Shown here piece by piece: positions 1-51,136 of a stretch of 51,136 nt of DNA. Below the pieces are notes generated by a model. That model did not search any database and was not told the DNA's origin. It worked only from the letters and a program-made list of their open reading frames with translations. Source of the stretch: Lachnospiraceae bacterium. GTDB taxonomy: Bacteria; Bacillota; Clostridia; Oscillospirales; Acutalibacteraceae. Position 1 is the stretch's first letter. Every line of letters starts with the position of its first letter. The stretch lies in assembly GCA_963597005.1 (NCBI GenBank), contig CAVBOS010000001.1, forward strand, positions 1-51,136, read 5' to 3'. The position numbers and the translations under genes were made by a program.

Positions 1-5346: not shown

Positions 5347-6747
5347 TCATGTCTCCTTTTCGTTAACTATGTTGGTCAGCCAGAAATCGTTTTTAAGAAG
5401 GATTAAGCCGACTGTGAGTTTGATAATATCGATATACTGAACTGCGGTGTACATCCAAAGTACGGGTAAATCGGTGAAGTGGGCAAGGCAAAAAGCAAGC
5501 GGAACGCTTATTACCCAGGTGTAACCGCCGTCAAACATAAAGGTGATGACGGTTTTTCCGCCGGTTCTGATTGTGAAGTAGACGCAGTTGATAATGGCGT
5601 GAATCGGAAGCGCAAAGCCTGCCGCTACGAGAAGCTTGGACGAGAGGGCACGAACCTCCGGTTCGACGTTGAAAATCATCGGAATAGCTCCCGAGCATGC
5701 AACCAAAATCAAGCCCATGACTATGTGAGAGACAAGCGCAACAAAAAGCATTTTGTTGTCTGTGTCTCGTGCGCCCTTTTTGTCGCCCGCACCGAGCTTT
5801 TGACCGACGAGAATCGAAACTCCGTTACCCGTTGCAATCATGCAGATGGAGAACATATTCCAAATGGTGTTGGTTATGTTTACTGCGGCAACGGCTGAAA
5901 GTCCTCTTGTGGAATAGCACTGAGAGATGACCGTTATGCCGAAGCTCCAGATAATCTCGTTGATGAGAAGCGGCGAGCCTGTTTTTGCGATTTTCTTAAT
6001 GAGCGAAGACGGAACATACAAGCTCTTGAAAGCGCCCTTCATGAAAGGATACTTTTTCGTGTGAGAATGAGCATAAATAGCAATGAAGAAAATTTCAAAA
6101 AAGCGTGCTATTACCGTTGCGATCGCCGCACCCTCAACTCCGAGTCTCGGAAATCCGAACTTGCCGAAAATGAGAATATAGTTGAGGCAAAGGTTAATGA
6201 CGATTGCTCCGCTTGAGCCTATCATGGGGATGAGCGTCTCGCCGTATTCACGAAGAGTACTGGTGTAGGTCTGGACAAGTGCGAACGGCAAAAGGCCGAT
6301 AATGATTACTTTGAGGTACTGCTTTGCGTATGTGAGCGCAAGCTCCATGTCGCCGCCGTCCGAGCTGCCCGTTAAGAACATCTTGATGAAGTTTTCTCCG
6401 AAAATCGAGAAAATCGCTATGCTTATGACGGAAATGATTATGGCAAACATAAATTTAAATCTGAATGTATGGCGCATACCGTCATAGTCGCGCTTTCCGC
6501 AGTACTGGGCGCCGAAAATGGAAACGCCCGATAGTCCGCCGAAAATCGCAAGGTTAAAAACCGTGATTATCTGGTTTATTATGGCAACCGAACTTATCGC
6601 TTCCGTGCCGAGTCTTCCGACCATTACGTTATCAAGAAGGCTGACAGAGCTTGTTATGCCTTGCTGAACGATTAACGGCAAAACAAGTGTGATAAGCACC
6701 TTGTAAAACTGCTTGTCGCCTATGAATTTTTTCTTGAAGCTGTTCAT
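5347..6747 (-). CDS. MATE family efflux transporter
   Basis: Polytopic 466-aa protein with a MATE-like N-terminus (LITLVLPLIVQQGITSSVSLLDNVMVGRLG). I moved the start to the ATG at 6747 because AAGGAGGA lies 10 nt upstream. The track start at 6783 has no SD. Confidence 0.85.
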   Translation of the reverse strand: MNSFKKKFIGDKQFYKVLITLVLPLIVQQGITSSVSLLDNVMVGRLGTEAISSVAIINQIITVFNLAIFGGLSGVSIFGAQYCGKRDYDGMRHTFRFKFMFAIIISVISIAIFSIFGENFIKMFLTGSSDGGDMELALTYAKQYLKVIIIGLLPFALVQTYTSTLREYGETLIPMIGSSGAIVINLCLNYILIFGKFGFPRLGVEGAAIATVIARFFEIFFIAIYAHSHTKKYPFMKGAFKSLYVPSSLIKKIAKTGSPLLINEIIWSFGITVISQCYSTRGLSAVAAVNITNTIWNMFSICMIATGNGVSILVGQKLGAGDKKGARDTDNKMLFVALVSHIVMGLILVACSGAIPMIFNVEPEVRALSSKLLVAAGFALPIHAIINCVYFTIRTGGKTVITFMFDGGYTWVISVPLAFCLAHFTDLPVLWMYTAVQYIDIIKLTVGLILLKNDFWLTNIVNEKET

Positions 6748-6814
6748 TATAATTCTTTTCCTCCTTATCCTGATTTTGCACAACTAAAATACATTTAATA
6801 TATTTAAATATTTA

Positions 6815-7477
6815 TTACATAAGCTCCTTGAAATCTTCGATGAAAGTGTCGCTGATTTCCTTAAGCTTTTCCTGTTCATCCTTATCGTGGCAGTCGTCTT
6901 TCATAATGATGAGCTTGAATCCCGCTTTCTTCGCAGTCGATGCGGCGTAGTAAGCATCCTCAACAACTACGGCTTTGTCTATGGAAATTCCGAAATGCTC
7001 AAGGCAGTCGAGATAAACATCGGGGTGCTCCTTGCTTTTTCCGACCGTTGCGCAAGAGGCTGAGTACTCGATAAATTCGAGAAGTCCCAGTTTTTCAAGA
7101 CAAGGCTCAAGAGCACTGATGTCGGATGCCGTGGCAAGGGCAATGTGCTTGCCGTTATCACGAAGGTATTTAAGAAAGGCCCGTGCACTCTTCTTTTCCG
7201 GTACTCTTGTAACATAACCCTCAGCTGCAAAATCTGTAATTTCCTGTGCGACCGATTCGGGCGTGCCCGATGCTCCCAAACGGTTCACGTAGTAATCGGC
7301 ACACTGAAGAAGACTCAGATTATTCATGATTTGAGCAAGTCCCTCGGGTGCGTCTATTCCTTTATAACGGGCAAAATCATAGGTGAGATTTCCCCACATC
7401 GGCATGGAATCCACCAAGGTTCCGTCACAATCAAATATAAAAAGATCAATATTATTTACATCAATAGATTTTTCCAT
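6815..7477 (-). CDS. HAD-IA family hydrolase (phosphatase / beta-phosphoglucomutase-like)
   Basis: Motif I FIFDCDGTLVDS near the N-terminus, later ALATAS and VVVEDAYYAASTAKKAGF (motifs II-IV). 220 aa. Confidence 0.8.
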   Translation of the reverse strand: MEKSIDVNNIDLFIFDCDGTLVDSMPMWGNLTYDFARYKGIDAPEGLAQIMNNLSLLQCADYYVNRLGASGTPESVAQEITDFAAEGYVTRVPEKKSARAFLKYLRDNGKHIALATASDISALEPCLEKLGLLEFIEYSASCATVGKSKEHPDVYLDCLEHFGISIDKAVVVEDAYYAASTAKKAGFKLIIMKDDCHDKDEQEKLKEISDTFIEDFKELM

Positions 7478-7552
7478 TTCATATACCCCCTGAAATCAGC
7501 GTTGCGAAATTAATTCTATCATATGATATATTCTTTTTCAATCGGGAAAGGC

Positions 7553-7593
7553 AAGAGAAAAGCAGTCAATAGGCGGTTGACTGCTTTTCTCTT
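7553..7593 (-). terminator. 17-bp perfect hairpin immediately downstream of the 7596 CDS
   Basis: AAGAGAAAAGCAGTCAA / TTGACTGCTTTTCTCTT with a 7-nt loop. The T-tract is only modest on either strand. Confidence 0.55.
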
Positions 7594-7595
7594 TA

Positions 7596-8444
7596 TTATT
7601 CAAGTGACTTAAGTAAATCTATTGATTTTTTCATATCATCAAAAATATCACCGCTTATCGGCATATCCTGATCGATGATAACGGGGAACTTTCCGTCTTC
7701 GTTAACAGAGAGGCAAGCTTTCACATTTGTTCTGCCCTCACCCAAAACGGCAAACATTTTCGGTATACCGAGTTCGTCAAAATTCTCGTGAAGATCCTTG
7801 AAGTGAATGCATCTGAGAACGGGGAGATATTTTCTCATGAAATCCTCGGGCTCGATACCGCCCGGCATAACCCAACCTGTATCAACCTGAGCGAAAACGC
7901 CCTCGCTCTTTTTGAGAAGATATTCGTAGACGAAAACATCTTCGCTGTCAAGCTCGATTTTTTTGCGGAAATCGCCTCCGCTGTTGTGAAGCCAAAGCTC
8001 CACGCCGACGCTTTTCAGCTCTTTTGCCACTTCACTCAGAGTTTCTGCAAAGGAAACGGGATTGTCAATCGCCTCTTGCGGTGTGTTGATAACATATGCT
8101 TTAATTCCGACTTTCTCGGCAAGAGCTTTTAGTCTCGGCATGATTTTCTGATAGTCTGAGCCGAAAATGTGAGCGGAGAGAATCTCAAGTCCGTATTTTT
8201 TCATCATTTCGACATAGTGGGGAGCTGTTTCGTAAGTCCAGAGTAAATCGGGAAGAGCAGCGGCGGCTTGGTTTCCGCTTTCGAGTGCTTTTCTTTTAAA
8301 TTCCTCTGCGTCATCAAAAATAATGCACGGCTCGATAATTGAGTAGCCGTATTCGCTCATGGTTTTAAAGAAATAATCGGGATCCTTTTTGAAATCAGCC
8401 GAGCAGCCGAACATTTGAAGACCGTATTTAATGTCATTTTTCAT
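7596..8444 (-). CDS. sugar phosphate isomerase/epimerase (xylose-isomerase-like TIM barrel)
   Basis: 282 aa with family-like segments (YGYSIIEPC, ELWLHNSGGDF, IHFKDL, VIIDQD). The call is at family level only. Confidence 0.6.
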   Translation of the reverse strand: MKNDIKYGLQMFGCSADFKKDPDYFFKTMSEYGYSIIEPCIIFDDAEEFKRKALESGNQAAAALPDLLWTYETAPHYVEMMKKYGLEILSAHIFGSDYQKIMPRLKALAEKVGIKAYVINTPQEAIDNPVSFAETLSEVAKELKSVGVELWLHNSGGDFRKKIELDSEDVFVYEYLLKKSEGVFAQVDTGWVMPGGIEPEDFMRKYLPVLRCIHFKDLHENFDELGIPKMFAVLGEGRTNVKACLSVNEDGKFPVIIDQDMPISGDIFDDMKKSIDLLKSLE

Positions 8445-8559
8445 TGTGAAATCCGCCTTTCATGCGTATGGTATCGTTGCCATATCTACAAGTGAAATTA
8501 TATAATAACGAAGAACAAAAGTCAATTTGAATATTTGAATTAAAAAAGGACAAAATATC

Positions 8560-8593
8560 TGTCCGTGGTTTGTCCCTCTTAACCGATTATAAT
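8560..8593 (+). promoter_or_regulatory. P6: TGTCC-N6-TGTCC-N12-TATAAT promoter
   Basis: TGTCC at 8560-8564 and 8571-8575, TATAAT at 8588-8593, then a 70-nt A+C-only leader (AAAAACAAACACAAAACAAACACCAAACAAAACAAACAG). Confidence 0.55.
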
Positions 8594-8666
8594 TTAGACA
8601 TAAAAACAAACACAAAACAAACACCAAACAAAACAAACAGTCCAAAGAAAGAAAGGAAAATATAAA

Positions 8667-8813
8667 ATGACAATCAACACAGTAACAGCAACGTTCATCG
8701 GAATATCAATCGTTACCGCAGCTATCGGATACGGAGCTTTCGCAATTATGCGATTGGTTGACAGACTTTATTATGAGCATGAAGAAAAATGTGCGGCAAA
8801 AGTAAGTAACTGA
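8667..8813 (+). CDS. micropeptide D1, 48 aa, single TM: MTINTVTATFIGISIVTAAIGYGAFAIMRLVDRLYYEHEEKCAAKVSN
   Basis: AAAGGAAA SD about 8 nt upstream. It is the only ORF downstream of P6, with an N-terminal TM helix and a charged tail. Confidence 0.5.
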   Translation: MTINTVTATFIGISIVTAAIGYGAFAIMRLVDRLYYEHEEKCAAKVSN

Positions 8814-9011
8814 TGAACAGATAAGACCGTCGCCCAAAGCGGCGGACTCTTGCTATAGACTCGGATAAAACAAAAGATAAAGGCAAACAAGCAAAATTCT
8901 TGAAAAAGATAACTAAAGTCTTTTCTTTTTAGTTAAAAAGTGCTATATTTATGACAATAGACGGGGAGAAATCGTCTTAATATCACCTAATCAAAATGAA
9001 AGGAAATATTT

Positions 9012-11150
9012 ATGAAAAAGAGAACATCTAAAATTGTTTCAATTGTAATGGCTCTGGCACTCGTAGTGTCGTGCTTTGCACAGAATGCCTTTGCGGCTTC
9101 CTCGATTGACGCAGACGGATTCGAATTTGACGGCTGGACCGAAAGCTTCAGCTTCGACGTGAACGATGTCACAGCTGGCGAAACCGTTGAAATCGGTGCA
9201 AGCCAAGAGGATATCTGCTTTGTGGCAGACTGCACCTCTGTCGACGGGCTCACCTACGGTGATGAGTTTACTGTTTCAAACAGCGGCTCAGGCCTTGAAA
9301 TCACAATCAACAAGAGCGGTGACTTCACCGTTACCACGCTCGCAAGAATGTCTAACCATGACCTTGACGGCTCAACCACAGGCAGAATTTCAATTACATG
9401 CGGCAGTGCAAGCACCGAGGTCTACGCTTCAGGTACATTGCCGGACGGCTCCTATCCCGGAGTTTCAACCACGGTTGCGTTTGAAACAGGCGTAGCAGGC
9501 GCAGTTGTCACTGTAGGCGGAGCAGAATACACAGCGGACTCAGACGGAACAGCTTATGCTACCGGTCTTGATACATACACAGTTTACACAGCTACATGCT
9601 CGGCAGACGGCTATGACTTCAGTGACCAGTCCTATTCATTCTACATCGGCGCATCCGATATGTCTTCTGCGGGCAGTGCAGACAGAATAGCAACAGGTGA
9701 CTATCAGACCTATACCTTCACAGGAACACCGATAGAAGAGGACAAGGGTAGCGTTACAGTTGCTATAAACGGTGGTGACGGTGACGAAACCGTTACAGTA
9801 GCTAATGCAGACGGCGACAGCGCAGTTCTTTCAAACGGCGACACAGAGGAGCTTCCCGTAGGCGAATACACAGCTACAATTACTTTTGACGAAGATAAAT
9901 ACACAGTCGACAGCAGCTCAGTATCTGTTTCAGTCACAAAGAACAATACATCAACAGTAGAATTTACACTCACGGAAAACGAGCCTGATCCAGTTTACGG
10001 AACAGCAGTTATCACAGTTACAGATACAGACGGAAGCCCGATTAGCGGAGCTACCGTCACACTCGACGACGGTCAGTCAGCTACAACGGGTGCTGACGGT
10101 ACGGCAGAATTCCAGATAGAGGTTGGAGTAACCTACTCCGCTTCCATCACTGTTCCGACAGGCTACACATACAGCGGCGGCGATATCGGCGGAATCAAGG
10201 TTGACAGCGAGGGCGATTCATTTAACGGAAACGCTACCGCAGAAAAGGACGCAGAGCCTACTGCAGAGCCGACAACGGCACCTACAACCGAGCCGACAAC
10301 AAAGCCGACAGAAAAGCCTACTGCAGAGCCGACAGAGAAACCTACCGAAAAGCCCACAGAGAAGCCGACAGAGAAGCCGACAGCTACTCCGAAGCCGACT
10401 AAGGCTCCCACAGAAAAGCCGACAGCTACTCCGAAGCCCACAAAGGCTCCTACAGAGAAGCCGACTGCAACACCTAAGCCGACAGAAGCTCCCACAGCAA
10501 CTCCGGCACCTAAGAGAACAATCAATGTTAAGGTCGTATGGAACGACGATAACAATAAGGCAAACGCAAGACCAAGCTCACTTGAGGTTCAGCTTAACGC
10601 AAACGGTTCAAAGTATGCAAGCGAGAATCTCTCCGACAGCAACGGCTGGGCAAAGACATGGTCGGATCTCGACAGAGGCTCTTCATGGAGCATTTCGGTA
10701 AACAACATACCGAACGGCTACTACAAGCAGACCTCACTCGACAGCTCAACGCTCACATTCACAATCACGATGAATTACAGCGGAAGCAGTGCAACTCCGA
10801 CACCCGGCCCGACAGCAGTTGTAACGCCAAACCCGACGGCAACTCCGACCCCGAACAACAATAACAATAACAATAACAGCACGCCAACACCGAGAGCTTC
10901 CGCTTCTCCGAAAGCATCAGCATCGGCTAAGCCTACCTTTAAGCCCGCTCCGTCCACAAGTCCGTCCACAAGCCCAAGCGGCAACCTGACGAACTCACCG
11001 AGCCCATCACCAAGCAGCTCGAGAAACACGGATAAGGGCGGAAGCAATATCTTCCTTTGGATCTGCATCGTTCTTATCATTCTTTCCGCAGGCGGTATCG
11101 TAACGGTTATCACAATCATCGTTATCAACCAGAGAAAGCACAGACACTGA
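9012..11150 (+). CDS. cell-surface protein: signal peptide, Ig-like/Cna-B-type domains, Thr/Pro linker, C-terminal TM anchor
   Basis: 712 aa. Signal peptide [22 protein letters not shown]. The Cna-B-like segment [29 protein letters not shown] follows the TP-rich linker. It also has a poly-Asn run and a terminal TM helix with a basic tail (NQRKHRH). No LPXTG motif. Confidence 0.75.
10251..10513 (+). repeat. in-frame Thr/Pro/Lys/Glu tandem repeats inside the surface protein
   Basis: PTEK(P) 12-nt units, then three copies of a 42-nt unit encoding [14 protein letters not shown]. Explains the long alternative-frame ORFs on both strands. Confidence 0.8.
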
Positions 11151-11185
11151 TAAGGGTCTAGACGGAAAATAAATTGAGTTAACCG

Positions 11186-11220
11186 AAATCCCGACTTGAT
11201 TAATTCGAGTCGGGATTTTT
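11186..11220 (+). terminator. rho-independent terminator after the surface protein gene
   Basis: Stem AAATCCCGACT / AGTCGGGATTT followed by TTTTT. Confidence 0.7.
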
Positions 11221-11355
11221 GATGCTTGATAAATTTCAGAGTATTGTGCCTTAAAATCGCAAAAATAATTGTAAAATATCGAATTTGGTGTTAAGATTTA
11301 TACTTAGATTACTTTATACCCAAAACATCAAAATTATTTTTACGGAGAAAATTCT

Positions 11356-11655
11356 ATGAGTTATGTTTACGGAGCAATGTTCATCATATGCGGACTTATT
11401 TTGATGATAAAGCTCAAAAGTGAAAACAAAATCTTTTTGCCTCTCGGAATTTATTTCATTCTCTTAGGTGCACTGCGTGTTGTGCAGACAATCTGGGCGG
11501 TAGAGGCACTCACATGGGTTAGCCGTGTGCTAAGCGGAATTGCTCTTGCTTACTGCGTTGTTTTCTATGTAAAAAACGGTTCGTTCAAGAAGAACAGCAA
11601 CGTCACGCAGTCATCAAGCGAGAAGAAGAGCAAGGACGACTCAGGTTTGTTCTGA
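11356..11655 (+). CDS. small membrane protein (3 predicted TM), unknown function
   Basis: 99 aa with GGAGAAAA SD, three hydrophobic helices and a Ser/Lys-rich tail. Confidence 0.5.
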   Translation: MSYVYGAMFIICGLILMIKLKSENKIFLPLGIYFILLGALRVVQTIWAVEALTWVSRVLSGIALAYCVVFYVKNGSFKKNSNVTQSSSEKKSKDDSGLF

Positions 11656-11676
11656 TAAAGCTGAGGAGGGAAACAA

Positions 11677-12621
11677 ATGACAGCGTTTTTAACTACCTTG
11701 CTTAAGGTGGCAATTATGCTCATACTCATTTCTGTCGGATGGGTGCTTTCCAAGGTCGGAATGATAACCGACAAGGGCTCGAAAGATATAACGAATCTTC
11801 TCGTTTATGTCGTTGCGCCGTGTCTCAGCGTTTCGTCATTTTTGACGGCAGACACATCGAGCATCACGCCGAAGGATTTGATAATCGCATTTGCGGGTGC
11901 GGTTCTCGCAATGGGTCTTGCGATAGTGCTCAGCTTTTTCTTCTACGGAAAAAGCCCCGACGAAGAAAAGAGAGTTATACGGTTTGCGATTGTATTTTCA
12001 AACTGCGGATTTATGGGCTTGCCGCTTGTCCAAAGCATCATAGGTGCTCAGGCGATTGTTTACTGCACTATGTTCCTTGCGGTTTTCAATATTCTCACAT
12101 GGACTTACGGCTACATCATGATGAGTACGGGCAATCTTTCCGTGCTCTCGACCATAAAGCTTGCAATCGTAAACCCCGGAACAATCGGTATCGTTATCGG
12201 ACTTCTGGTGTTTATCTTTAACATCAAACTGCCCGATGTCATTGAGGCGCCGATAGACTATTTTGCTGCGCTTAATACTCCGCTTGCGATGATAGTTGTC
12301 GGAAACAACATCTCAAAGGTTAAGTTCAGAGATATTTTCACCGACAAAAAGGTCTATGCCGTGTCTTTCTTGAGACTAATCGTAGCTCCGCTTGTGCTTT
12401 TGCCGTTTTTGTGCCTCATGCATCCGATTCACGATGTTTTTCTGACGACGGTGCTTCAGGCAAGTGCCCCTGTTGCGGCTAACTCGGTTATTTTTGCCGT
12501 TATGTTCGGCAGAGACGCAAAGCTTGCATCTAAGCTTGTTGCGGCTTCCACGATTATTTCGCTTATAACCATACCGATACTCACGATGATAAGTGAATTT
12601 TGTATTACAGCATTTTGCTAA
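11677..12621 (+). CDS. AEC (auxin efflux carrier) family transporter
   Basis: 314 aa with GAGGAGGG SD. Polytopic, with AEC-like segments (FSNCGFMGLPL, LNTPLAMIVVG, ASAPVAANSVIFA). Confidence 0.8.
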   Translation: MTAFLTTLLKVAIMLILISVGWVLSKVGMITDKGSKDITNLLVYVVAPCLSVSSFLTADTSSITPKDLIIAFAGAVLAMGLAIVLSFFFYGKSPDEEKRVIRFAIVFSNCGFMGLPLVQSIIGAQAIVYCTMFLAVFNILTWTYGYIMMSTGNLSVLSTIKLAIVNPGTIGIVIGLLVFIFNIKLPDVIEAPIDYFAALNTPLAMIVVGNNISKVKFRDIFTDKKVYAVSFLRLIVAPLVLLPFLCLMHPIHDVFLTTVLQASAPVAANSVIFAVMFGRDAKLASKLVAASTIISLITIPILTMISEFCITAFC

Positions 12622-12630
12622 GGAGAAAAT

Positions 12631-12804
12631 ATGGGCCCATATTTTTATGTTGTTGAGAGCATAAACGGAGATTATGCTTACTTAAAGAGAACAGATATTG
12701 AGAGCGACGAGCTTTTTCAGGTTGCGCTTGCTCTTTTGCCTGACGGAATGGACGAGGGAACTCATTTGAGATGGGAAAACCTCATCTATGAAATCACAGA
12801 TTGA
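12631..12804 (+). CDS. small DUF3006-like protein, 57 aa
   Basis: AAGGAG SD 7 nt upstream. The sequence MGPYFYVVESINGDYAYLKRTDIESDELFQVALALLPDGMDEGTHLRWEN resembles the DUF3006 pattern. Below the length cut-off of the ORF track. Confidence 0.45.
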   Translation: MGPYFYVVESINGDYAYLKRTDIESDELFQVALALLPDGMDEGTHLRWENLIYEITD

Positions 12805-12846
12805 TTGTAAAAGCTTAAGGAATTAAGTAAAAGAAAGGAAATAAAA

Positions 12847-13467
12847 ATGCTTATTGCACCATCAGTATTAGCGGCGGATTTCTCAAGACTTGACGAGGAG
12901 ATGAAAAGAATAGCTACGGCGGATTTTGTTCACCTCGACGTTATGGACGGTGATTTTGTCCCGAATATCAGCTTCGGTTTTCCCGTTATAAAGGGAATAA
13001 GAAAGTCGACCGAGGTGCCGTTTGACGTTCATCTCATGATTAGTCATCCGCTTAAATATATCGAGAACTGCAAGCAGTCGGGAGCAGATGTCGTTTCGTT
13101 CCACGTTGAGTGCGGTGATGACACCGAGGCGGTTATCGATAAGATTATCGAGCTTGGAATGAAGCCTGCGCTTGCAGTCAAGCCGGGAACAGACATAAGT
13201 GTGGTTTATCCGTTTGTCGACAAGCTGTATATGGTATTGGTCATGACGGTTGAGCCTGGATTCGGCGGACAGAAGTTCATGGCAGACCAAATGGAGAAGG
13301 TTAAGACGCTTAAAGCTAAGTATCCCAATCTTTTGGTTGAGTGCGACGGCGGAATAAACGGCAGCACTATCGATATTTGCAAGGAATCGGGCGTTGACAT
13401 CAGCGTTGCGGGAACAGCGGTTTTCGGCGCAGAAGACCCCGAAAAGGCTATTGCGGCACTTAGATAA
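12847..13467 (+). CDS. rpe: ribulose-phosphate 3-epimerase
   Basis: 206 aa. IAPSVLAADFSRLDEE, HLDVMDGDFVPNISFG, DVHLM and MTVEPGFGGQKF are canonical Rpe motifs. Confidence 0.9.
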   Translation: MLIAPSVLAADFSRLDEEMKRIATADFVHLDVMDGDFVPNISFGFPVIKGIRKSTEVPFDVHLMISHPLKYIENCKQSGADVVSFHVECGDDTEAVIDKIIELGMKPALAVKPGTDISVVYPFVDKLYMVLVMTVEPGFGGQKFMADQMEKVKTLKAKYPNLLVECDGGINGSTIDICKESGVDISVAGTAVFGAEDPEKAIAALR

Positions 13468-13480
13468 AATAAATCAATAA

Positions 13481-13525
13481 AAAATGGCTCAGGTATTCAC
13501 AAGAACGCCTGAGCCATTTTGTTTT
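13481..13525. terminator. bidirectional terminator between convergent rpe and the lipoprotein gene
   Basis: 13-bp stem AAAATGGCTCAGG / CCTGAGCCATTTT, flanked by A-run and T-run. Confidence 0.7.
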
Positions 13526-13540
13526 AAATTATAGTTTTTA

Positions 13541-14023
13541 TCAGTCGAGTCCCAGATATTCGAGAACCTTATCGACATTGCCCGAGGCAACATCCTCCTT
13601 GCCGTAAATGACAACCTTGCCTACTCTGACAACAGCCTGATATTTATCGCCGTTTCTGAGATAATATTTGCTGTAGAACGATGTACTTATATCCTTTTCG
13701 ACATTGGCAGAGCTGTTAGAGATGCTGTTCTCAATGGTTGCGAAAAGCTCGCTTGCGCTGTCCTCATTGTCATACTGGATAAATTCGATTACTTCATTGT
13801 CGCTTTGAGCGATATAAAGCTTATCCATGTGCTCCTGGTCTGTTCCCGAAGTGGATTGGGAGACTGCCGAGAGGTCGACGCTGTCGCAGGCAAGCATGAA
13901 GTCGCCGTCCGTCGGCTCGCTCATTTTGGAGCATCCCGTAAGTGTGAGGGAAAGTGCCGTGAACATAAGGCAAAGGGCAACTGCTTTGAGTGAGTATTTT
14001 CTGATTTTGCTTTGTTCGTGCAT
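13541..14023 (-). CDS. putative lipoprotein
   Basis: 160 aa with a signal peptide and lipobox LTLTGC. Confidence 0.6.
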   Translation of the reverse strand: MHEQSKIRKYSLKAVALCLMFTALSLTLTGCSKMSEPTDGDFMLACDSVDLSAVSQSTSGTDQEHMDKLYIAQSDNEVIEFIQYDNEDSASELFATIENSISNSSANVEKDISTSFYSKYYLRNGDKYQAVVRVGKVVIYGKEDVASGNVDKVLEYLGLD

Positions 14024-14163
14024 AGTGAAAAATCCTTTCTGGGAGATTTTGAAAATCTCTTCTAAACTAATTGTAACTTGCTAATTTGAAAATAAGGTGA
14101 ACATCAAATTCAACAAGAGTATACTCCGATATTCGTAAAAAGTCCAATCTAAGCTGTAAAAAC

Positions 14164-15009
14164 TCAGAAGAGCTCGGGGTGCATTCGGCTGTAATGAAAA
14201 ATATATTGCTGGGCAATTCCTGCATCTGTTCCGAAAATGCTTGGGTCAACATCGGGCAAAAGCTTACCCATAGCCTTTTTCATCCAAACGTCAACGGGAA
14301 AGCACTCCGTTCGGTGAAATCCGTACAGAAGAGCGCAGTCGGCTACTTTAGGCCCGATTCCCTTGACCGTTTTGATTTTTTTCTTCGCTTCGTCTATCGG
14401 CAAATAATACATCGATTCCAAAAATCCGTCTTCCAATGCGGCATTCGCTCCCGCAAGAATATATTTTGCACGGAAACCGCTTCTGATGACGGCTAAGTCA
14501 TCTTCAGTAAGACTCGATATTTTCTCGGCACTCGGAAACGAGAAGAGATTTGTTCCGCCTATTCTGTCGCCGAAATTCTCGCACAGCCTTGAGATAATTC
14601 CCTTTATTCTCGGAATATTGTTGTTCTGTGAGATGATGAACGAGCAGACCGCCTCCCACGGATCTTGCTTTAATATGCGTATCCCCGGAGCGTAGTCGGC
14701 GGCTTCCTTGAGCACGGGGGAAATATTTGAGAGTCGGCTTCTTATCTCGTCATAGTCGGTCGCAAGGTCAAAGTAATCGTACCAAATGCTTTCAAAGTCA
14801 CTTTTATCGCAGTGAAATGTGATTGTGTCGCTGTCTGCGGTGAGAGTGAGAGCTTTGCCGAATGCGATGCCGCTCCATGAGCCGTCGCTGTTTTCAGCCC
14901 AGCGGAATGCTTGGCCGCAATCGAGCGTCTGAGCCAAATCGAAGATTTTTCTGATTGTAACGGCGGTTTCGGTTTCGTTTATAATGATGTTATCGTAATT
15001 GTTCAACAT
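14164..15009 (-). CDS. ogg: 8-oxoguanine DNA glycosylase / HhH-GPD family base-excision enzyme
   Basis: 281 aa with an OGG N-domain signature LDCGQAFRW, and an HhH-GPD region KGIGPKVADCALLYG...PVDVW. Confidence 0.7.
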   Translation of the reverse strand: MLNNYDNIIINETETAVTIRKIFDLAQTLDCGQAFRWAENSDGSWSGIAFGKALTLTADSDTITFHCDKSDFESIWYDYFDLATDYDEIRSRLSNISPVLKEAADYAPGIRILKQDPWEAVCSFIISQNNNIPRIKGIISRLCENFGDRIGGTNLFSFPSAEKISSLTEDDLAVIRSGFRAKYILAGANAALEDGFLESMYYLPIDEAKKKIKTVKGIGPKVADCALLYGFHRTECFPVDVWMKKAMGKLLPDVDPSIFGTDAGIAQQYIFHYSRMHPELF

Positions 15010-15077
15010 GAAAATTTTAGTCCTTGAAAGTGGTTTGATGAATCGAAAAACAGAGGTGATTTTTGACTGAAGCTAAG

Positions 15078-15536
15078 TTTTCCACATGAATATTTTTGTA
15101 TGCGCGTTTTAACCTCGTGTGGATAACTCTGTGAATTTGTTGATAAACCCACCTTGTTATTTGCTGAAAGTATAGCACGGGACTGCAAAAACTTAAAGTG
15201 AAAATTTTGATTTAGGGGAAAAGTCAAAAGAGAAGAATGTAAAATTGACTGAATTCAACAGAGAAAAATTCAAAATTGTTAAAAACTCGGTGGAGAAGTT
15301 GAAAAATACGCTCTCAAAATCGTTTGTACAATTTGACAGAAAAGGAAAATCAATATATTGTGCGTGGAGATTTGTTTGGCACGAATTAACGGGCGAACAT
15401 TTTATCGTTTTTTAAGCTCTTTGGGCATCTTGAAATGTTGAAGATTTTTGTGGAAAACTGTTTTCAACAATTCAAAAAGGCGGCAAAATGCGGTTTTTTG
15501 GCTCAAGTTTTCAACTTTTTCAACGAGTTATCCACG
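15078..15536. promoter_or_regulatory. DnaA-box cluster in the 796-bp ogg/rlmB intergenic region
   Basis: One perfect box: TGTGGATAA at 15118-15126, minus orientation (TTATCCACA). Three one-mismatch boxes: TTTTCCACA at 15078-15086, TGTGGAAAA at 15449-15457 and TTATCCACG at 15528-15536. Weaker boxes are also present. Confidence 0.5.
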
Positions 15537-15805
15537 AAAATTCTTGAAAACTTATAAAAACTAAGTGGAAATCAGAAGTGGGTGAGGAGCGATGGACAGC
15601 CGATTTCGCGAACACAATTTTTGTGCAAAAATGCCCTAAGATAACTTGAGGGAAGTTTGTGTGTTTATTGTGAAAAATCCGAAATTTTTGTAAATTACTG
15701 CGTTTTGCGGTACAAAGTATTTGAAGTTATTCTCGATTGGTGTTACAATAACTAATATCTATGCAATAGTAAAAAACAAACAGAAATATAGGATAATACT
15801 TATTA

Positions 15806-16591
15806 ATGGAAAACAAGAATTACAGAGAAGAAAAGGATTCCTCATACGGCGAGAACATAATAATCGGAAGAAATGCCGTAACCGAGGCTATCAGAAGCGG
15901 CAGAGCGATTGATTCTGTCTATGTGCAGAAGGGAAACCGTCACGGCTCGATAACAGCCGTTCTTGCAAAGGCGAGAGATAAGGACATCAACATCAAAGAG
16001 GTTGATATAAGAAAGCTTGACAGAATGTGCGGCGGCGCAAATCATCAGGGAATATGCGCCACGGCGGCAGCTGCCGAGTACAGCGAGCTTGAGGATATTT
16101 TCGAGCTTGCAAAGGAGAGAAACGAAGCCCCGTTCATCATTATTTGCGATGAATTGAGCGATCCGCACAATCTCGGTGCGATTATCAGAACCGCAGAGTG
16201 TGCCGGTGCTCACGGCGTTATCATTCCTAAGAGAAGAAATGTGGGACTTACCTATTCTGTCGGAAAGACGAGTGCGGGTGCAGTTGAGTATGTGCCTGTT
16301 GTCAGAGTGACAAATCTCCCGAATACGATAGATGAGCTCAAGGAAAAAGGTCTTTGGGTATATGCCGCAGACATGGACGGAAATCCGTGGTGCGAGCAGG
16401 ATTATTCCGGCCCGGTTGCGCTTGTTGTCGGCTCTGAGGGCGAGGGTGTAGGAAGACTTGTCAAGGAGAAGTGTGATTTCACCGTTTCTCTGCCGATGAA
16501 GGGCAAGATAAATTCACTTAATGCCTCCGTTGCTTGCGGAATAATCTGTTATGAGGTTTCACGCCAGCGCTCGGGTCTTAAGTCAAAGTAA
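15806..16591 (+). CDS. rlmB: 23S rRNA (guanosine-2'-O)-methyltransferase, SpoU/TrmH family (RlmB-like)
   Basis: 261 aa. N-terminal GRNAVTEAIRSGRAIDSVYV (SpoU substrate-binding domain). SpoU motifs DPHNLGAIIRTAECAGA, LVVGSEGEGV and SLNASVACGI. Confidence 0.8.
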   Translation: MENKNYREEKDSSYGENIIIGRNAVTEAIRSGRAIDSVYVQKGNRHGSITAVLAKARDKDINIKEVDIRKLDRMCGGANHQGICATAAAAEYSELEDIFELAKERNEAPFIIICDELSDPHNLGAIIRTAECAGAHGVIIPKRRNVGLTYSVGKTSAGAVEYVPVVRVTNLPNTIDELKEKGLWVYAADMDGNPWCEQDYSGPVALVVGSEGEGVGRLVKEKCDFTVSLPMKGKINSLNASVACGIICYEVSRQRSGLKSK

Positions 16592-16607
16592 ATACAGATA
16601 AAATTCC

Positions 16608-19544
16608 TTGAAAGGGATGCAAAGAATGAGAAAAAAGAAAAAGAATCGAGATGAAGATCTCGATTATGCGGTAGCGGATCAGAATTACGGCTGGTCTTTG
16701 CCGGAGGTTGACGGCGAGGACGCTCCTTTAGATAACAATGAAGAATATGTTTACGAGGGCGTCGACGCAAACGGCGAAGAGGAATATGATGTTCCTGCCG
16801 ATATGGAAAGGGACATTTCAGATACGGTCGAAAATGATTCAGCGGCACAATATGACGACTATTATTCCGATGATGAGGATAATGGTGTTGTAGAATATGA
16901 GAAGCCGAAGAAAAAGAAAAGAGGTCTTTTCGGTCTTTTCGGCAAAAAGAAGCAGGATGACGATTTTGACGAATCCGAGGACACATACTACGGCGTTCAG
17001 GTGAAGCCGCTTGACGAATTCAAAATGGATTACGATCCGTCAAGCCACAATCCCATGGAGGATACCTTTGCCAAGCTTTTTGATACAAGCGTGACCGCTC
17101 TCGACGATGAGATTGAGGATAATTTCAATCAGATTCAGCGTGAGAGAAGAAGAAGAGTTGCCGAGGCTGTTGAGAATGCGGGCGTAGACATGAACGATGT
17201 TGCCGATGAGTTCGGCGTCATTGCGCCTCCGCCTGTCACATCGTACACGGGCGAGATTGACCTCAAGGAAAATGACGGGGACGACGAGTTTGCCAAGGCA
17301 ATCCGTGATTCGGCAAAGTCGAGAACCATGGAAATCAAGCTCAACGTTCTTAACGATACGGTAGAGCTTCAGAAAATCGTCAATGTTCCGAAGGTTGACT
17401 CCGACAGCATTGACGAGATAGAGCAGCAGGCAAAAATCTACAATACTGCCGAGATTGATATCCCCGAGACACTCACGGACGAGTCTTCCGATTCCTATGA
17501 TGAGGAGAATGCTGCGGACGATAACTATGAAAATGACGAGGCATTCGAGAGTGAAGAAAATCCCGAGGATGTCCAGCCGATTGAAGCAGACGAGGATACT
17601 CCGAATTACTATCAGGAGTTCCCGACTATTGAGGATGTCACAAGATACCGTGATTTGACTCTTCCCGTCCATAACATTGACCTCGATGTCATTCAAAGTG
17701 CAATTCTCACTGAGGCTGATGACTACGATGAGGAGACTGGCGAATATCGCGGAAGAAAGGTAAACACCAAGAAGAGCCGCTTTAAGCTTTTCGAGGGCAA
17801 GGAGGAGCAGGCTGACGAGTCGGGCGAATCAATAGACGATTACACCTCCCCCGAGGATGCACCGTCTGTTCTTGCAGATCTCAAAGCCAATATATCTAAG
17901 CTTGGCATGAGAGCTGCCGCAACGGGACTTGCGACGATAGTTCTCTTCTTCCTCGGACTTATTCTCGAGGGACGTGACAACACCGTAGCTTCGGGAAGCT
18001 ATGTGGTTATTTCTCTCATATTGACAGGTGTGGCGGTTGCACTTTGCTACAAGAATATACTTGACGGACTCAAGGGAATCATTCGCTTTGAGCCTACAAG
18101 CGACAGTGCGATGGCGGTAGCCGTTTTGGCTGTTGTCATTCAGCATATAGGAGCGTTGTTCTCGCTCGACGGCGTGTCAAACGGAAACATTCACCTTTAC
18201 GGTGCACTTGCAGTCGGTGCGATTTTCCTCAATTCCGTCGGTAAGCTTTCAATGGTCAGAAGAATTTACTCCAACTTCAGATTTATTACCGCACGTGAAG
18301 ACAAATACACCGTCAGAATTTATGACGATTACAATAATTCTTTAAAGCTTGCGGGCGACAGTGCTTCGGGCACTCCGAAGATTGTTCACCAGAGAAAAGC
18401 GGGCTTCCTCAAGAGATTCTTGGAGCTCAGCTATGAGCCTGACCCATCTGAGGAGGCAGGAAGAGCAATTGCTCCTTACGGACTTATTTTATCGCTCGTT
18501 TCCACAATTGCCGCAATCCTTCTCAACACAAGCATAAGCTCCGGTATATCGACATTTGCCGCATCGACTCTTGCTTTCTGCGTTATGACCAATATGATAG
18601 GTCTCAATTTCCCAATGAGCAAGTTCTCGAAGAAGGTAAAGCGTGCGGGCGCTATGGTTTCGGGATACCGTGCACTTGAGAGTGTTTCCGATGTCACCAA
18701 TGTTATGCTTTCCGATACTGAGCTTTTTCCCAAGGGAACAGTCACAATCGGCGGAATCAAGGCTTTTGATAACGAGGGTCTTGAGGATGCAGTCACTGCC
18801 GCAACGGCAATGATTAACGAAGTCGGCGGAACTCTTGCGGACGTTTTCGGACAGGTAATCACCGAGAGCGGTGTGGAGCTTCCTAAGGTTGAGGCTCTTG
18901 TACTCGAGGGAGACAACGGCGTAAGCGCAAGGGTAAACGGCAAGCACATAATTCTTGGCAACAGAGATATACTCATATCCCACAACATCACACCGCCTGA
19001 AAGAGAGGACATCATGAAGTACCTCGAGGGCGGCAAGAGACCGCTGTTCATTGCGGTTGACGGCAAGCTTAAGGCGATGATAGTTGTAGGCTACAAGGCT
19101 GACAGAAGAAGAAAGGTTGAGCTCAGCAAGCTTAAGGAGAACGAAATCGGTCTTATCGTTTATTCGACCGACCCGAACATCACTGTCGGTTTTGTCTCCA
19201 AGCTTTTCGACATGGGCGAGTCAAGAGTGAATATTGTTCACGGCGAACTTGCCGCTGAGTGCCTTAAGGATGAGAAGAACGAGGTTGCAAGAGCCGATGC
19301 GACCATCGCAACAAAGGGCAGACCGGAATCTCTTCTCAGCGTTATCAATGCCTGCGTGAAGCAGAAGAAGCTCACAAAGGTGATAACAACAGCTCAGATT
19401 ATCGGCGCTGTTCTCGGATTCATCATCGTAACATTCGTCAGCCTCGGTTCTGCGGGTGCGGGAATTTCCGCAGTTTCGCTGTTCCTCTTCGAGGCTTTGT
19501 GGACGGTTATCGTTATGATAATCCCCAAGGTTATGGAAAAGTAA
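16608..19544 (+). CDS. large membrane protein: about 440-aa acidic low-complexity N-terminus plus a degenerate P1B-type-ATPase-like core lacking DKTGT
   Basis: 978 aa. The TM block and C-terminal half follow the heavy-metal P-type ATPase layout (NGVSARVNGKHIILGNRDIL, FIAVDGKLKAMIVVGYKADRRRK). SDTELF replaces DKTGTL, HGELAAEC replaces GDGINDAP, and there is no TGES. Confidence 0.55.
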   Translation: MKGMQRMRKKKKNRDEDLDYAVADQNYGWSLPEVDGEDAPLDNNEEYVYEGVDANGEEEYDVPADMERDISDTVENDSAAQYDDYYSDDEDNGVVEYEKPKKKKRGLFGLFGKKKQDDDFDESEDTYYGVQVKPLDEFKMDYDPSSHNPMEDTFAKLFDTSVTALDDEIEDNFNQIQRERRRRVAEAVENAGVDMNDVADEFGVIAPPPVTSYTGEIDLKENDGDDEFAKAIRDSAKSRTMEIKLNVLNDTVELQKIVNVPKVDSDSIDEIEQQAKIYNTAEIDIPETLTDESSDSYDEENAADDNYENDEAFESEENPEDVQPIEADEDTPNYYQEFPTIEDVTRYRDLTLPVHNIDLDVIQSAILTEADDYDEETGEYRGRKVNTKKSRFKLFEGKEEQADESGESIDDYTSPEDAPSVLADLKANISKLGMRAAATGLATIVLFFLGLILEGRDNTVASGSYVVISLILTGVAVALCYKNILDGLKGIIRFEPTSDSAMAVAVLAVVIQHIGALFSLDGVSNGNIHLYGALAVGAIFLNSVGKLSMVRRIYSNFRFITAREDKYTVRIYDDYNNSLKLAGDSASGTPKIVHQRKAGFLKRFLELSYEPDPSEEAGRAIAPYGLILSLVSTIAAILLNTSISSGISTFAASTLAFCVMTNMIGLNFPMSKFSKKVKRAGAMVSGYRALESVSDVTNVMLSDTELFPKGTVTIGGIKAFDNEGLEDAVTAATAMINEVGGTLADVFGQVITESGVELPKVEALVLEGDNGVSARVNGKHIILGNRDILISHNITPPEREDIMKYLEGGKRPLFIAVDGKLKAMIVVGYKADRRRKVELSKLKENEIGLIVYSTDPNITVGFVSKLFDMGESRVNIVHGELAAECLKDEKNEVARADATIATKGRPESLLSVINACVKQKKLTKVITTAQIIGAVLGFIIVTFVSLGSAGAGISAVSLFLFEALWTVIVMIIPKVMEK

Positions 19545-19556
19545 TTCTAAAATTCT

Positions 19557-19593
19557 GTGCATCCCGAAAAAATTTTGGGATGCACTATTTTTA
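19557..19593 (+). terminator. rho-independent terminator after the 16608 CDS
   Basis: Stem GTGCATCCC / GGGATGCAC followed by TATTTTTA. Confidence 0.7.
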
Positions 19594-19676
19594 TCTTGAA
19601 AAAAGCCTCATTAGATATTATTATTCTCACGATAGGTATTTTTATGTCGGAAAATCAAATTGTAATGAGGTATTTT

Positions 19677-20342
19677 ATGAATTTAAAAGAAGAATTGAAG
19701 CAGAGGGTCACGGGTGACAGAATGGCAATGAGAATCATAGTCATGGTGCTTGCCTGTACGCTCATGGGACTGGGTATATCCTTTTATGCTCATGCCGCAA
19801 TGGGTTCTGACCCGTGTTCTACCATGAATCTCGGCTTAGCCAAGTTTTTGGGAAAAAATTTGGGCCCCGTTATGGTTTCGACAAATATCGTTCTCTTGAT
19901 TTTTGTCGTAATATTTGACAGAAGTATGCTCGGCTTGGGAACGATAGGCAATATGGTGCTTTGCGGCTTCACATCAGACTTCTTTAATATTTTTCTTGAT
20001 AAGCTTTTGCCGCCAACGGCAGACATGAGCATATCTTTCAGAGTTCTTCTAACGTTAATCGGCGTTGTCATCCAGCTTTTCGGTATATCCTTTTACATCA
20101 CAGCCGATCTCGGTATGGCACCGTACGACTGTATTCCTTATATAATAGAAGAGAAAACACATTTTAATTTCAGAGTAGTCCGCGTCATTTGGGACTGGGC
20201 GTTTGTTGCGGTAGGATTTTTCTTCGGAGCAAGCGTTGGAATCGGCACGATAATCATGTGTTTCTGCATCGGCCCGATTATTCCCATATTAAATAAGCAT
20301 GTGGCAGGCCCGCTTCTGAAAGCAGAAAATATACGTGCATAA
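19677..20342 (+). CDS. YczE/YitT-like polytopic membrane protein
   Basis: I chose the ATG at 19677 (GAGG SD) because the track start at 19557 lies inside the preceding terminator. The call is family-level, from GLGISFYAHAAMGSDPCSTMNLG and the repeated TM pattern. Confidence 0.5.
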   Translation: MNLKEELKQRVTGDRMAMRIIVMVLACTLMGLGISFYAHAAMGSDPCSTMNLGLAKFLGKNLGPVMVSTNIVLLIFVVIFDRSMLGLGTIGNMVLCGFTSDFFNIFLDKLLPPTADMSISFRVLLTLIGVVIQLFGISFYITADLGMAPYDCIPYIIEEKTHFNFRVVRVIWDWAFVAVGFFFGASVGIGTIIMCFCIGPIIPILNKHVAGPLLKAENIRA

Positions 20343-21174
20343 AATGAAAAACAAAAGAAAAACCACAACAAAAACATATCTTACCATTGCCGCCGTTTCC
20401 GCACTTACCTGTGGCGCCGCATCAATGTTTCTTTTTAACGAGAACAACAATATAGAGAAAACCTTTTACCGCATCGGTAAAAAAAGTGCCGACAAAACGG
20501 CATTCAGAATCGTTCAGGTGTCGGATCTTCACGGTAAGGAATTCGGAAAAAATAACGCAGTTCTTTTGGATGAAATCGAAAGGCTTTCTCCCGATTTAAT
20601 CGCCGTGACAGGTGATATAATCTGGGGATATGAACCGAATTTCGAGAGTGCCGCTGTGTTTTTGAGAAAAGCAGGCTTTATTGCTCCTGTCGTTTTCGTC
20701 ACGGGAAATCACGAGGAGGGCTACTCGGGAGACAAGCTTGACGGACTTCTTGAGACTTTCTCTGATTCAGGCGTGAAAGTACTCGATAACGAGAGTGTTT
20801 TCTTCGAGAAAAACGGCAAAAAAATAAAAATCGGCGGAGTGAGCGAGAAAAACCTTATAGCCGGGAATATCGATAAAGACGAGAGCGAATATTTCAGCGT
20901 GCTTTTGGCTCATATTCCGCATTTTTGCGAGTTTTATGAGGAGAGCGGTTATGACATGGTTCTCACGGGACACGCCCACGGCGGACAGATAAGAATGCCG
21001 TTTTCAAAAATGCCGCTTGTGGCTCCGAATCAGGGGCTTTTCCCGAAGTACACCGAGGGAAGCTACACGGCGGGAAAAACAAGGGTGTTTGTTTCGAGAG
21101 GACTCGGAAGAAGCGTTATGCCGCAAAGAATATTTAATAAACCCGAGCTTTGCGTTTACGATATTTCTCTTTGA
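20335..21174 (+). CDS. metallophosphoesterase (calcineurin-like, YkuE-type)
   Basis: Motifs VSDLHG, TGDII, GNHE and GHAHGGQ appear in canonical order, with an N-terminal TM/signal. The start could be 20344. Confidence 0.8.
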   Translation: MHKMKNKRKTTTKTYLTIAAVSALTCGAASMFLFNENNNIEKTFYRIGKKSADKTAFRIVQVSDLHGKEFGKNNAVLLDEIERLSPDLIAVTGDIIWGYEPNFESAAVFLRKAGFIAPVVFVTGNHEEGYSGDKLDGLLETFSDSGVKVLDNESVFFEKNGKKIKIGGVSEKNLIAGNIDKDESEYFSVLLAHIPHFCEFYEESGYDMVLTGHAHGGQIRMPFSKMPLVAPNQGLFPKYTEGSYTAGKTRVFVSRGLGRSVMPQRIFNKPELCVYDISL

Positions 21175-21186
21175 CGCTCTATGTGC

Positions 21187-21215
21187 TTGACAAATACTGC
21201 CTTAAATGTTATATT
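21187..21215 (+). promoter_or_regulatory. sigma-70-type promoter of the ileS leader
   Basis: TTGACA (21187-21192), 17-nt spacer, TATATT (21210-21215). Confidence 0.6.
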
Positions 21216-21239
21216 TTCAAGTGCAATAAAAATTAAGAA

Positions 21240-21467
21240 AACGCTGTGACGATGAGAGTAACTAAGTCCGAAGGCTTCAGAGAGCTGCCGTTTGGTGCAA
21301 GGCAGTGCGAGTAAGGCTCAGCGAAGATCACATCCGAGCGGCAGCGCAGAAAAGAACGTAAGCGCTGACGGAACCTCACCGTTAGAGGAGGCACATATCA
21401 AGAGTATGATGAAGACCGGGTGGTTAAGCGATTATAAGTCGTCCTGAGTTAGGACGGCTTTTTTTAT
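21240..21467 (+). promoter_or_regulatory. T-box riboswitch leader, Ile specifier
   Basis: GA/K-turn GATGAGAGTA, AGAGAG box and distal-loop GGTGCAA. Specifier GAAG-AUC-A at 21327-21329. T-box core GGGTGGTTAAGCG at 21418-21430. Terminator AAGTCGTCCT / AGGACGGCTT plus T7. Confidence 0.8.
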
Positions 21468-21518
21468 TTTGTAAAACTATTAGTCTTTCATATACGTAGT
21501 AAAGAAAGGAAAGTCGCT

Positions 21519-24500
21519 ATGTACAAGAATGTTTCAGCGTCCCAGAATGTGGTCGAGAGAGAAAGAGAGACCGTAAAGTTCTGGAACGAAAACCATGTTT
21601 TCGAAAAGACAGTCGAGGACTGCAAGGGTAAGCCTACCTATACTTTCTATGACGGACCTCCGACAGCTAACGGAACACCTCATATCGGCCACGTTTTGAC
21701 CCGTGCCGTAAAGGACCTCATTCCGAGATACAGAATTATGAAGGGCTATGATGTTCCCCGTAAGGCGGGCTGGGATACTCACGGTCTTCCTGTCGAGATT
21801 GAAGTCGAGAAAATCCTAGGCATCGACGGCAAGGAGCAGATTGAGGCTTACGGTCTTGATCCGTTCATCACAAAGTGTAAGGAGTCCGTTTGGAAATATA
21901 AGGGAATGTGGGAGGATTTCTCCAAGGCAGTCGGCTTCTGGGCAGACATGGACAACCCTTATGTTACCTATGACAACAACTTCATCGAGTCCGAGTGGTG
22001 GGCTCTCAAGACTATCTTTGACAAGGGTCTTCTTTATAAAGGATATAAGATTGTTCCTTATTGCCCACGTTGCGGAACTCCGCTTTCCTCTCATGAGGTT
22101 GCTCAGGGCTACAAGACCTTAAAGGAGCGCACGGCTGTAGTTCGCTTCAAGGCTGTCGGTGAGGACGCTTATTTCCTCGCATGGACAACTACACCGTGGA
22201 CACTTCCGTCCAACGTCGCACTTTGCGTAAACCCAAATGACACTTATGTTAAGGTAAAGGCTGCAGACGGCTATACCTATTATATGGCAGAGGCTCTTCT
22301 TGATAAGGTTCTCGGCAAGCTTTCAGAGGACGATAAGCCTGCTTACGAGATTCTCGAGACATACAAGGGCAGTGACCTCGAGTACAGAGAGTACGAGTCA
22401 CTTTATAAGTGCACAGCCGACAAGGCAGCTTCTCTTGGCAAAAAGGCTCATTATGTCGTATGTGACGACTATGTCACCATGAGCGACGGTACAGGTATCG
22501 TTCATATCGCTCCCGCTTTCGGTGAGGACGACGCAAAGGTCGGAAGAAAGTACGATCTTCCGCTTGTTAAGTTCGTTGACGAGAAGGGCTGTCTCACAGA
22601 GGAAACTCCTTTTGCCGGAATGCGCTGCAAGCCGTCACAGCACGAGATTGAAAACGGCGCAGTAAGCGCAGACCCCGAGGTTCTCAAGGACCTCTATGAG
22701 CGCGGTGTTCTCTTCGATTCTCCGAAGGTTGAGCATGACTATCCGCACTGCTGGAGATGTAACACACCTCTCATCTACTACGCAAGAGAGTCTTGGTTCA
22801 TCAAGATGACTGCCGTAAGAGAGGATTTGATCAGAAATAACAATACAGTCAACTGGATGCCCGAGTCCATCGGTAAGGGAAGATTCGGCGACTGGCTCGA
22901 GAATATTCAGGACTGGGGTATCTCAAGAAACAGATACTGGGGAACTCCGCTCAACATCTGGGAGTGCTCATGCGGTCACCTCGAGAGCATCGGCTCAATC
23001 GAGGAGTTAAAGAGCAAGGCTGTTTCATGCCCTGATAACATCGAGCTTCACCGTCCGTACATCGACGAGGTAACAATTCCTTGCCCTGACTGCGGAAAAA
23101 TCATGCACCGTGTACCCGAGGTTATCGACTGCTGGTTCGACTCCGGTTCAATGCCGTTCGCTCAGCACCACTATCCGTTCGAGAACAAGGATAAGTTCGA
23201 GGCTCAGTTCCCGGCAGACTTCATTTCCGAGGCTGTTGACCAGACAAGAGGTTGGTTCTACTCCCTCATGGCTATTTCCACTCTTCTCTTTAATAAGGCT
23301 CCGTATAAGAATGTTATCGTTCTCGGTCACGTTCAGGATGCTGACGGTCAGAAGATGAGTAAGTCAAAGGGAAATGCCGTCAACCCGATGGAAGCACTCA
23401 ACACCTACGGCGCAGACGCTATCCGCTGGTACTTCTACTCCAACTCCGCTCTTTGGCTTCCGAACAAGTGGCACGAGAAGGCAGTTATGGAGGGACAGAG
23501 AAAGTTCCTTTCAACTCTCTGGAACAGTTACGCATTCTTCGTTCTTTACGCTAATATAGATAATTTTGACGCCACAAAGTATAATCTCGATGAGTGCAAG
23601 CTCACCGTTATGGACAAGTGGCTCATCTCCAAGCTCAATACTGTCATCAAGACAGCAGACGAGTATCTCTCCGATTACAAGATTCAGGACACAACTAAGG
23701 TTATGACTGAATTTGTCGACGAGCTCTCCAACTGGTATGTTCGCCGTTCAAGAGAGAGATTCTGGGCTAAGGACATGACAGATGATAAGATTGCCGCTTA
23801 CATGACTCTTTATACCGCTTTGGTAGAGTTCAGCAAGGCAGCCGCTCCGCTCACACCGTTCATCACAGAGGAGATTTACCAGAACCTCGTCAGAACAAAC
23901 GACAAGAGTGCACCGGAGTCAATTCATCTTTGCTCATATCCTAAGTATGACGAGTCCAAGATTGACGCAGAGCTTGAGAGTAACATGGAAGAGGTTCTCA
24001 CAGCCGTCACACTCGGTCGAGCAGCAAGAAACGATGCCGCAATCAAGAACCGTCAGCCACTCGCAAAGATGTATATCGCAGGAGAGAAAGAAATCCCCGC
24101 AATCTACACCGACATCATCACAGACGAGCTTAACGTCAAGACTCTCGAGTTCACAAACGACGCAAGCATGTTTGTAACATACACATTCAAGCCGCAGCTC
24201 AGACTTCTCGGAAAGAAGCTTGGCAAGCGTTTGGGCGCAGTCAGAACAGCTCTCGCTGAGCTTGACGGCTCAAAGGCAAAGAAGGAGCTTGATACTAACG
24301 GCGTTCTTAAGCTTGAGGTTAACGACGGCGGCGAGCCTGTCGAGCTCACAAGCGAGGAGCTCCTCATCGATACCGCTAAGGCAGAGGGCTTTGTTTCCGC
24401 TACCGAAAACAACGTGACAGTTGTCCTCGATACCACACTCACACCGGAGCTTATCGAAGAGGGTATGGTTCGTGAGGTTGTAAGTAAGGTTCAGAATATG

Positions 24501-24710
24501 AGAAAGAGCTCAGACTTCAACGTAACAGACCACATCGTTCTCGGCGTTGCCGACAACGAGAAGATTGCCGAGATCGTCAAGAATAACGAAGAGAGCATCA
24601 AGAGCGATGTTCTTGCAGATGAGATTGCTTTCGGCACCGTCGACGGAAATGTCGAGGAGCAGGACATCAACGGCGAAAAGGTAAAGCTTTCCGTTAAGGT
24701 AGTTTGCTGA
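21519..24710 (+). CDS. ileS: isoleucine--tRNA ligase (long type-2 form)
   Basis: 1063 aa with HIGH (PHIGHVLT), KMSKS (KMSKSKGN), editing-domain and Zn-finger CxxC pairs. Preceded by an Ile T-box. Confidence 0.97.
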   Translation: MYKNVSASQNVVERERETVKFWNENHVFEKTVEDCKGKPTYTFYDGPPTANGTPHIGHVLTRAVKDLIPRYRIMKGYDVPRKAGWDTHGLPVEIEVEKILGIDGKEQIEAYGLDPFITKCKESVWKYKGMWEDFSKAVGFWADMDNPYVTYDNNFIESEWWALKTIFDKGLLYKGYKIVPYCPRCGTPLSSHEVAQGYKTLKERTAVVRFKAVGEDAYFLAWTTTPWTLPSNVALCVNPNDTYVKVKAADGYTYYMAEALLDKVLGKLSEDDKPAYEILETYKGSDLEYREYESLYKCTADKAASLGKKAHYVVCDDYVTMSDGTGIVHIAPAFGEDDAKVGRKYDLPLVKFVDEKGCLTEETPFAGMRCKPSQHEIENGAVSADPEVLKDLYERGVLFDSPKVEHDYPHCWRCNTPLIYYARESWFIKMTAVREDLIRNNNTVNWMPESIGKGRFGDWLENIQDWGISRNRYWGTPLNIWECSCGHLESIGSIEELKSKAVSCPDNIELHRPYIDEVTIPCPDCGKIMHRVPEVIDCWFDSGSMPFAQHHYPFENKDKFEAQFPADFISEAVDQTRGWFYSLMAISTLLFNKAPYKNVIVLGHVQDADGQKMSKSKGNAVNPMEALNTYGADAIRWYFYSNSALWLPNKWHEKAVMEGQRKFLSTLWNSYAFFVLYANIDNFDATKYNLDECKLTVMDKWLISKLNTVIKTADEYLSDYKIQDTTKVMTEFVDELSNWYVRRSRERFWAKDMTDDKIAAYMTLYTALVEFSKAAAPLTPFITEEIYQNLVRTNDKSAPESIHLCSYPKYDESKIDAELESNMEEVLTAVTLGRAARNDAAIKNRQPLAKMYIAGEKEIPAIYTDIITDELNVKTLEFTNDASMFVTYTFKPQLRLLGKKLGKRLGAVRTALAELDGSKAKKELDTNGVLKLEVNDGGEPVELTSEELLIDTAKAEGFVSATENNVTVVLDTTLTPELIEEGMVREVVSKVQNMRKSSDFNVTDHIVLGVADNEKIAEIVKNNEESIKSDVLADEIAFGTVDGNVEEQDINGEKVKLSVKVVC

Positions 24711-24750
24711 TTTAAATAAAAACAAAATAAAAATATTTTTACTCAGTCAT

Positions 24751-24790
24751 TTGGGCTTTTCGAATGGCTGAGTTTTTTTTACGAAAATTA
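24751..24790 (+). terminator. rho-independent terminator after ileS
   Basis: Stem ACTCAGTCATT / AATGGCTGAGT (one G-U pair) followed by T8. Confidence 0.75.
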
Positions 24791-24983
24791 AAAATTTATA
24801 AAGATTTTGTGATGAAAATGAAACAGAAATGCAAAATCCCACAATGAAAAGACAGTTTTAGCCCAAAGTCCACAAAGCAAGGACAAAAGTCTATCTCTCG
24901 GTGACGAAAACTGAATCAAAGTATCGTTCATAAATATTTATTTAAGAATATAAAGAAATTCAAAAATAAATTTATAAAAACTC

Positions 24984-25012
24984 TTGACAAATTTATAAAG
25001 CGTTGCTATAAT
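24984..25012 (+). promoter_or_regulatory. consensus sigma-70 promoter of the YVN-peptide array
   Basis: TTGACA (24984-24989), 17-nt spacer, TATAAT (25007-25012). The spacer contains AAATTTATAAAG. Confidence 0.7.
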
Positions 25013-25093
25013 AACATCGTAAGGTGAAGAGAAAAAGAAAACACCTAAGACAAAAAAACCGAAACAAATATTACGAAAGGCGAGGCAATCAAT

Positions 25094-25264
25094 ATGTATT
25101 CAAGAAAAGCAGAAACAATCTACACAACAAATCTTAAGAACAGCAAGAAGCTGTCAAGAAAAGCAGAAATAGTAATGAATGACACAGAGCTTGACATTCC
25201 GGCATATGGATGCTTCGGCAGACAGTATGTGAATATAAACGGCGTAACAATGCCGACTATGTAA
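25094..25264 (+). CDS. YVN-peptide B1, 56 aa: MYSRKAETIYTTNLKNSKKLSRKAEIVMNDTELDIPAYGCFGRQYVNINGVTMPTM
   Basis: GAGG SD 9 nt upstream. Shares TIYTTNLKN and DIPA with B2/B3, and YVN-x-x-G with all array members. Confidence 0.6.
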   Translation: MYSRKAETIYTTNLKNSKKLSRKAEIVMNDTELDIPAYGCFGRQYVNINGVTMPTM

Positions 25265-25300
25265 GGAAATCAAGAGAGAGTTAAGAAGGAAAAAACGATT

Positions 25301-25465
25301 ATGATTAAGCCAATGACAATATATACAACAAACCTTAAGAACGCTAAGACAAAGAAGAGAGCCGTAAGAAGTGCGATTGAGAATGACATTCCGGCACCTG
25401 AGGCAAGAAACAATAACCTCGTATATGTAAACGTAGGCGGAATGGTAACAGCAATCAACGCTTAA
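25301..25465 (+). CDS. YVN-peptide B2, 54 aa: MIKPMTIYTTNLKNAKTKKRAVRSAIENDIPAPEARNNNLVYVNVGGMVTAINA
   Basis: AAGGA SD. Its peptide is identical to B3, with two synonymous differences (CTT/CTC, GCT/GCA). Confidence 0.7.
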   Translation: MIKPMTIYTTNLKNAKTKKRAVRSAIENDIPAPEARNNNLVYVNVGGMVTAINA

Positions 25466-25520
25466 GAGAAAGAAAACAAAAAGAAAGTAAGAAGAAAGAT
25501 AACGAAAGGAAAAAACGATT

Positions 25521-25685
25521 ATGATTAAGCCAATGACAATATATACAACAAACCTCAAGAACGCAAAGACAAAGAAGAGAGCCGTAAGAAGTGCGATTGA
25601 GAATGACATTCCGGCACCTGAGGCAAGAAACAATAACCTCGTATATGTAAACGTAGGCGGAATGGTAACAGCAATCAACGCTTAA
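25521..25685 (+). CDS. YVN-peptide B3, 54 aa, identical peptide to B2
   Basis: As for B2. Only synonymous differences. Confidence 0.7.
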   Translation: MIKPMTIYTTNLKNAKTKKRAVRSAIENDIPAPEARNNNLVYVNVGGMVTAINA

Positions 25686-25733
25686 GAGAAAGAATAAACA
25701 AAAGAAAAAAGAAGTTAAGAGAAGAAAAATATT

Positions 25734-25862
25734 ATGATTAACAATAAGAACACTAAGAACGCAAAGAACATTAAGACAACTGAAAAGAAGCGCCACCTCA
25801 TGTATGTAAATGTAGGCGACGGTATCGTAACGCTTTCACCTGACAGCAAGTTCTACAAGTAA
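25734..25862 (+). CDS. YVN-peptide B4, 42 aa: MINNKNTKNAKNIKTTEKKRHLMYVNVGDGIVTLSPDSKFYK
   Basis: Purine-rich weak SD. MINNKNTKN N-terminus shared with B5, B6 and B8. HLMYVNVG-GIVTL shared with B9. Confidence 0.6.
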   Translation: MINNKNTKNAKNIKTTEKKRHLMYVNVGDGIVTLSPDSKFYK

Positions 25863-25906
25863 TCGAAAGCGAAAAGAAGAAAGAAGTTAAGAAGAAGGAA
25901 ATAATT

Positions 25907-26065
25907 ATGATTAACAACAAGAACACTAAGAATACAAACGACACAAAGGCAAAGAGAAGAAGCATCGTTGAGATTTTCGGCGATATGGCTCCTCATTCCC
26001 CAAGCGGACACGAGAGAATGGCTTACGTAAACGCAGCCGGTGTTGTTACATACATTGTCGGTTAA
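25907..26065 (+). CDS. YVN-peptide B5, 52 aa: MINNKNTKNTNDTKAKRRSIVEIFGDMAPHSPSGHERMAYVNAAGVVTYIVG
   Basis: AAGGA SD 8 nt upstream. Member of the PHS-x-x-G...RM-x-YVNAGG-x-x-TYIVG subfamily, with many synonymous differences from B6-B8 in the core. Confidence 0.7.
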   Translation: MINNKNTKNTNDTKAKRRSIVEIFGDMAPHSPSGHERMAYVNAAGVVTYIVG

Positions 26066-26102
26066 TTTGAACCGATTTGACTGAAAGGAAAAGGCGAACA
26101 TT

Positions 26103-26261
26103 ATGATTAACAATAAGAATACAAATAACAATAAGCACGAGAACGCAAAGAAGAGAAGCTTTTTGGATATGATCGGCGAGACTCTTCCGCATTCCGCAAC
26201 AGGCGACCAGAGAATGCTCTATGTCAACGCTGGCGGCGGAATCACATACATCGTCGGCTGA
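26103..26261 (+). CDS. YVN-peptide B6, 52 aa: MINNKNTNNNKHENAKKRSFLDMIGETLPHSATGDQRMLYVNAGGGITYIVG
   Basis: AAGG SD. Same subfamily. Confidence 0.7.
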   Translation: MINNKNTNNNKHENAKKRSFLDMIGETLPHSATGDQRMLYVNAGGGITYIVG

Positions 26262-26282
26262 TAAAATTGTCTGAGGTAATCT

Positions 26283-26432
26283 ATGGCGGGCAATAAAGGC
26301 ACAGATACACAGAAGACCAAAAGAAGAGGCTTTTTAAAGCTGATAGAACTGAATATCCCACATTCTGCGACAGGCAATGTAAGAATGCCGTATGTCAATG
26401 CAGGAGGATACATAACGTACATAGTCAGATGA
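26283..26432 (+). CDS. YVN-peptide B7, 49 aa: MAGNKGTDTQKTKRRGFLKLIELNIPHSATGNVRMPYVNAGGYITYIVR
   Basis: GAGG SD 7 nt upstream. Same subfamily with a divergent N-terminus. Confidence 0.7.
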   Translation: MAGNKGTDTQKTKRRGFLKLIELNIPHSATGNVRMPYVNAGGYITYIVR

Positions 26433-26462
26433 TTTGATGTACACAAGGAAAAGGCGAATATT

Positions 26463-26618
26463 ATGATTAACAACAAGAATACAAATAATAAGAACACAAA
26501 CACAAAGAAGAGAAGCTTTTTAGAGCTTGTCGGCGAGACACTCCCTCATTCCCCAAGCGGAAATCAGAGAATGGCTTATGTTAATGCCGGAGGATATATC
26601 ACATATATTGTCGGCTAA
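26463..26618 (+). CDS. YVN-peptide B8, 51 aa: MINNKNTNNKNTNTKKRSFLELVGETLPHSPSGNQRMAYVNAGGYITYIVG
   Basis: AAGGAAAAGG SD region. Same subfamily. Confidence 0.7.
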   Translation: MINNKNTNNKNTNTKKRSFLELVGETLPHSPSGNQRMAYVNAGGYITYIVG

Positions 26619-26641
26619 AACAGCGAAAGAAGGACAATATT

Positions 26642-26788
26642 ATGAAAAAGTTTACAGAGTTTCTTATGAATTCTTCTAATACAAAGAAGGCAGCCACAAT
26701 CACTGCCGTGAAAGAAGACGGTTCTAAGAGAAAGCACCATCTTATGTATGTAAATGTCGGCGGCGGAATAGTTACGCTTTACGACTGA
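26642..26788 (+). CDS. YVN-peptide B9, 48 aa: MKKFTEFLMNSSNTKKAATITAVKEDGSKRKHHLMYVNVGGGIVTLYD
   Basis: GAAGGA SD 8 nt upstream. HLMYVNVGGGIVTL shared with B4. Confidence 0.65.
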   Translation: MKKFTEFLMNSSNTKKAATITAVKEDGSKRKHHLMYVNVGGGIVTLYD

Positions 26789-26841
26789 TACATTTAATCA
26801 AGATCACATCTTTATCACACACACCTCATATACAATGCAAG

Positions 26842-26871
26842 AAATTCCGGCTTTTTGAGTCGGAATTTTTT
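26842..26871 (+). terminator. rho-independent terminator closing the YVN array
   Basis: Stem AAATTCCG / CGGAATTT followed by TTTTTTG. Confidence 0.7.
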
Positions 26872-26939
26872 GTTTTGCCCGAAAGAGAAAAATGTAGTAA
26901 TATATATTTATCAAAAGTAAAGACCGAAAGAAACGGAGA

Positions 26940-27707
26940 TTGAATTTGGAAAACACAGAAAATCTTATAGATGCGGTAGTGATACTCGGAAAAAAGGTGG
27001 ATACCGACAGGGCGAAGAAAATTGCAAAGGATTTTGCGGCACCGCTTGTTGACGATATTCCGAAAGACAGGAATTCAAGATATTTTATAATCGATAAAAC
27101 AGGAATTTCCTTTGTCAGCGGCGGAAAAACGCTTAAGGGAGATTTCAGCTTAATGCTCAAGAGAGTGAGCGGTGGTCATTTGGCTCATGAGATAATTCTC
27201 AAGGCGGCAAAGCCCGAAAAGGACGAGAGGGCAGTTGATTTTACGGCGGGGCTCGGCGAGGACTCGTTTATATTGGCGGCGGCAGGTTACCGAGTGGAGA
27301 TGTACGAGCACAATCCGATAACGGCGGTTTTACTGAAAGATGCGCTTATCCGTGCGAAAAAAGACCCAAAGCTCAAAGAAATTGCCGAAAGAATGACTCT
27401 TTCCCAAGGAGACAGCAAGGAGCTTATAAGCAAAATTGGATATTTACCCGACCTTATCTATCTTGACCCCATGTTCCCCGAGAAGAAAAAGAACGCAGAG
27501 ACCAAAAACAAAATGCAGGTTCTCCACACGATAGAAAAGCCGTGTGAGGACGAAGATGAGCTTATGCAGGCGGCATTTTCCGCCAAGCCGAAGAAGATAG
27601 TCGTCAAAAGACCTCCCGAGAGCAGTTTTCTGGCGGGAATCGAGCCGACATATTCTGTTGAGAGAAAAGCCGTTCGCTACGATGTTTATGCGGTAAGAGC
27701 AGAGTGA
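26940..27707 (+). CDS. class I SAM-dependent methyltransferase, RsmJ (DUF548)-like
   Basis: 255 aa with a TTG start. VDFTAGLGEDSFILAAAGYRVEMYEHNP and IYLDPMFPEKKK match the RsmJ-family SAM-binding and catalytic motifs. Confidence 0.65.
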   Translation: MNLENTENLIDAVVILGKKVDTDRAKKIAKDFAAPLVDDIPKDRNSRYFIIDKTGISFVSGGKTLKGDFSLMLKRVSGGHLAHEIILKAAKPEKDERAVDFTAGLGEDSFILAAAGYRVEMYEHNPITAVLLKDALIRAKKDPKLKEIAERMTLSQGDSKELISKIGYLPDLIYLDPMFPEKKKNAETKNKMQVLHTIEKPCEDEDELMQAAFSAKPKKIVVKRPPESSFLAGIEPTYSVERKAVRYDVYAVRAE

Positions 27708-27795
27708 ACGGCTGATGAAAGCTTGCTTAAATCTAATCTCGGTGATAGAATATGTATAATTTTTGCGATTGGATTCGTACTTAAGGAGAGAAATT

Positions 27796-28416
27796 TTGAA
27801 ATATAAACTTAAAGCAGTAAGATTTTTTCGCTTTGCGAGTATAGTTTTGGCAATGAGCCTTGCTTTATCGCTTTCGCTTGTCTCTTTTGCCGACGACACA
27901 TACACCGACGGTACGGAGGAATATTATTCCGACGATACGGGCGATTACTACACGGACGATAACACCGATTATTATTCGGATGATAACACAGGTGACGATT
28001 TGACGGACGCTACAGACAGCACGGATACCACTGATAACACAGGCGATGCCGAAACGGGCACCACTGTTACCGAAAACAGCGAAAGCAGTGAGAGTAGTGA
28101 TAGCAGTAGCAGTGCGGATGTTGCCGGAGCAGGCAGAAACGGTTCTACGGGTGAGACAAGTGATTCTGTGAACAAAACCTTTACGGATAACACCCAGCTT
28201 TCGGGTCAGCGAGAAAAAAGCGTGAATGTCACGGGAGTTGTGATGTGGGTGCTTGTTTTAATCTCGGTTATTCTTATCATTGTCTATATGATATTTGCGG
28301 GAATCAGAGAGAGAAAGGAAAAAAGGCAAAGGCGCAGAAACAAAAATCCTAAGCTCATTATTTCCAGCGGATATGTCAGAAATCCGAGCAATTACGATGA
28401 TTTTGACGATTTTTGA
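27796..28416 (+). CDS. acidic Asp/Tyr/Thr-rich single-pass envelope protein
   Basis: I chose the TTG at 27796 (AAGGAGAG SD 5 nt upstream) over the track start at 27763. Signal peptide ends SFADD. It then has a DDTxDYY-type repeat region, a Ser-rich segment, a TM helix and a basic tail RERKEKRQRRRNK. Confidence 0.6.
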   Translation: MKYKLKAVRFFRFASIVLAMSLALSLSLVSFADDTYTDGTEEYYSDDTGDYYTDDNTDYYSDDNTGDDLTDATDSTDTTDNTGDAETGTTVTENSESSESSDSSSSADVAGAGRNGSTGETSDSVNKTFTDNTQLSGQREKSVNVTGVVMWVLVLISVILIIVYMIFAGIRERKEKRQRRRNKNPKLIISSGYVRNPSNYDDFDDF

Positions 28417-28477
28417 TGTTTTTAAATTAAATATACAGCACAGCATAGGAAATTCCTATCGACTGCGTACTGATTAG

Positions 28478-28510
28478 AAAAAACGGCTGAAATAAGCCGT
28501 TTTTTTCTGT
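28478..28510 (+). terminator. rho-independent terminator
   Basis: Stem AAAAAACGGCT / AGCCGTTTTTT running into a T-tract. Confidence 0.7.
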
Positions 28511-28687
28511 TTTTTGAATGACTTGTAGCTCTGCAAAATAGTTGCAAATTTCTTTTAAAGAAAAATAACAGATACATATGGACGTAGAATAGTATCGTTG
28601 AAAATAGTGTACAGAGTTATTTTAGATTTGATCTCTAAGCTTATTTCCGATAAGCATTTACAGAAATACAGAAAAAGAGGTAATTTT

Positions 28688-30124
28688 ATGAAATTGAAAA
28701 AGAACGGCAGAAAATTATCTGCATTCTTTATGAGTGCGGTTCTTTTTGCTACAAGCTTCGCATATTCCGCACCGACCGTTTCTGCTGAAGAAACACGCAG
28801 TGTCGAGGATATCGCAGCCGATCAGGCGGCTCTTGAACAGGAGCAGGCTGATATTCAGGCACAGATAGACGCACTTGACGCCGAGACTGCCGACGCAAAC
28901 GAAAAGGCAGAGCTTCTCGAAAGCCAGCTTCTTTCCATTTCAAAGCAGATTGCGGCGGCAAACTCCGATATAGAGGATCTTGATGCAAGCATTAAGGAGC
29001 TTAACGAAAAGCTTTCAGCCGCAGAGGAAGAATATGCCGACACCTTGGCTCTTTTCAAGGAGAGAATCAAGGCTATCTATAAGACGGGTTCTGTCGGAAC
29101 TCTTGAGATACTTCTCAATGCCGATTCCTACTCTGACTACATGATGAGACTTCAGACCATGCAGAGTGTTTCCAAGCACGATAACGAGCTCATGGAAAAG
29201 ATGAACGAGTTCATGGAGGCAACAAAGGACACAAGAAGTGAGCTCAAGGAAAAGAAAAAAGAGGTTGCCGAGCTTAAGGTAACTCTTGAGGACAAGACGG
29301 AAGAGATTAATACGCTTTACAGCGAAAATCAGGAAGTGTTGACCGAGCTTGCAAACAAACGTGCAGAGGCTAATTCTTCACTTGACGAAGCTAATGCTTA
29401 TGCCGATCAGCTTTACGCTGAGATGATTGCCGCGATGGCAACACCCGAGCCGACTGCCGCACCGACAGTTCAGCCTACTTCAAACAGTAATTCGGGCAGC
29501 TCGAGCGATGACAAGAATACTAACGACTCTTCAAACAGCGATGAGAGCAGTGATTCAAGCGATGACAGCTCAGATTCGTCCGAAGACAGTGAGCCTGTAA
29601 TCGACGGTGATGATAACTCGAACAGCACCGACGAGAACACAAATACAGACGATAATTCCAATAGCGACGACAGCTACGACGATAACAGCAACAATGACAA
29701 TAGCGATAACAGCTATGATGATAACAGTAACAATAACAGCGGCGGCGGAATTTCTCTTATTTGCCCATGCCCGGGATATGTTTATATTTCAGCAGGCTAC
29801 GGCGGATATGAGGGTCACTACGGCACCGACTTTGCCGCAAGCTACGGCACTGCGATTGTTGCGGCGGCAGACGGTACTGTTTCTGCTGTAAACGACTCTG
29901 ATTCTTGGGGCTACAGCTGGGGCTACTACGTACTTATCTATCACAACGACGAGTTCTCCACACGTTATGCTCACATGAGCTCGATTGTCGTTTCTCCGGG
30001 AGAGTATGTCACGGCAGGACAGGTTATCGGTTATGTCGGACTTACGGGTAACACAACAGGTCCGCACCTTCACTTCGAACTTTACCAGTGGGGCTCAAGA
30101 GTTGACGCTGAGGCTTACCTCTGA
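28688..30124 (+). CDS. M23 family peptidoglycan DD-metalloendopeptidase with N-terminal coiled coil
   Basis: ATG at 28688 (AGAGG SD) gives a signal peptide. There is a long coiled-coil region and a Ser/Asp/Asn linker. The C-terminal LytM domain carries HYGTDF and GPHLHFE. Confidence 0.85.
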   Translation: MKLKKNGRKLSAFFMSAVLFATSFAYSAPTVSAEETRSVEDIAADQAALEQEQADIQAQIDALDAETADANEKAELLESQLLSISKQIAAANSDIEDLDASIKELNEKLSAAEEEYADTLALFKERIKAIYKTGSVGTLEILLNADSYSDYMMRLQTMQSVSKHDNELMEKMNEFMEATKDTRSELKEKKKEVAELKVTLEDKTEEINTLYSENQEVLTELANKRAEANSSLDEANAYADQLYAEMIAAMATPEPTAAPTVQPTSNSNSGSSSDDKNTNDSSNSDESSDSSDDSSDSSEDSEPVIDGDDNSNSTDENTNTDDNSNSDDSYDDNSNNDNSDNSYDDNSNNNSGGGISLICPCPGYVYISAGYGGYEGHYGTDFAASYGTAIVAAADGTVSAVNDSDSWGYSWGYYVLIYHNDEFSTRYAHMSSIVVSPGEYVTAGQVIGYVGLTGNTTGPHLHFELYQWGSRVDAEAYL

Positions 30125-30155
30125 TACAATATAGCTTAACCGCTTGAAGTAAAGG

Positions 30156-30875
30156 GTGAGCTTATTGAAGGAAAGTGAATTTCAAGAAGGATTAAAGAGC
30201 GGGATACCGATTGCCCTTGGGTATTTTTCGGTATCCTTTTCTTTTGGTATGCTGGCTGTGTCCATGGGTATGCCGATTTTGTCGGCTGTCATGACGTCGG
30301 CAGTGAATGTAACAAGTGCGGGTCAGGCAAACGGACTCGCGATAATGGCGGCAGGCGGAACGTTTTTGGAGCTTATAGTCTGTCAGGCGGTCATAAATCT
30401 TAGATATGCGCTCATGTCGCTGACTCTATCTCAGAGATTACCGCAAAATACAAGCTTTGCGCAAAGGCTTTTCATGTCGTTTATGATTACGGATGAGATT
30501 TTCGCCGTGATGGCTGCAAGAGAAAAACCGCTTAGCTTTAGATTTTATCTGGGACTTGCTTTTTTGCCGTTTCTCGGCTGGACGCTCGGCACCTTTTTCG
30601 GAGCTTTGTTCGGAAACATTCTCCCGTCAAACATAACGGCAGTTCTCGGCATTGCGCTCTACGGAATGTTCATTGCAATCATCATTCCGCCCGCAAAGAA
30701 AAACAAGGCGGTGCTCGTGTGCATAGCTTTGGCGGCGGCTTTTTCCGCAGTGATTTATTTTGCACCGATTTTCAGCTTCATTTCCTCGGGAATATCCGTG
30801 ATTATCTGTGCGCTTCTCGCTTCATGCTTCTGTGCGTGGAAATTCCCCGTGAAGGAGGCGAAAAGCGATGAGTAA
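30156..30875 (+). CDS. azlC: AzlC family branched-chain amino acid exporter subunit
   Basis: 239 aa, polytopic. N-terminal FQEGLKSGIPIALGYFSVSFSFG is typical of AzlC. The stop overlaps the following azlD-like start. Confidence 0.75.
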   Translation: MSLLKESEFQEGLKSGIPIALGYFSVSFSFGMLAVSMGMPILSAVMTSAVNVTSAGQANGLAIMAAGGTFLELIVCQAVINLRYALMSLTLSQRLPQNTSFAQRLFMSFMITDEIFAVMAAREKPLSFRFYLGLAFLPFLGWTLGTFFGALFGNILPSNITAVLGIALYGMFIAIIIPPAKKNKAVLVCIALAAAFSAVIYFAPIFSFISSGISVIICALLASCFCAWKFPVKEAKSDE

Positions 30876-31197
30876 CGAAAAAAGCTTTATGTACTTTTTG
30901 CCGTATATTCTCGTTATGGCGCTTGTGACCTACCTGATAAGAATGATTCCGCTTACATTTTTCAGGAAGAAGATAACAAACCGCTTTGTGCTTTCGCTTT
31001 TGTACTATATTCCTTATGCGGTGCTAAGTGCCATGACATTTCCCGCAATACTGTTTGGAACAAGCAGTGTGGTAAGTGCGGCAATCGGACTTTTTGCGGC
31101 TGTGATAACGGCATTTTGTGAAAAAAGCCTTTTGACGGTTGCACTGTCGTCATGCGGTGCGGCATTTGTCGCAGAGATTGTTCTGATGCTTCTGTGA
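30868..31197 (+). CDS. azlD: AzlD family branched-chain amino acid transport protein
   Basis: 109 aa, four hydrophobic helices, 8-nt overlap with azlC as in known azlCD pairs. Confidence 0.7.
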   Translation: MSNEKSFMYFLPYILVMALVTYLIRMIPLTFFRKKITNRFVLSLLYYIPYAVLSAMTFPAILFGTSSVVSAAIGLFAAVITAFCEKSLLTVALSSCGAAFVAEIVLMLL

Positions 31198-31332
31198 ATC
31201 GGCATTATGAGCGAAAAATTCGGCAGTTGCTTTAAACTATCGCTCTAAACTATATTGAATATTTGTGTCTTCTGTGCTAAAATTAGTGTTCGGAAGAAAC
31301 AAAGTCACACTATCGACTTAACAAAAAAAGGG

Positions 31333-32436
31333 ATGATTATTACGAAAAAAAGAAAAAATCTTTTAGCTTTACTTATGGCGTCACTTTTAATGTTCTCTGT
31401 AATGAGCATTACGGCATTTGCCGATGATTATTACCAGGATACGAGTGACGACTACAACTATGACGAATCCTCTGATACAGGCGAATTCAGCGGTCAAGAC
31501 CTCAATGACGACGGTACAAACGGCGGTTACAGCGGTTTTGACGGTGATGACGATGATATCAGCAACCTCAGCCCCGACAACAACGGTGACAGCACTGACT
31601 ATTACCCCGACAACACGGATAATGACAGCAGCACCGACAACAATAACGGCGGCAATAATTATAACGATAACACACAGAGCAGTGACAGCACGGCTTCATC
31701 TTCAAGCTCTGACAGCACAGCTTCTTCATCGTCTTCATCTTCGACAGTTATCGGCACGCTCAAGAAGGCAACAGCTGCTCCGTCAGCTTCCTCATCAACG
31801 GATTCAAGCTCCTCCGAGACAAGCAAGAGTGACAACTATCAGACTATCGGTCAGGTAAAGAACAGTAAGTCAAACGGCTTAGGTTCATTTGCCGTCATCG
31901 GAATAGTTCTTCTTGCAGTCGGCGTGGTCGGAATTCTTTCCGTTATCGTTTGGTCGATTGCTTCAAAGGCAAGAGATAAGTCCGATGTTGAGGAAATCTA
32001 CGAGACAGTCGGAAATGCTTCAAGAGGAAACTCTGATTATGAGCCGGCTCCGAGACAGAGACGTTCGGGCGACCAGTATTCATATGACGATAACTATGCT
32101 TATGTTTCGGCAAAGGGCAGAACAGCTCAGCGCCCCGTTAAGCAGTCAAGACCGTCACAGCCTCAGAACGGTCAGCGTCCGCAGCAAAGACCCCAGCAGA
32201 GACCTCAGCAGTCTTCACGCACTTCATCTGATGCTCCTATGAGACCGAGTGCGGCTGTTAACAACAGAAGACCGTCAAACGCTCAGGGTTCTTCCGCTCA
32301 GAGAAGACCAAGCACTTCCTCAAGACCTGTTCAGAACACTCAGCGACAGAGCCGTCCCGCACCAAAGAAGGATATTTCCTCCTATGATACAAAGGACATT
32401 GACGCACTTCTCAATGATGTTCTCAACGATAAGTAA
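31333..32436 (+). CDS. acidic Asp/Tyr-rich, Ser-rich single-pass envelope protein with a Pro/Gln/Arg-rich cytoplasmic tail
   Basis: ATG at 31333 (AAAGGG SD) gives a signal peptide ending AFADDYY. It has the same architecture as the 27796 protein, with a TM helix at FAVIGIVLLAVGVVGILSVIVW and a QRPQQRPQQRPQQ tail. Confidence 0.6.
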   Translation: MIITKKRKNLLALLMASLLMFSVMSITAFADDYYQDTSDDYNYDESSDTGEFSGQDLNDDGTNGGYSGFDGDDDDISNLSPDNNGDSTDYYPDNTDNDSSTDNNNGGNNYNDNTQSSDSTASSSSSDSTASSSSSSSTVIGTLKKATAAPSASSSTDSSSSETSKSDNYQTIGQVKNSKSNGLGSFAVIGIVLLAVGVVGILSVIVWSIASKARDKSDVEEIYETVGNASRGNSDYEPAPRQRRSGDQYSYDDNYAYVSAKGRTAQRPVKQSRPSQPQNGQRPQQRPQQRPQQSSRTSSDAPMRPSAAVNNRRPSNAQGSSAQRRPSTSSRPVQNTQRQSRPAPKKDISSYDTKDIDALLNDVLNDK

Positions 32437-32456
32437 GAACAGCTGAATAAAAAATT

Positions 32457-32487
32457 AACGGTGCTCGTTTGAGCACCGTTTTGTTTT
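32457..32487. terminator. bidirectional terminator between convergent genes
   Basis: Stem AACGGTGCTC / GAGCACCGTT with a T-tract after it and an A-tract before it. Confidence 0.7.
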
Positions 32488-32499
32488 GTAATCAGAGTA

Positions 32500-33474
32500 T
32501 CAGAGAAGTGTTCTTCTGAGTTCTTCGCCTGAAAGCGGAGAAAGATAAGCAGGAGCGATGTCAAATACGCTCATAGCACCGCTCTTGCCCTCGTTTGAGA
32601 GCTTATAAGCCGCTCTTGCATAAGCGGTGAGAACGCTTGAAGTAAACTCGGGGTTGGAATCAAGCTTCAGCGAATACTCGATGATGTGCTTGTTTTCGCC
32701 TGTGTTTCCCGAACGGATGACAAATCCGCCGTGAGGAATGCCCGCATGCTTCTCGTTCAATTCTTCCTGAGAGATGAAGTTGACTGTTGTGTCGTAGTCA
32801 GAGAAGTAATTCGGCATGGTCTTGATTTCTTCTTCAATCTTCTTAAGGTCGGCACCCGGTTTCGCAACGACATAGCACTCTCTTGTGTGCTTCTGACGGG
32901 TTGTGAGCTCGGGATTTTCTCCGTTTCTTACGGACTCGATTGCCTCGGGAACAGGAACGGTGTACTGTCTGGCGTCCTGAACGCCCTCGATTCTGCGGAT
33001 GGCGTCGGAGTGCCCCTGAGAAACGCCTCTGCCCCAGAAGGTGTAGTCTTTGCCGTTCGGAAGAATACAGCCTGCCAAAATTCTCTGAAGTGAGAACATA
33101 CCCGGATCCCAGCCGACAGAGATAACGGATACATTATTTCCGCTTTTTGCGGCTTTGTCTACTGCCGCAAAGTACTCTGGAATTTTTGCGTGAGTGTCGA
33201 AGGAATCGATAGTGTTGAACATTTCTGCGAATTTTGGTCCCTGAACAGGAAGATCTGTTGCGCTTCCTCCGCAAAGGATCATTACATCGATTTTCTCCTT
33301 CATCGAGGGAGCGTCGTCAATGTGAAGAACGGGAACATTTTCGCTCTTGATTTTGAGTGAAGACGGGTCTCTTCTTGTGAATACTGCGACAAGCTCCATA
33401 TCGGGAGCGGCATTAACTGCCTTTTCTACGCCACGGCCTAAATTACCGTAGCCGACAATTCCGATTTTAATCAT
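32500..33474 (-). CDS. ddh: meso-diaminopimelate D-dehydrogenase
   Basis: 324 aa. The N-terminal IKIGIVGYGNLGRGVEKA Rossmann motif and the overall pattern match Ddh (for example Corynebacterium and Bacteroides). Confidence 0.85.
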   Translation of the reverse strand: MIKIGIVGYGNLGRGVEKAVNAAPDMELVAVFTRRDPSSLKIKSENVPVLHIDDAPSMKEKIDVMILCGGSATDLPVQGPKFAEMFNTIDSFDTHAKIPEYFAAVDKAAKSGNNVSVISVGWDPGMFSLQRILAGCILPNGKDYTFWGRGVSQGHSDAIRRIEGVQDARQYTVPVPEAIESVRNGENPELTTRQKHTRECYVVAKPGADLKKIEEEIKTMPNYFSDYDTTVNFISQEELNEKHAGIPHGGFVIRSGNTGENKHIIEYSLKLDSNPEFTSSVLTAYARAAYKLSNEGKSGAMSVFDIAPAYLSPLSGEELRRTLL

Positions 33475-33775
33475 GGTTAATCCTTTCTTGGTTGGTATGA
33501 CATAAAAATATATTGATATTGTAGCACAAAAAGCGGACGGTTAGCAACAACAAATCACAGATTGACATAATAACAGATTTTGCGTTTTAGTGCGGTTAAT
33601 TCGCTTGACGGATATATATATTTGATATAAAATGTAATTTGCGTTAATATGGTCAAAATTTGATTAATTGCTGAAAAACGCAAATCGGTTGACAGAGCTT
33701 TGGCAGTATCGTCAGAGGGGGGACTGACTTGTATTTAGCGGCAGAATCTTACTAATAAAACTGAGGAAAAAAGAA

Positions 33776-35197
33776 ATGGTTTTTGCGGATCTGTTTTTTA
33801 TTTACTGCTTTTTGCCGGTGTGCATAATCTGCTACCTTTGTGCCAAAAAGCTCAAGGCAAAGAATATCGTTCTTTGCGTGTTTTCCGTGCTTTTTTATGC
33901 ATGGGGCGAGCCGACATGGGTTTTGCTACTCATATTCAGTTCGGCGTTTAACTGGTTCATCGGACTGCAAATAGGGAAGTATCGGGGCAAGGTTCTATCC
34001 AAATGGATAGTCACGTTCGGCGTTGTGGTCGATATTGCGTTGTTACTTGTCTTTAAGTACACAGGATTCTTTGTCGAGAATATCAATGCGCTTTTCAGAG
34101 CAAGCATTCCTGTTCCGAACATCACGCTTCCTATCGGTATTTCGTTCTTTACGTTCCAGGCTATCTCGTACATAGTCGATTGCTACTGGGATGCGGTCAA
34201 AGTGCAGAAGCATTACTATAAATTCTTGCTTTATCTCTCACTTTTCCCACAGCTTATCGCAGGTCCTATTGTCCGATACAGCGTTATTGAGGAGGAAATC
34301 GACCACAGAACGGTAAGCCCCAACGACCTCTGCGAGGGCTCAATGAGAGTTATTCAGGGACTTGCAAAGAAGGTTATCCTTGCAAACAACCTGAATTCCA
34401 TAGTTGACACATTCTTCGGCTCGGAGCTTGCAAGCGTCTCGGTCATCGGAACATGGTATACGGTTATAGTCTATTCGCTTTATGTTTACTTTGATTTCAG
34501 CGGATACAGTGATATTGCGATAGGACTCGGCAGAATGTTCGGCTTCCACTTTGACGAGAACTTCACTCATCCTTTTGCCTGCAAAACCATTGCCGAGTTC
34601 TGGCAGAGATGGCATATCTCGCTTGGCTCGTTCTTCAGAGATTATCTTCTCTATGTTCCGATTTTCGGCAAGCCCAGAAAATATCTCGGACTTTTCCTCG
34701 TTTGGTTCTGCACGGGTATGTGGCACGGCGCCGCTTGGAACTACATTCTTTGGGGTCTTTATTTTGGCGGCTGGATTTTCTTCGAGCAAAAGCTCGGAAA
34801 GAAGGTTCTCAAGAAGTGGCCGATTTGGTGGAAGCATATTTATTCCAAGCTGATTATCGTAATCGGTTTCGGTATCTTCAAGTTTGAGGATTTGAAGCAA
34901 TTAGGTCAGTTCTTCCTGAATATCACGGGAATCAACATGATAGTGAACAAGGCGGCTTTTTTCGATATGGTAACGCTTTCTAACATGAAGGATAATCTGT
35001 TCCTCGTGCTTGCCGCAATGATTATATCAATGCCCGTGCTTCCCAAGATTAAGAGCTTTGTTCTCGACAACAAGAACCCCACGGTTTATGCTGTCGGCAG
35101 ATTTAGCGCACTGGCAGGCTGTCTTGTACTGCTCGTGGTTGTAAGCGTACTTCTTGTCGATACAACAAACAATGTTTTCCTCTACTTCAGGTTCTAA
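33776..35197 (+). CDS. MBOAT family O-acyltransferase (DltB/AlgI-like)
   Basis: 473 aa, polytopic. Catalytic-His signature FWQRWHISLGSFFRDYLY. Confidence 0.85.
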   Translation: MVFADLFFIYCFLPVCIICYLCAKKLKAKNIVLCVFSVLFYAWGEPTWVLLLIFSSAFNWFIGLQIGKYRGKVLSKWIVTFGVVVDIALLLVFKYTGFFVENINALFRASIPVPNITLPIGISFFTFQAISYIVDCYWDAVKVQKHYYKFLLYLSLFPQLIAGPIVRYSVIEEEIDHRTVSPNDLCEGSMRVIQGLAKKVILANNLNSIVDTFFGSELASVSVIGTWYTVIVYSLYVYFDFSGYSDIAIGLGRMFGFHFDENFTHPFACKTIAEFWQRWHISLGSFFRDYLLYVPIFGKPRKYLGLFLVWFCTGMWHGAAWNYILWGLYFGGWIFFEQKLGKKVLKKWPIWWKHIYSKLIIVIGFGIFKFEDLKQLGQFFLNITGINMIVNKAAFFDMVTLSNMKDNLFLVLAAMIISMPVLPKIKSFVLDNKNPTVYAVGRFSALAGCLVLLVVVSVLLVDTTNNVFLYFRF

Positions 35198-35214
35198 ATA
35201 AAAGGTAATTTTAA

Positions 35215-37122
35215 ATGGACGATAAATTTAACAACAATGCAGGCGGTGAGGATTTGAAAATCGAGGTGAACGACCTCTTCTCGAATTTCACTTCTCAAGA
35301 CGGTGAAAATAAACCCGAAACACCGCCCGTAGATTTTGAGAGTATTAATTTTGATGCTCTCGACAAAAAAGAAGATAACACGGTCAAGGAAGAGGTTTAT
35401 GCCAATACAACCGATAAGGTTGTGGCTTCCTCCGATGATGATTACAGCGACTTTGACTTTGGTGATTTCAATATAGACGATATGCCGGACTACGACAGTC
35501 CGTCCGATTCGGCAGCTTCAAACAGCGGTTCCGGTGCGTCGGACTACGATGATTTTGATTTCGGAGATTTCGAGCTTGACGACGCTCCGAAAAAGCCCAA
35601 AAAGTCACCAAGCGAGAAGAAGAGGAAGCTTTTGGAAATGAGAGTTTCTCTTCTCTCCATGATGATACTCATTCCTTTCTTCTGTTTGGGAATGATATAC
35701 ATGCTGTTTTTCCCGAAGTCCAAGGTTTCGCAGATTGAGAAGAGAACGCTTGCTTCGTTTCCGAGCTTTTCAATCTCAAATTGGTTCTCTGGCAGCTTCA
35801 CGAGCGGAATAAACGAGTGGTTCACCGATACCGTTCCGAACCGTGACGCACTGAAAAATGCGGGCTATGACATAAAGGCTGTTTTCGGCCTTCCGTCAAG
35901 TGACGACGATGTCATTTTCGTCAATAATGCAACCAAGAAAACGGGCGACACCACAACCGAGACAAGTACGGCAGACGAAACAAGCTCGAGCGACGATTCT
36001 GCTTCGGCGGATACATCTTCGACTGAGACAAGCACGACAGAGACCTCGACCGCACAGACGACAGGCGGAACGGAAATTTCCGATGCAACTCTTGACGGCT
36101 CTGCGGGCAGAAGAAGTGTTCACATCAAGATAGGAACAATCGCCGATACCGAGGAGGATCAGACCGACTTCACAAAGCAGGACGACGAGTTCGACTGGTC
36201 GGACGGCCTTATCATCGTTCAGCAGGAAGGTCACTACAGAGTTCTCGGACTTTTCGGAAACGGTGACGATACCTCTTATGTCACAGCTTTAAACGAGCTC
36301 AGAAAAGAGCTTGATTCAAGTATAAATATCTGGAATATGCCGTGTCCGCTTGCAAGTGAATTCTACACCCCGGCGAACGCACTCGAGTACACCGCAAGCC
36401 AGAGCGACCGCTTCGATGAGATTGCGGGAGAGCTCGACAGCGGAATCACATCGCTTAATGTTTGCTCGGTTCTTCAGAAGCACACCGAGGAGGATATTTA
36501 CCTCAGAACAGACCACCACTGGTCACAGCTCGGTGCTTACTACGCAGCGAGAACCTTTGCCGAGGCGGCAGGCGTTGCCTTTGCGGATAAGGATACCTTC
36601 GAGAGCGGCGTGAATGAGGGCTATGTCGGTTCTTATTACGGCTACACTCAGGATTACCGTGTTCTCAATGACCCCGAGGACTTCCCGTGGTGGAAGCAGA
36701 AGGAAGATGTCACAACTTACTACTACGACAGAAACTTCGAGTATCAGTATACGGGAAATCTCTACATGGAGACAGATACCGCAAACTCCTACATTATGTA
36801 TATGGGCGGTGATGACCAGATTGTAAAGGTCACTGGTACCGCAAACAACGGCAGAAAGCTCATCATCGTCAAGGACTCCTACGGCAATGCGGAAATTCCG
36901 TGGTATGTCGCTTCGTTCGATGAAATCTATGTTGTTGACTTAAGATACTTCAACCTGAACTTCGTAGACTTTGTAGAGTTCACGGGTGCAACCGATGTTC
37001 TCTTCAGTATGTGTTCCTACTCCGTTGTCGGCGGAAATGCCGATAACCTCACGACAATGCTCACTCAGAACAAGGGCGCAACCATTGTTGACGAGGCTTT
37101 GACAAGCACAGACACAGATTAA
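35215..37122 (+). CDS. DHHW family protein (AlgX/DltD-like extracytoplasmic acyl-transfer partner) with an acidic cytoplasmic N-tail
   Basis: 635 aa. An acidic N-terminus carries two DFDFGDF motifs. It also has a TM helix and a Thr/Ser linker. The catalytic region contains the eponymous LRTDHHWSQLGAYYAA. Confidence 0.75.
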   Translation: MDDKFNNNAGGEDLKIEVNDLFSNFTSQDGENKPETPPVDFESINFDALDKKEDNTVKEEVYANTTDKVVASSDDDYSDFDFGDFNIDDMPDYDSPSDSAASNSGSGASDYDDFDFGDFELDDAPKKPKKSPSEKKRKLLEMRVSLLSMMILIPFFCLGMIYMLFFPKSKVSQIEKRTLASFPSFSISNWFSGSFTSGINEWFTDTVPNRDALKNAGYDIKAVFGLPSSDDDVIFVNNATKKTGDTTTETSTADETSSSDDSASADTSSTETSTTETSTAQTTGGTEISDATLDGSAGRRSVHIKIGTIADTEEDQTDFTKQDDEFDWSDGLIIVQQEGHYRVLGLFGNGDDTSYVTALNELRKELDSSINIWNMPCPLASEFYTPANALEYTASQSDRFDEIAGELDSGITSLNVCSVLQKHTEEDIYLRTDHHWSQLGAYYAARTFAEAAGVAFADKDTFESGVNEGYVGSYYGYTQDYRVLNDPEDFPWWKQKEDVTTYYYDRNFEYQYTGNLYMETDTANSYIMYMGGDDQIVKVTGTANNGRKLIIVKDSYGNAEIPWYVASFDEIYVVDLRYFNLNFVDFVEFTGATDVLFSMCSYSVVGGNADNLTTMLTQNKGATIVDEALTSTDTD

Positions 37123-37127
37123 GGTGA

Positions 37128-38924
37128 ATGGTGAATAACATGAAAGAACTTGAATATCCGTTTGATTCCGGTTATATAATCAACAAGAAGAAGTCTATAA
37201 AAAAGGCTCTTCTTGCTGACGGAAGCAAGAGAATAAAGAAAAAAATCGCCGTATTCGGCGGTTCCACAACGGCAAATATTGTAAGCATTTTGGAGCTCTT
37301 TTTGCTAAATTACGGTATCGAGCCTGAGTTCTACGAGTCGGAATATGCCCAGTATTTTCAGGACGCTATGTTCCCCGATGATACTCTGCTTAAATTCGAG
37401 CCGGACATAGTATTCGTGCACACCTCTTACAGGAATATCACGAATTTCCCCGCAATGGCAGATTCTGCGGAAGAGGTTGACGCTAAATTTAACACGGAGT
37501 GTGAGAAGTTCCGTGCCATGTGGCAGAGCATTAAAGAAAAATTCCACTGCCCGATAATTCAGAACAACTTCGAGATGCCGCTTTATCGACTTCTCGGAAA
37601 CCGTGACGCTTGGGATATTCACGGCAGAGTGAATTTCATCACAAGACTTAACGATTATTTCTATTCCTACGCAAGAGAGAACGAGAGCTTCTACATCAAC
37701 GATCTCAACTTCATCTCTGCCGACTACGGTCTCAAGGAGTGGTCTAATCCGCTTTTCTGGAATATGTATAAGTACGCTATGTGTTTTGAGGGCATTCCGT
37801 CATTCTCGTTCAGCGTTGCCAATATCATAAAGTCGATTTTCGGCAAGAACAAGAAGGCACTCGCACTTGACCTTGACAACACCCTTTGGGGCGGCGTTGT
37901 CGGTGATGACGGCGTAGACGGAATCGAAATCGGACAGGAAACGGGAGTCAGCCAGTCTTACTATGAGTTCCAGAGCTATGTTAAGGAGCTCAAGCAGCTC
38001 GGCATTGTTCTCACGGTCTGCTCGAAGAACGATCACGAAAATGCCATTGTAGGACTTAATCACCCCGAGGGCGCACTAAAGCCCGATGATTTTGTTATCA
38101 TCAAGGCTAACTGGGAGAACAAGGACAGAAATATCGCTGAGACTGCGGCAGAGCTCAATATCGGTCAGGATGCGATAGTTTTCGCTGACGATAACCCAGC
38201 CGAGAGAGCAATTGTTTCCGCTCAGATAAGCGGCTGTGCCGTACCTGAGATGGATGGCGTCGAGAACTACATCAACACAATCGACCGTTCGGGATTTTTC
38301 GAGGTGACAAGCTTCACCGCCGATGACCTCAAGCGCGGCGATATGTACAAGAAGAATGTTCTCCGCAATCAGCAAATGGCTTCGTTCGGAGATTACGGCG
38401 AGTATCTTAAGAGCCTCGAGATGGTCGGCGAGATTGCCGATTTCAAGCCTGTTTATATCGCAAGAATAACCCAGCTCACAAATAAGTCGAACCAGTTCAA
38501 CGTGACAACCAAGAGATATACTCCGACAGAAATGGAAGAGGTTTTCGAGAGTGATGAGTATATCAGACTTTACGGAAAGCTTATCGATAAGTTTGGCGAT
38601 AACGGCGTTGTTTCCGTTGTAATCGGAAAGAAGGACGGAAAAAACCTCAATATGGATTTGTGGCTTATGTCGTGCCGTGTCCTCAAGCGTGATATGGAGC
38701 TTGCCATGCTCGATAAGCTTGTCGAAAAGGCAAAGGCTCAGGGCATCGAGAAGATCACGGGATATTATTATCCGACCGCCAAGAACAAGATGGTTAAAGA
38801 TCTTTACGGCACATTCGGATTTGATAAGGTAAGCGAGGACGAGGACGGAAATTCCGTCTGGACGCTCGATATCACAAATTACGAGAACAAAAATAAATAT
38901 ATTGAAGTAAAAGAAGAAATCTAA
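37128..38924 (+). CDS. FkbH-like HAD-IIIC family protein
   Basis: 598 aa. HAD-IIIC motif ALDLDNTLWGGVVGDDG, then CSKNDHENA and FADDNPAER. The start may instead be the ATG at 37140. Confidence 0.75.
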   Translation: MVNNMKELEYPFDSGYIINKKKSIKKALLADGSKRIKKKIAVFGGSTTANIVSILELFLLNYGIEPEFYESEYAQYFQDAMFPDDTLLKFEPDIVFVHTSYRNITNFPAMADSAEEVDAKFNTECEKFRAMWQSIKEKFHCPIIQNNFEMPLYRLLGNRDAWDIHGRVNFITRLNDYFYSYARENESFYINDLNFISADYGLKEWSNPLFWNMYKYAMCFEGIPSFSFSVANIIKSIFGKNKKALALDLDNTLWGGVVGDDGVDGIEIGQETGVSQSYYEFQSYVKELKQLGIVLTVCSKNDHENAIVGLNHPEGALKPDDFVIIKANWENKDRNIAETAAELNIGQDAIVFADDNPAERAIVSAQISGCAVPEMDGVENYINTIDRSGFFEVTSFTADDLKRGDMYKKNVLRNQQMASFGDYGEYLKSLEMVGEIADFKPVYIARITQLTNKSNQFNVTTKRYTPTEMEEVFESDEYIRLYGKLIDKFGDNGVVSVVIGKKDGKNLNMDLWLMSCRVLKRDMELAMLDKLVEKAKAQGIEKITGYYYPTAKNKMVKDLYGTFGFDKVSEDEDGNSVWTLDITNYENKNKYIEVKEEI

Positions 38925-38936
38925 CGGAGGATTACC

Positions 38937-39182
38937 ATGGACGCAAAGGTTCTTTTTACAAGATTAAACAGAGTTTTTCAGGATGTTTTTGATGATAACA
39001 GCATCAGAATCACTCCCAAGACAACAGCAAACGATATTGACGACTGGGATTCACTCGAGCATATCACACTCATCTCCGCTGTTGAGAGAGAGTTTGGCAT
39101 GAAGTTCAAAATGGGTGAGATTTCTTCCATGAAGAATGTCGGCGAAATGGCTCAGATTATCAATCACAGAGCAACAAAGTAA
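38937..39182 (+). CDS. acyl/peptidyl carrier protein
   Basis: 81 aa with GGAGGA SD. Phosphopantetheine-attachment context DIDDWDSLEHITLISAVE. Confidence 0.75.
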   Translation: MDAKVLFTRLNRVFQDVFDDNSIRITPKTTANDIDDWDSLEHITLISAVEREFGMKFKMGEISSMKNVGEMAQIINHRATK

Positions 39183-39196
39183 AAAACATAAAAATT

Positions 39197-39226
39197 AAGG
39201 GTGCCAAACCGGCACCCTTTTCTTTT
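39197..39226. terminator. bidirectional terminator between the carrier-protein gene and the convergent ligase gene
   Basis: Stem AAGGGTGCC / GGCACCCTT followed by TTTCTTTT. Confidence 0.7.
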
Positions 39227-39241
39227 GCGTATTTCAGATTG

Positions 39242-40900
39242 TCAGGTTCTTTTGAGCTCACCTGTTTTGAGGTCTTCCTCTGCAATGCGTCTGAGCTCTG
39301 CTCTTTTCTTCTTTCCCGTCGGAGTATATGGGAGAGAGTCAACGATTTTTATGTATCTCGGACGCTTGTAGGCGGATAAATCAGGATGAACATGGCAGAA
39401 AGCGGAAATATCCTCTGCGGTTACACTCGGGTCAGTGACTTTCACATAAGCCGCAACAGCCTGACCGCGAAGCTTATCCGACACACCGATTACTATGCAG
39501 TCATCCACCTTTTCGTGCTCAAGGATTGCGTTCTCGACCTGCGTGGGGTAGATGTTTTCGGCGGCACAAACTATCATATCGTCTTTTCTGCCCTTGATTG
39601 TTATGTAGCCGTTCTCGTCCCATACGCCCAAATCACCCGTGTACATCCAGCCGGAATAGAATTTCTTTTCTGCTTCCTCCGGAGCGTTATAGTAGGTGTA
39701 GGTTCCCTTTGCGGGACTCCAAATGATTATCTCGCCGAGAGCTTCACCGTCCTTCTCGACTGTCTCGGACGGTTCGGCTTTTCTGTCGTCATAGACCTTG
39801 ACAACTCTTGTTTCGTCATCAATGCAGCTGCCGCCGACCGTGCCGGCAAATTCAGGCAAGTCAAACGGTCTTAAGAAGCTGTTCCAGAAGGTCTCTGTTG
39901 TGCCGTAGCCGTTGAAAATTCTCGGAGTGAGAGTTTTCATGTACTCCTCGCAGGCGTGCTTTTCGAGCGGCGCACCCATGGTGACAAGTCCACGAAGCGA
40001 GCTTAAATCAAATCCGTGCTTTTTCTGCGCTCTTGCGAGCATCTCGAGGGTTGACGGCGCACCCATAAGATAGGTGATGCCAAGCTCCTCAGTCCATTTG
40101 AGGCACATTTTAGGCTGGAAATTTCTCAGAACTGTGACAGCCGCACCGACATAAAGGCTGGGGCCGGGGCCACCGCTGTGCGCTCCTCCTCGGTGGAACC
40201 ACGGGGTCATGTTCATGGTGATGTCGTTAGGCTCAAGCGGATACTGCATTATGACATCGTGAGCGGAGAGAACCTCGTTGATATCGTTTATCGGACAGCT
40301 TTTCGGAAGTGCTGTTGTTCCCGATGTGCAAAGTCTCAAGACCTCGTCATAAATATGAGAAACAAAGTCTTTTTTGGGATTTTCTTCCGATATGTTTTTA
40401 ACATAGTCATCATATGAGAAATGTCCTGTCGGCATGTCTAAGCCCTTGAGGTTATCTACCATGATGAGTACCTTCGGAGGATTTTTTGCGAGAGAAACCG
40501 CCTCGACTATCATGTCTCTGTGCTCTGCGGAATAGAGGAAAGCCTTTGGCTTGTTGTGGTCGATCAGCTTTGCCATTTCTCCCGGAGCAAGGTTAAAGTT
40601 GGCTGGGTTGAGAATAGCTCCGATTTTTCTCGGGCCGATGTAAGAGAATACAAATTCGGGGCAATTGAGCATTGCCGACATGACAACATCGTTCTTGCCG
40701 ACGCCGTCTGCTTTCAGTGCGTTCGCAAGGCGGTTAGCCTCCTTGTTCAGCTCATTATAAGTCCATTTTCTTTCGGTCAGCGGATCGAGAACGGCGGTTC
40801 TTTTTGGGTATCTTGCGACGTTTCGCATAAAGCCGTTCAGCCATGTGTATTCATGCTCGAATGTTTCTATGAACATCTTATCGTCATAGGTTCTTGCCAT
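39242..40900 (-). CDS. AMP-dependent synthetase/ligase (class I adenylate-forming enzyme)
   Basis: 552 aa. A3 motif LCTSGTTALPKSC, A5-like YGTTE, A7 YTGDLG, A8 GRKDDMI and A10 PTGKKKR. Confidence 0.85.
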   Translation of the reverse strand: MARTYDDKMFIETFEHEYTWLNGFMRNVARYPKRTAVLDPLTERKWTYNELNKEANRLANALKADGVGKNDVVMSAMLNCPEFVFSYIGPRKIGAILNPANFNLAPGEMAKLIDHNKPKAFLYSAEHRDMIVEAVSLAKNPPKVLIMVDNLKGLDMPTGHFSYDDYVKNISEENPKKDFVSHIYDEVLRLCTSGTTALPKSCPINDINEVLSAHDVIMQYPLEPNDITMNMTPWFHRGGAHSGGPGPSLYVGAAVTVLRNFQPKMCLKWTEELGITYLMGAPSTLEMLARAQKKHGFDLSSLRGLVTMGAPLEKHACEEYMKTLTPRIFNGYGTTETFWNSFLRPFDLPEFAGTVGGSCIDDETRVVKVYDDRKAEPSETVEKDGEALGEIIIWSPAKGTYTYYNAPEEAEKKFYSGWMYTGDLGVWDENGYITIKGRKDDMIVCAAENIYPTQVENAILEHEKVDDCIVIGVSDKLRGQAVAAYVKVTDPSVTAEDISAFCHVHPDLSAYKRPRYIKIVDSLPYTPTGKKKRAELRRIAEEDLKTGELKRT

Positions 40901-41024
40901 AGTTTTCTCCTTAAGTGTGTTTGAATATATTCTAAAATTGCATTGACATCAAAAATAATTAGTTTCGTTAACTATTTTAGCAACGACACGGGTTTTTGTC
41001 AATATATTTTGGCATTTGGGGCGG

Positions 41025-41056
41025 ACAAAAAAGAGCCCCCGTCTGCGGGAGCTCTC
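41025..41056 (-). terminator. probable terminator downstream of the 41093 CDS
   Basis: The minus strand reads GAGAGCTCCCGCAGACGGGGGCTCTTTTTTGT, an imperfect GC-rich hairpin plus T6. Confidence 0.5.
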
Positions 41057-41092
41057 AAAAATGCGAAATTTTGACTTAATATAACTTGTGAA

Positions 41093-41347
41093 TCAAACCT
41101 CGAGAGGCACGCTGTTTTCGTCCTCGCCGAGAATATCCTCAAGGGAAAGGGCTGAGTTGTCTGCCTTTAGCAGCAGAGAGTCGTCGCCTTCACGGTTTTT
41201 GTAATCCGTTGCGCTTATTGACTCCTTGTCAATTCCTGAATAGGTGATGGTCGTGTCTGACGGCTGAATCTCGAAAACGCATCCCACGATTGCGGCTGAT
41301 ATCATAACGAATACAGCGGTCAGAATAAATGCACATTTCTTAGTCAA
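41093..41347 (-). CDS. small secreted or lipoprotein-like protein
   Basis: 84 aa. The N-terminal hydrophobic segment ends in AAIVGC (lipobox-like), and the C-terminal part is acidic. Confidence 0.45.
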   Translation of the reverse strand: MTKKCAFILTAVFVMISAAIVGCVFEIQPSDTTITYSGIDKESISATDYKNREGDDSLLLKADNSALSLEDILGEDENSVPLEV

Positions 41348-41650
41348 AGTTGATCATTCCTTTCTCTGTAGCTTCAAATAAAAGAGTAACTGAAATCTAC
41401 AAGTTAATTATCCCATAAAAGCGACAAAAAATCCGCAGAAAAAGGCAAAACTTTTGCAAAATCAGCAAAACGGGCAACAGTAAAAATGACCAAAATTCAT
41501 TTTTGTTTACAGCCTGTTAATTTTTGACGGGATTTATTGTGATACAATTGAACCATAGTGTTTATGTAAGTGTTCCTCGTCAGCCGATAGGGCGGGGAAC
41601 GCTCTGCGTTTTGAGAAGGAAAGCCTCTCAAATGCGATAGGAGTGGGATA

Positions 41651-42433
41651 ATGGAGAAAAAAAGATCGAGACTTTATAAGGGTGCGGTAAGAATTCTCAG
41701 AAGATTTTATAAGGCGCCCGAGCTCATCGGAACCGAGAATATACCCGAAAAAGGGGCAATGCTTGTCGGTAATCATTCTAAGACGAACGGCCCGATTATC
41801 AGCCAGCTTTATTTGCCCGGAAAGAACACAACATGGTGCATAGGTCAGATTTTCACAAAGGAAGAATGCAGAAAATATACCTACAAGGATTTTTGGTCGA
41901 AAAAGCCGAAAGCCGTGAGATGGATATATAAAATTCTTTCTGCGATTATAGCGGCGCCGCTGTCGAATATGATAAATTCATGCGACTTAGTGCCTGTTTA
42001 TCACGATTCCAGATTGCGTTTTACATTCAGAACGGCTGTGGAGAGTTTGAAGGACGGCAACAATGTTGTTTTTCCCGAGCAAAATATTCCGCACAACAAT
42101 ATTGTGTATGAATTTCAGGATAAATTTGTCGATACGGCAAAGTATTACTACAAAAAGACAGGCGAAAAGCTGAAGTTTGTTCCGATGTATATCGCTCCGA
42201 GACTGCACAAGGTTATTTTCGGAAAGCCAATAGAATTTAACCCCGACGCACCGATAGCAGAGGAGAGAACCCGTATCTGCGAATACCTTATGAACGAGAT
42301 AAGCGAAACGGCTTATTCGCTTCCAAGGCACACCGTTGTGCCCTATCCGAATATTCCCTCGAGAGAGTATCCGCAAAACATAAGAGAGGAGGCGGTAGTA
42401 TCAGAAAGCCTGAGGTCGATTACAGAAAGCTGA
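41651..42433 (+). CDS. lysophospholipid (PlsC-type) acyltransferase family protein with atypical HX4D
   Basis: 260 aa. The acyltransferase block reads MLVGNHSKTNGPII, so His is present but the +5 residue is Gly rather than Asp. The later VFPEQN block is typical. Confidence 0.55.
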   Translation: MEKKRSRLYKGAVRILRRFYKAPELIGTENIPEKGAMLVGNHSKTNGPIISQLYLPGKNTTWCIGQIFTKEECRKYTYKDFWSKKPKAVRWIYKILSAIIAAPLSNMINSCDLVPVYHDSRLRFTFRTAVESLKDGNNVVFPEQNIPHNNIVYEFQDKFVDTAKYYYKKTGEKLKFVPMYIAPRLHKVIFGKPIEFNPDAPIAEERTRICEYLMNEISETAYSLPRHTVVPYPNIPSREYPQNIREEAVVSESLRSITES

Positions 42434-42477
42434 GACTAAATAACATAACAAGTCCCGAATATTCGCATCTTCTGCTT

Positions 42478-43116
42478 TTGTCGGGATGGCTTGTTTATTT
42501 TCTTTTTTATTTTTTGACGGAAAATCTGATACCGTACGACAGCTGTCACGTTATGCACTGCGTGCTTGATGATATAATACCGTTCAACGAGTACTTTGTG
42601 ATATTCTATGTTTCGTGGTATTTTTTGATAGCGACAAGCCTTCTTTATTTTCTGCTCTATGATGTCGAGAGTTTCAAAAAGCTGCAGACCTTTATCATCT
42701 GTACGCAGGTTATCGGAATGATATGCTATATCTTTTATCCGAGCATACAGAACCTTCGCCCAGATGAATTCACCCATCATAATGTTTTCACGGCTCTTAT
42801 GGGATTAATATACGAGTTTGATACGCCGACGGGCGTTTGTCCCTCGCTTCACGTAGCCTACTCCATGGGAATTATGTCCGTGTGGCTCAAGCAGAAAAAA
42901 CTGAAGCCTGTGGGAAAATTCGCTGTTTCCGCACTTTGCGTAATGATTTCGATATCTACAGCATTTGTTAAGCAGCATTCGTGCGTCGACATAATCTGTG
43001 CTGTTATAATGTGCGTTTTCATTGAGCTTTTTGTTTACAGAAAACGATATTTTGGGGCAAATCGGAAGTTTCTACAAAAAAATCAATATAATTTACTGCA
43101 AAGCAACAAAAAATAA
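42478..43116 (+). CDS. PAP2-superfamily membrane phosphatase / phosphotransferase (PAP2_C-like)
   Basis: 212 aa, polytopic. It has the C-terminal motifs PSLHVAYS and KQHSCVDIICAV. The TTG start has no clear SD, so the start is uncertain. Confidence 0.5.
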   Translation: MSGWLVYFLFYFLTENLIPYDSCHVMHCVLDDIIPFNEYFVIFYVSWYFLIATSLLYFLLYDVESFKKLQTFIICTQVIGMICYIFYPSIQNLRPDEFTHHNVFTALMGLIYEFDTPTGVCPSLHVAYSMGIMSVWLKQKKLKPVGKFAVSALCVMISISTAFVKQHSCVDIICAVIMCVFIELFVYRKRYFGANRKFLQKNQYNLLQSNKK

Positions 43117-43183
43117 TTCCCGTATAGATTTTTGCGTGTTAAAATGGTAAAATTAAGTTAACAGAACAAAGGAGGAAACCTTT

Positions 43184-43507
43184 ATGAAACTTATTTTGGC
43201 TATAGTAAGCAATAATGACGGAGCAGCCGTGCAGTCATCTCTGACAAAGGCGGGCTTTCAGGTGACAAAGCTTGCTACAACAGGCGGATTTCTTATGGCG
43301 GGAAACACTACGCTAATTTCAGGCGTCGAGGACGATAAAGTCCAAGAGGCTATTGATATAATCGGAACACATTCAAGCAAGCGCACTCAGATTACACCGG
43401 CAAACACTCAGATGGACCCGGGCATCTGCGCACCGTATCCGGTTGAGGTATCGGTGGGCGGCGCTACCATATTTGTTCTGAATGTAGACAGATTCGAGAA
43501 GGTCTGA
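43184..43507 (+). CDS. darA: cyclic-di-AMP receptor, PII-like (DarA/PstA, YaaQ)
   Basis: 107 aa. MKLILAIV, VTKLATTGGFL, GNTTL, YPVEVSVGGATIFVL closely parallel B. subtilis DarA. Conserved position upstream of holB. Confidence 0.9.
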   Translation: MKLILAIVSNNDGAAVQSSLTKAGFQVTKLATTGGFLMAGNTTLISGVEDDKVQEAIDIIGTHSSKRTQITPANTQMDPGICAPYPVEVSVGGATIFVLNVDRFEKV

Positions 43508-44523
43508 TGAATTTTGACGGTTTTGTCGGAAACGACGAGGTAAAAGAAAGACTAAATAAGCTGACAAGCTCGAAAAGACTGCCGCATGCACTGATTATTC
43601 AGGGGGCGGACGGACTCGGAAAGCACACGCTTGCAAAGAAAATTGCGGCATATCTCACATGTAAATGCGAGGACGAAAGTCTCAGACCGTGCGGAAGGTG
43701 CAAAGCTTGCGCCGAGATGCGTGCGGGAAGTCACCCCGATGTGAGAAGTATTGCGCCGCTCGGATCGGCAAAGACGGTGAATGTCGCTCAGATAAGAGAT
43801 TCGGTGGTGCTCGATTGCTACGAAAAGCCGATTGAAGCAGACTATAATATCTATCTGCTTGAATCGGGAAAGGCGTTCACGCCGCAGGTGCAGAATACTC
43901 TTCTTAAGGTCATTGAAGAGCCGCCAGAGGGCGGTGAGTTCATCATGCTTGTCTCAAGCGCCGAATCCATGCTGACCACAATAAGATCCCGTGCGGTGAC
44001 GCTCACATTGAGAGCTCCAAAAAAAGACGAGGCGATATCTGCTTGCAGAAAAATCCATCCCGAGATTGAAGAAGAGAAGCTTGAAGAAGCGGCTAAGCTT
44101 TTTAACAACAACATCGGAAGAATGCTCGATTTTCTTTCCGCTAATGATGAAAAGTCGGCAAAAAAGAGCAAGAAAAATTCTTCGCTTGCATTTGAGACGG
44201 CATCAGCTATTGCGAGAAATATCGACGCGAGAGAGCCGAGAATTTTGCTCGAAAAAAGCTTTCCGCTGATTGATGACAGAGCCTTGTTCACGGAGACGCT
44301 CGATATGCTCGAGGAGATTTTCCGTGACGCATGCGTGATTAAGGCGGGCGGTGACGGTCTGATAAGCACAGACCCCGAGGCGGCGGCAAAAATTGCCGAT
44401 TCGAGAACGAAGAAGCGAATAGTGGGATTGCCTGAGATATGCTCGAAATACCGAAAAATGTGTGACGGCAACGGCAACATGAAGCTTATCGTGACAAGCC
44501 TTTGCGCAAGACTCAGAGAATGA
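43507..44523 (+). CDS. holB: DNA polymerase III subunit delta-prime
   Basis: 338 aa. LPHALIIQGADGLGKHTLA, Zn-module CxxxxxxxCGRCKAC, and LLKVIEEPPEG (sensor/box VII). Confidence 0.8.
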   Translation: MNFDGFVGNDEVKERLNKLTSSKRLPHALIIQGADGLGKHTLAKKIAAYLTCKCEDESLRPCGRCKACAEMRAGSHPDVRSIAPLGSAKTVNVAQIRDSVVLDCYEKPIEADYNIYLLESGKAFTPQVQNTLLKVIEEPPEGGEFIMLVSSAESMLTTIRSRAVTLTLRAPKKDEAISACRKIHPEIEEEKLEEAAKLFNNNIGRMLDFLSANDEKSAKKSKKNSSLAFETASAIARNIDAREPRILLEKSFPLIDDRALFTETLDMLEEIFRDACVIKAGGDGLISTDPEAAAKIADSRTKKRIVGLPEICSKYRKMCDGNGNMKLIVTSLCARLRE

Positions 44524-44703
44524 TACAAAGTCGAATGCAGACTTATGCGTTCGGCTTTTTCTTTTGCCCAAAAACGGCACTTAATTTGTGGTTGAATAAA
44601 AATGTATTTTCTCTTATAATTAAAGGGAATGCACGCTAAGGCGTGATTGACATATTGTAAAACACACAAACGAAAGGCCCGTTTAATCGGATAAGGATAA
44701 AAT

Positions 44704-45570
44704 ATGGCAGAAGTTATCGGAGTAAAATTTACAAGCACCGGAAAGGTGTATTATTTCGACCCCGACAAGAGAATACTCGCAAGGGGCGAGAAGGTTATCG
44801 TTGAAACGGCTCGAGGAGTCGAGTGCGGCGAGGTTGCCCTCGAAAACCGTGAGGTTGCCGACGACAGCATCGTTCAGCCGCTTCGAAAGCTTATAAGAAT
44901 AGCTACCGAGGACGATTTTAAGAAGATAGAGGAGAACAAAGAGAAGGAAAAGAAGGCTTTTGTTCTTTGTGAAAAGAAAATTGCCGAGCATAAGCTTGAT
45001 ATGAAGCTTGTCGATGTTGAGTATACATTTGACAACAGCAAAATTCTTTTCTACTTCACCTCTGACGGCAGAGTCGATTTCAGAGAGCTTGTCAAAGATT
45101 TGGCGGCAATGTTCAGAACAAGAATTGAGCTAAGACAGATAGGCGTAAGAGACGAGGCTAAGCTTCTGGGCGGAATAGGCATTTGCGGCAGACCTTTTTG
45201 CTGTTCGAGCTTTTTGAACGGATTCCAGCCTGTATCCATTAAGATGGCTAAGGAACAGGGGCTTTCCCTCAATCCCGTTAAGATTTCGGGAACCTGCGGC
45301 AGACTCATGTGCTGTCTAAAGTACGAGCAGGAGGCTTATTCAGACCTTCTCAAGAGCACGCCGAAGGTCGGTGCAATTGTTTCCACTCAGGACGGCAAGG
45401 GAACGGTCATTGAGGTTAACCTCTTAACGAGAAAGCTCACCGTAAGGCTTGATAAAGCTCCCGACGCAGCCCCGACTATTTATAAGGCTGACGACGTTAA
45501 GGTTATCCGTGACGGACGAATAAGCGTCAACAAAAAGGAAATAGAAGAATTTAAAAAGCTTGAAAGCTAA
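44704..45570 (+). CDS. ricT: PSP1-domain protein RicT (YaaT)
   Basis: 288 aa. VIGVKFTSTGKVYYFDP, GRVDFRELVKDLAAMFRTRIELRQIGVRDEAK and GRLMCCLKYE are near-identical to B. subtilis YaaT. Confidence 0.9.
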   Translation: MAEVIGVKFTSTGKVYYFDPDKRILARGEKVIVETARGVECGEVALENREVADDSIVQPLRKLIRIATEDDFKKIEENKEKEKKAFVLCEKKIAEHKLDMKLVDVEYTFDNSKILFYFTSDGRVDFRELVKDLAAMFRTRIELRQIGVRDEAKLLGGIGICGRPFCCSSFLNGFQPVSIKMAKEQGLSLNPVKISGTCGRLMCCLKYEQEAYSDLLKSTPKVGAIVSTQDGKGTVIEVNLLTRKLTVRLDKAPDAAPTIYKADDVKVIRDGRISVNKKEIEEFKKLES

Positions 45571-45927
45571 GAACGAAACGCACCTTGTGTGCGTTTTGGA
45601 CTGTCGATAAACCCACGCACCGAAAAATGCCTTCACATAGCCTGAAAACGGCGCTGTGAAGGCATTTTTTCTTACTGCGTCAATCGCCCCTCAACGTACC
45701 TTTGTACGCTTATCGGGGCGATTTCCTTGTCTGCGAGTGTTTTTCGGTGTCCGCAGCGTGCCGAAAATACTTTTTTCGACACGCCGAGAACGCACTAATG
45801 TGCGTTCTTTTTTTGCTCTTAAAACAGAAAAAACAAAATTCGCGTGTGAGAAAACGAGAGAAAGCAAAAGAAAAAACGAGAAAACAAAAGAAACAAAAAT
45901 CTAAATTAAATTTATGCGAAAAAGTTG

Positions 45928-45956
45928 TTGACTTCATGGTTTTCTTGTGGTATTAT
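45928..45956 (+). promoter_or_regulatory. sigma-70 promoter of rplM-rpsI
   Basis: TTGACT (45928-45933), 17-nt spacer ending in TG, TATTAT (45951-45956). Confidence 0.65.
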
Positions 45957-46058
45957 CATTAAGCGCGTAAAGCGAAAAGGGCTTTATCAAGCGATTTTAT
46001 TAAAGTTTACCCGAGCGGGACGCTAGGGTTAAGATAACTAATTTTACGGAGGTACGCT

Positions 46059-46490
46059 ATGTCCACTTATATGGCAAAAGCCGGTCAGGTAGACCGCAAA
46101 TGGTATGTAATTGACGCTGCAGGCAAGCCACTCGGCCGTGTAGCAGCTCAGGCAGCTATTTTACTCAGAGGCAAGCATAAGACAACATTTACACCACACG
46201 TAGATTGCGGTGATCATGTTATCATCATCAACGCTGCAGACGCAGTTCTCACAGGCTCAAAGCTCGATAATAAGGTTTATTATCATCACACAGGCTACAT
46301 CGGCCACATGAAGGCTGTTAAGTACAGCACTCTCATGAGAACAAAGCCGGAGCTTGCTATGAAGCTCGCAGTTGAGGGTATGATTCCTTCAAACACAATC
46401 GGACGCGCAGCATGCACAAGACTTAAGATCTATGCAGGCAGCGAGCACCCACATGCATCTCAGAAGCCTGAGTCATGGGACAAGATCTAA
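46059..46490 (+). CDS. rplM: 50S ribosomal protein L13
   Basis: 143 aa. The sequence KWYVIDAAGKPLGRVAAQAAILLRGKHK is canonical L13. Confidence 0.97.
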   Translation: MSTYMAKAGQVDRKWYVIDAAGKPLGRVAAQAAILLRGKHKTTFTPHVDCGDHVIIINAADAVLTGSKLDNKVYYHHTGYIGHMKAVKYSTLMRTKPELAMKLAVEGMIPSNTIGRAACTRLKIYAGSEHPHASQKPESWDKI

Positions 46491-46507
46491 GAAGGAGGAA
46501 ATAGATA

Positions 46508-46909
46508 ATGTACGAGACAGCTCCATATTTTTACGGTACAGGCAGAAGAAAGTCCAGCGTAGCAAGAGTTAGACTTTACGAAGGTACAGGTAAGATCACA
46601 ATCAACGACAGAGACATCGACGATTACTTCGGACTTGAGACACTCAAGCTCATCGTTCGTCAGCCTCTCGCTCTCACAGAGACAGACGCTAAGTTTGATA
46701 TTGTTTGCCGTGTTGCAGGCGGCGGCGTTTCCGGTCAGGCTGGTGCAATCCGCCACGGTATCGCAAGAGCACTTCTTCAGTATGACTCCGAGAACCTCCG
46801 TGCTTCTCTCAAGAAGGCAGGTTTCCTCACAAGAGATCCGAGAATGAAGGAAAGAAAGAAGTACGGCCTCAAGGCTGCACGTCGTGCTCCTCAGTTCTCC
46901 AAGAGATAA
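46508..46909 (+). CDS. rpsI: 30S ribosomal protein S9
   Basis: 133 aa. [12 protein letters not shown] and the C-terminal [16 protein letters not shown] are canonical S9. Confidence 0.97.
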
Positions 46910-46952
46910 TTTTTCGGTTTACCGAATTTATCGAAGAAGCTATCAAAGCACA

Positions 46953-46986
46953 AAAGCCCACGAATTGCCGTGGGCTTTATTTTTTG
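46953..46986 (+). terminator. rho-independent terminator after rpsI
   Basis: Stem AAAGCCCACG / CGTGGGCTTT followed by ATTTTTT. Confidence 0.8.
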
Positions 46987-47001
46987 CTGTATCTAAACGA
47001 A

Positions 47002-47029
47002 AAGACCTTCCTTTTGACGGGAAGGTCTT
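47002..47029. terminator. hairpin serving as terminator of the minus-strand micropeptide operon C
   Basis: Stem AAGACCTTCC / GGAAGGTCTT. The minus-strand reading is followed by TTTTCGTTT, and the hairpin lies 14 nt past the C3 stop. Confidence 0.6.
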
Positions 47030-47042
47030 AATTTTTAATTTT

Positions 47043-47123
47043 CTAATGTATTAGCTTAACATAGTCTACCAAAATGATTCTTGGCTTGTTGTCCTTATCC
47101 GTAAGCTTAGAGTTATTGCTCAT
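47043..47123 (-). CDS. micropeptide C3, 26 aa: MSNNSKLTDKDNKPRIILVDYVKLIH
   Basis: AAGGAG SD 6 nt upstream. Ends in TAG. Confidence 0.5.
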   Translation of the reverse strand: MSNNSKLTDKDNKPRIILVDYVKLIH

Positions 47124-47162
47124 AATTATCTCCTTATTCTTTCTTTTGATTTATTCTTGTTT

Positions 47163-47249
47163 TTAATGAGTAAACAGATTTGAGAAATTGAATACTCCCA
47201 GTCCCGACTGGTTAAATGCGTTTATGATTTTATCAAATAATTCTGTCAT
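47163..47249 (-). CDS. micropeptide C2, 28 aa: MTELFDKIINAFNQSGLGVFNFSNLFTH
   Basis: AAAGG SD about 6 nt upstream. C-terminal Gly/Phe-rich segment ending in His, like A14/A15. Confidence 0.45.
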   Translation of the reverse strand: MTELFDKIINAFNQSGLGVFNFSNLFTH

Positions 47250-47262
47250 ACTTCGCCTTTCT

Positions 47263-47346
47263 TTATTTCATGCCTATAAGCAAGCTGTTGCGGTGCTCGA
47301 TTGGTGGGCTTAAAAACCTCGACATATTATCAAAAAATCCTTTCAT
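47263..47346 (-). CDS. micropeptide C1, 27 aa: MKGFFDNMSRFLSPPIEHRNSLLIGMK
   Basis: AAAGGAG SD 8 nt upstream. The 76-aa track ORF (to 47493) would run through the promoter, so I trimmed it to the SD-led ATG. Confidence 0.5.
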   Translation of the reverse strand: MKGFFDNMSRFLSPPIEHRNSLLIGMK

Positions 47347-47399
47347 TTCTTTTTCTCCTTTCGTGTTATCCTTTTGATTTGTTGTTTTGTTGTGATTAC

Positions 47400-47433
47400 A
47401 TTCTATCAGCTTACATAGGACAGAATAAGGACA
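47400..47433 (-). promoter_or_regulatory. P7: TGTCC-N6-TGTCC-N12-TAGAAT promoter (minus strand)
   Basis: On the minus strand, TGTCC is at 47433-47429 and 47422-47418, and TAGAAT at 47405-47400, followed by GTAATCACAACAAAACAACAAATC leader. Spacing is identical to P1-P6. Confidence 0.6.
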
Positions 47434-47566
47434 AAAAAGAGGAGAAAGCGGCGAGAGTTTTTCACAATTCTTTGTAAGATGTTGAAAACACAAACAGAAA
47501 AGCGAAAATCTCCAAGCTTTTTCACTTGGAGACTCTCGCTGTATATATTAGGAAATCAAGATGAAG

Positions 47567-48781
47567 TTATACTCTTAATTGATTGTCCTGTTCCTCTGCG
47601 ACAACAATGTCGTCTGTGGTAAGATTTTCGTTTTCGTCTGATTTGTTTTTCTTTCTTGTCAGAAGAATACTGCTTGTCAGTGCGGTGAACGGTGCTACCG
47701 TTGCAAGACCGAACGAGCCGACGAGGGTATCGAGAATTTCAGCCGAAACATACTTGTAATTGAGAATGTGAAGAACAGGTGTGCCCTGTGCCATAAATAC
47801 CATCAGAAGAGCGATGCAGCTGCCCGAGTAAGCCAAAAGAAGGGTTGTGGTCATGGTGCCCAGAGCCGAGCGTGCGACATTCATGCCCGAATTAAAGGCT
47901 TCTTTCCAGCCGATGTCAGGCTTTTTTTCTATGACTTCGTTGATTGCGGAGGTGATGTCTACCGCCAAATCCATCATAGCGCCGCTTGCACCGAGGAAAA
48001 TGGAACTCATAAATATCTGGGTCAGGTTAAGATTTTGATAGCCTGAGTAAAGCAGAGATTCAGAGTTGCTCATCACGGCTCCGTGAATCTTGAAAACGGT
48101 TGTGAAGATTATCCCGAGTACACAAGTCGTAACCGTTCCGAGCATCGAGCCTGAAACCGCTGAGAGCGTCTTGATGTCAAAGCCGTATACAAAGTAAATT
48201 ATCATCAAGGTGAGAAGTGCTGTTATAAACAAGCCGACGGGAATGGGATTTACGCCTTTTAAATAAAGCGGAACCATTATTTTCCATATCGTGAGAACCG
48301 TGACAACGAAAGAGAAGACCGCTCTGAAGCCGTTTGCACCCGCTATCGCAATGAGAAAAAGGGTGAAGACTATCGCAAGGATAAGCTCCTTGTCAAGTCG
48401 GTAGTAGTCACTCATGGTGACGCGTGTGGCGTTGCCGTCATCATCAATGCTGACAACTGCAAGAGCCTTGTCGCCGACAGAGTAGATTTTATCGGACTCG
48501 AGAGAGCCGCTGAGCATATTGACGCCGCTCATTGTTTCTCCCTTGAATTTTCCGCTAAGTATCTTGAGCTCACATATTTGCTCGCCCGACTGAATAAGTC
48601 CCGTGGAATAGACGGAGCTCTCATCTGTCGAGAGAACCTCGACCTTACAGCGTTCGGCTTCCTGATAAATGACGGCGTATTCGTAGCCTGTCGGAATGAG
48701 CATAAGTGCGATTATCATAAGCGTTCCCGCAATCATGAACGCAAATTCTCTTTTTTTGTTTATATTCAGCAGTTTTTTCAT
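47567..48781 (-). CDS. YibE/F family membrane protein
   Basis: About 404 aa from the ATG at 48781 (MKKLLNINKK). N-terminal TM plus beta-rich extracytoplasmic domain, then 6-7 TM helices typical of YibE/F. Confidence 0.7.
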   Translation of the reverse strand: MKKLLNINKKREFAFMIAGTLMIIALMLIPTGYEYAVIYQEAERCKVEVLSTDESSVYSTGLIQSGEQICELKILSGKFKGETMSGVNMLSGSLESDKIYSVGDKALAVVSIDDDGNATRVTMSDYYRLDKELILAIVFTLFLIAIAGANGFRAVFSFVVTVLTIWKIMVPLYLKGVNPIPVGLFITALLTLMIIYFVYGFDIKTLSAVSGSMLGTVTTCVLGIIFTTVFKIHGAVMSNSESLLYSGYQNLNLTQIFMSSIFLGASGAMMDLAVDITSAINEVIEKKPDIGWKEAFNSGMNVARSALGTMTTTLLLAYSGSCIALLMVFMAQGTPVLHILNYKYVSAEILDTLVGSFGLATVAPFTALTSSILLTRKKNKSDENENLTTDDIVVAEEQDNQLRV

Positions 48782-48886
48782 CTTAACAGTAATTCCCTTA
48801 ATATATTTCAAATGGGAAATGCTTTCGGCATTCCCCATTTGACCGCAGTCTATCTAAACCTATACTTGGAGGATGTGGATTTTTTC

Positions 48887-50491
48887 TTATTCAACACCTG
48901 TGAGCTCTGCGAGCTTGTTGTAAATCTCTGTGTTGTCATAGAAACCGTCGAACTCGTCCTGACCGACTCCCTCAACAAGTACTGCTACAGGAAGACCCGT
49001 GTGAGCGTAGGATGAGAAGTTTACGCCGGACTTGTTGTTGAGAAGGTGAGTGATTGTAACGGTGAGCGGCTCATAGGAACCGTAGAGAACATATTCTTCC
49101 TGGCTAAAGGATTCCTCTTCGCCCGTTCTGCTCATTGTGGTCTCATAAGCTGTCTTTAGCTTCTGATACTCATAATCTGTGAGAACAAGGCTTCCCGTAT
49201 CCTCGGATTCTGGGTGCTTATCGGCACTGTCCTTGGAGCTTGTCTTCTCCTCGCTTGATGTCGGAGCCTCAAGACCGAAGAGCTCTGTGATGTCTTTCAT
49301 AACGGTATCGAAGTCTGTTTTCTCTTCCTTGTACTTTGCTACATAGTCGGAGTCAAACTTAGCGTAGGAGAGCTTCTGGTTGGAGATATTTGTAAGGAAT
49401 GTGTCGTAGTCTGTGCCAGCGTAGCCGATTGTGAGACCGCCTGTCTCGTGGTCGCCTGTGACGATGATGAGAGTTTCGTCAGCGTGTTCTTTAGCGAATT
49501 CAACAGCTACCTTGACTGCATTGTCAAGAGCAAGTGTATCGGTGAGGGTTGCGGCAGCGTCGTTTGCGTGGCAAGCCCAGTCGATTTTACCGCCCTCGCA
49601 CATCATGAAGAAGCCGTTTTCTGCGTTGCCGAGAACCTCAATTCCCTTGGAAACATAGTCGGCAAGTGCCCACTGACCGTCCTCAAGGTCCATATCGTAG
49701 TTCATAGCGTCGGAGTCAGCAAGATTTTCGTCGATGATGAGAGCCTTGCTTGTATCTGAATTAATCTTCTCAGCCTCTTCCTTTGTCTTTGCTACTGTGT
49801 AGCCGTTCTCTGCGGCAAGCTCATAGATGTCCTTCTGGTCGCCGTTCTCGCCTGTAGCCTGCTTTACTGCGCCGCCTGCGAAGTAATCAAAGTCAGAATT
49901 TACCATTTCGAGAGCGATGTCATAGTAGCTGTTTCTCGAAGCAACGTGGCTGTAGAATGCAGCCGGAGTTGCGTGATTGATGTTAACGGAGGAGATGATG
50001 CCGATTTCATAGCCCTTCTGCTTTTTGAGCTTCTCGGCGATAGTCTCGTAAGAGGTTGTGCCTGTCTCGTCCATGTTGATAGTACCGCTGTAGGTCTTGT
50101 GACCTGTTGAAATTGAAGTTGCGGTAGATGCCGAGTCAGGGCAGAACGATGTGCTGTCATATGTCTGAGCAGAGCCTGCAACAGCAAGGTTGAGCATAGT
50201 GAGGTTATCGTTCGGTGCCTCTAAGATGTCATTGTCATTGGTGTCCTCGACAGCGGAGAGGTAATAGTTTGTGAGCTGAAGCTGCGGATAGCTCATTCCG
50301 TCACCGATGAACATGAAGATGTACTTTGGCGTTTTCTTTTCTGTTTCGCCGTTGTCTGATTTTGTGCTTACAGATGTAGTGGTTGTTGCCGATGCTTTGA
50401 TTGAAGCAGAGTTACCGAATGTGGCTGCGCTTGATACAGTGAGAGCGAGAGCCATCAAGACGGAGGCAACTTTGATAAGTTTCTTGTGCAT
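48887..50491 (-). CDS. alkaline phosphatase (PhoA family), secreted
   Basis: 534 aa with a signal peptide. Active-site context FIGDGMS and DSASTATSISTGHKT, and metal ligands in TGDHETGG and SYAHTG. Confidence 0.85.
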   Translation of the reverse strand: MHKKLIKVASVLMALALTVSSAATFGNSASIKASATTTTSVSTKSDNGETEKKTPKYIFMFIGDGMSYPQLQLTNYYLSAVEDTNDNDILEAPNDNLTMLNLAVAGSAQTYDSTSFCPDSASTATSISTGHKTYSGTINMDETGTTSYETIAEKLKKQKGYEIGIISSVNINHATPAAFYSHVASRNSYYDIALEMVNSDFDYFAGGAVKQATGENGDQKDIYELAAENGYTVAKTKEEAEKINSDTSKALIIDENLADSDAMNYDMDLEDGQWALADYVSKGIEVLGNAENGFFMMCEGGKIDWACHANDAAATLTDTLALDNAVKVAVEFAKEHADETLIIVTGDHETGGLTIGYAGTDYDTFLTNISNQKLSYAKFDSDYVAKYKEEKTDFDTVMKDITELFGLEAPTSSEEKTSSKDSADKHPESEDTGSLVLTDYEYQKLKTAYETTMSRTGEEESFSQEEYVLYGSYEPLTVTITHLLNNKSGVNFSSYAHTGLPVAVLVEGVGQDEFDGFYDNTEIYNKLAELTGVE

Positions 50492-50684
50492 TTTTTCCTC
50501 TTTCTACAATAGATGCATAATACGAATTTGCGGAGTTTTAATCACTTTATTCACGTTTTCCGCATTAAAAGAATAACATCTTAATTAAATTTAAACTATC
50601 GGAGTTCGGTATAGATAAGGTTATATTTATGTAAAATCGTGGAGGGGATTTCTTTACTTTTTTTACACAAGGAAAAATCAAACA

Positions 50685-50718
50685 TAAAAAAGCGAAGTCC
50701 CAATCAAAGAGACTTCGC
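50685..50718 (-). terminator. rho-independent terminator after the partial DHHW-like gene
   Basis: The minus strand reads GCGAAGTC-loop-GACTTCGC followed by TTTTTTAT. Confidence 0.7.
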
Positions 50719-50757
50719 CTGATTCCTGATTAATTATATTATAATGATATTTTAAAG

Positions 50758-51136: not shown

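What the first reader, a model, noticed from the sequence alone, without database searches (positions are those of the whole stretch)
24984..26871. Nine-gene array of 42-56-aa peptides with Lys/Asn-rich leaders and an invariant YVN-x-G-G core (RiPP-precursor-like), with no maturase nearby
**Organisation**
- One consensus sigma-70 promoter and one terminator bracket nine SD-led ORFs.
- All nine contain Y-V-N followed by a Gly-rich turn and a short beta-strand-like hydrophobic end (YVNAGGYITYIVG, YVNVGGGIVTLYD, YVNVGGMVTAINA, YVNINGVTMPTM).
- The N-termini are hydrophilic (MINNKNTKN...KKR) and have no signal-peptide character.

**Subfamilies**
- TIYTTNLKN...DIPA.
- HLMYVNVG.
- (L/I/A)PHS-x-x-G-x-x-RM-x-YVNAGG-x-x-TYIVG.

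**Evidence for coding**
- The core codons differ extensively but synonymously between B5, B6, B7 and B8 (TAT/TAC, GTC/GTT/GTA, AAC/AAT, GCT/GCA/GCC, GGC/GGA/GGT).
- B2 and B3 are identical peptides with 2 synonymous differences.

**Interpretation**
- Multi-copy precursors with a variable leader and a conserved C-terminal core are typical of RiPP systems.
- An aromatic-x-Asn triplet would also fit the three-residue cyclophane substrates of radical SAM enzymes.
- However, the neighbours are ileS and an RsmJ-like methyltransferase, and I recognise no matching family.
- Alternatives are self-assembling (beta-hairpin or amyloid-like) small proteins, or intracellular regulators.
Basis: partly seen in the sequence, partly recalled or inferred. 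Interest (0 to 1): 0.85.

Follow-up and report, generated by a model that had tools for sequence, protein, structure and literature searches.

The report
Tandem array of undescribed small proteins
Nine neighbouring genes for 42-56-residue basic proteins are real and under purifying selection. They expand a previously undescribed small-protein family of gut Clostridia; nothing supports a modified-peptide (RiPP) cluster, and their function is still unknown.

Summary
**Observation: confirmed.**
- One perfect sigma-70 promoter, nine SD-led ORFs (B1-B9, 25094-26788) and one strong terminator form a single unit.
- Ortholog pN/pS is 0.10-0.35, so the ORFs are genuinely coding.

**Family**
- No match in Pfam, NCBIfam, PDB, PHROGs or PADLOC, and the four peptide motifs searched occur in no paper of the held library.
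- An HMM search of 1.84 billion representatives found only this clade.
- B1 and B2 link the array to 61-73-aa proteins of Lachnospiraceae and other gut Clostridia, present in 1-3 copies.
- Shared features: an N-terminal RKAE[ST]IYT motif, a basic middle and a C-terminal hairpin Y-[VA]-x-[IV]-[NG]-G-x-x-x-P.

**RiPP reading: not supported.**
- "YVN" is invariant only within this array. Family-wide the third residue is Tyr (49), Asn (31) or another residue (7).
- No maturase, peptidase or peptide exporter lies in the 51-kb window or in about 20 other contexts.

**Recurrent neighbours in relatives**
- One orthologous orphan AraC-type regulator.
- MATE transporters.

**Other findings**
- A promoter-operator module (TTGACA-AATTTATAAA) accompanies the family across taxa.
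- AlphaFold2 predicts disorder apart from the C-terminal hairpin.

**Best guess (about 0.35):** unmodified cytoplasmic small proteins that fold on binding a partner.

The parts
24792..24802 (+). Distal copy of the 11-nt motif AAATTTATAAA (core palindrome TTTATAAA), about 190 nt upstream of the -35
   Evidence: Exact-match search found 3 hits in 51 kb, all in this upstream region, against 0.17 expected. The motif is conserved in six lineages.
24968..24978 (+). Second AAATTTATAAA copy, just upstream of the -35. It may be an operator or an UP-element-like sequence.
24984..25012 (+). Promoter: TTGACA, a 17-nt spacer, then TGc-TATAAT (12/12 consensus with extended -10). The third AAATTTATAAA copy (24989-24999) fills the spacer.
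   Evidence: Promoter scan. The promoter is invariant in six lineages. The composite TTGACA-A[AG]TTTATAAA occurs once per locus, always in front of family genes, including the distant loci L043/L044 and, with a 1-nt insertion, L033/L034.
25019..25093 (+). 5' UTR. Its first ~30 nt (GTAAGGTGAAGAGAAAAAG...CACCT) are conserved across lineages.
   Evidence: Alignments. The predicted hairpin is weak (5 bp, z about 0), so what is conserved is sequence rather than demonstrated structure.
25094..25264 (+). B1, 56 aa. It is the founding-type member (RKAETIYT ... YVNINGVTMPTM) and comes first in every array.
   Evidence: The Lachnospiraceae profile hits B1 at 33 bits, P = 4e-12. Ortholog dN/dS is 0.06-0.22.
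25301..25465 (+). B2, 54 aa (MTIYTTNLKN ... YVNVGGMVTAINA). It bridges B1 and B4-B9.
   Evidence: The B4-B9 profile hits B2 at 38 bits, P = 8e-14. dN/dS is 0.04-0.19.
25521..25685 (+). B3, 54 aa. A recent duplicate of B2 with an identical peptide.
   Evidence: A 209-nt direct repeat, 96% identical, 220 nt apart. Two synonymous differences.
25734..25862 (+). B4, 42 aa (HLMYVNVGDGIVTLSPDSKFYK tail)
   Evidence: Orthologs are P0023 and P0025. dN/dS is 0.08-0.48.
25907..26065 (+). B5, 52 aa (PHS ... RMAYVNAAGVVTYIVG)
26103..26261 (+). B6, 52 aa (PHS ... RMLYVNAGGGITYIVG)
26283..26432 (+). B7, 49 aa (PHS ... RMPYVNAGGYITYIVR)
26463..26618 (+). B8, 51 aa (PHS ... RMAYVNAGGYITYIVG)
   Evidence: The AlphaFold2 model is low-confidence, with only a short helix at residues 19-24.
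26642..26788 (+). B9, 48 aa (HHLMYVNVGGGIVTLYD)
   Evidence: dN/dS is 0.02-0.41.
26833..26877 (+). Intrinsic terminator that closes the operon
   Evidence: RNA fold with dG -24 kcal/mol and z = -5.8; 0 of 200 shuffles fold as well.

Best explanation
**What it is (shown).** The locus is one operon: a promoter carrying a candidate operator, nine cistrons and one terminator. It is a lineage-specific tandem expansion of an undescribed family of small (42-73 aa), basic proteins.

**Architecture of the family (shown).**
- A polar, basic N-terminus, carrying the RKAE[ST]IYT / TIYTTNLKN motif in the B1 and B2 types.
- A short acidic E-x-x-[IL]-P or SFEE segment.
- A basic linker.
- A C-terminal beta-hairpin, Y-[VA]-x-[IVA]-[NG]-G-x-[IV]-x-x-[IP].

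**How it most likely works (inferred).**
- The proteins are made in large amounts and are not post-translationally tailored.
- They stay in the cytoplasm, disordered until the hairpin, and in B1/B2 the N-terminal strand, docks on a partner by strand addition.
- In Lachnospiraceae relatives the recurrent neighbours are one orthologous orphan AraC/YesN-like regulator and MATE exporters. The family is therefore most likely a set of small-protein modulators or effectors of a regulated efflux or stress response.
- The nine paralogs fall into four hairpin types (VTMPTM, MVTAINA, GIVTL, YITYIVG). These would provide dosage and several partner specificities.

**Status of each step.** Coding status, family relationships, cis-elements and gene contexts are shown. 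Cytoplasmic location, absence of modification and the binding mechanism are inferred.
For: **Coding and selection**
- Pooled pN/pS is 0.10-0.35 against orthologs in five lineages. Paralog dN/dS is 0.12-0.20 with dS near saturation.

**Expression signals**
- A 12/12 promoter with a TG extension, SD-like sequences and purine-rich, A-rich 5' coding regions (purine fraction 0.64 versus 0.53 for the window).

**One superfamily**
- The Lachnospiraceae profile hits B1 at P = 4e-12. The B4-B9 profile hits B2 at P = 8e-14. Alignment A5 shows the shared motifs.

**Structure**
- With a 45-sequence alignment, AlphaFold2 predicts only the C-terminal hairpin (strands 44-48 and 51-55, pLDDT about 75). The rest is disordered.
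- B8 is likewise mostly disordered.
- The N-G or G-G turn is the kind expected in a tight beta-turn (established knowledge).

**No export or tailoring signature**
- No hydrophobic N-terminus, one Cys, no Trp.
- No maturase or peptide exporter in the window or in the contexts of relatives.

**Recurrent partners**
- An orthologous AraC-type regulator (49-69% identical over its full length) lies within 7.3 kb in 7 of about 13 contexts. In five of these it is directly adjacent; in four of those five (L019, L020, L024, L027) gene calls show it divergent.
- MATE genes of three different subfamilies are flanked on both sides by family genes in L019 and L037. L039 carries the ortholog of one L037 MATE gene between an intact and a frameshifted family copy.

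**Dedicated regulation**
- The TTGACA-AATTTATAAA promoter module travels with the family across distant taxa.
- Other copies share a different upstream motif.
Against: - No partner has been identified in the window organism. No AraC ortholog or MATE gene adjoins this array.
- Its only conserved neighbour is an RsmJ-like methyltransferase gene. That gene is separated by a terminator and has its own promoter-like site.
- Ninefold tandem amplification with turnover of members is more typical of secreted, antagonistic or signalling peptides than of cytoplasmic regulators. Copy number is 3-9, and one sister species has new PYGYYLS-type C-termini.
- A conserved N-terminal motif combined with a conserved C-terminal segment is also what a RiPP leader plus core would look like.
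- The AlphaFold2 models are low-confidence, so "folds on binding" is an inference.
- No expression, localisation or mass data exist.
Confidence: 0.35

Rival explanations
1. **Leaderless peptide signals.** The precursors are exported, possibly by the MATE transporters that flank them in relatives. They are perhaps cut after the conserved N-G / G-G to release a 6-8-residue hydrophobic C-terminal peptide (YITYIVG, MVTAINA, GIVTLYD, ISMPVLSA). The adjacent AraC-type regulator senses the peptide in the cytoplasm. The nine genes would encode several signal variants.
For: - In L019 the regulator, a peptide gene and a MATE gene lie together. There the stop codon of a peptide gene is 1 nt from the MATE start codon.
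- The AraC ortholog is divergently adjacent in several genomes.
- Multi-copy genes with diversified C-termini in four types.
- Short beta-branched hydrophobic C-terminal peptides resemble SHP or enterococcal pheromones (own knowledge).
Against: - There is no signal peptide or short hydrophobic precursor. The precursors are long and hydrophilic.
- The whole length is conserved, not only the C-terminal tail.
- The C-terminal segment is almost invariant across Lachnospiraceae whose regulators are only 49-69% identical, so no pherotype divergence is seen.
- MATE transporters are not known to export peptides (own knowledge).
- This array has no adjacent regulator or exporter.
- No protease is linked. 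There is a single Rce1-like neighbour, in L021.
Confidence: 0.15
2. **RiPP precursors whose maturase is encoded elsewhere in the genome.** An example would be a radical SAM cyclophane synthase acting on the Y-x-x triad. The N-terminal motif would serve as the leader.
For: - Tyr is present in all 87 members that the scan aligned.
- The N-terminal motif and the C-terminal segment are both conserved.
- Multiple precursor copies are present.
- In the L001 species, paralogs share the N/K-rich N-terminus but carry a different Tyr-rich C-terminus, PYGYYLS.
- Triceptides are defined by an aromatic-X-X three-residue cyclophane (PMC11499958).
Against: - No maturase, RRE protein, peptidase or exporter lies in 51 kb here or beside any of about 20 homolog contexts in at least four distinct groups.
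- Precursors remote from the maturase in every genome would be unusual (own knowledge).
- X3 varies: N, Y, S, T, H or A.
- The B1 ortholog of the L001 species has Leu in place of Tyr.
- Cys is not conserved.
- There is one motif per peptide, not repeats.
Confidence: 0.12
3. **Self-assembling or membrane-active peptides** (amyloid-like or PSM-like, or leaderless bacteriocins). They would be highly expressed and released without a signal peptide.
For: - A tandem operon of leaderless small cationic peptides behind a very strong promoter.
- C-terminal G-G-x-[IV]-T-x-I-x segments resemble steric-zipper-prone sequences (inference).
- Hsp20 or ClpS/ClpA genes lie near some relatives.
Against: - No amphipathic helix is predicted.
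- GRAVY is -0.3 to -0.9, with no Trp.
- No immunity gene or ABC exporter is nearby.
- Relatives are often single-copy genes beside a regulator.
Confidence: 0.08
4. **Regulatory leader or arrest peptides.** Their translation would control downstream genes, as the leader peptide BmrB (162-nt bmrB gene) controls the BmrCD multidrug pump.
For: - In L019, L037 and L039, family genes sit directly upstream of MATE genes on the same strand. In L037 and L039 a terminator lies between them.
- Precedent: PMC4191407.
- A conserved C-terminal I-N-G-x-x-x-P segment could be an arrest motif (inference).
Against: - Nine consecutive cistrons followed by a strong terminator 45 nt after the last stop codon do not fit a leader.
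- Many relatives are followed by unrelated or convergent genes.
- Purifying selection acts along the entire peptide.
- In L037 and L039 the MATE gene has its own promoter-like sequence.
Confidence: 0.04

Closest known systems
RiPP precursor arrays, in particular triceptide (three-residue cyclophane) precursors
   Same: - Several short precursor-like genes in tandem.
- A conserved aromatic-X-X triad.
- A hydrophilic N-terminal part.
   Different: - No radical SAM or other maturase, RRE protein, peptidase or exporter lies next to any family member examined.
- X3 is not conserved.
- There is a single motif per peptide.
- The whole length is conserved.
Phenol-soluble modulin operons (psm-alpha, psm-beta) of staphylococci
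   Same: - Tandem, highly expressed genes for small peptides without signal peptides.
- The exporter is encoded elsewhere (own knowledge).
   Different: - PSMs are amphipathic alpha-helices and hydrophobic.
- These peptides are hydrophilic and basic, and the only predicted element is a beta-hairpin.
- No sequence similarity.
Multi-peptide leaderless bacteriocins (aureocin A70 / enterocin L50 type)
   Same: - Leaderless cationic peptides of 30-55 aa in one operon.
   Different: - No hydrophobic helical core and no Trp.
- No adjacent ABC transporter or immunity genes.
Rgg/SHP, ComR/XIP and RRNPP regulator-pheromone cassettes
   Same: - In Lachnospiraceae relatives the small gene is divergently paired with a transcription factor.
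- The C-terminal tail is hydrophobic.
   Different: - The regulator is AraC/YesN-like, not a TPR or Rgg protein.
- The precursors are long and hydrophilic.
- No pherotype variation.
- This array has no adjacent regulator.
Small-protein modulators of regulators or transporters (for example ANR/Aar acting on AraC-family AggR, MntS on MntP, AcrZ on AcrB, MciZ on FtsZ)
   Same: - Proteins under 75 aa that act by binding a larger partner.
- Genetic linkage to AraC-type regulators and to transporters.
- Disorder-to-order behaviour, as in MciZ (own knowledge).
   Different: - No sequence or predicted fold similarity to any of them.
- Ninefold tandem amplification is unprecedented for this class.
- No partner has been shown.
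BmrB-type antibiotic-sensing leader peptides
   Same: - A small ORF of roughly 50-70 codons upstream of a multidrug exporter in some relatives.
   Different: - This array is not upstream of an exporter.
- No terminator lies inside the ORFs.
- Selection acts at the protein level.

Membership tests
RiPP precursor peptides (general) | A precursor gene clustered with at least one tailoring enzyme, usually together with a peptidase or exporter | tested here: not met
   Pfam scans of the window's long ORFs found no such gene. None appeared in about 20 homolog contexts.
RiPP precursor peptides (general) | A post-translational modification of the core peptide | not testable with these tools
   This needs mass spectrometry of the native or co-expressed peptide.
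Triceptides (3-CyFE substrates) | An aromatic-X2-X3 motif cross-linked by a co-encoded radical SAM/SPASM enzyme (definition in PMC11499958) | tested here: inconclusive
   Tyr is present in all 87 aligned members, but X3 is Y in 49, N in 31 and another residue in 7. One B1 ortholog has Leu instead of Tyr. No radical SAM gene was seen in any context.
Leaderless multi-peptide bacteriocins | Cationic 30-55-aa peptides made without a leader, encoded in an operon | tested here: met
Leaderless multi-peptide bacteriocins | A hydrophobic or amphipathic helical fold, usually Trp-containing, with adjacent transporter or immunity genes | tested here: not met
   AlphaFold2 predicts no helical bundle. GRAVY is -0.3 to -0.9 with no Trp. 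No ABC or immunity genes are nearby.
Phenol-soluble modulins | An amphipathic alpha-helix spanning the peptide | tested here: not met
RRNPP / Rgg peptide-pheromone cassettes | A precursor next to a TPR-type or Rgg receptor; the precursor has a Sec signal or is a short hydrophobic peptide | tested here: not met
   No regulator lies beside this array. In relatives the neighbouring regulator is AraC-type. The N-termini are hydrophilic.
Antibiotic-sensing leader peptides (BmrB, ErmCL) | A single short ORF directly upstream of the regulated gene, with overlapping terminator and antiterminator structures | tested here: not met
   There are nine cistrons, and the terminator starts 45 nt after the last stop codon. 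The arrangement is only partly reminiscent of this in L019, L037 and L039.
Any curated protein family (Pfam-A, NCBIfam, PHROGs, PADLOC) or solved structure | A significant profile match | tested here: not met
   The precomputed Pfam field is empty for all 81 clusters.

The most novel reading that the evidence does not exclude
The family forms a new kind of three-part peptide signalling cassette in gut Clostridia. Leaderless hydrophilic precursors would be exported by MATE-type transporters and sensed by an orphan AraC/YesN-like cytoplasmic receptor. The nine-gene array would be a constitutively primed, multi-signal version of this cassette. A variant of the same reading: the peptides are a new class of small-protein regulators that gate MATE efflux pumps and their AraC activator.
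Probability: 0.12. Interest if true: 0.85.

Novelty: categorically new. Interest (0 to 1): 0.6.

Why it matters
- Small proteins are the least annotated part of bacterial genomes.
- This family leaves a clear genomic footprint:
  - a perfect promoter with its own candidate operator;
  - strong purifying selection;
  - 1-9 copies per genome;
  - recurrent linkage to one AraC-type regulator and to MATE exporters.
- It nevertheless matches nothing in the family, structure or defence databases searched.
- If the peptides modulate efflux pumps or their regulator, or turn out to be a new signal class, they would add a regulatory layer to drug and xenobiotic tolerance or communication in abundant gut Clostridia.
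- The work also gives a practical caution. A multi-copy array of short peptides with a conserved motif is not in itself evidence for a RiPP.
- "Categorically new" applies to the family. No described family or system passes the membership tests. The kind of function remains unresolved.

Tried and rejected
**Database searches with no usable result**
- Pfam, NCBIfam, PHROGs and PADLOC scans of the peptides gave nothing above noise.
- PDB profile searches gave nothing.
- An Rfam scan of the region found only the ileS T-box, so the array is not a known RNA element.
- Literature searches for four peptide motifs gave 0 papers. Two keyword searches found nothing relevant.
- An exhaustive HMM search of 1.84 billion representatives found only 7 clusters, all from this clade.

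**Structure**
- AlphaFold2 on B1 (45-sequence alignment) and B8 (23 sequences) gave pLDDT 59 and 54.
- I did not run Foldseek, because matches to such models would be meaningless.

**Scans that failed or added little**
- The first metagenome scan, with B1 as the confirmation sequence, found nothing. It was repeated successfully with a Lachnospiraceae sequence first.
- The PYGYYLS-type paralogs of the L001 species were searched in the hope of finding a maturase context. They exist only in that species.

**Ideas considered and set aside**
- The RsmJ-like methyltransferase as a peptide methylase. It is the only neighbour conserved in L007, but it is a widespread housekeeping-type gene behind a terminator, with its own promoter-like site. 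I treat this as synteny, not proven linkage.
- Direct profile-profile homology between B4-B9 and the Lachnospiraceae family is weak. The link rests on B1 and B2 as bridges.
- Amino-acid-sensing attenuation through the Ile/Asn/Lys/Thr-rich N-termini next to ileS. ileS has its own T-box and terminator, and the composition is explained by A-rich codons.


Full report
**1. What is in the sequence**

Between the ileS terminator (24741-24773) and an RsmJ-like methyltransferase gene (26940-27707) lie nine small ORFs on the + strand. They encode 42-56 aa.
- Eight have a purine-rich SD-like stretch before the ATG; B4's is weak.
- A single promoter precedes them: TTGACA, a 17-nt spacer, then TGc-TATAAT, at 24984-25012. 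It matches 12 of 12 consensus positions and has a TG extension.
- A strong intrinsic terminator follows them at 26833-26877 (dG -24 kcal/mol, z = -5.8).
- No terminator-like site on the coding strand lies inside the array.
- The nine peptides share an invariant Y-V-N followed by a Gly-rich turn and a beta-branched tail.
- All are basic (pI 9.3-10.4) with very hydrophilic N-terminal halves. They contain no Trp and only one Cys in total.
- B2 and B3 come from a 209-nt duplication that is 96% identical. The two peptides are identical, with two synonymous nucleotide differences.

**2. Are they genes?** Yes.
- Against orthologs in five other lineages, pooled pN/pS is 0.10-0.35.
- Paralogs B5, B6 and B8 have dS about 1 with dN/dS 0.12-0.20. 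dS is saturated for pairs involving B7.
- The order of the subfamilies (B1, B2..., B9) is kept between species.
- The stretch is purine-rich (0.64 versus 0.53 for the window). This explains the long spurious ORFs on the opposite strand.

**3. How far does the family reach?**
- Pfam, NCBIfam, PHROGs, PADLOC and PDB profile searches found nothing.
- Searches of the held paper library for four peptide motifs found nothing.
- A profile search of 5.8 billion clusters found 25 clusters, all 42-69 aa and unnamed.
- An exhaustive HMMER scan of 1.84 billion representatives found only 7, all the same proteins.
- The "YVN-GG array" is therefore confined to one narrow clade of uncultured Clostridia. The L13 protein clusters with one from a "Clostridia bacterium" MAG. 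Some record titles call these MAGs Bacteroides or Prevotella, which is implausible given the ileS T-box.

Within that clade the array is always present but variable:

| Lineage | Genes | Notes |
|---|---|---|
| Window | 9 | as described above |
| L015 | 9 | |
| L017 | 8 | |
| L010-L014 | 7 | B1 has YVH; the B7 type has YVS |
| L001-L006 | 5, plus a degenerate B9-like remnant | B1 has LVN; three paralogs keep the N/K-rich N-terminus but end in ...SPYGYYLSTRKYxEE |
| L007 | 3 | contains YAN and MYAKLCGG |

- The PYGYYLS type exists only in the L001 species.

**4. A wider family**
- B1 opens every array, and it has relatives outside the clade.
- A genome scan and a second profile search found 58 clusters of 61-73-aa proteins, mostly from Lachnospiraceae MAGs.
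- Their consensus is MGRKAESIYTA.KKN...SFEE.[IM]RRNA.SKACYVYINGISMPVLSA.

The chain of homology is significant:

| Profile | Target | Score | P |
|---|---|---|---|
| Lachnospiraceae | B1 | 33 bits | 4e-12 |
| B4-B9 (built without B1 and B2) | B2 | 38 bits | 8e-14 |

- B1 and B2 share TIYTTNLKN.
- The direct profile-profile comparison of B4-B9 with the Lachnospiraceae set is weak, so the link is transitive.
- A scan aligned 87 of the 97 unique members. All 87 have Tyr at the first hairpin position. Position 2 is V in 76 and A in 9. Position 3 is Y in 49, N in 31 and S, T, H or A in 7.
- "YVN" is therefore a local state of a Y-[VA]-x-[IVA]-[NG]-G hairpin.
- The family is multi-copy elsewhere too: three copies in L019 and L037, and a tandem trio in a human-gut contig (L043).
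- Contigs from close relatives with the same gene order show further B2-like paralogs about 4-5 kb beyond the window's left end.

**5. Gene context**
- Pfam scans of 30 long ORFs in the 51-kb window gave housekeeping genes, transporters or no hit. These include OGG, RlmB, a YczE-like membrane protein, ileS, the RsmJ-like methyltransferase, an M23 peptidase, AzlCD, DAP dehydrogenase, a Dlt-like MBOAT/DHHW set, holB, and L13.
- There is no radical SAM, YcaO, ATP-grasp, lanthipeptide enzyme, C39-ABC exporter or AraC gene.
- In L007 both outer flanks differ: an esterase lies upstream, and a YesN-type response regulator lies downstream of the methyltransferase. The array-methyltransferase pair is nevertheless kept. 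I read this as weak evidence of linkage, because a terminator and a promoter-like site separate the two.

Around the Lachnospiraceae homologs two neighbours recur:
- **An orphan AraC-type regulator.** Its copies are orthologous, 49-69% identical over the full length.
  - It lies within 7.3 kb in 7 of about 13 informative contexts.
  - It is directly adjacent in five (L019, L020, L024, L027, L041); gene calls show it divergent in the first four.
- **MATE transporters.** These belong to three different subfamilies, 20-29% identical to one another.
  - Family genes flank them on both sides in L019 and twice in L037.
  - L039 carries the ortholog of one L037 MATE gene between an intact and a frameshifted family copy.
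  - In L019 a family gene's stop codon is 1 nt from the MATE start codon.
  - In L037 and L039 a terminator and a promoter-like sequence intervene.
- Other neighbours are an ABC-F protein, an AadA_C protein, an MFS transporter, Hsp20, ClpS/ClpA, an Rce1-like protease (once) and an integrase.
- No RiPP enzyme appears anywhere.

**6. Cis-regulation**
- AAATTTATAAA occurs three times in the 51-kb window, against 0.17 expected. All three copies are in the array's upstream region: about -190, just upstream of the -35, and inside the spacer.
- Promoter, motifs and the first ~30 nt of the 5' UTR are invariant across six lineages whose flanks have diverged.
- The composite TTGACA-A[AG]TTTATAAA occurs exactly once per locus, always in front of family genes. 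This holds in distant organisms as well: L043/L044, and L033/L034 with a 1-nt insertion.
- Most AraC-linked copies instead share AAAyAAATAAAr-(t/a)rCAAT about 18 nt upstream of a -10. Several also carry a TTCTTATAAGAA palindrome.
- The family is therefore tightly and specifically regulated. The array promoter is probably very strong but gated by a factor that binds the TTTATAAA palindrome. That last step is an inference.

**7. Structure**
- AlphaFold2 on B1, with a 45-sequence alignment, predicts only a C-terminal hairpin: strands 44-48 and 51-55, pLDDT about 75. The rest is disordered.
- B8 gives only a short helix at residues 19-24.
- The conserved N-G or G-G sits at the turn. This fits a structural hairpin better than a cleavage or cross-link site.

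**8. Interpretation**

Shown:
- A real operon of nine selected small genes.
- A new superfamily with a defined three-part architecture.
- A dedicated promoter module.
- Recurrent linkage of relatives to one AraC-type regulator and to MATE genes.
- No maturase anywhere.

Inferred:
- The products are unmodified, abundant cytoplasmic proteins that fold on a partner through the hairpin.
- They probably act in an AraC-controlled efflux or stress response.
- The array supplies dosage and four hairpin specificities.

| Reading | Confidence |
|---|---|
| Mechanistic reading above (unmodified cytoplasmic binders) | about 0.35 |
| Bare statement: a real small-protein family expansion, not a self-contained RiPP cluster | above 0.8 |
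| Leaderless exported signals sensed by the AraC protein | 0.15 |
| RiPP precursors with a remote maturase | 0.12 |
| Self-assembling or membrane-active peptides | 0.08 |
| Leader or arrest peptides of the BmrB kind (PMC4191407) | 0.04 |

The strongest argument against my preferred reading is the ninefold amplification with member turnover. That pattern is more typical of secreted or conflict-related peptides.

**9. Comparison with known systems and novelty**
- The locus fails the defining features of RiPP clusters: no clustered maturase.
- It fails those of leaderless bacteriocins and PSMs: no hydrophobic or amphipathic helices and no exporter or immunity genes.
- It fails those of RRNPP/Rgg cassettes: no TPR or Rgg receptor and no signal or short hydrophobic precursor.
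- It fails those of antibiotic-sensing leaders.
- It most resembles, in concept only, small-protein modulators of regulators and transporters (ANR/Aar, MntS, AcrZ, MciZ; own knowledge).
- At the family level it is new. Its kind of function is unresolved. I rate interest at 0.6.

Noticed in passing
window 2290-5020 (+ strand), between MatE genes at 837-2195 (+) and 5347-6783 (-): A second region packed with SD-led tiny ORFs of 21-40 aa, unrelated to the YVN family.
- Four related peptides of 29-40 aa start at 2465, 2653, 2774 and 2876. The pair at 2653/2774 matches M.IL[KR][KR]A..IK.D...D.Y[IV].MYA.
- Two identical 30-aa peptides, MRDNFGRKIMTSVKRAAKCCDDFYKDSLPI, at 3182 and 3389.
- Three 25-aa peptides ending MLAEIPEPYLCIR, at 3755, 4050 and 4345.
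- Two 21-aa peptides, MTSKT..QK..DFLIGSGI.H, at 4851 and 4951.
- One hydrophobic 28-mer at 2375.
- The region is conserved, with variable content, in related strains.
   Followed up: partly
window ~2290-2325, 2565-2600, 3283-3318, 3972-4010, 4267-4305: A repeated promoter-like unit, cTGTCC-N6-TTGTCC-N12-15-gaTATAAT. Two TGTCC direct repeats 11 nt apart stand where a -35 would be. This looks like a box for an OmpR/PhoB-type response regulator driving the tiny-ORF clusters. It is read from the sequence and has not been tested.
   Followed up: no
L047-L049 positions 1-1450 (close relatives with the window's gene order; about 4-5 kb left of the window start): A further small-ORF cluster.
- It holds extra B2-like paralogs of the family, MIKAMSIFSTNMKNAK...RLVSFGNMLTPVTI, with Leu-x-Ser where the array has Tyr-Val-Asn.
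- It also holds unrelated 20-33-aa ORFs and a hydrophobic 33-mer.
- It lies next to TelA/XpaC-like genes.
   Followed up: partly
window 21237-21449 (+): A T-box leader upstream of ileS (Rfam RF00230, 95 bits). It fits a Firmicutes/Clostridia origin. It therefore conflicts with the Bacteroides, Prevotella and Bacteroidaceae names in the record titles of the matching MAG contigs L015-L017.
   Followed up: yes
window 16608-19544 (+): A 978-aa protein with no Pfam hit. NCBIfam gives only a weak match to the P-type ATPase catalytic region, at residues ~630-865. It is kept in synteny (RlmB, this gene, YczE-like membrane protein, metallophosphoesterase, ileS) in all array-bearing relatives except L007.
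   Followed up: no
L001-L006, about 10220-10840 (for example L001 10226-10387, 10463-10627, 10678-10839): In one sister species, B4-B8 are replaced by three paralogs. They have a similar N/K-rich N-terminus (MNKLNNKNN..KKAARQAKR) but a different Tyr-rich C-terminus (SPYGYYLSTRKYxEE). They are found only in that species. A degenerate B9-like remnant follows them.
   Followed up: partly
L019-L042, upstream of the Lachnospiraceae family genes: A shared upstream motif, AAAyAAATAAAr(t/a)rCAAT, lies about 18 nt before a -10 in eight copies. This includes copies without an adjacent AraC gene. Several 5' regions also carry the palindrome TTCTTATAAGAA. These are candidate binding sites for the AraC ortholog and for a repressor.
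   Followed up: no
window 33776-40900: A Dlt-like set of genes: MBOAT (33776-35197), a DHHW/AlgX-like protein (35215-37122), a protein with an FkbH N-terminal domain (37128-38924) and, on the opposite strand, an AMP-binding enzyme (39242-40900). It is probably a cell-envelope acylation system and is unrelated to the array.
   Followed up: no
L007 8878-9355: In the most distant array-bearing MAG, the gene after the RsmJ-like methyltransferase is a YesN-type response regulator, cut by the contig end. The Lachnospiraceae AraC partner resembles a YesN-type regulator lacking its receiver domain. This may be coincidence, since such regulators are very common.
   Followed up: no
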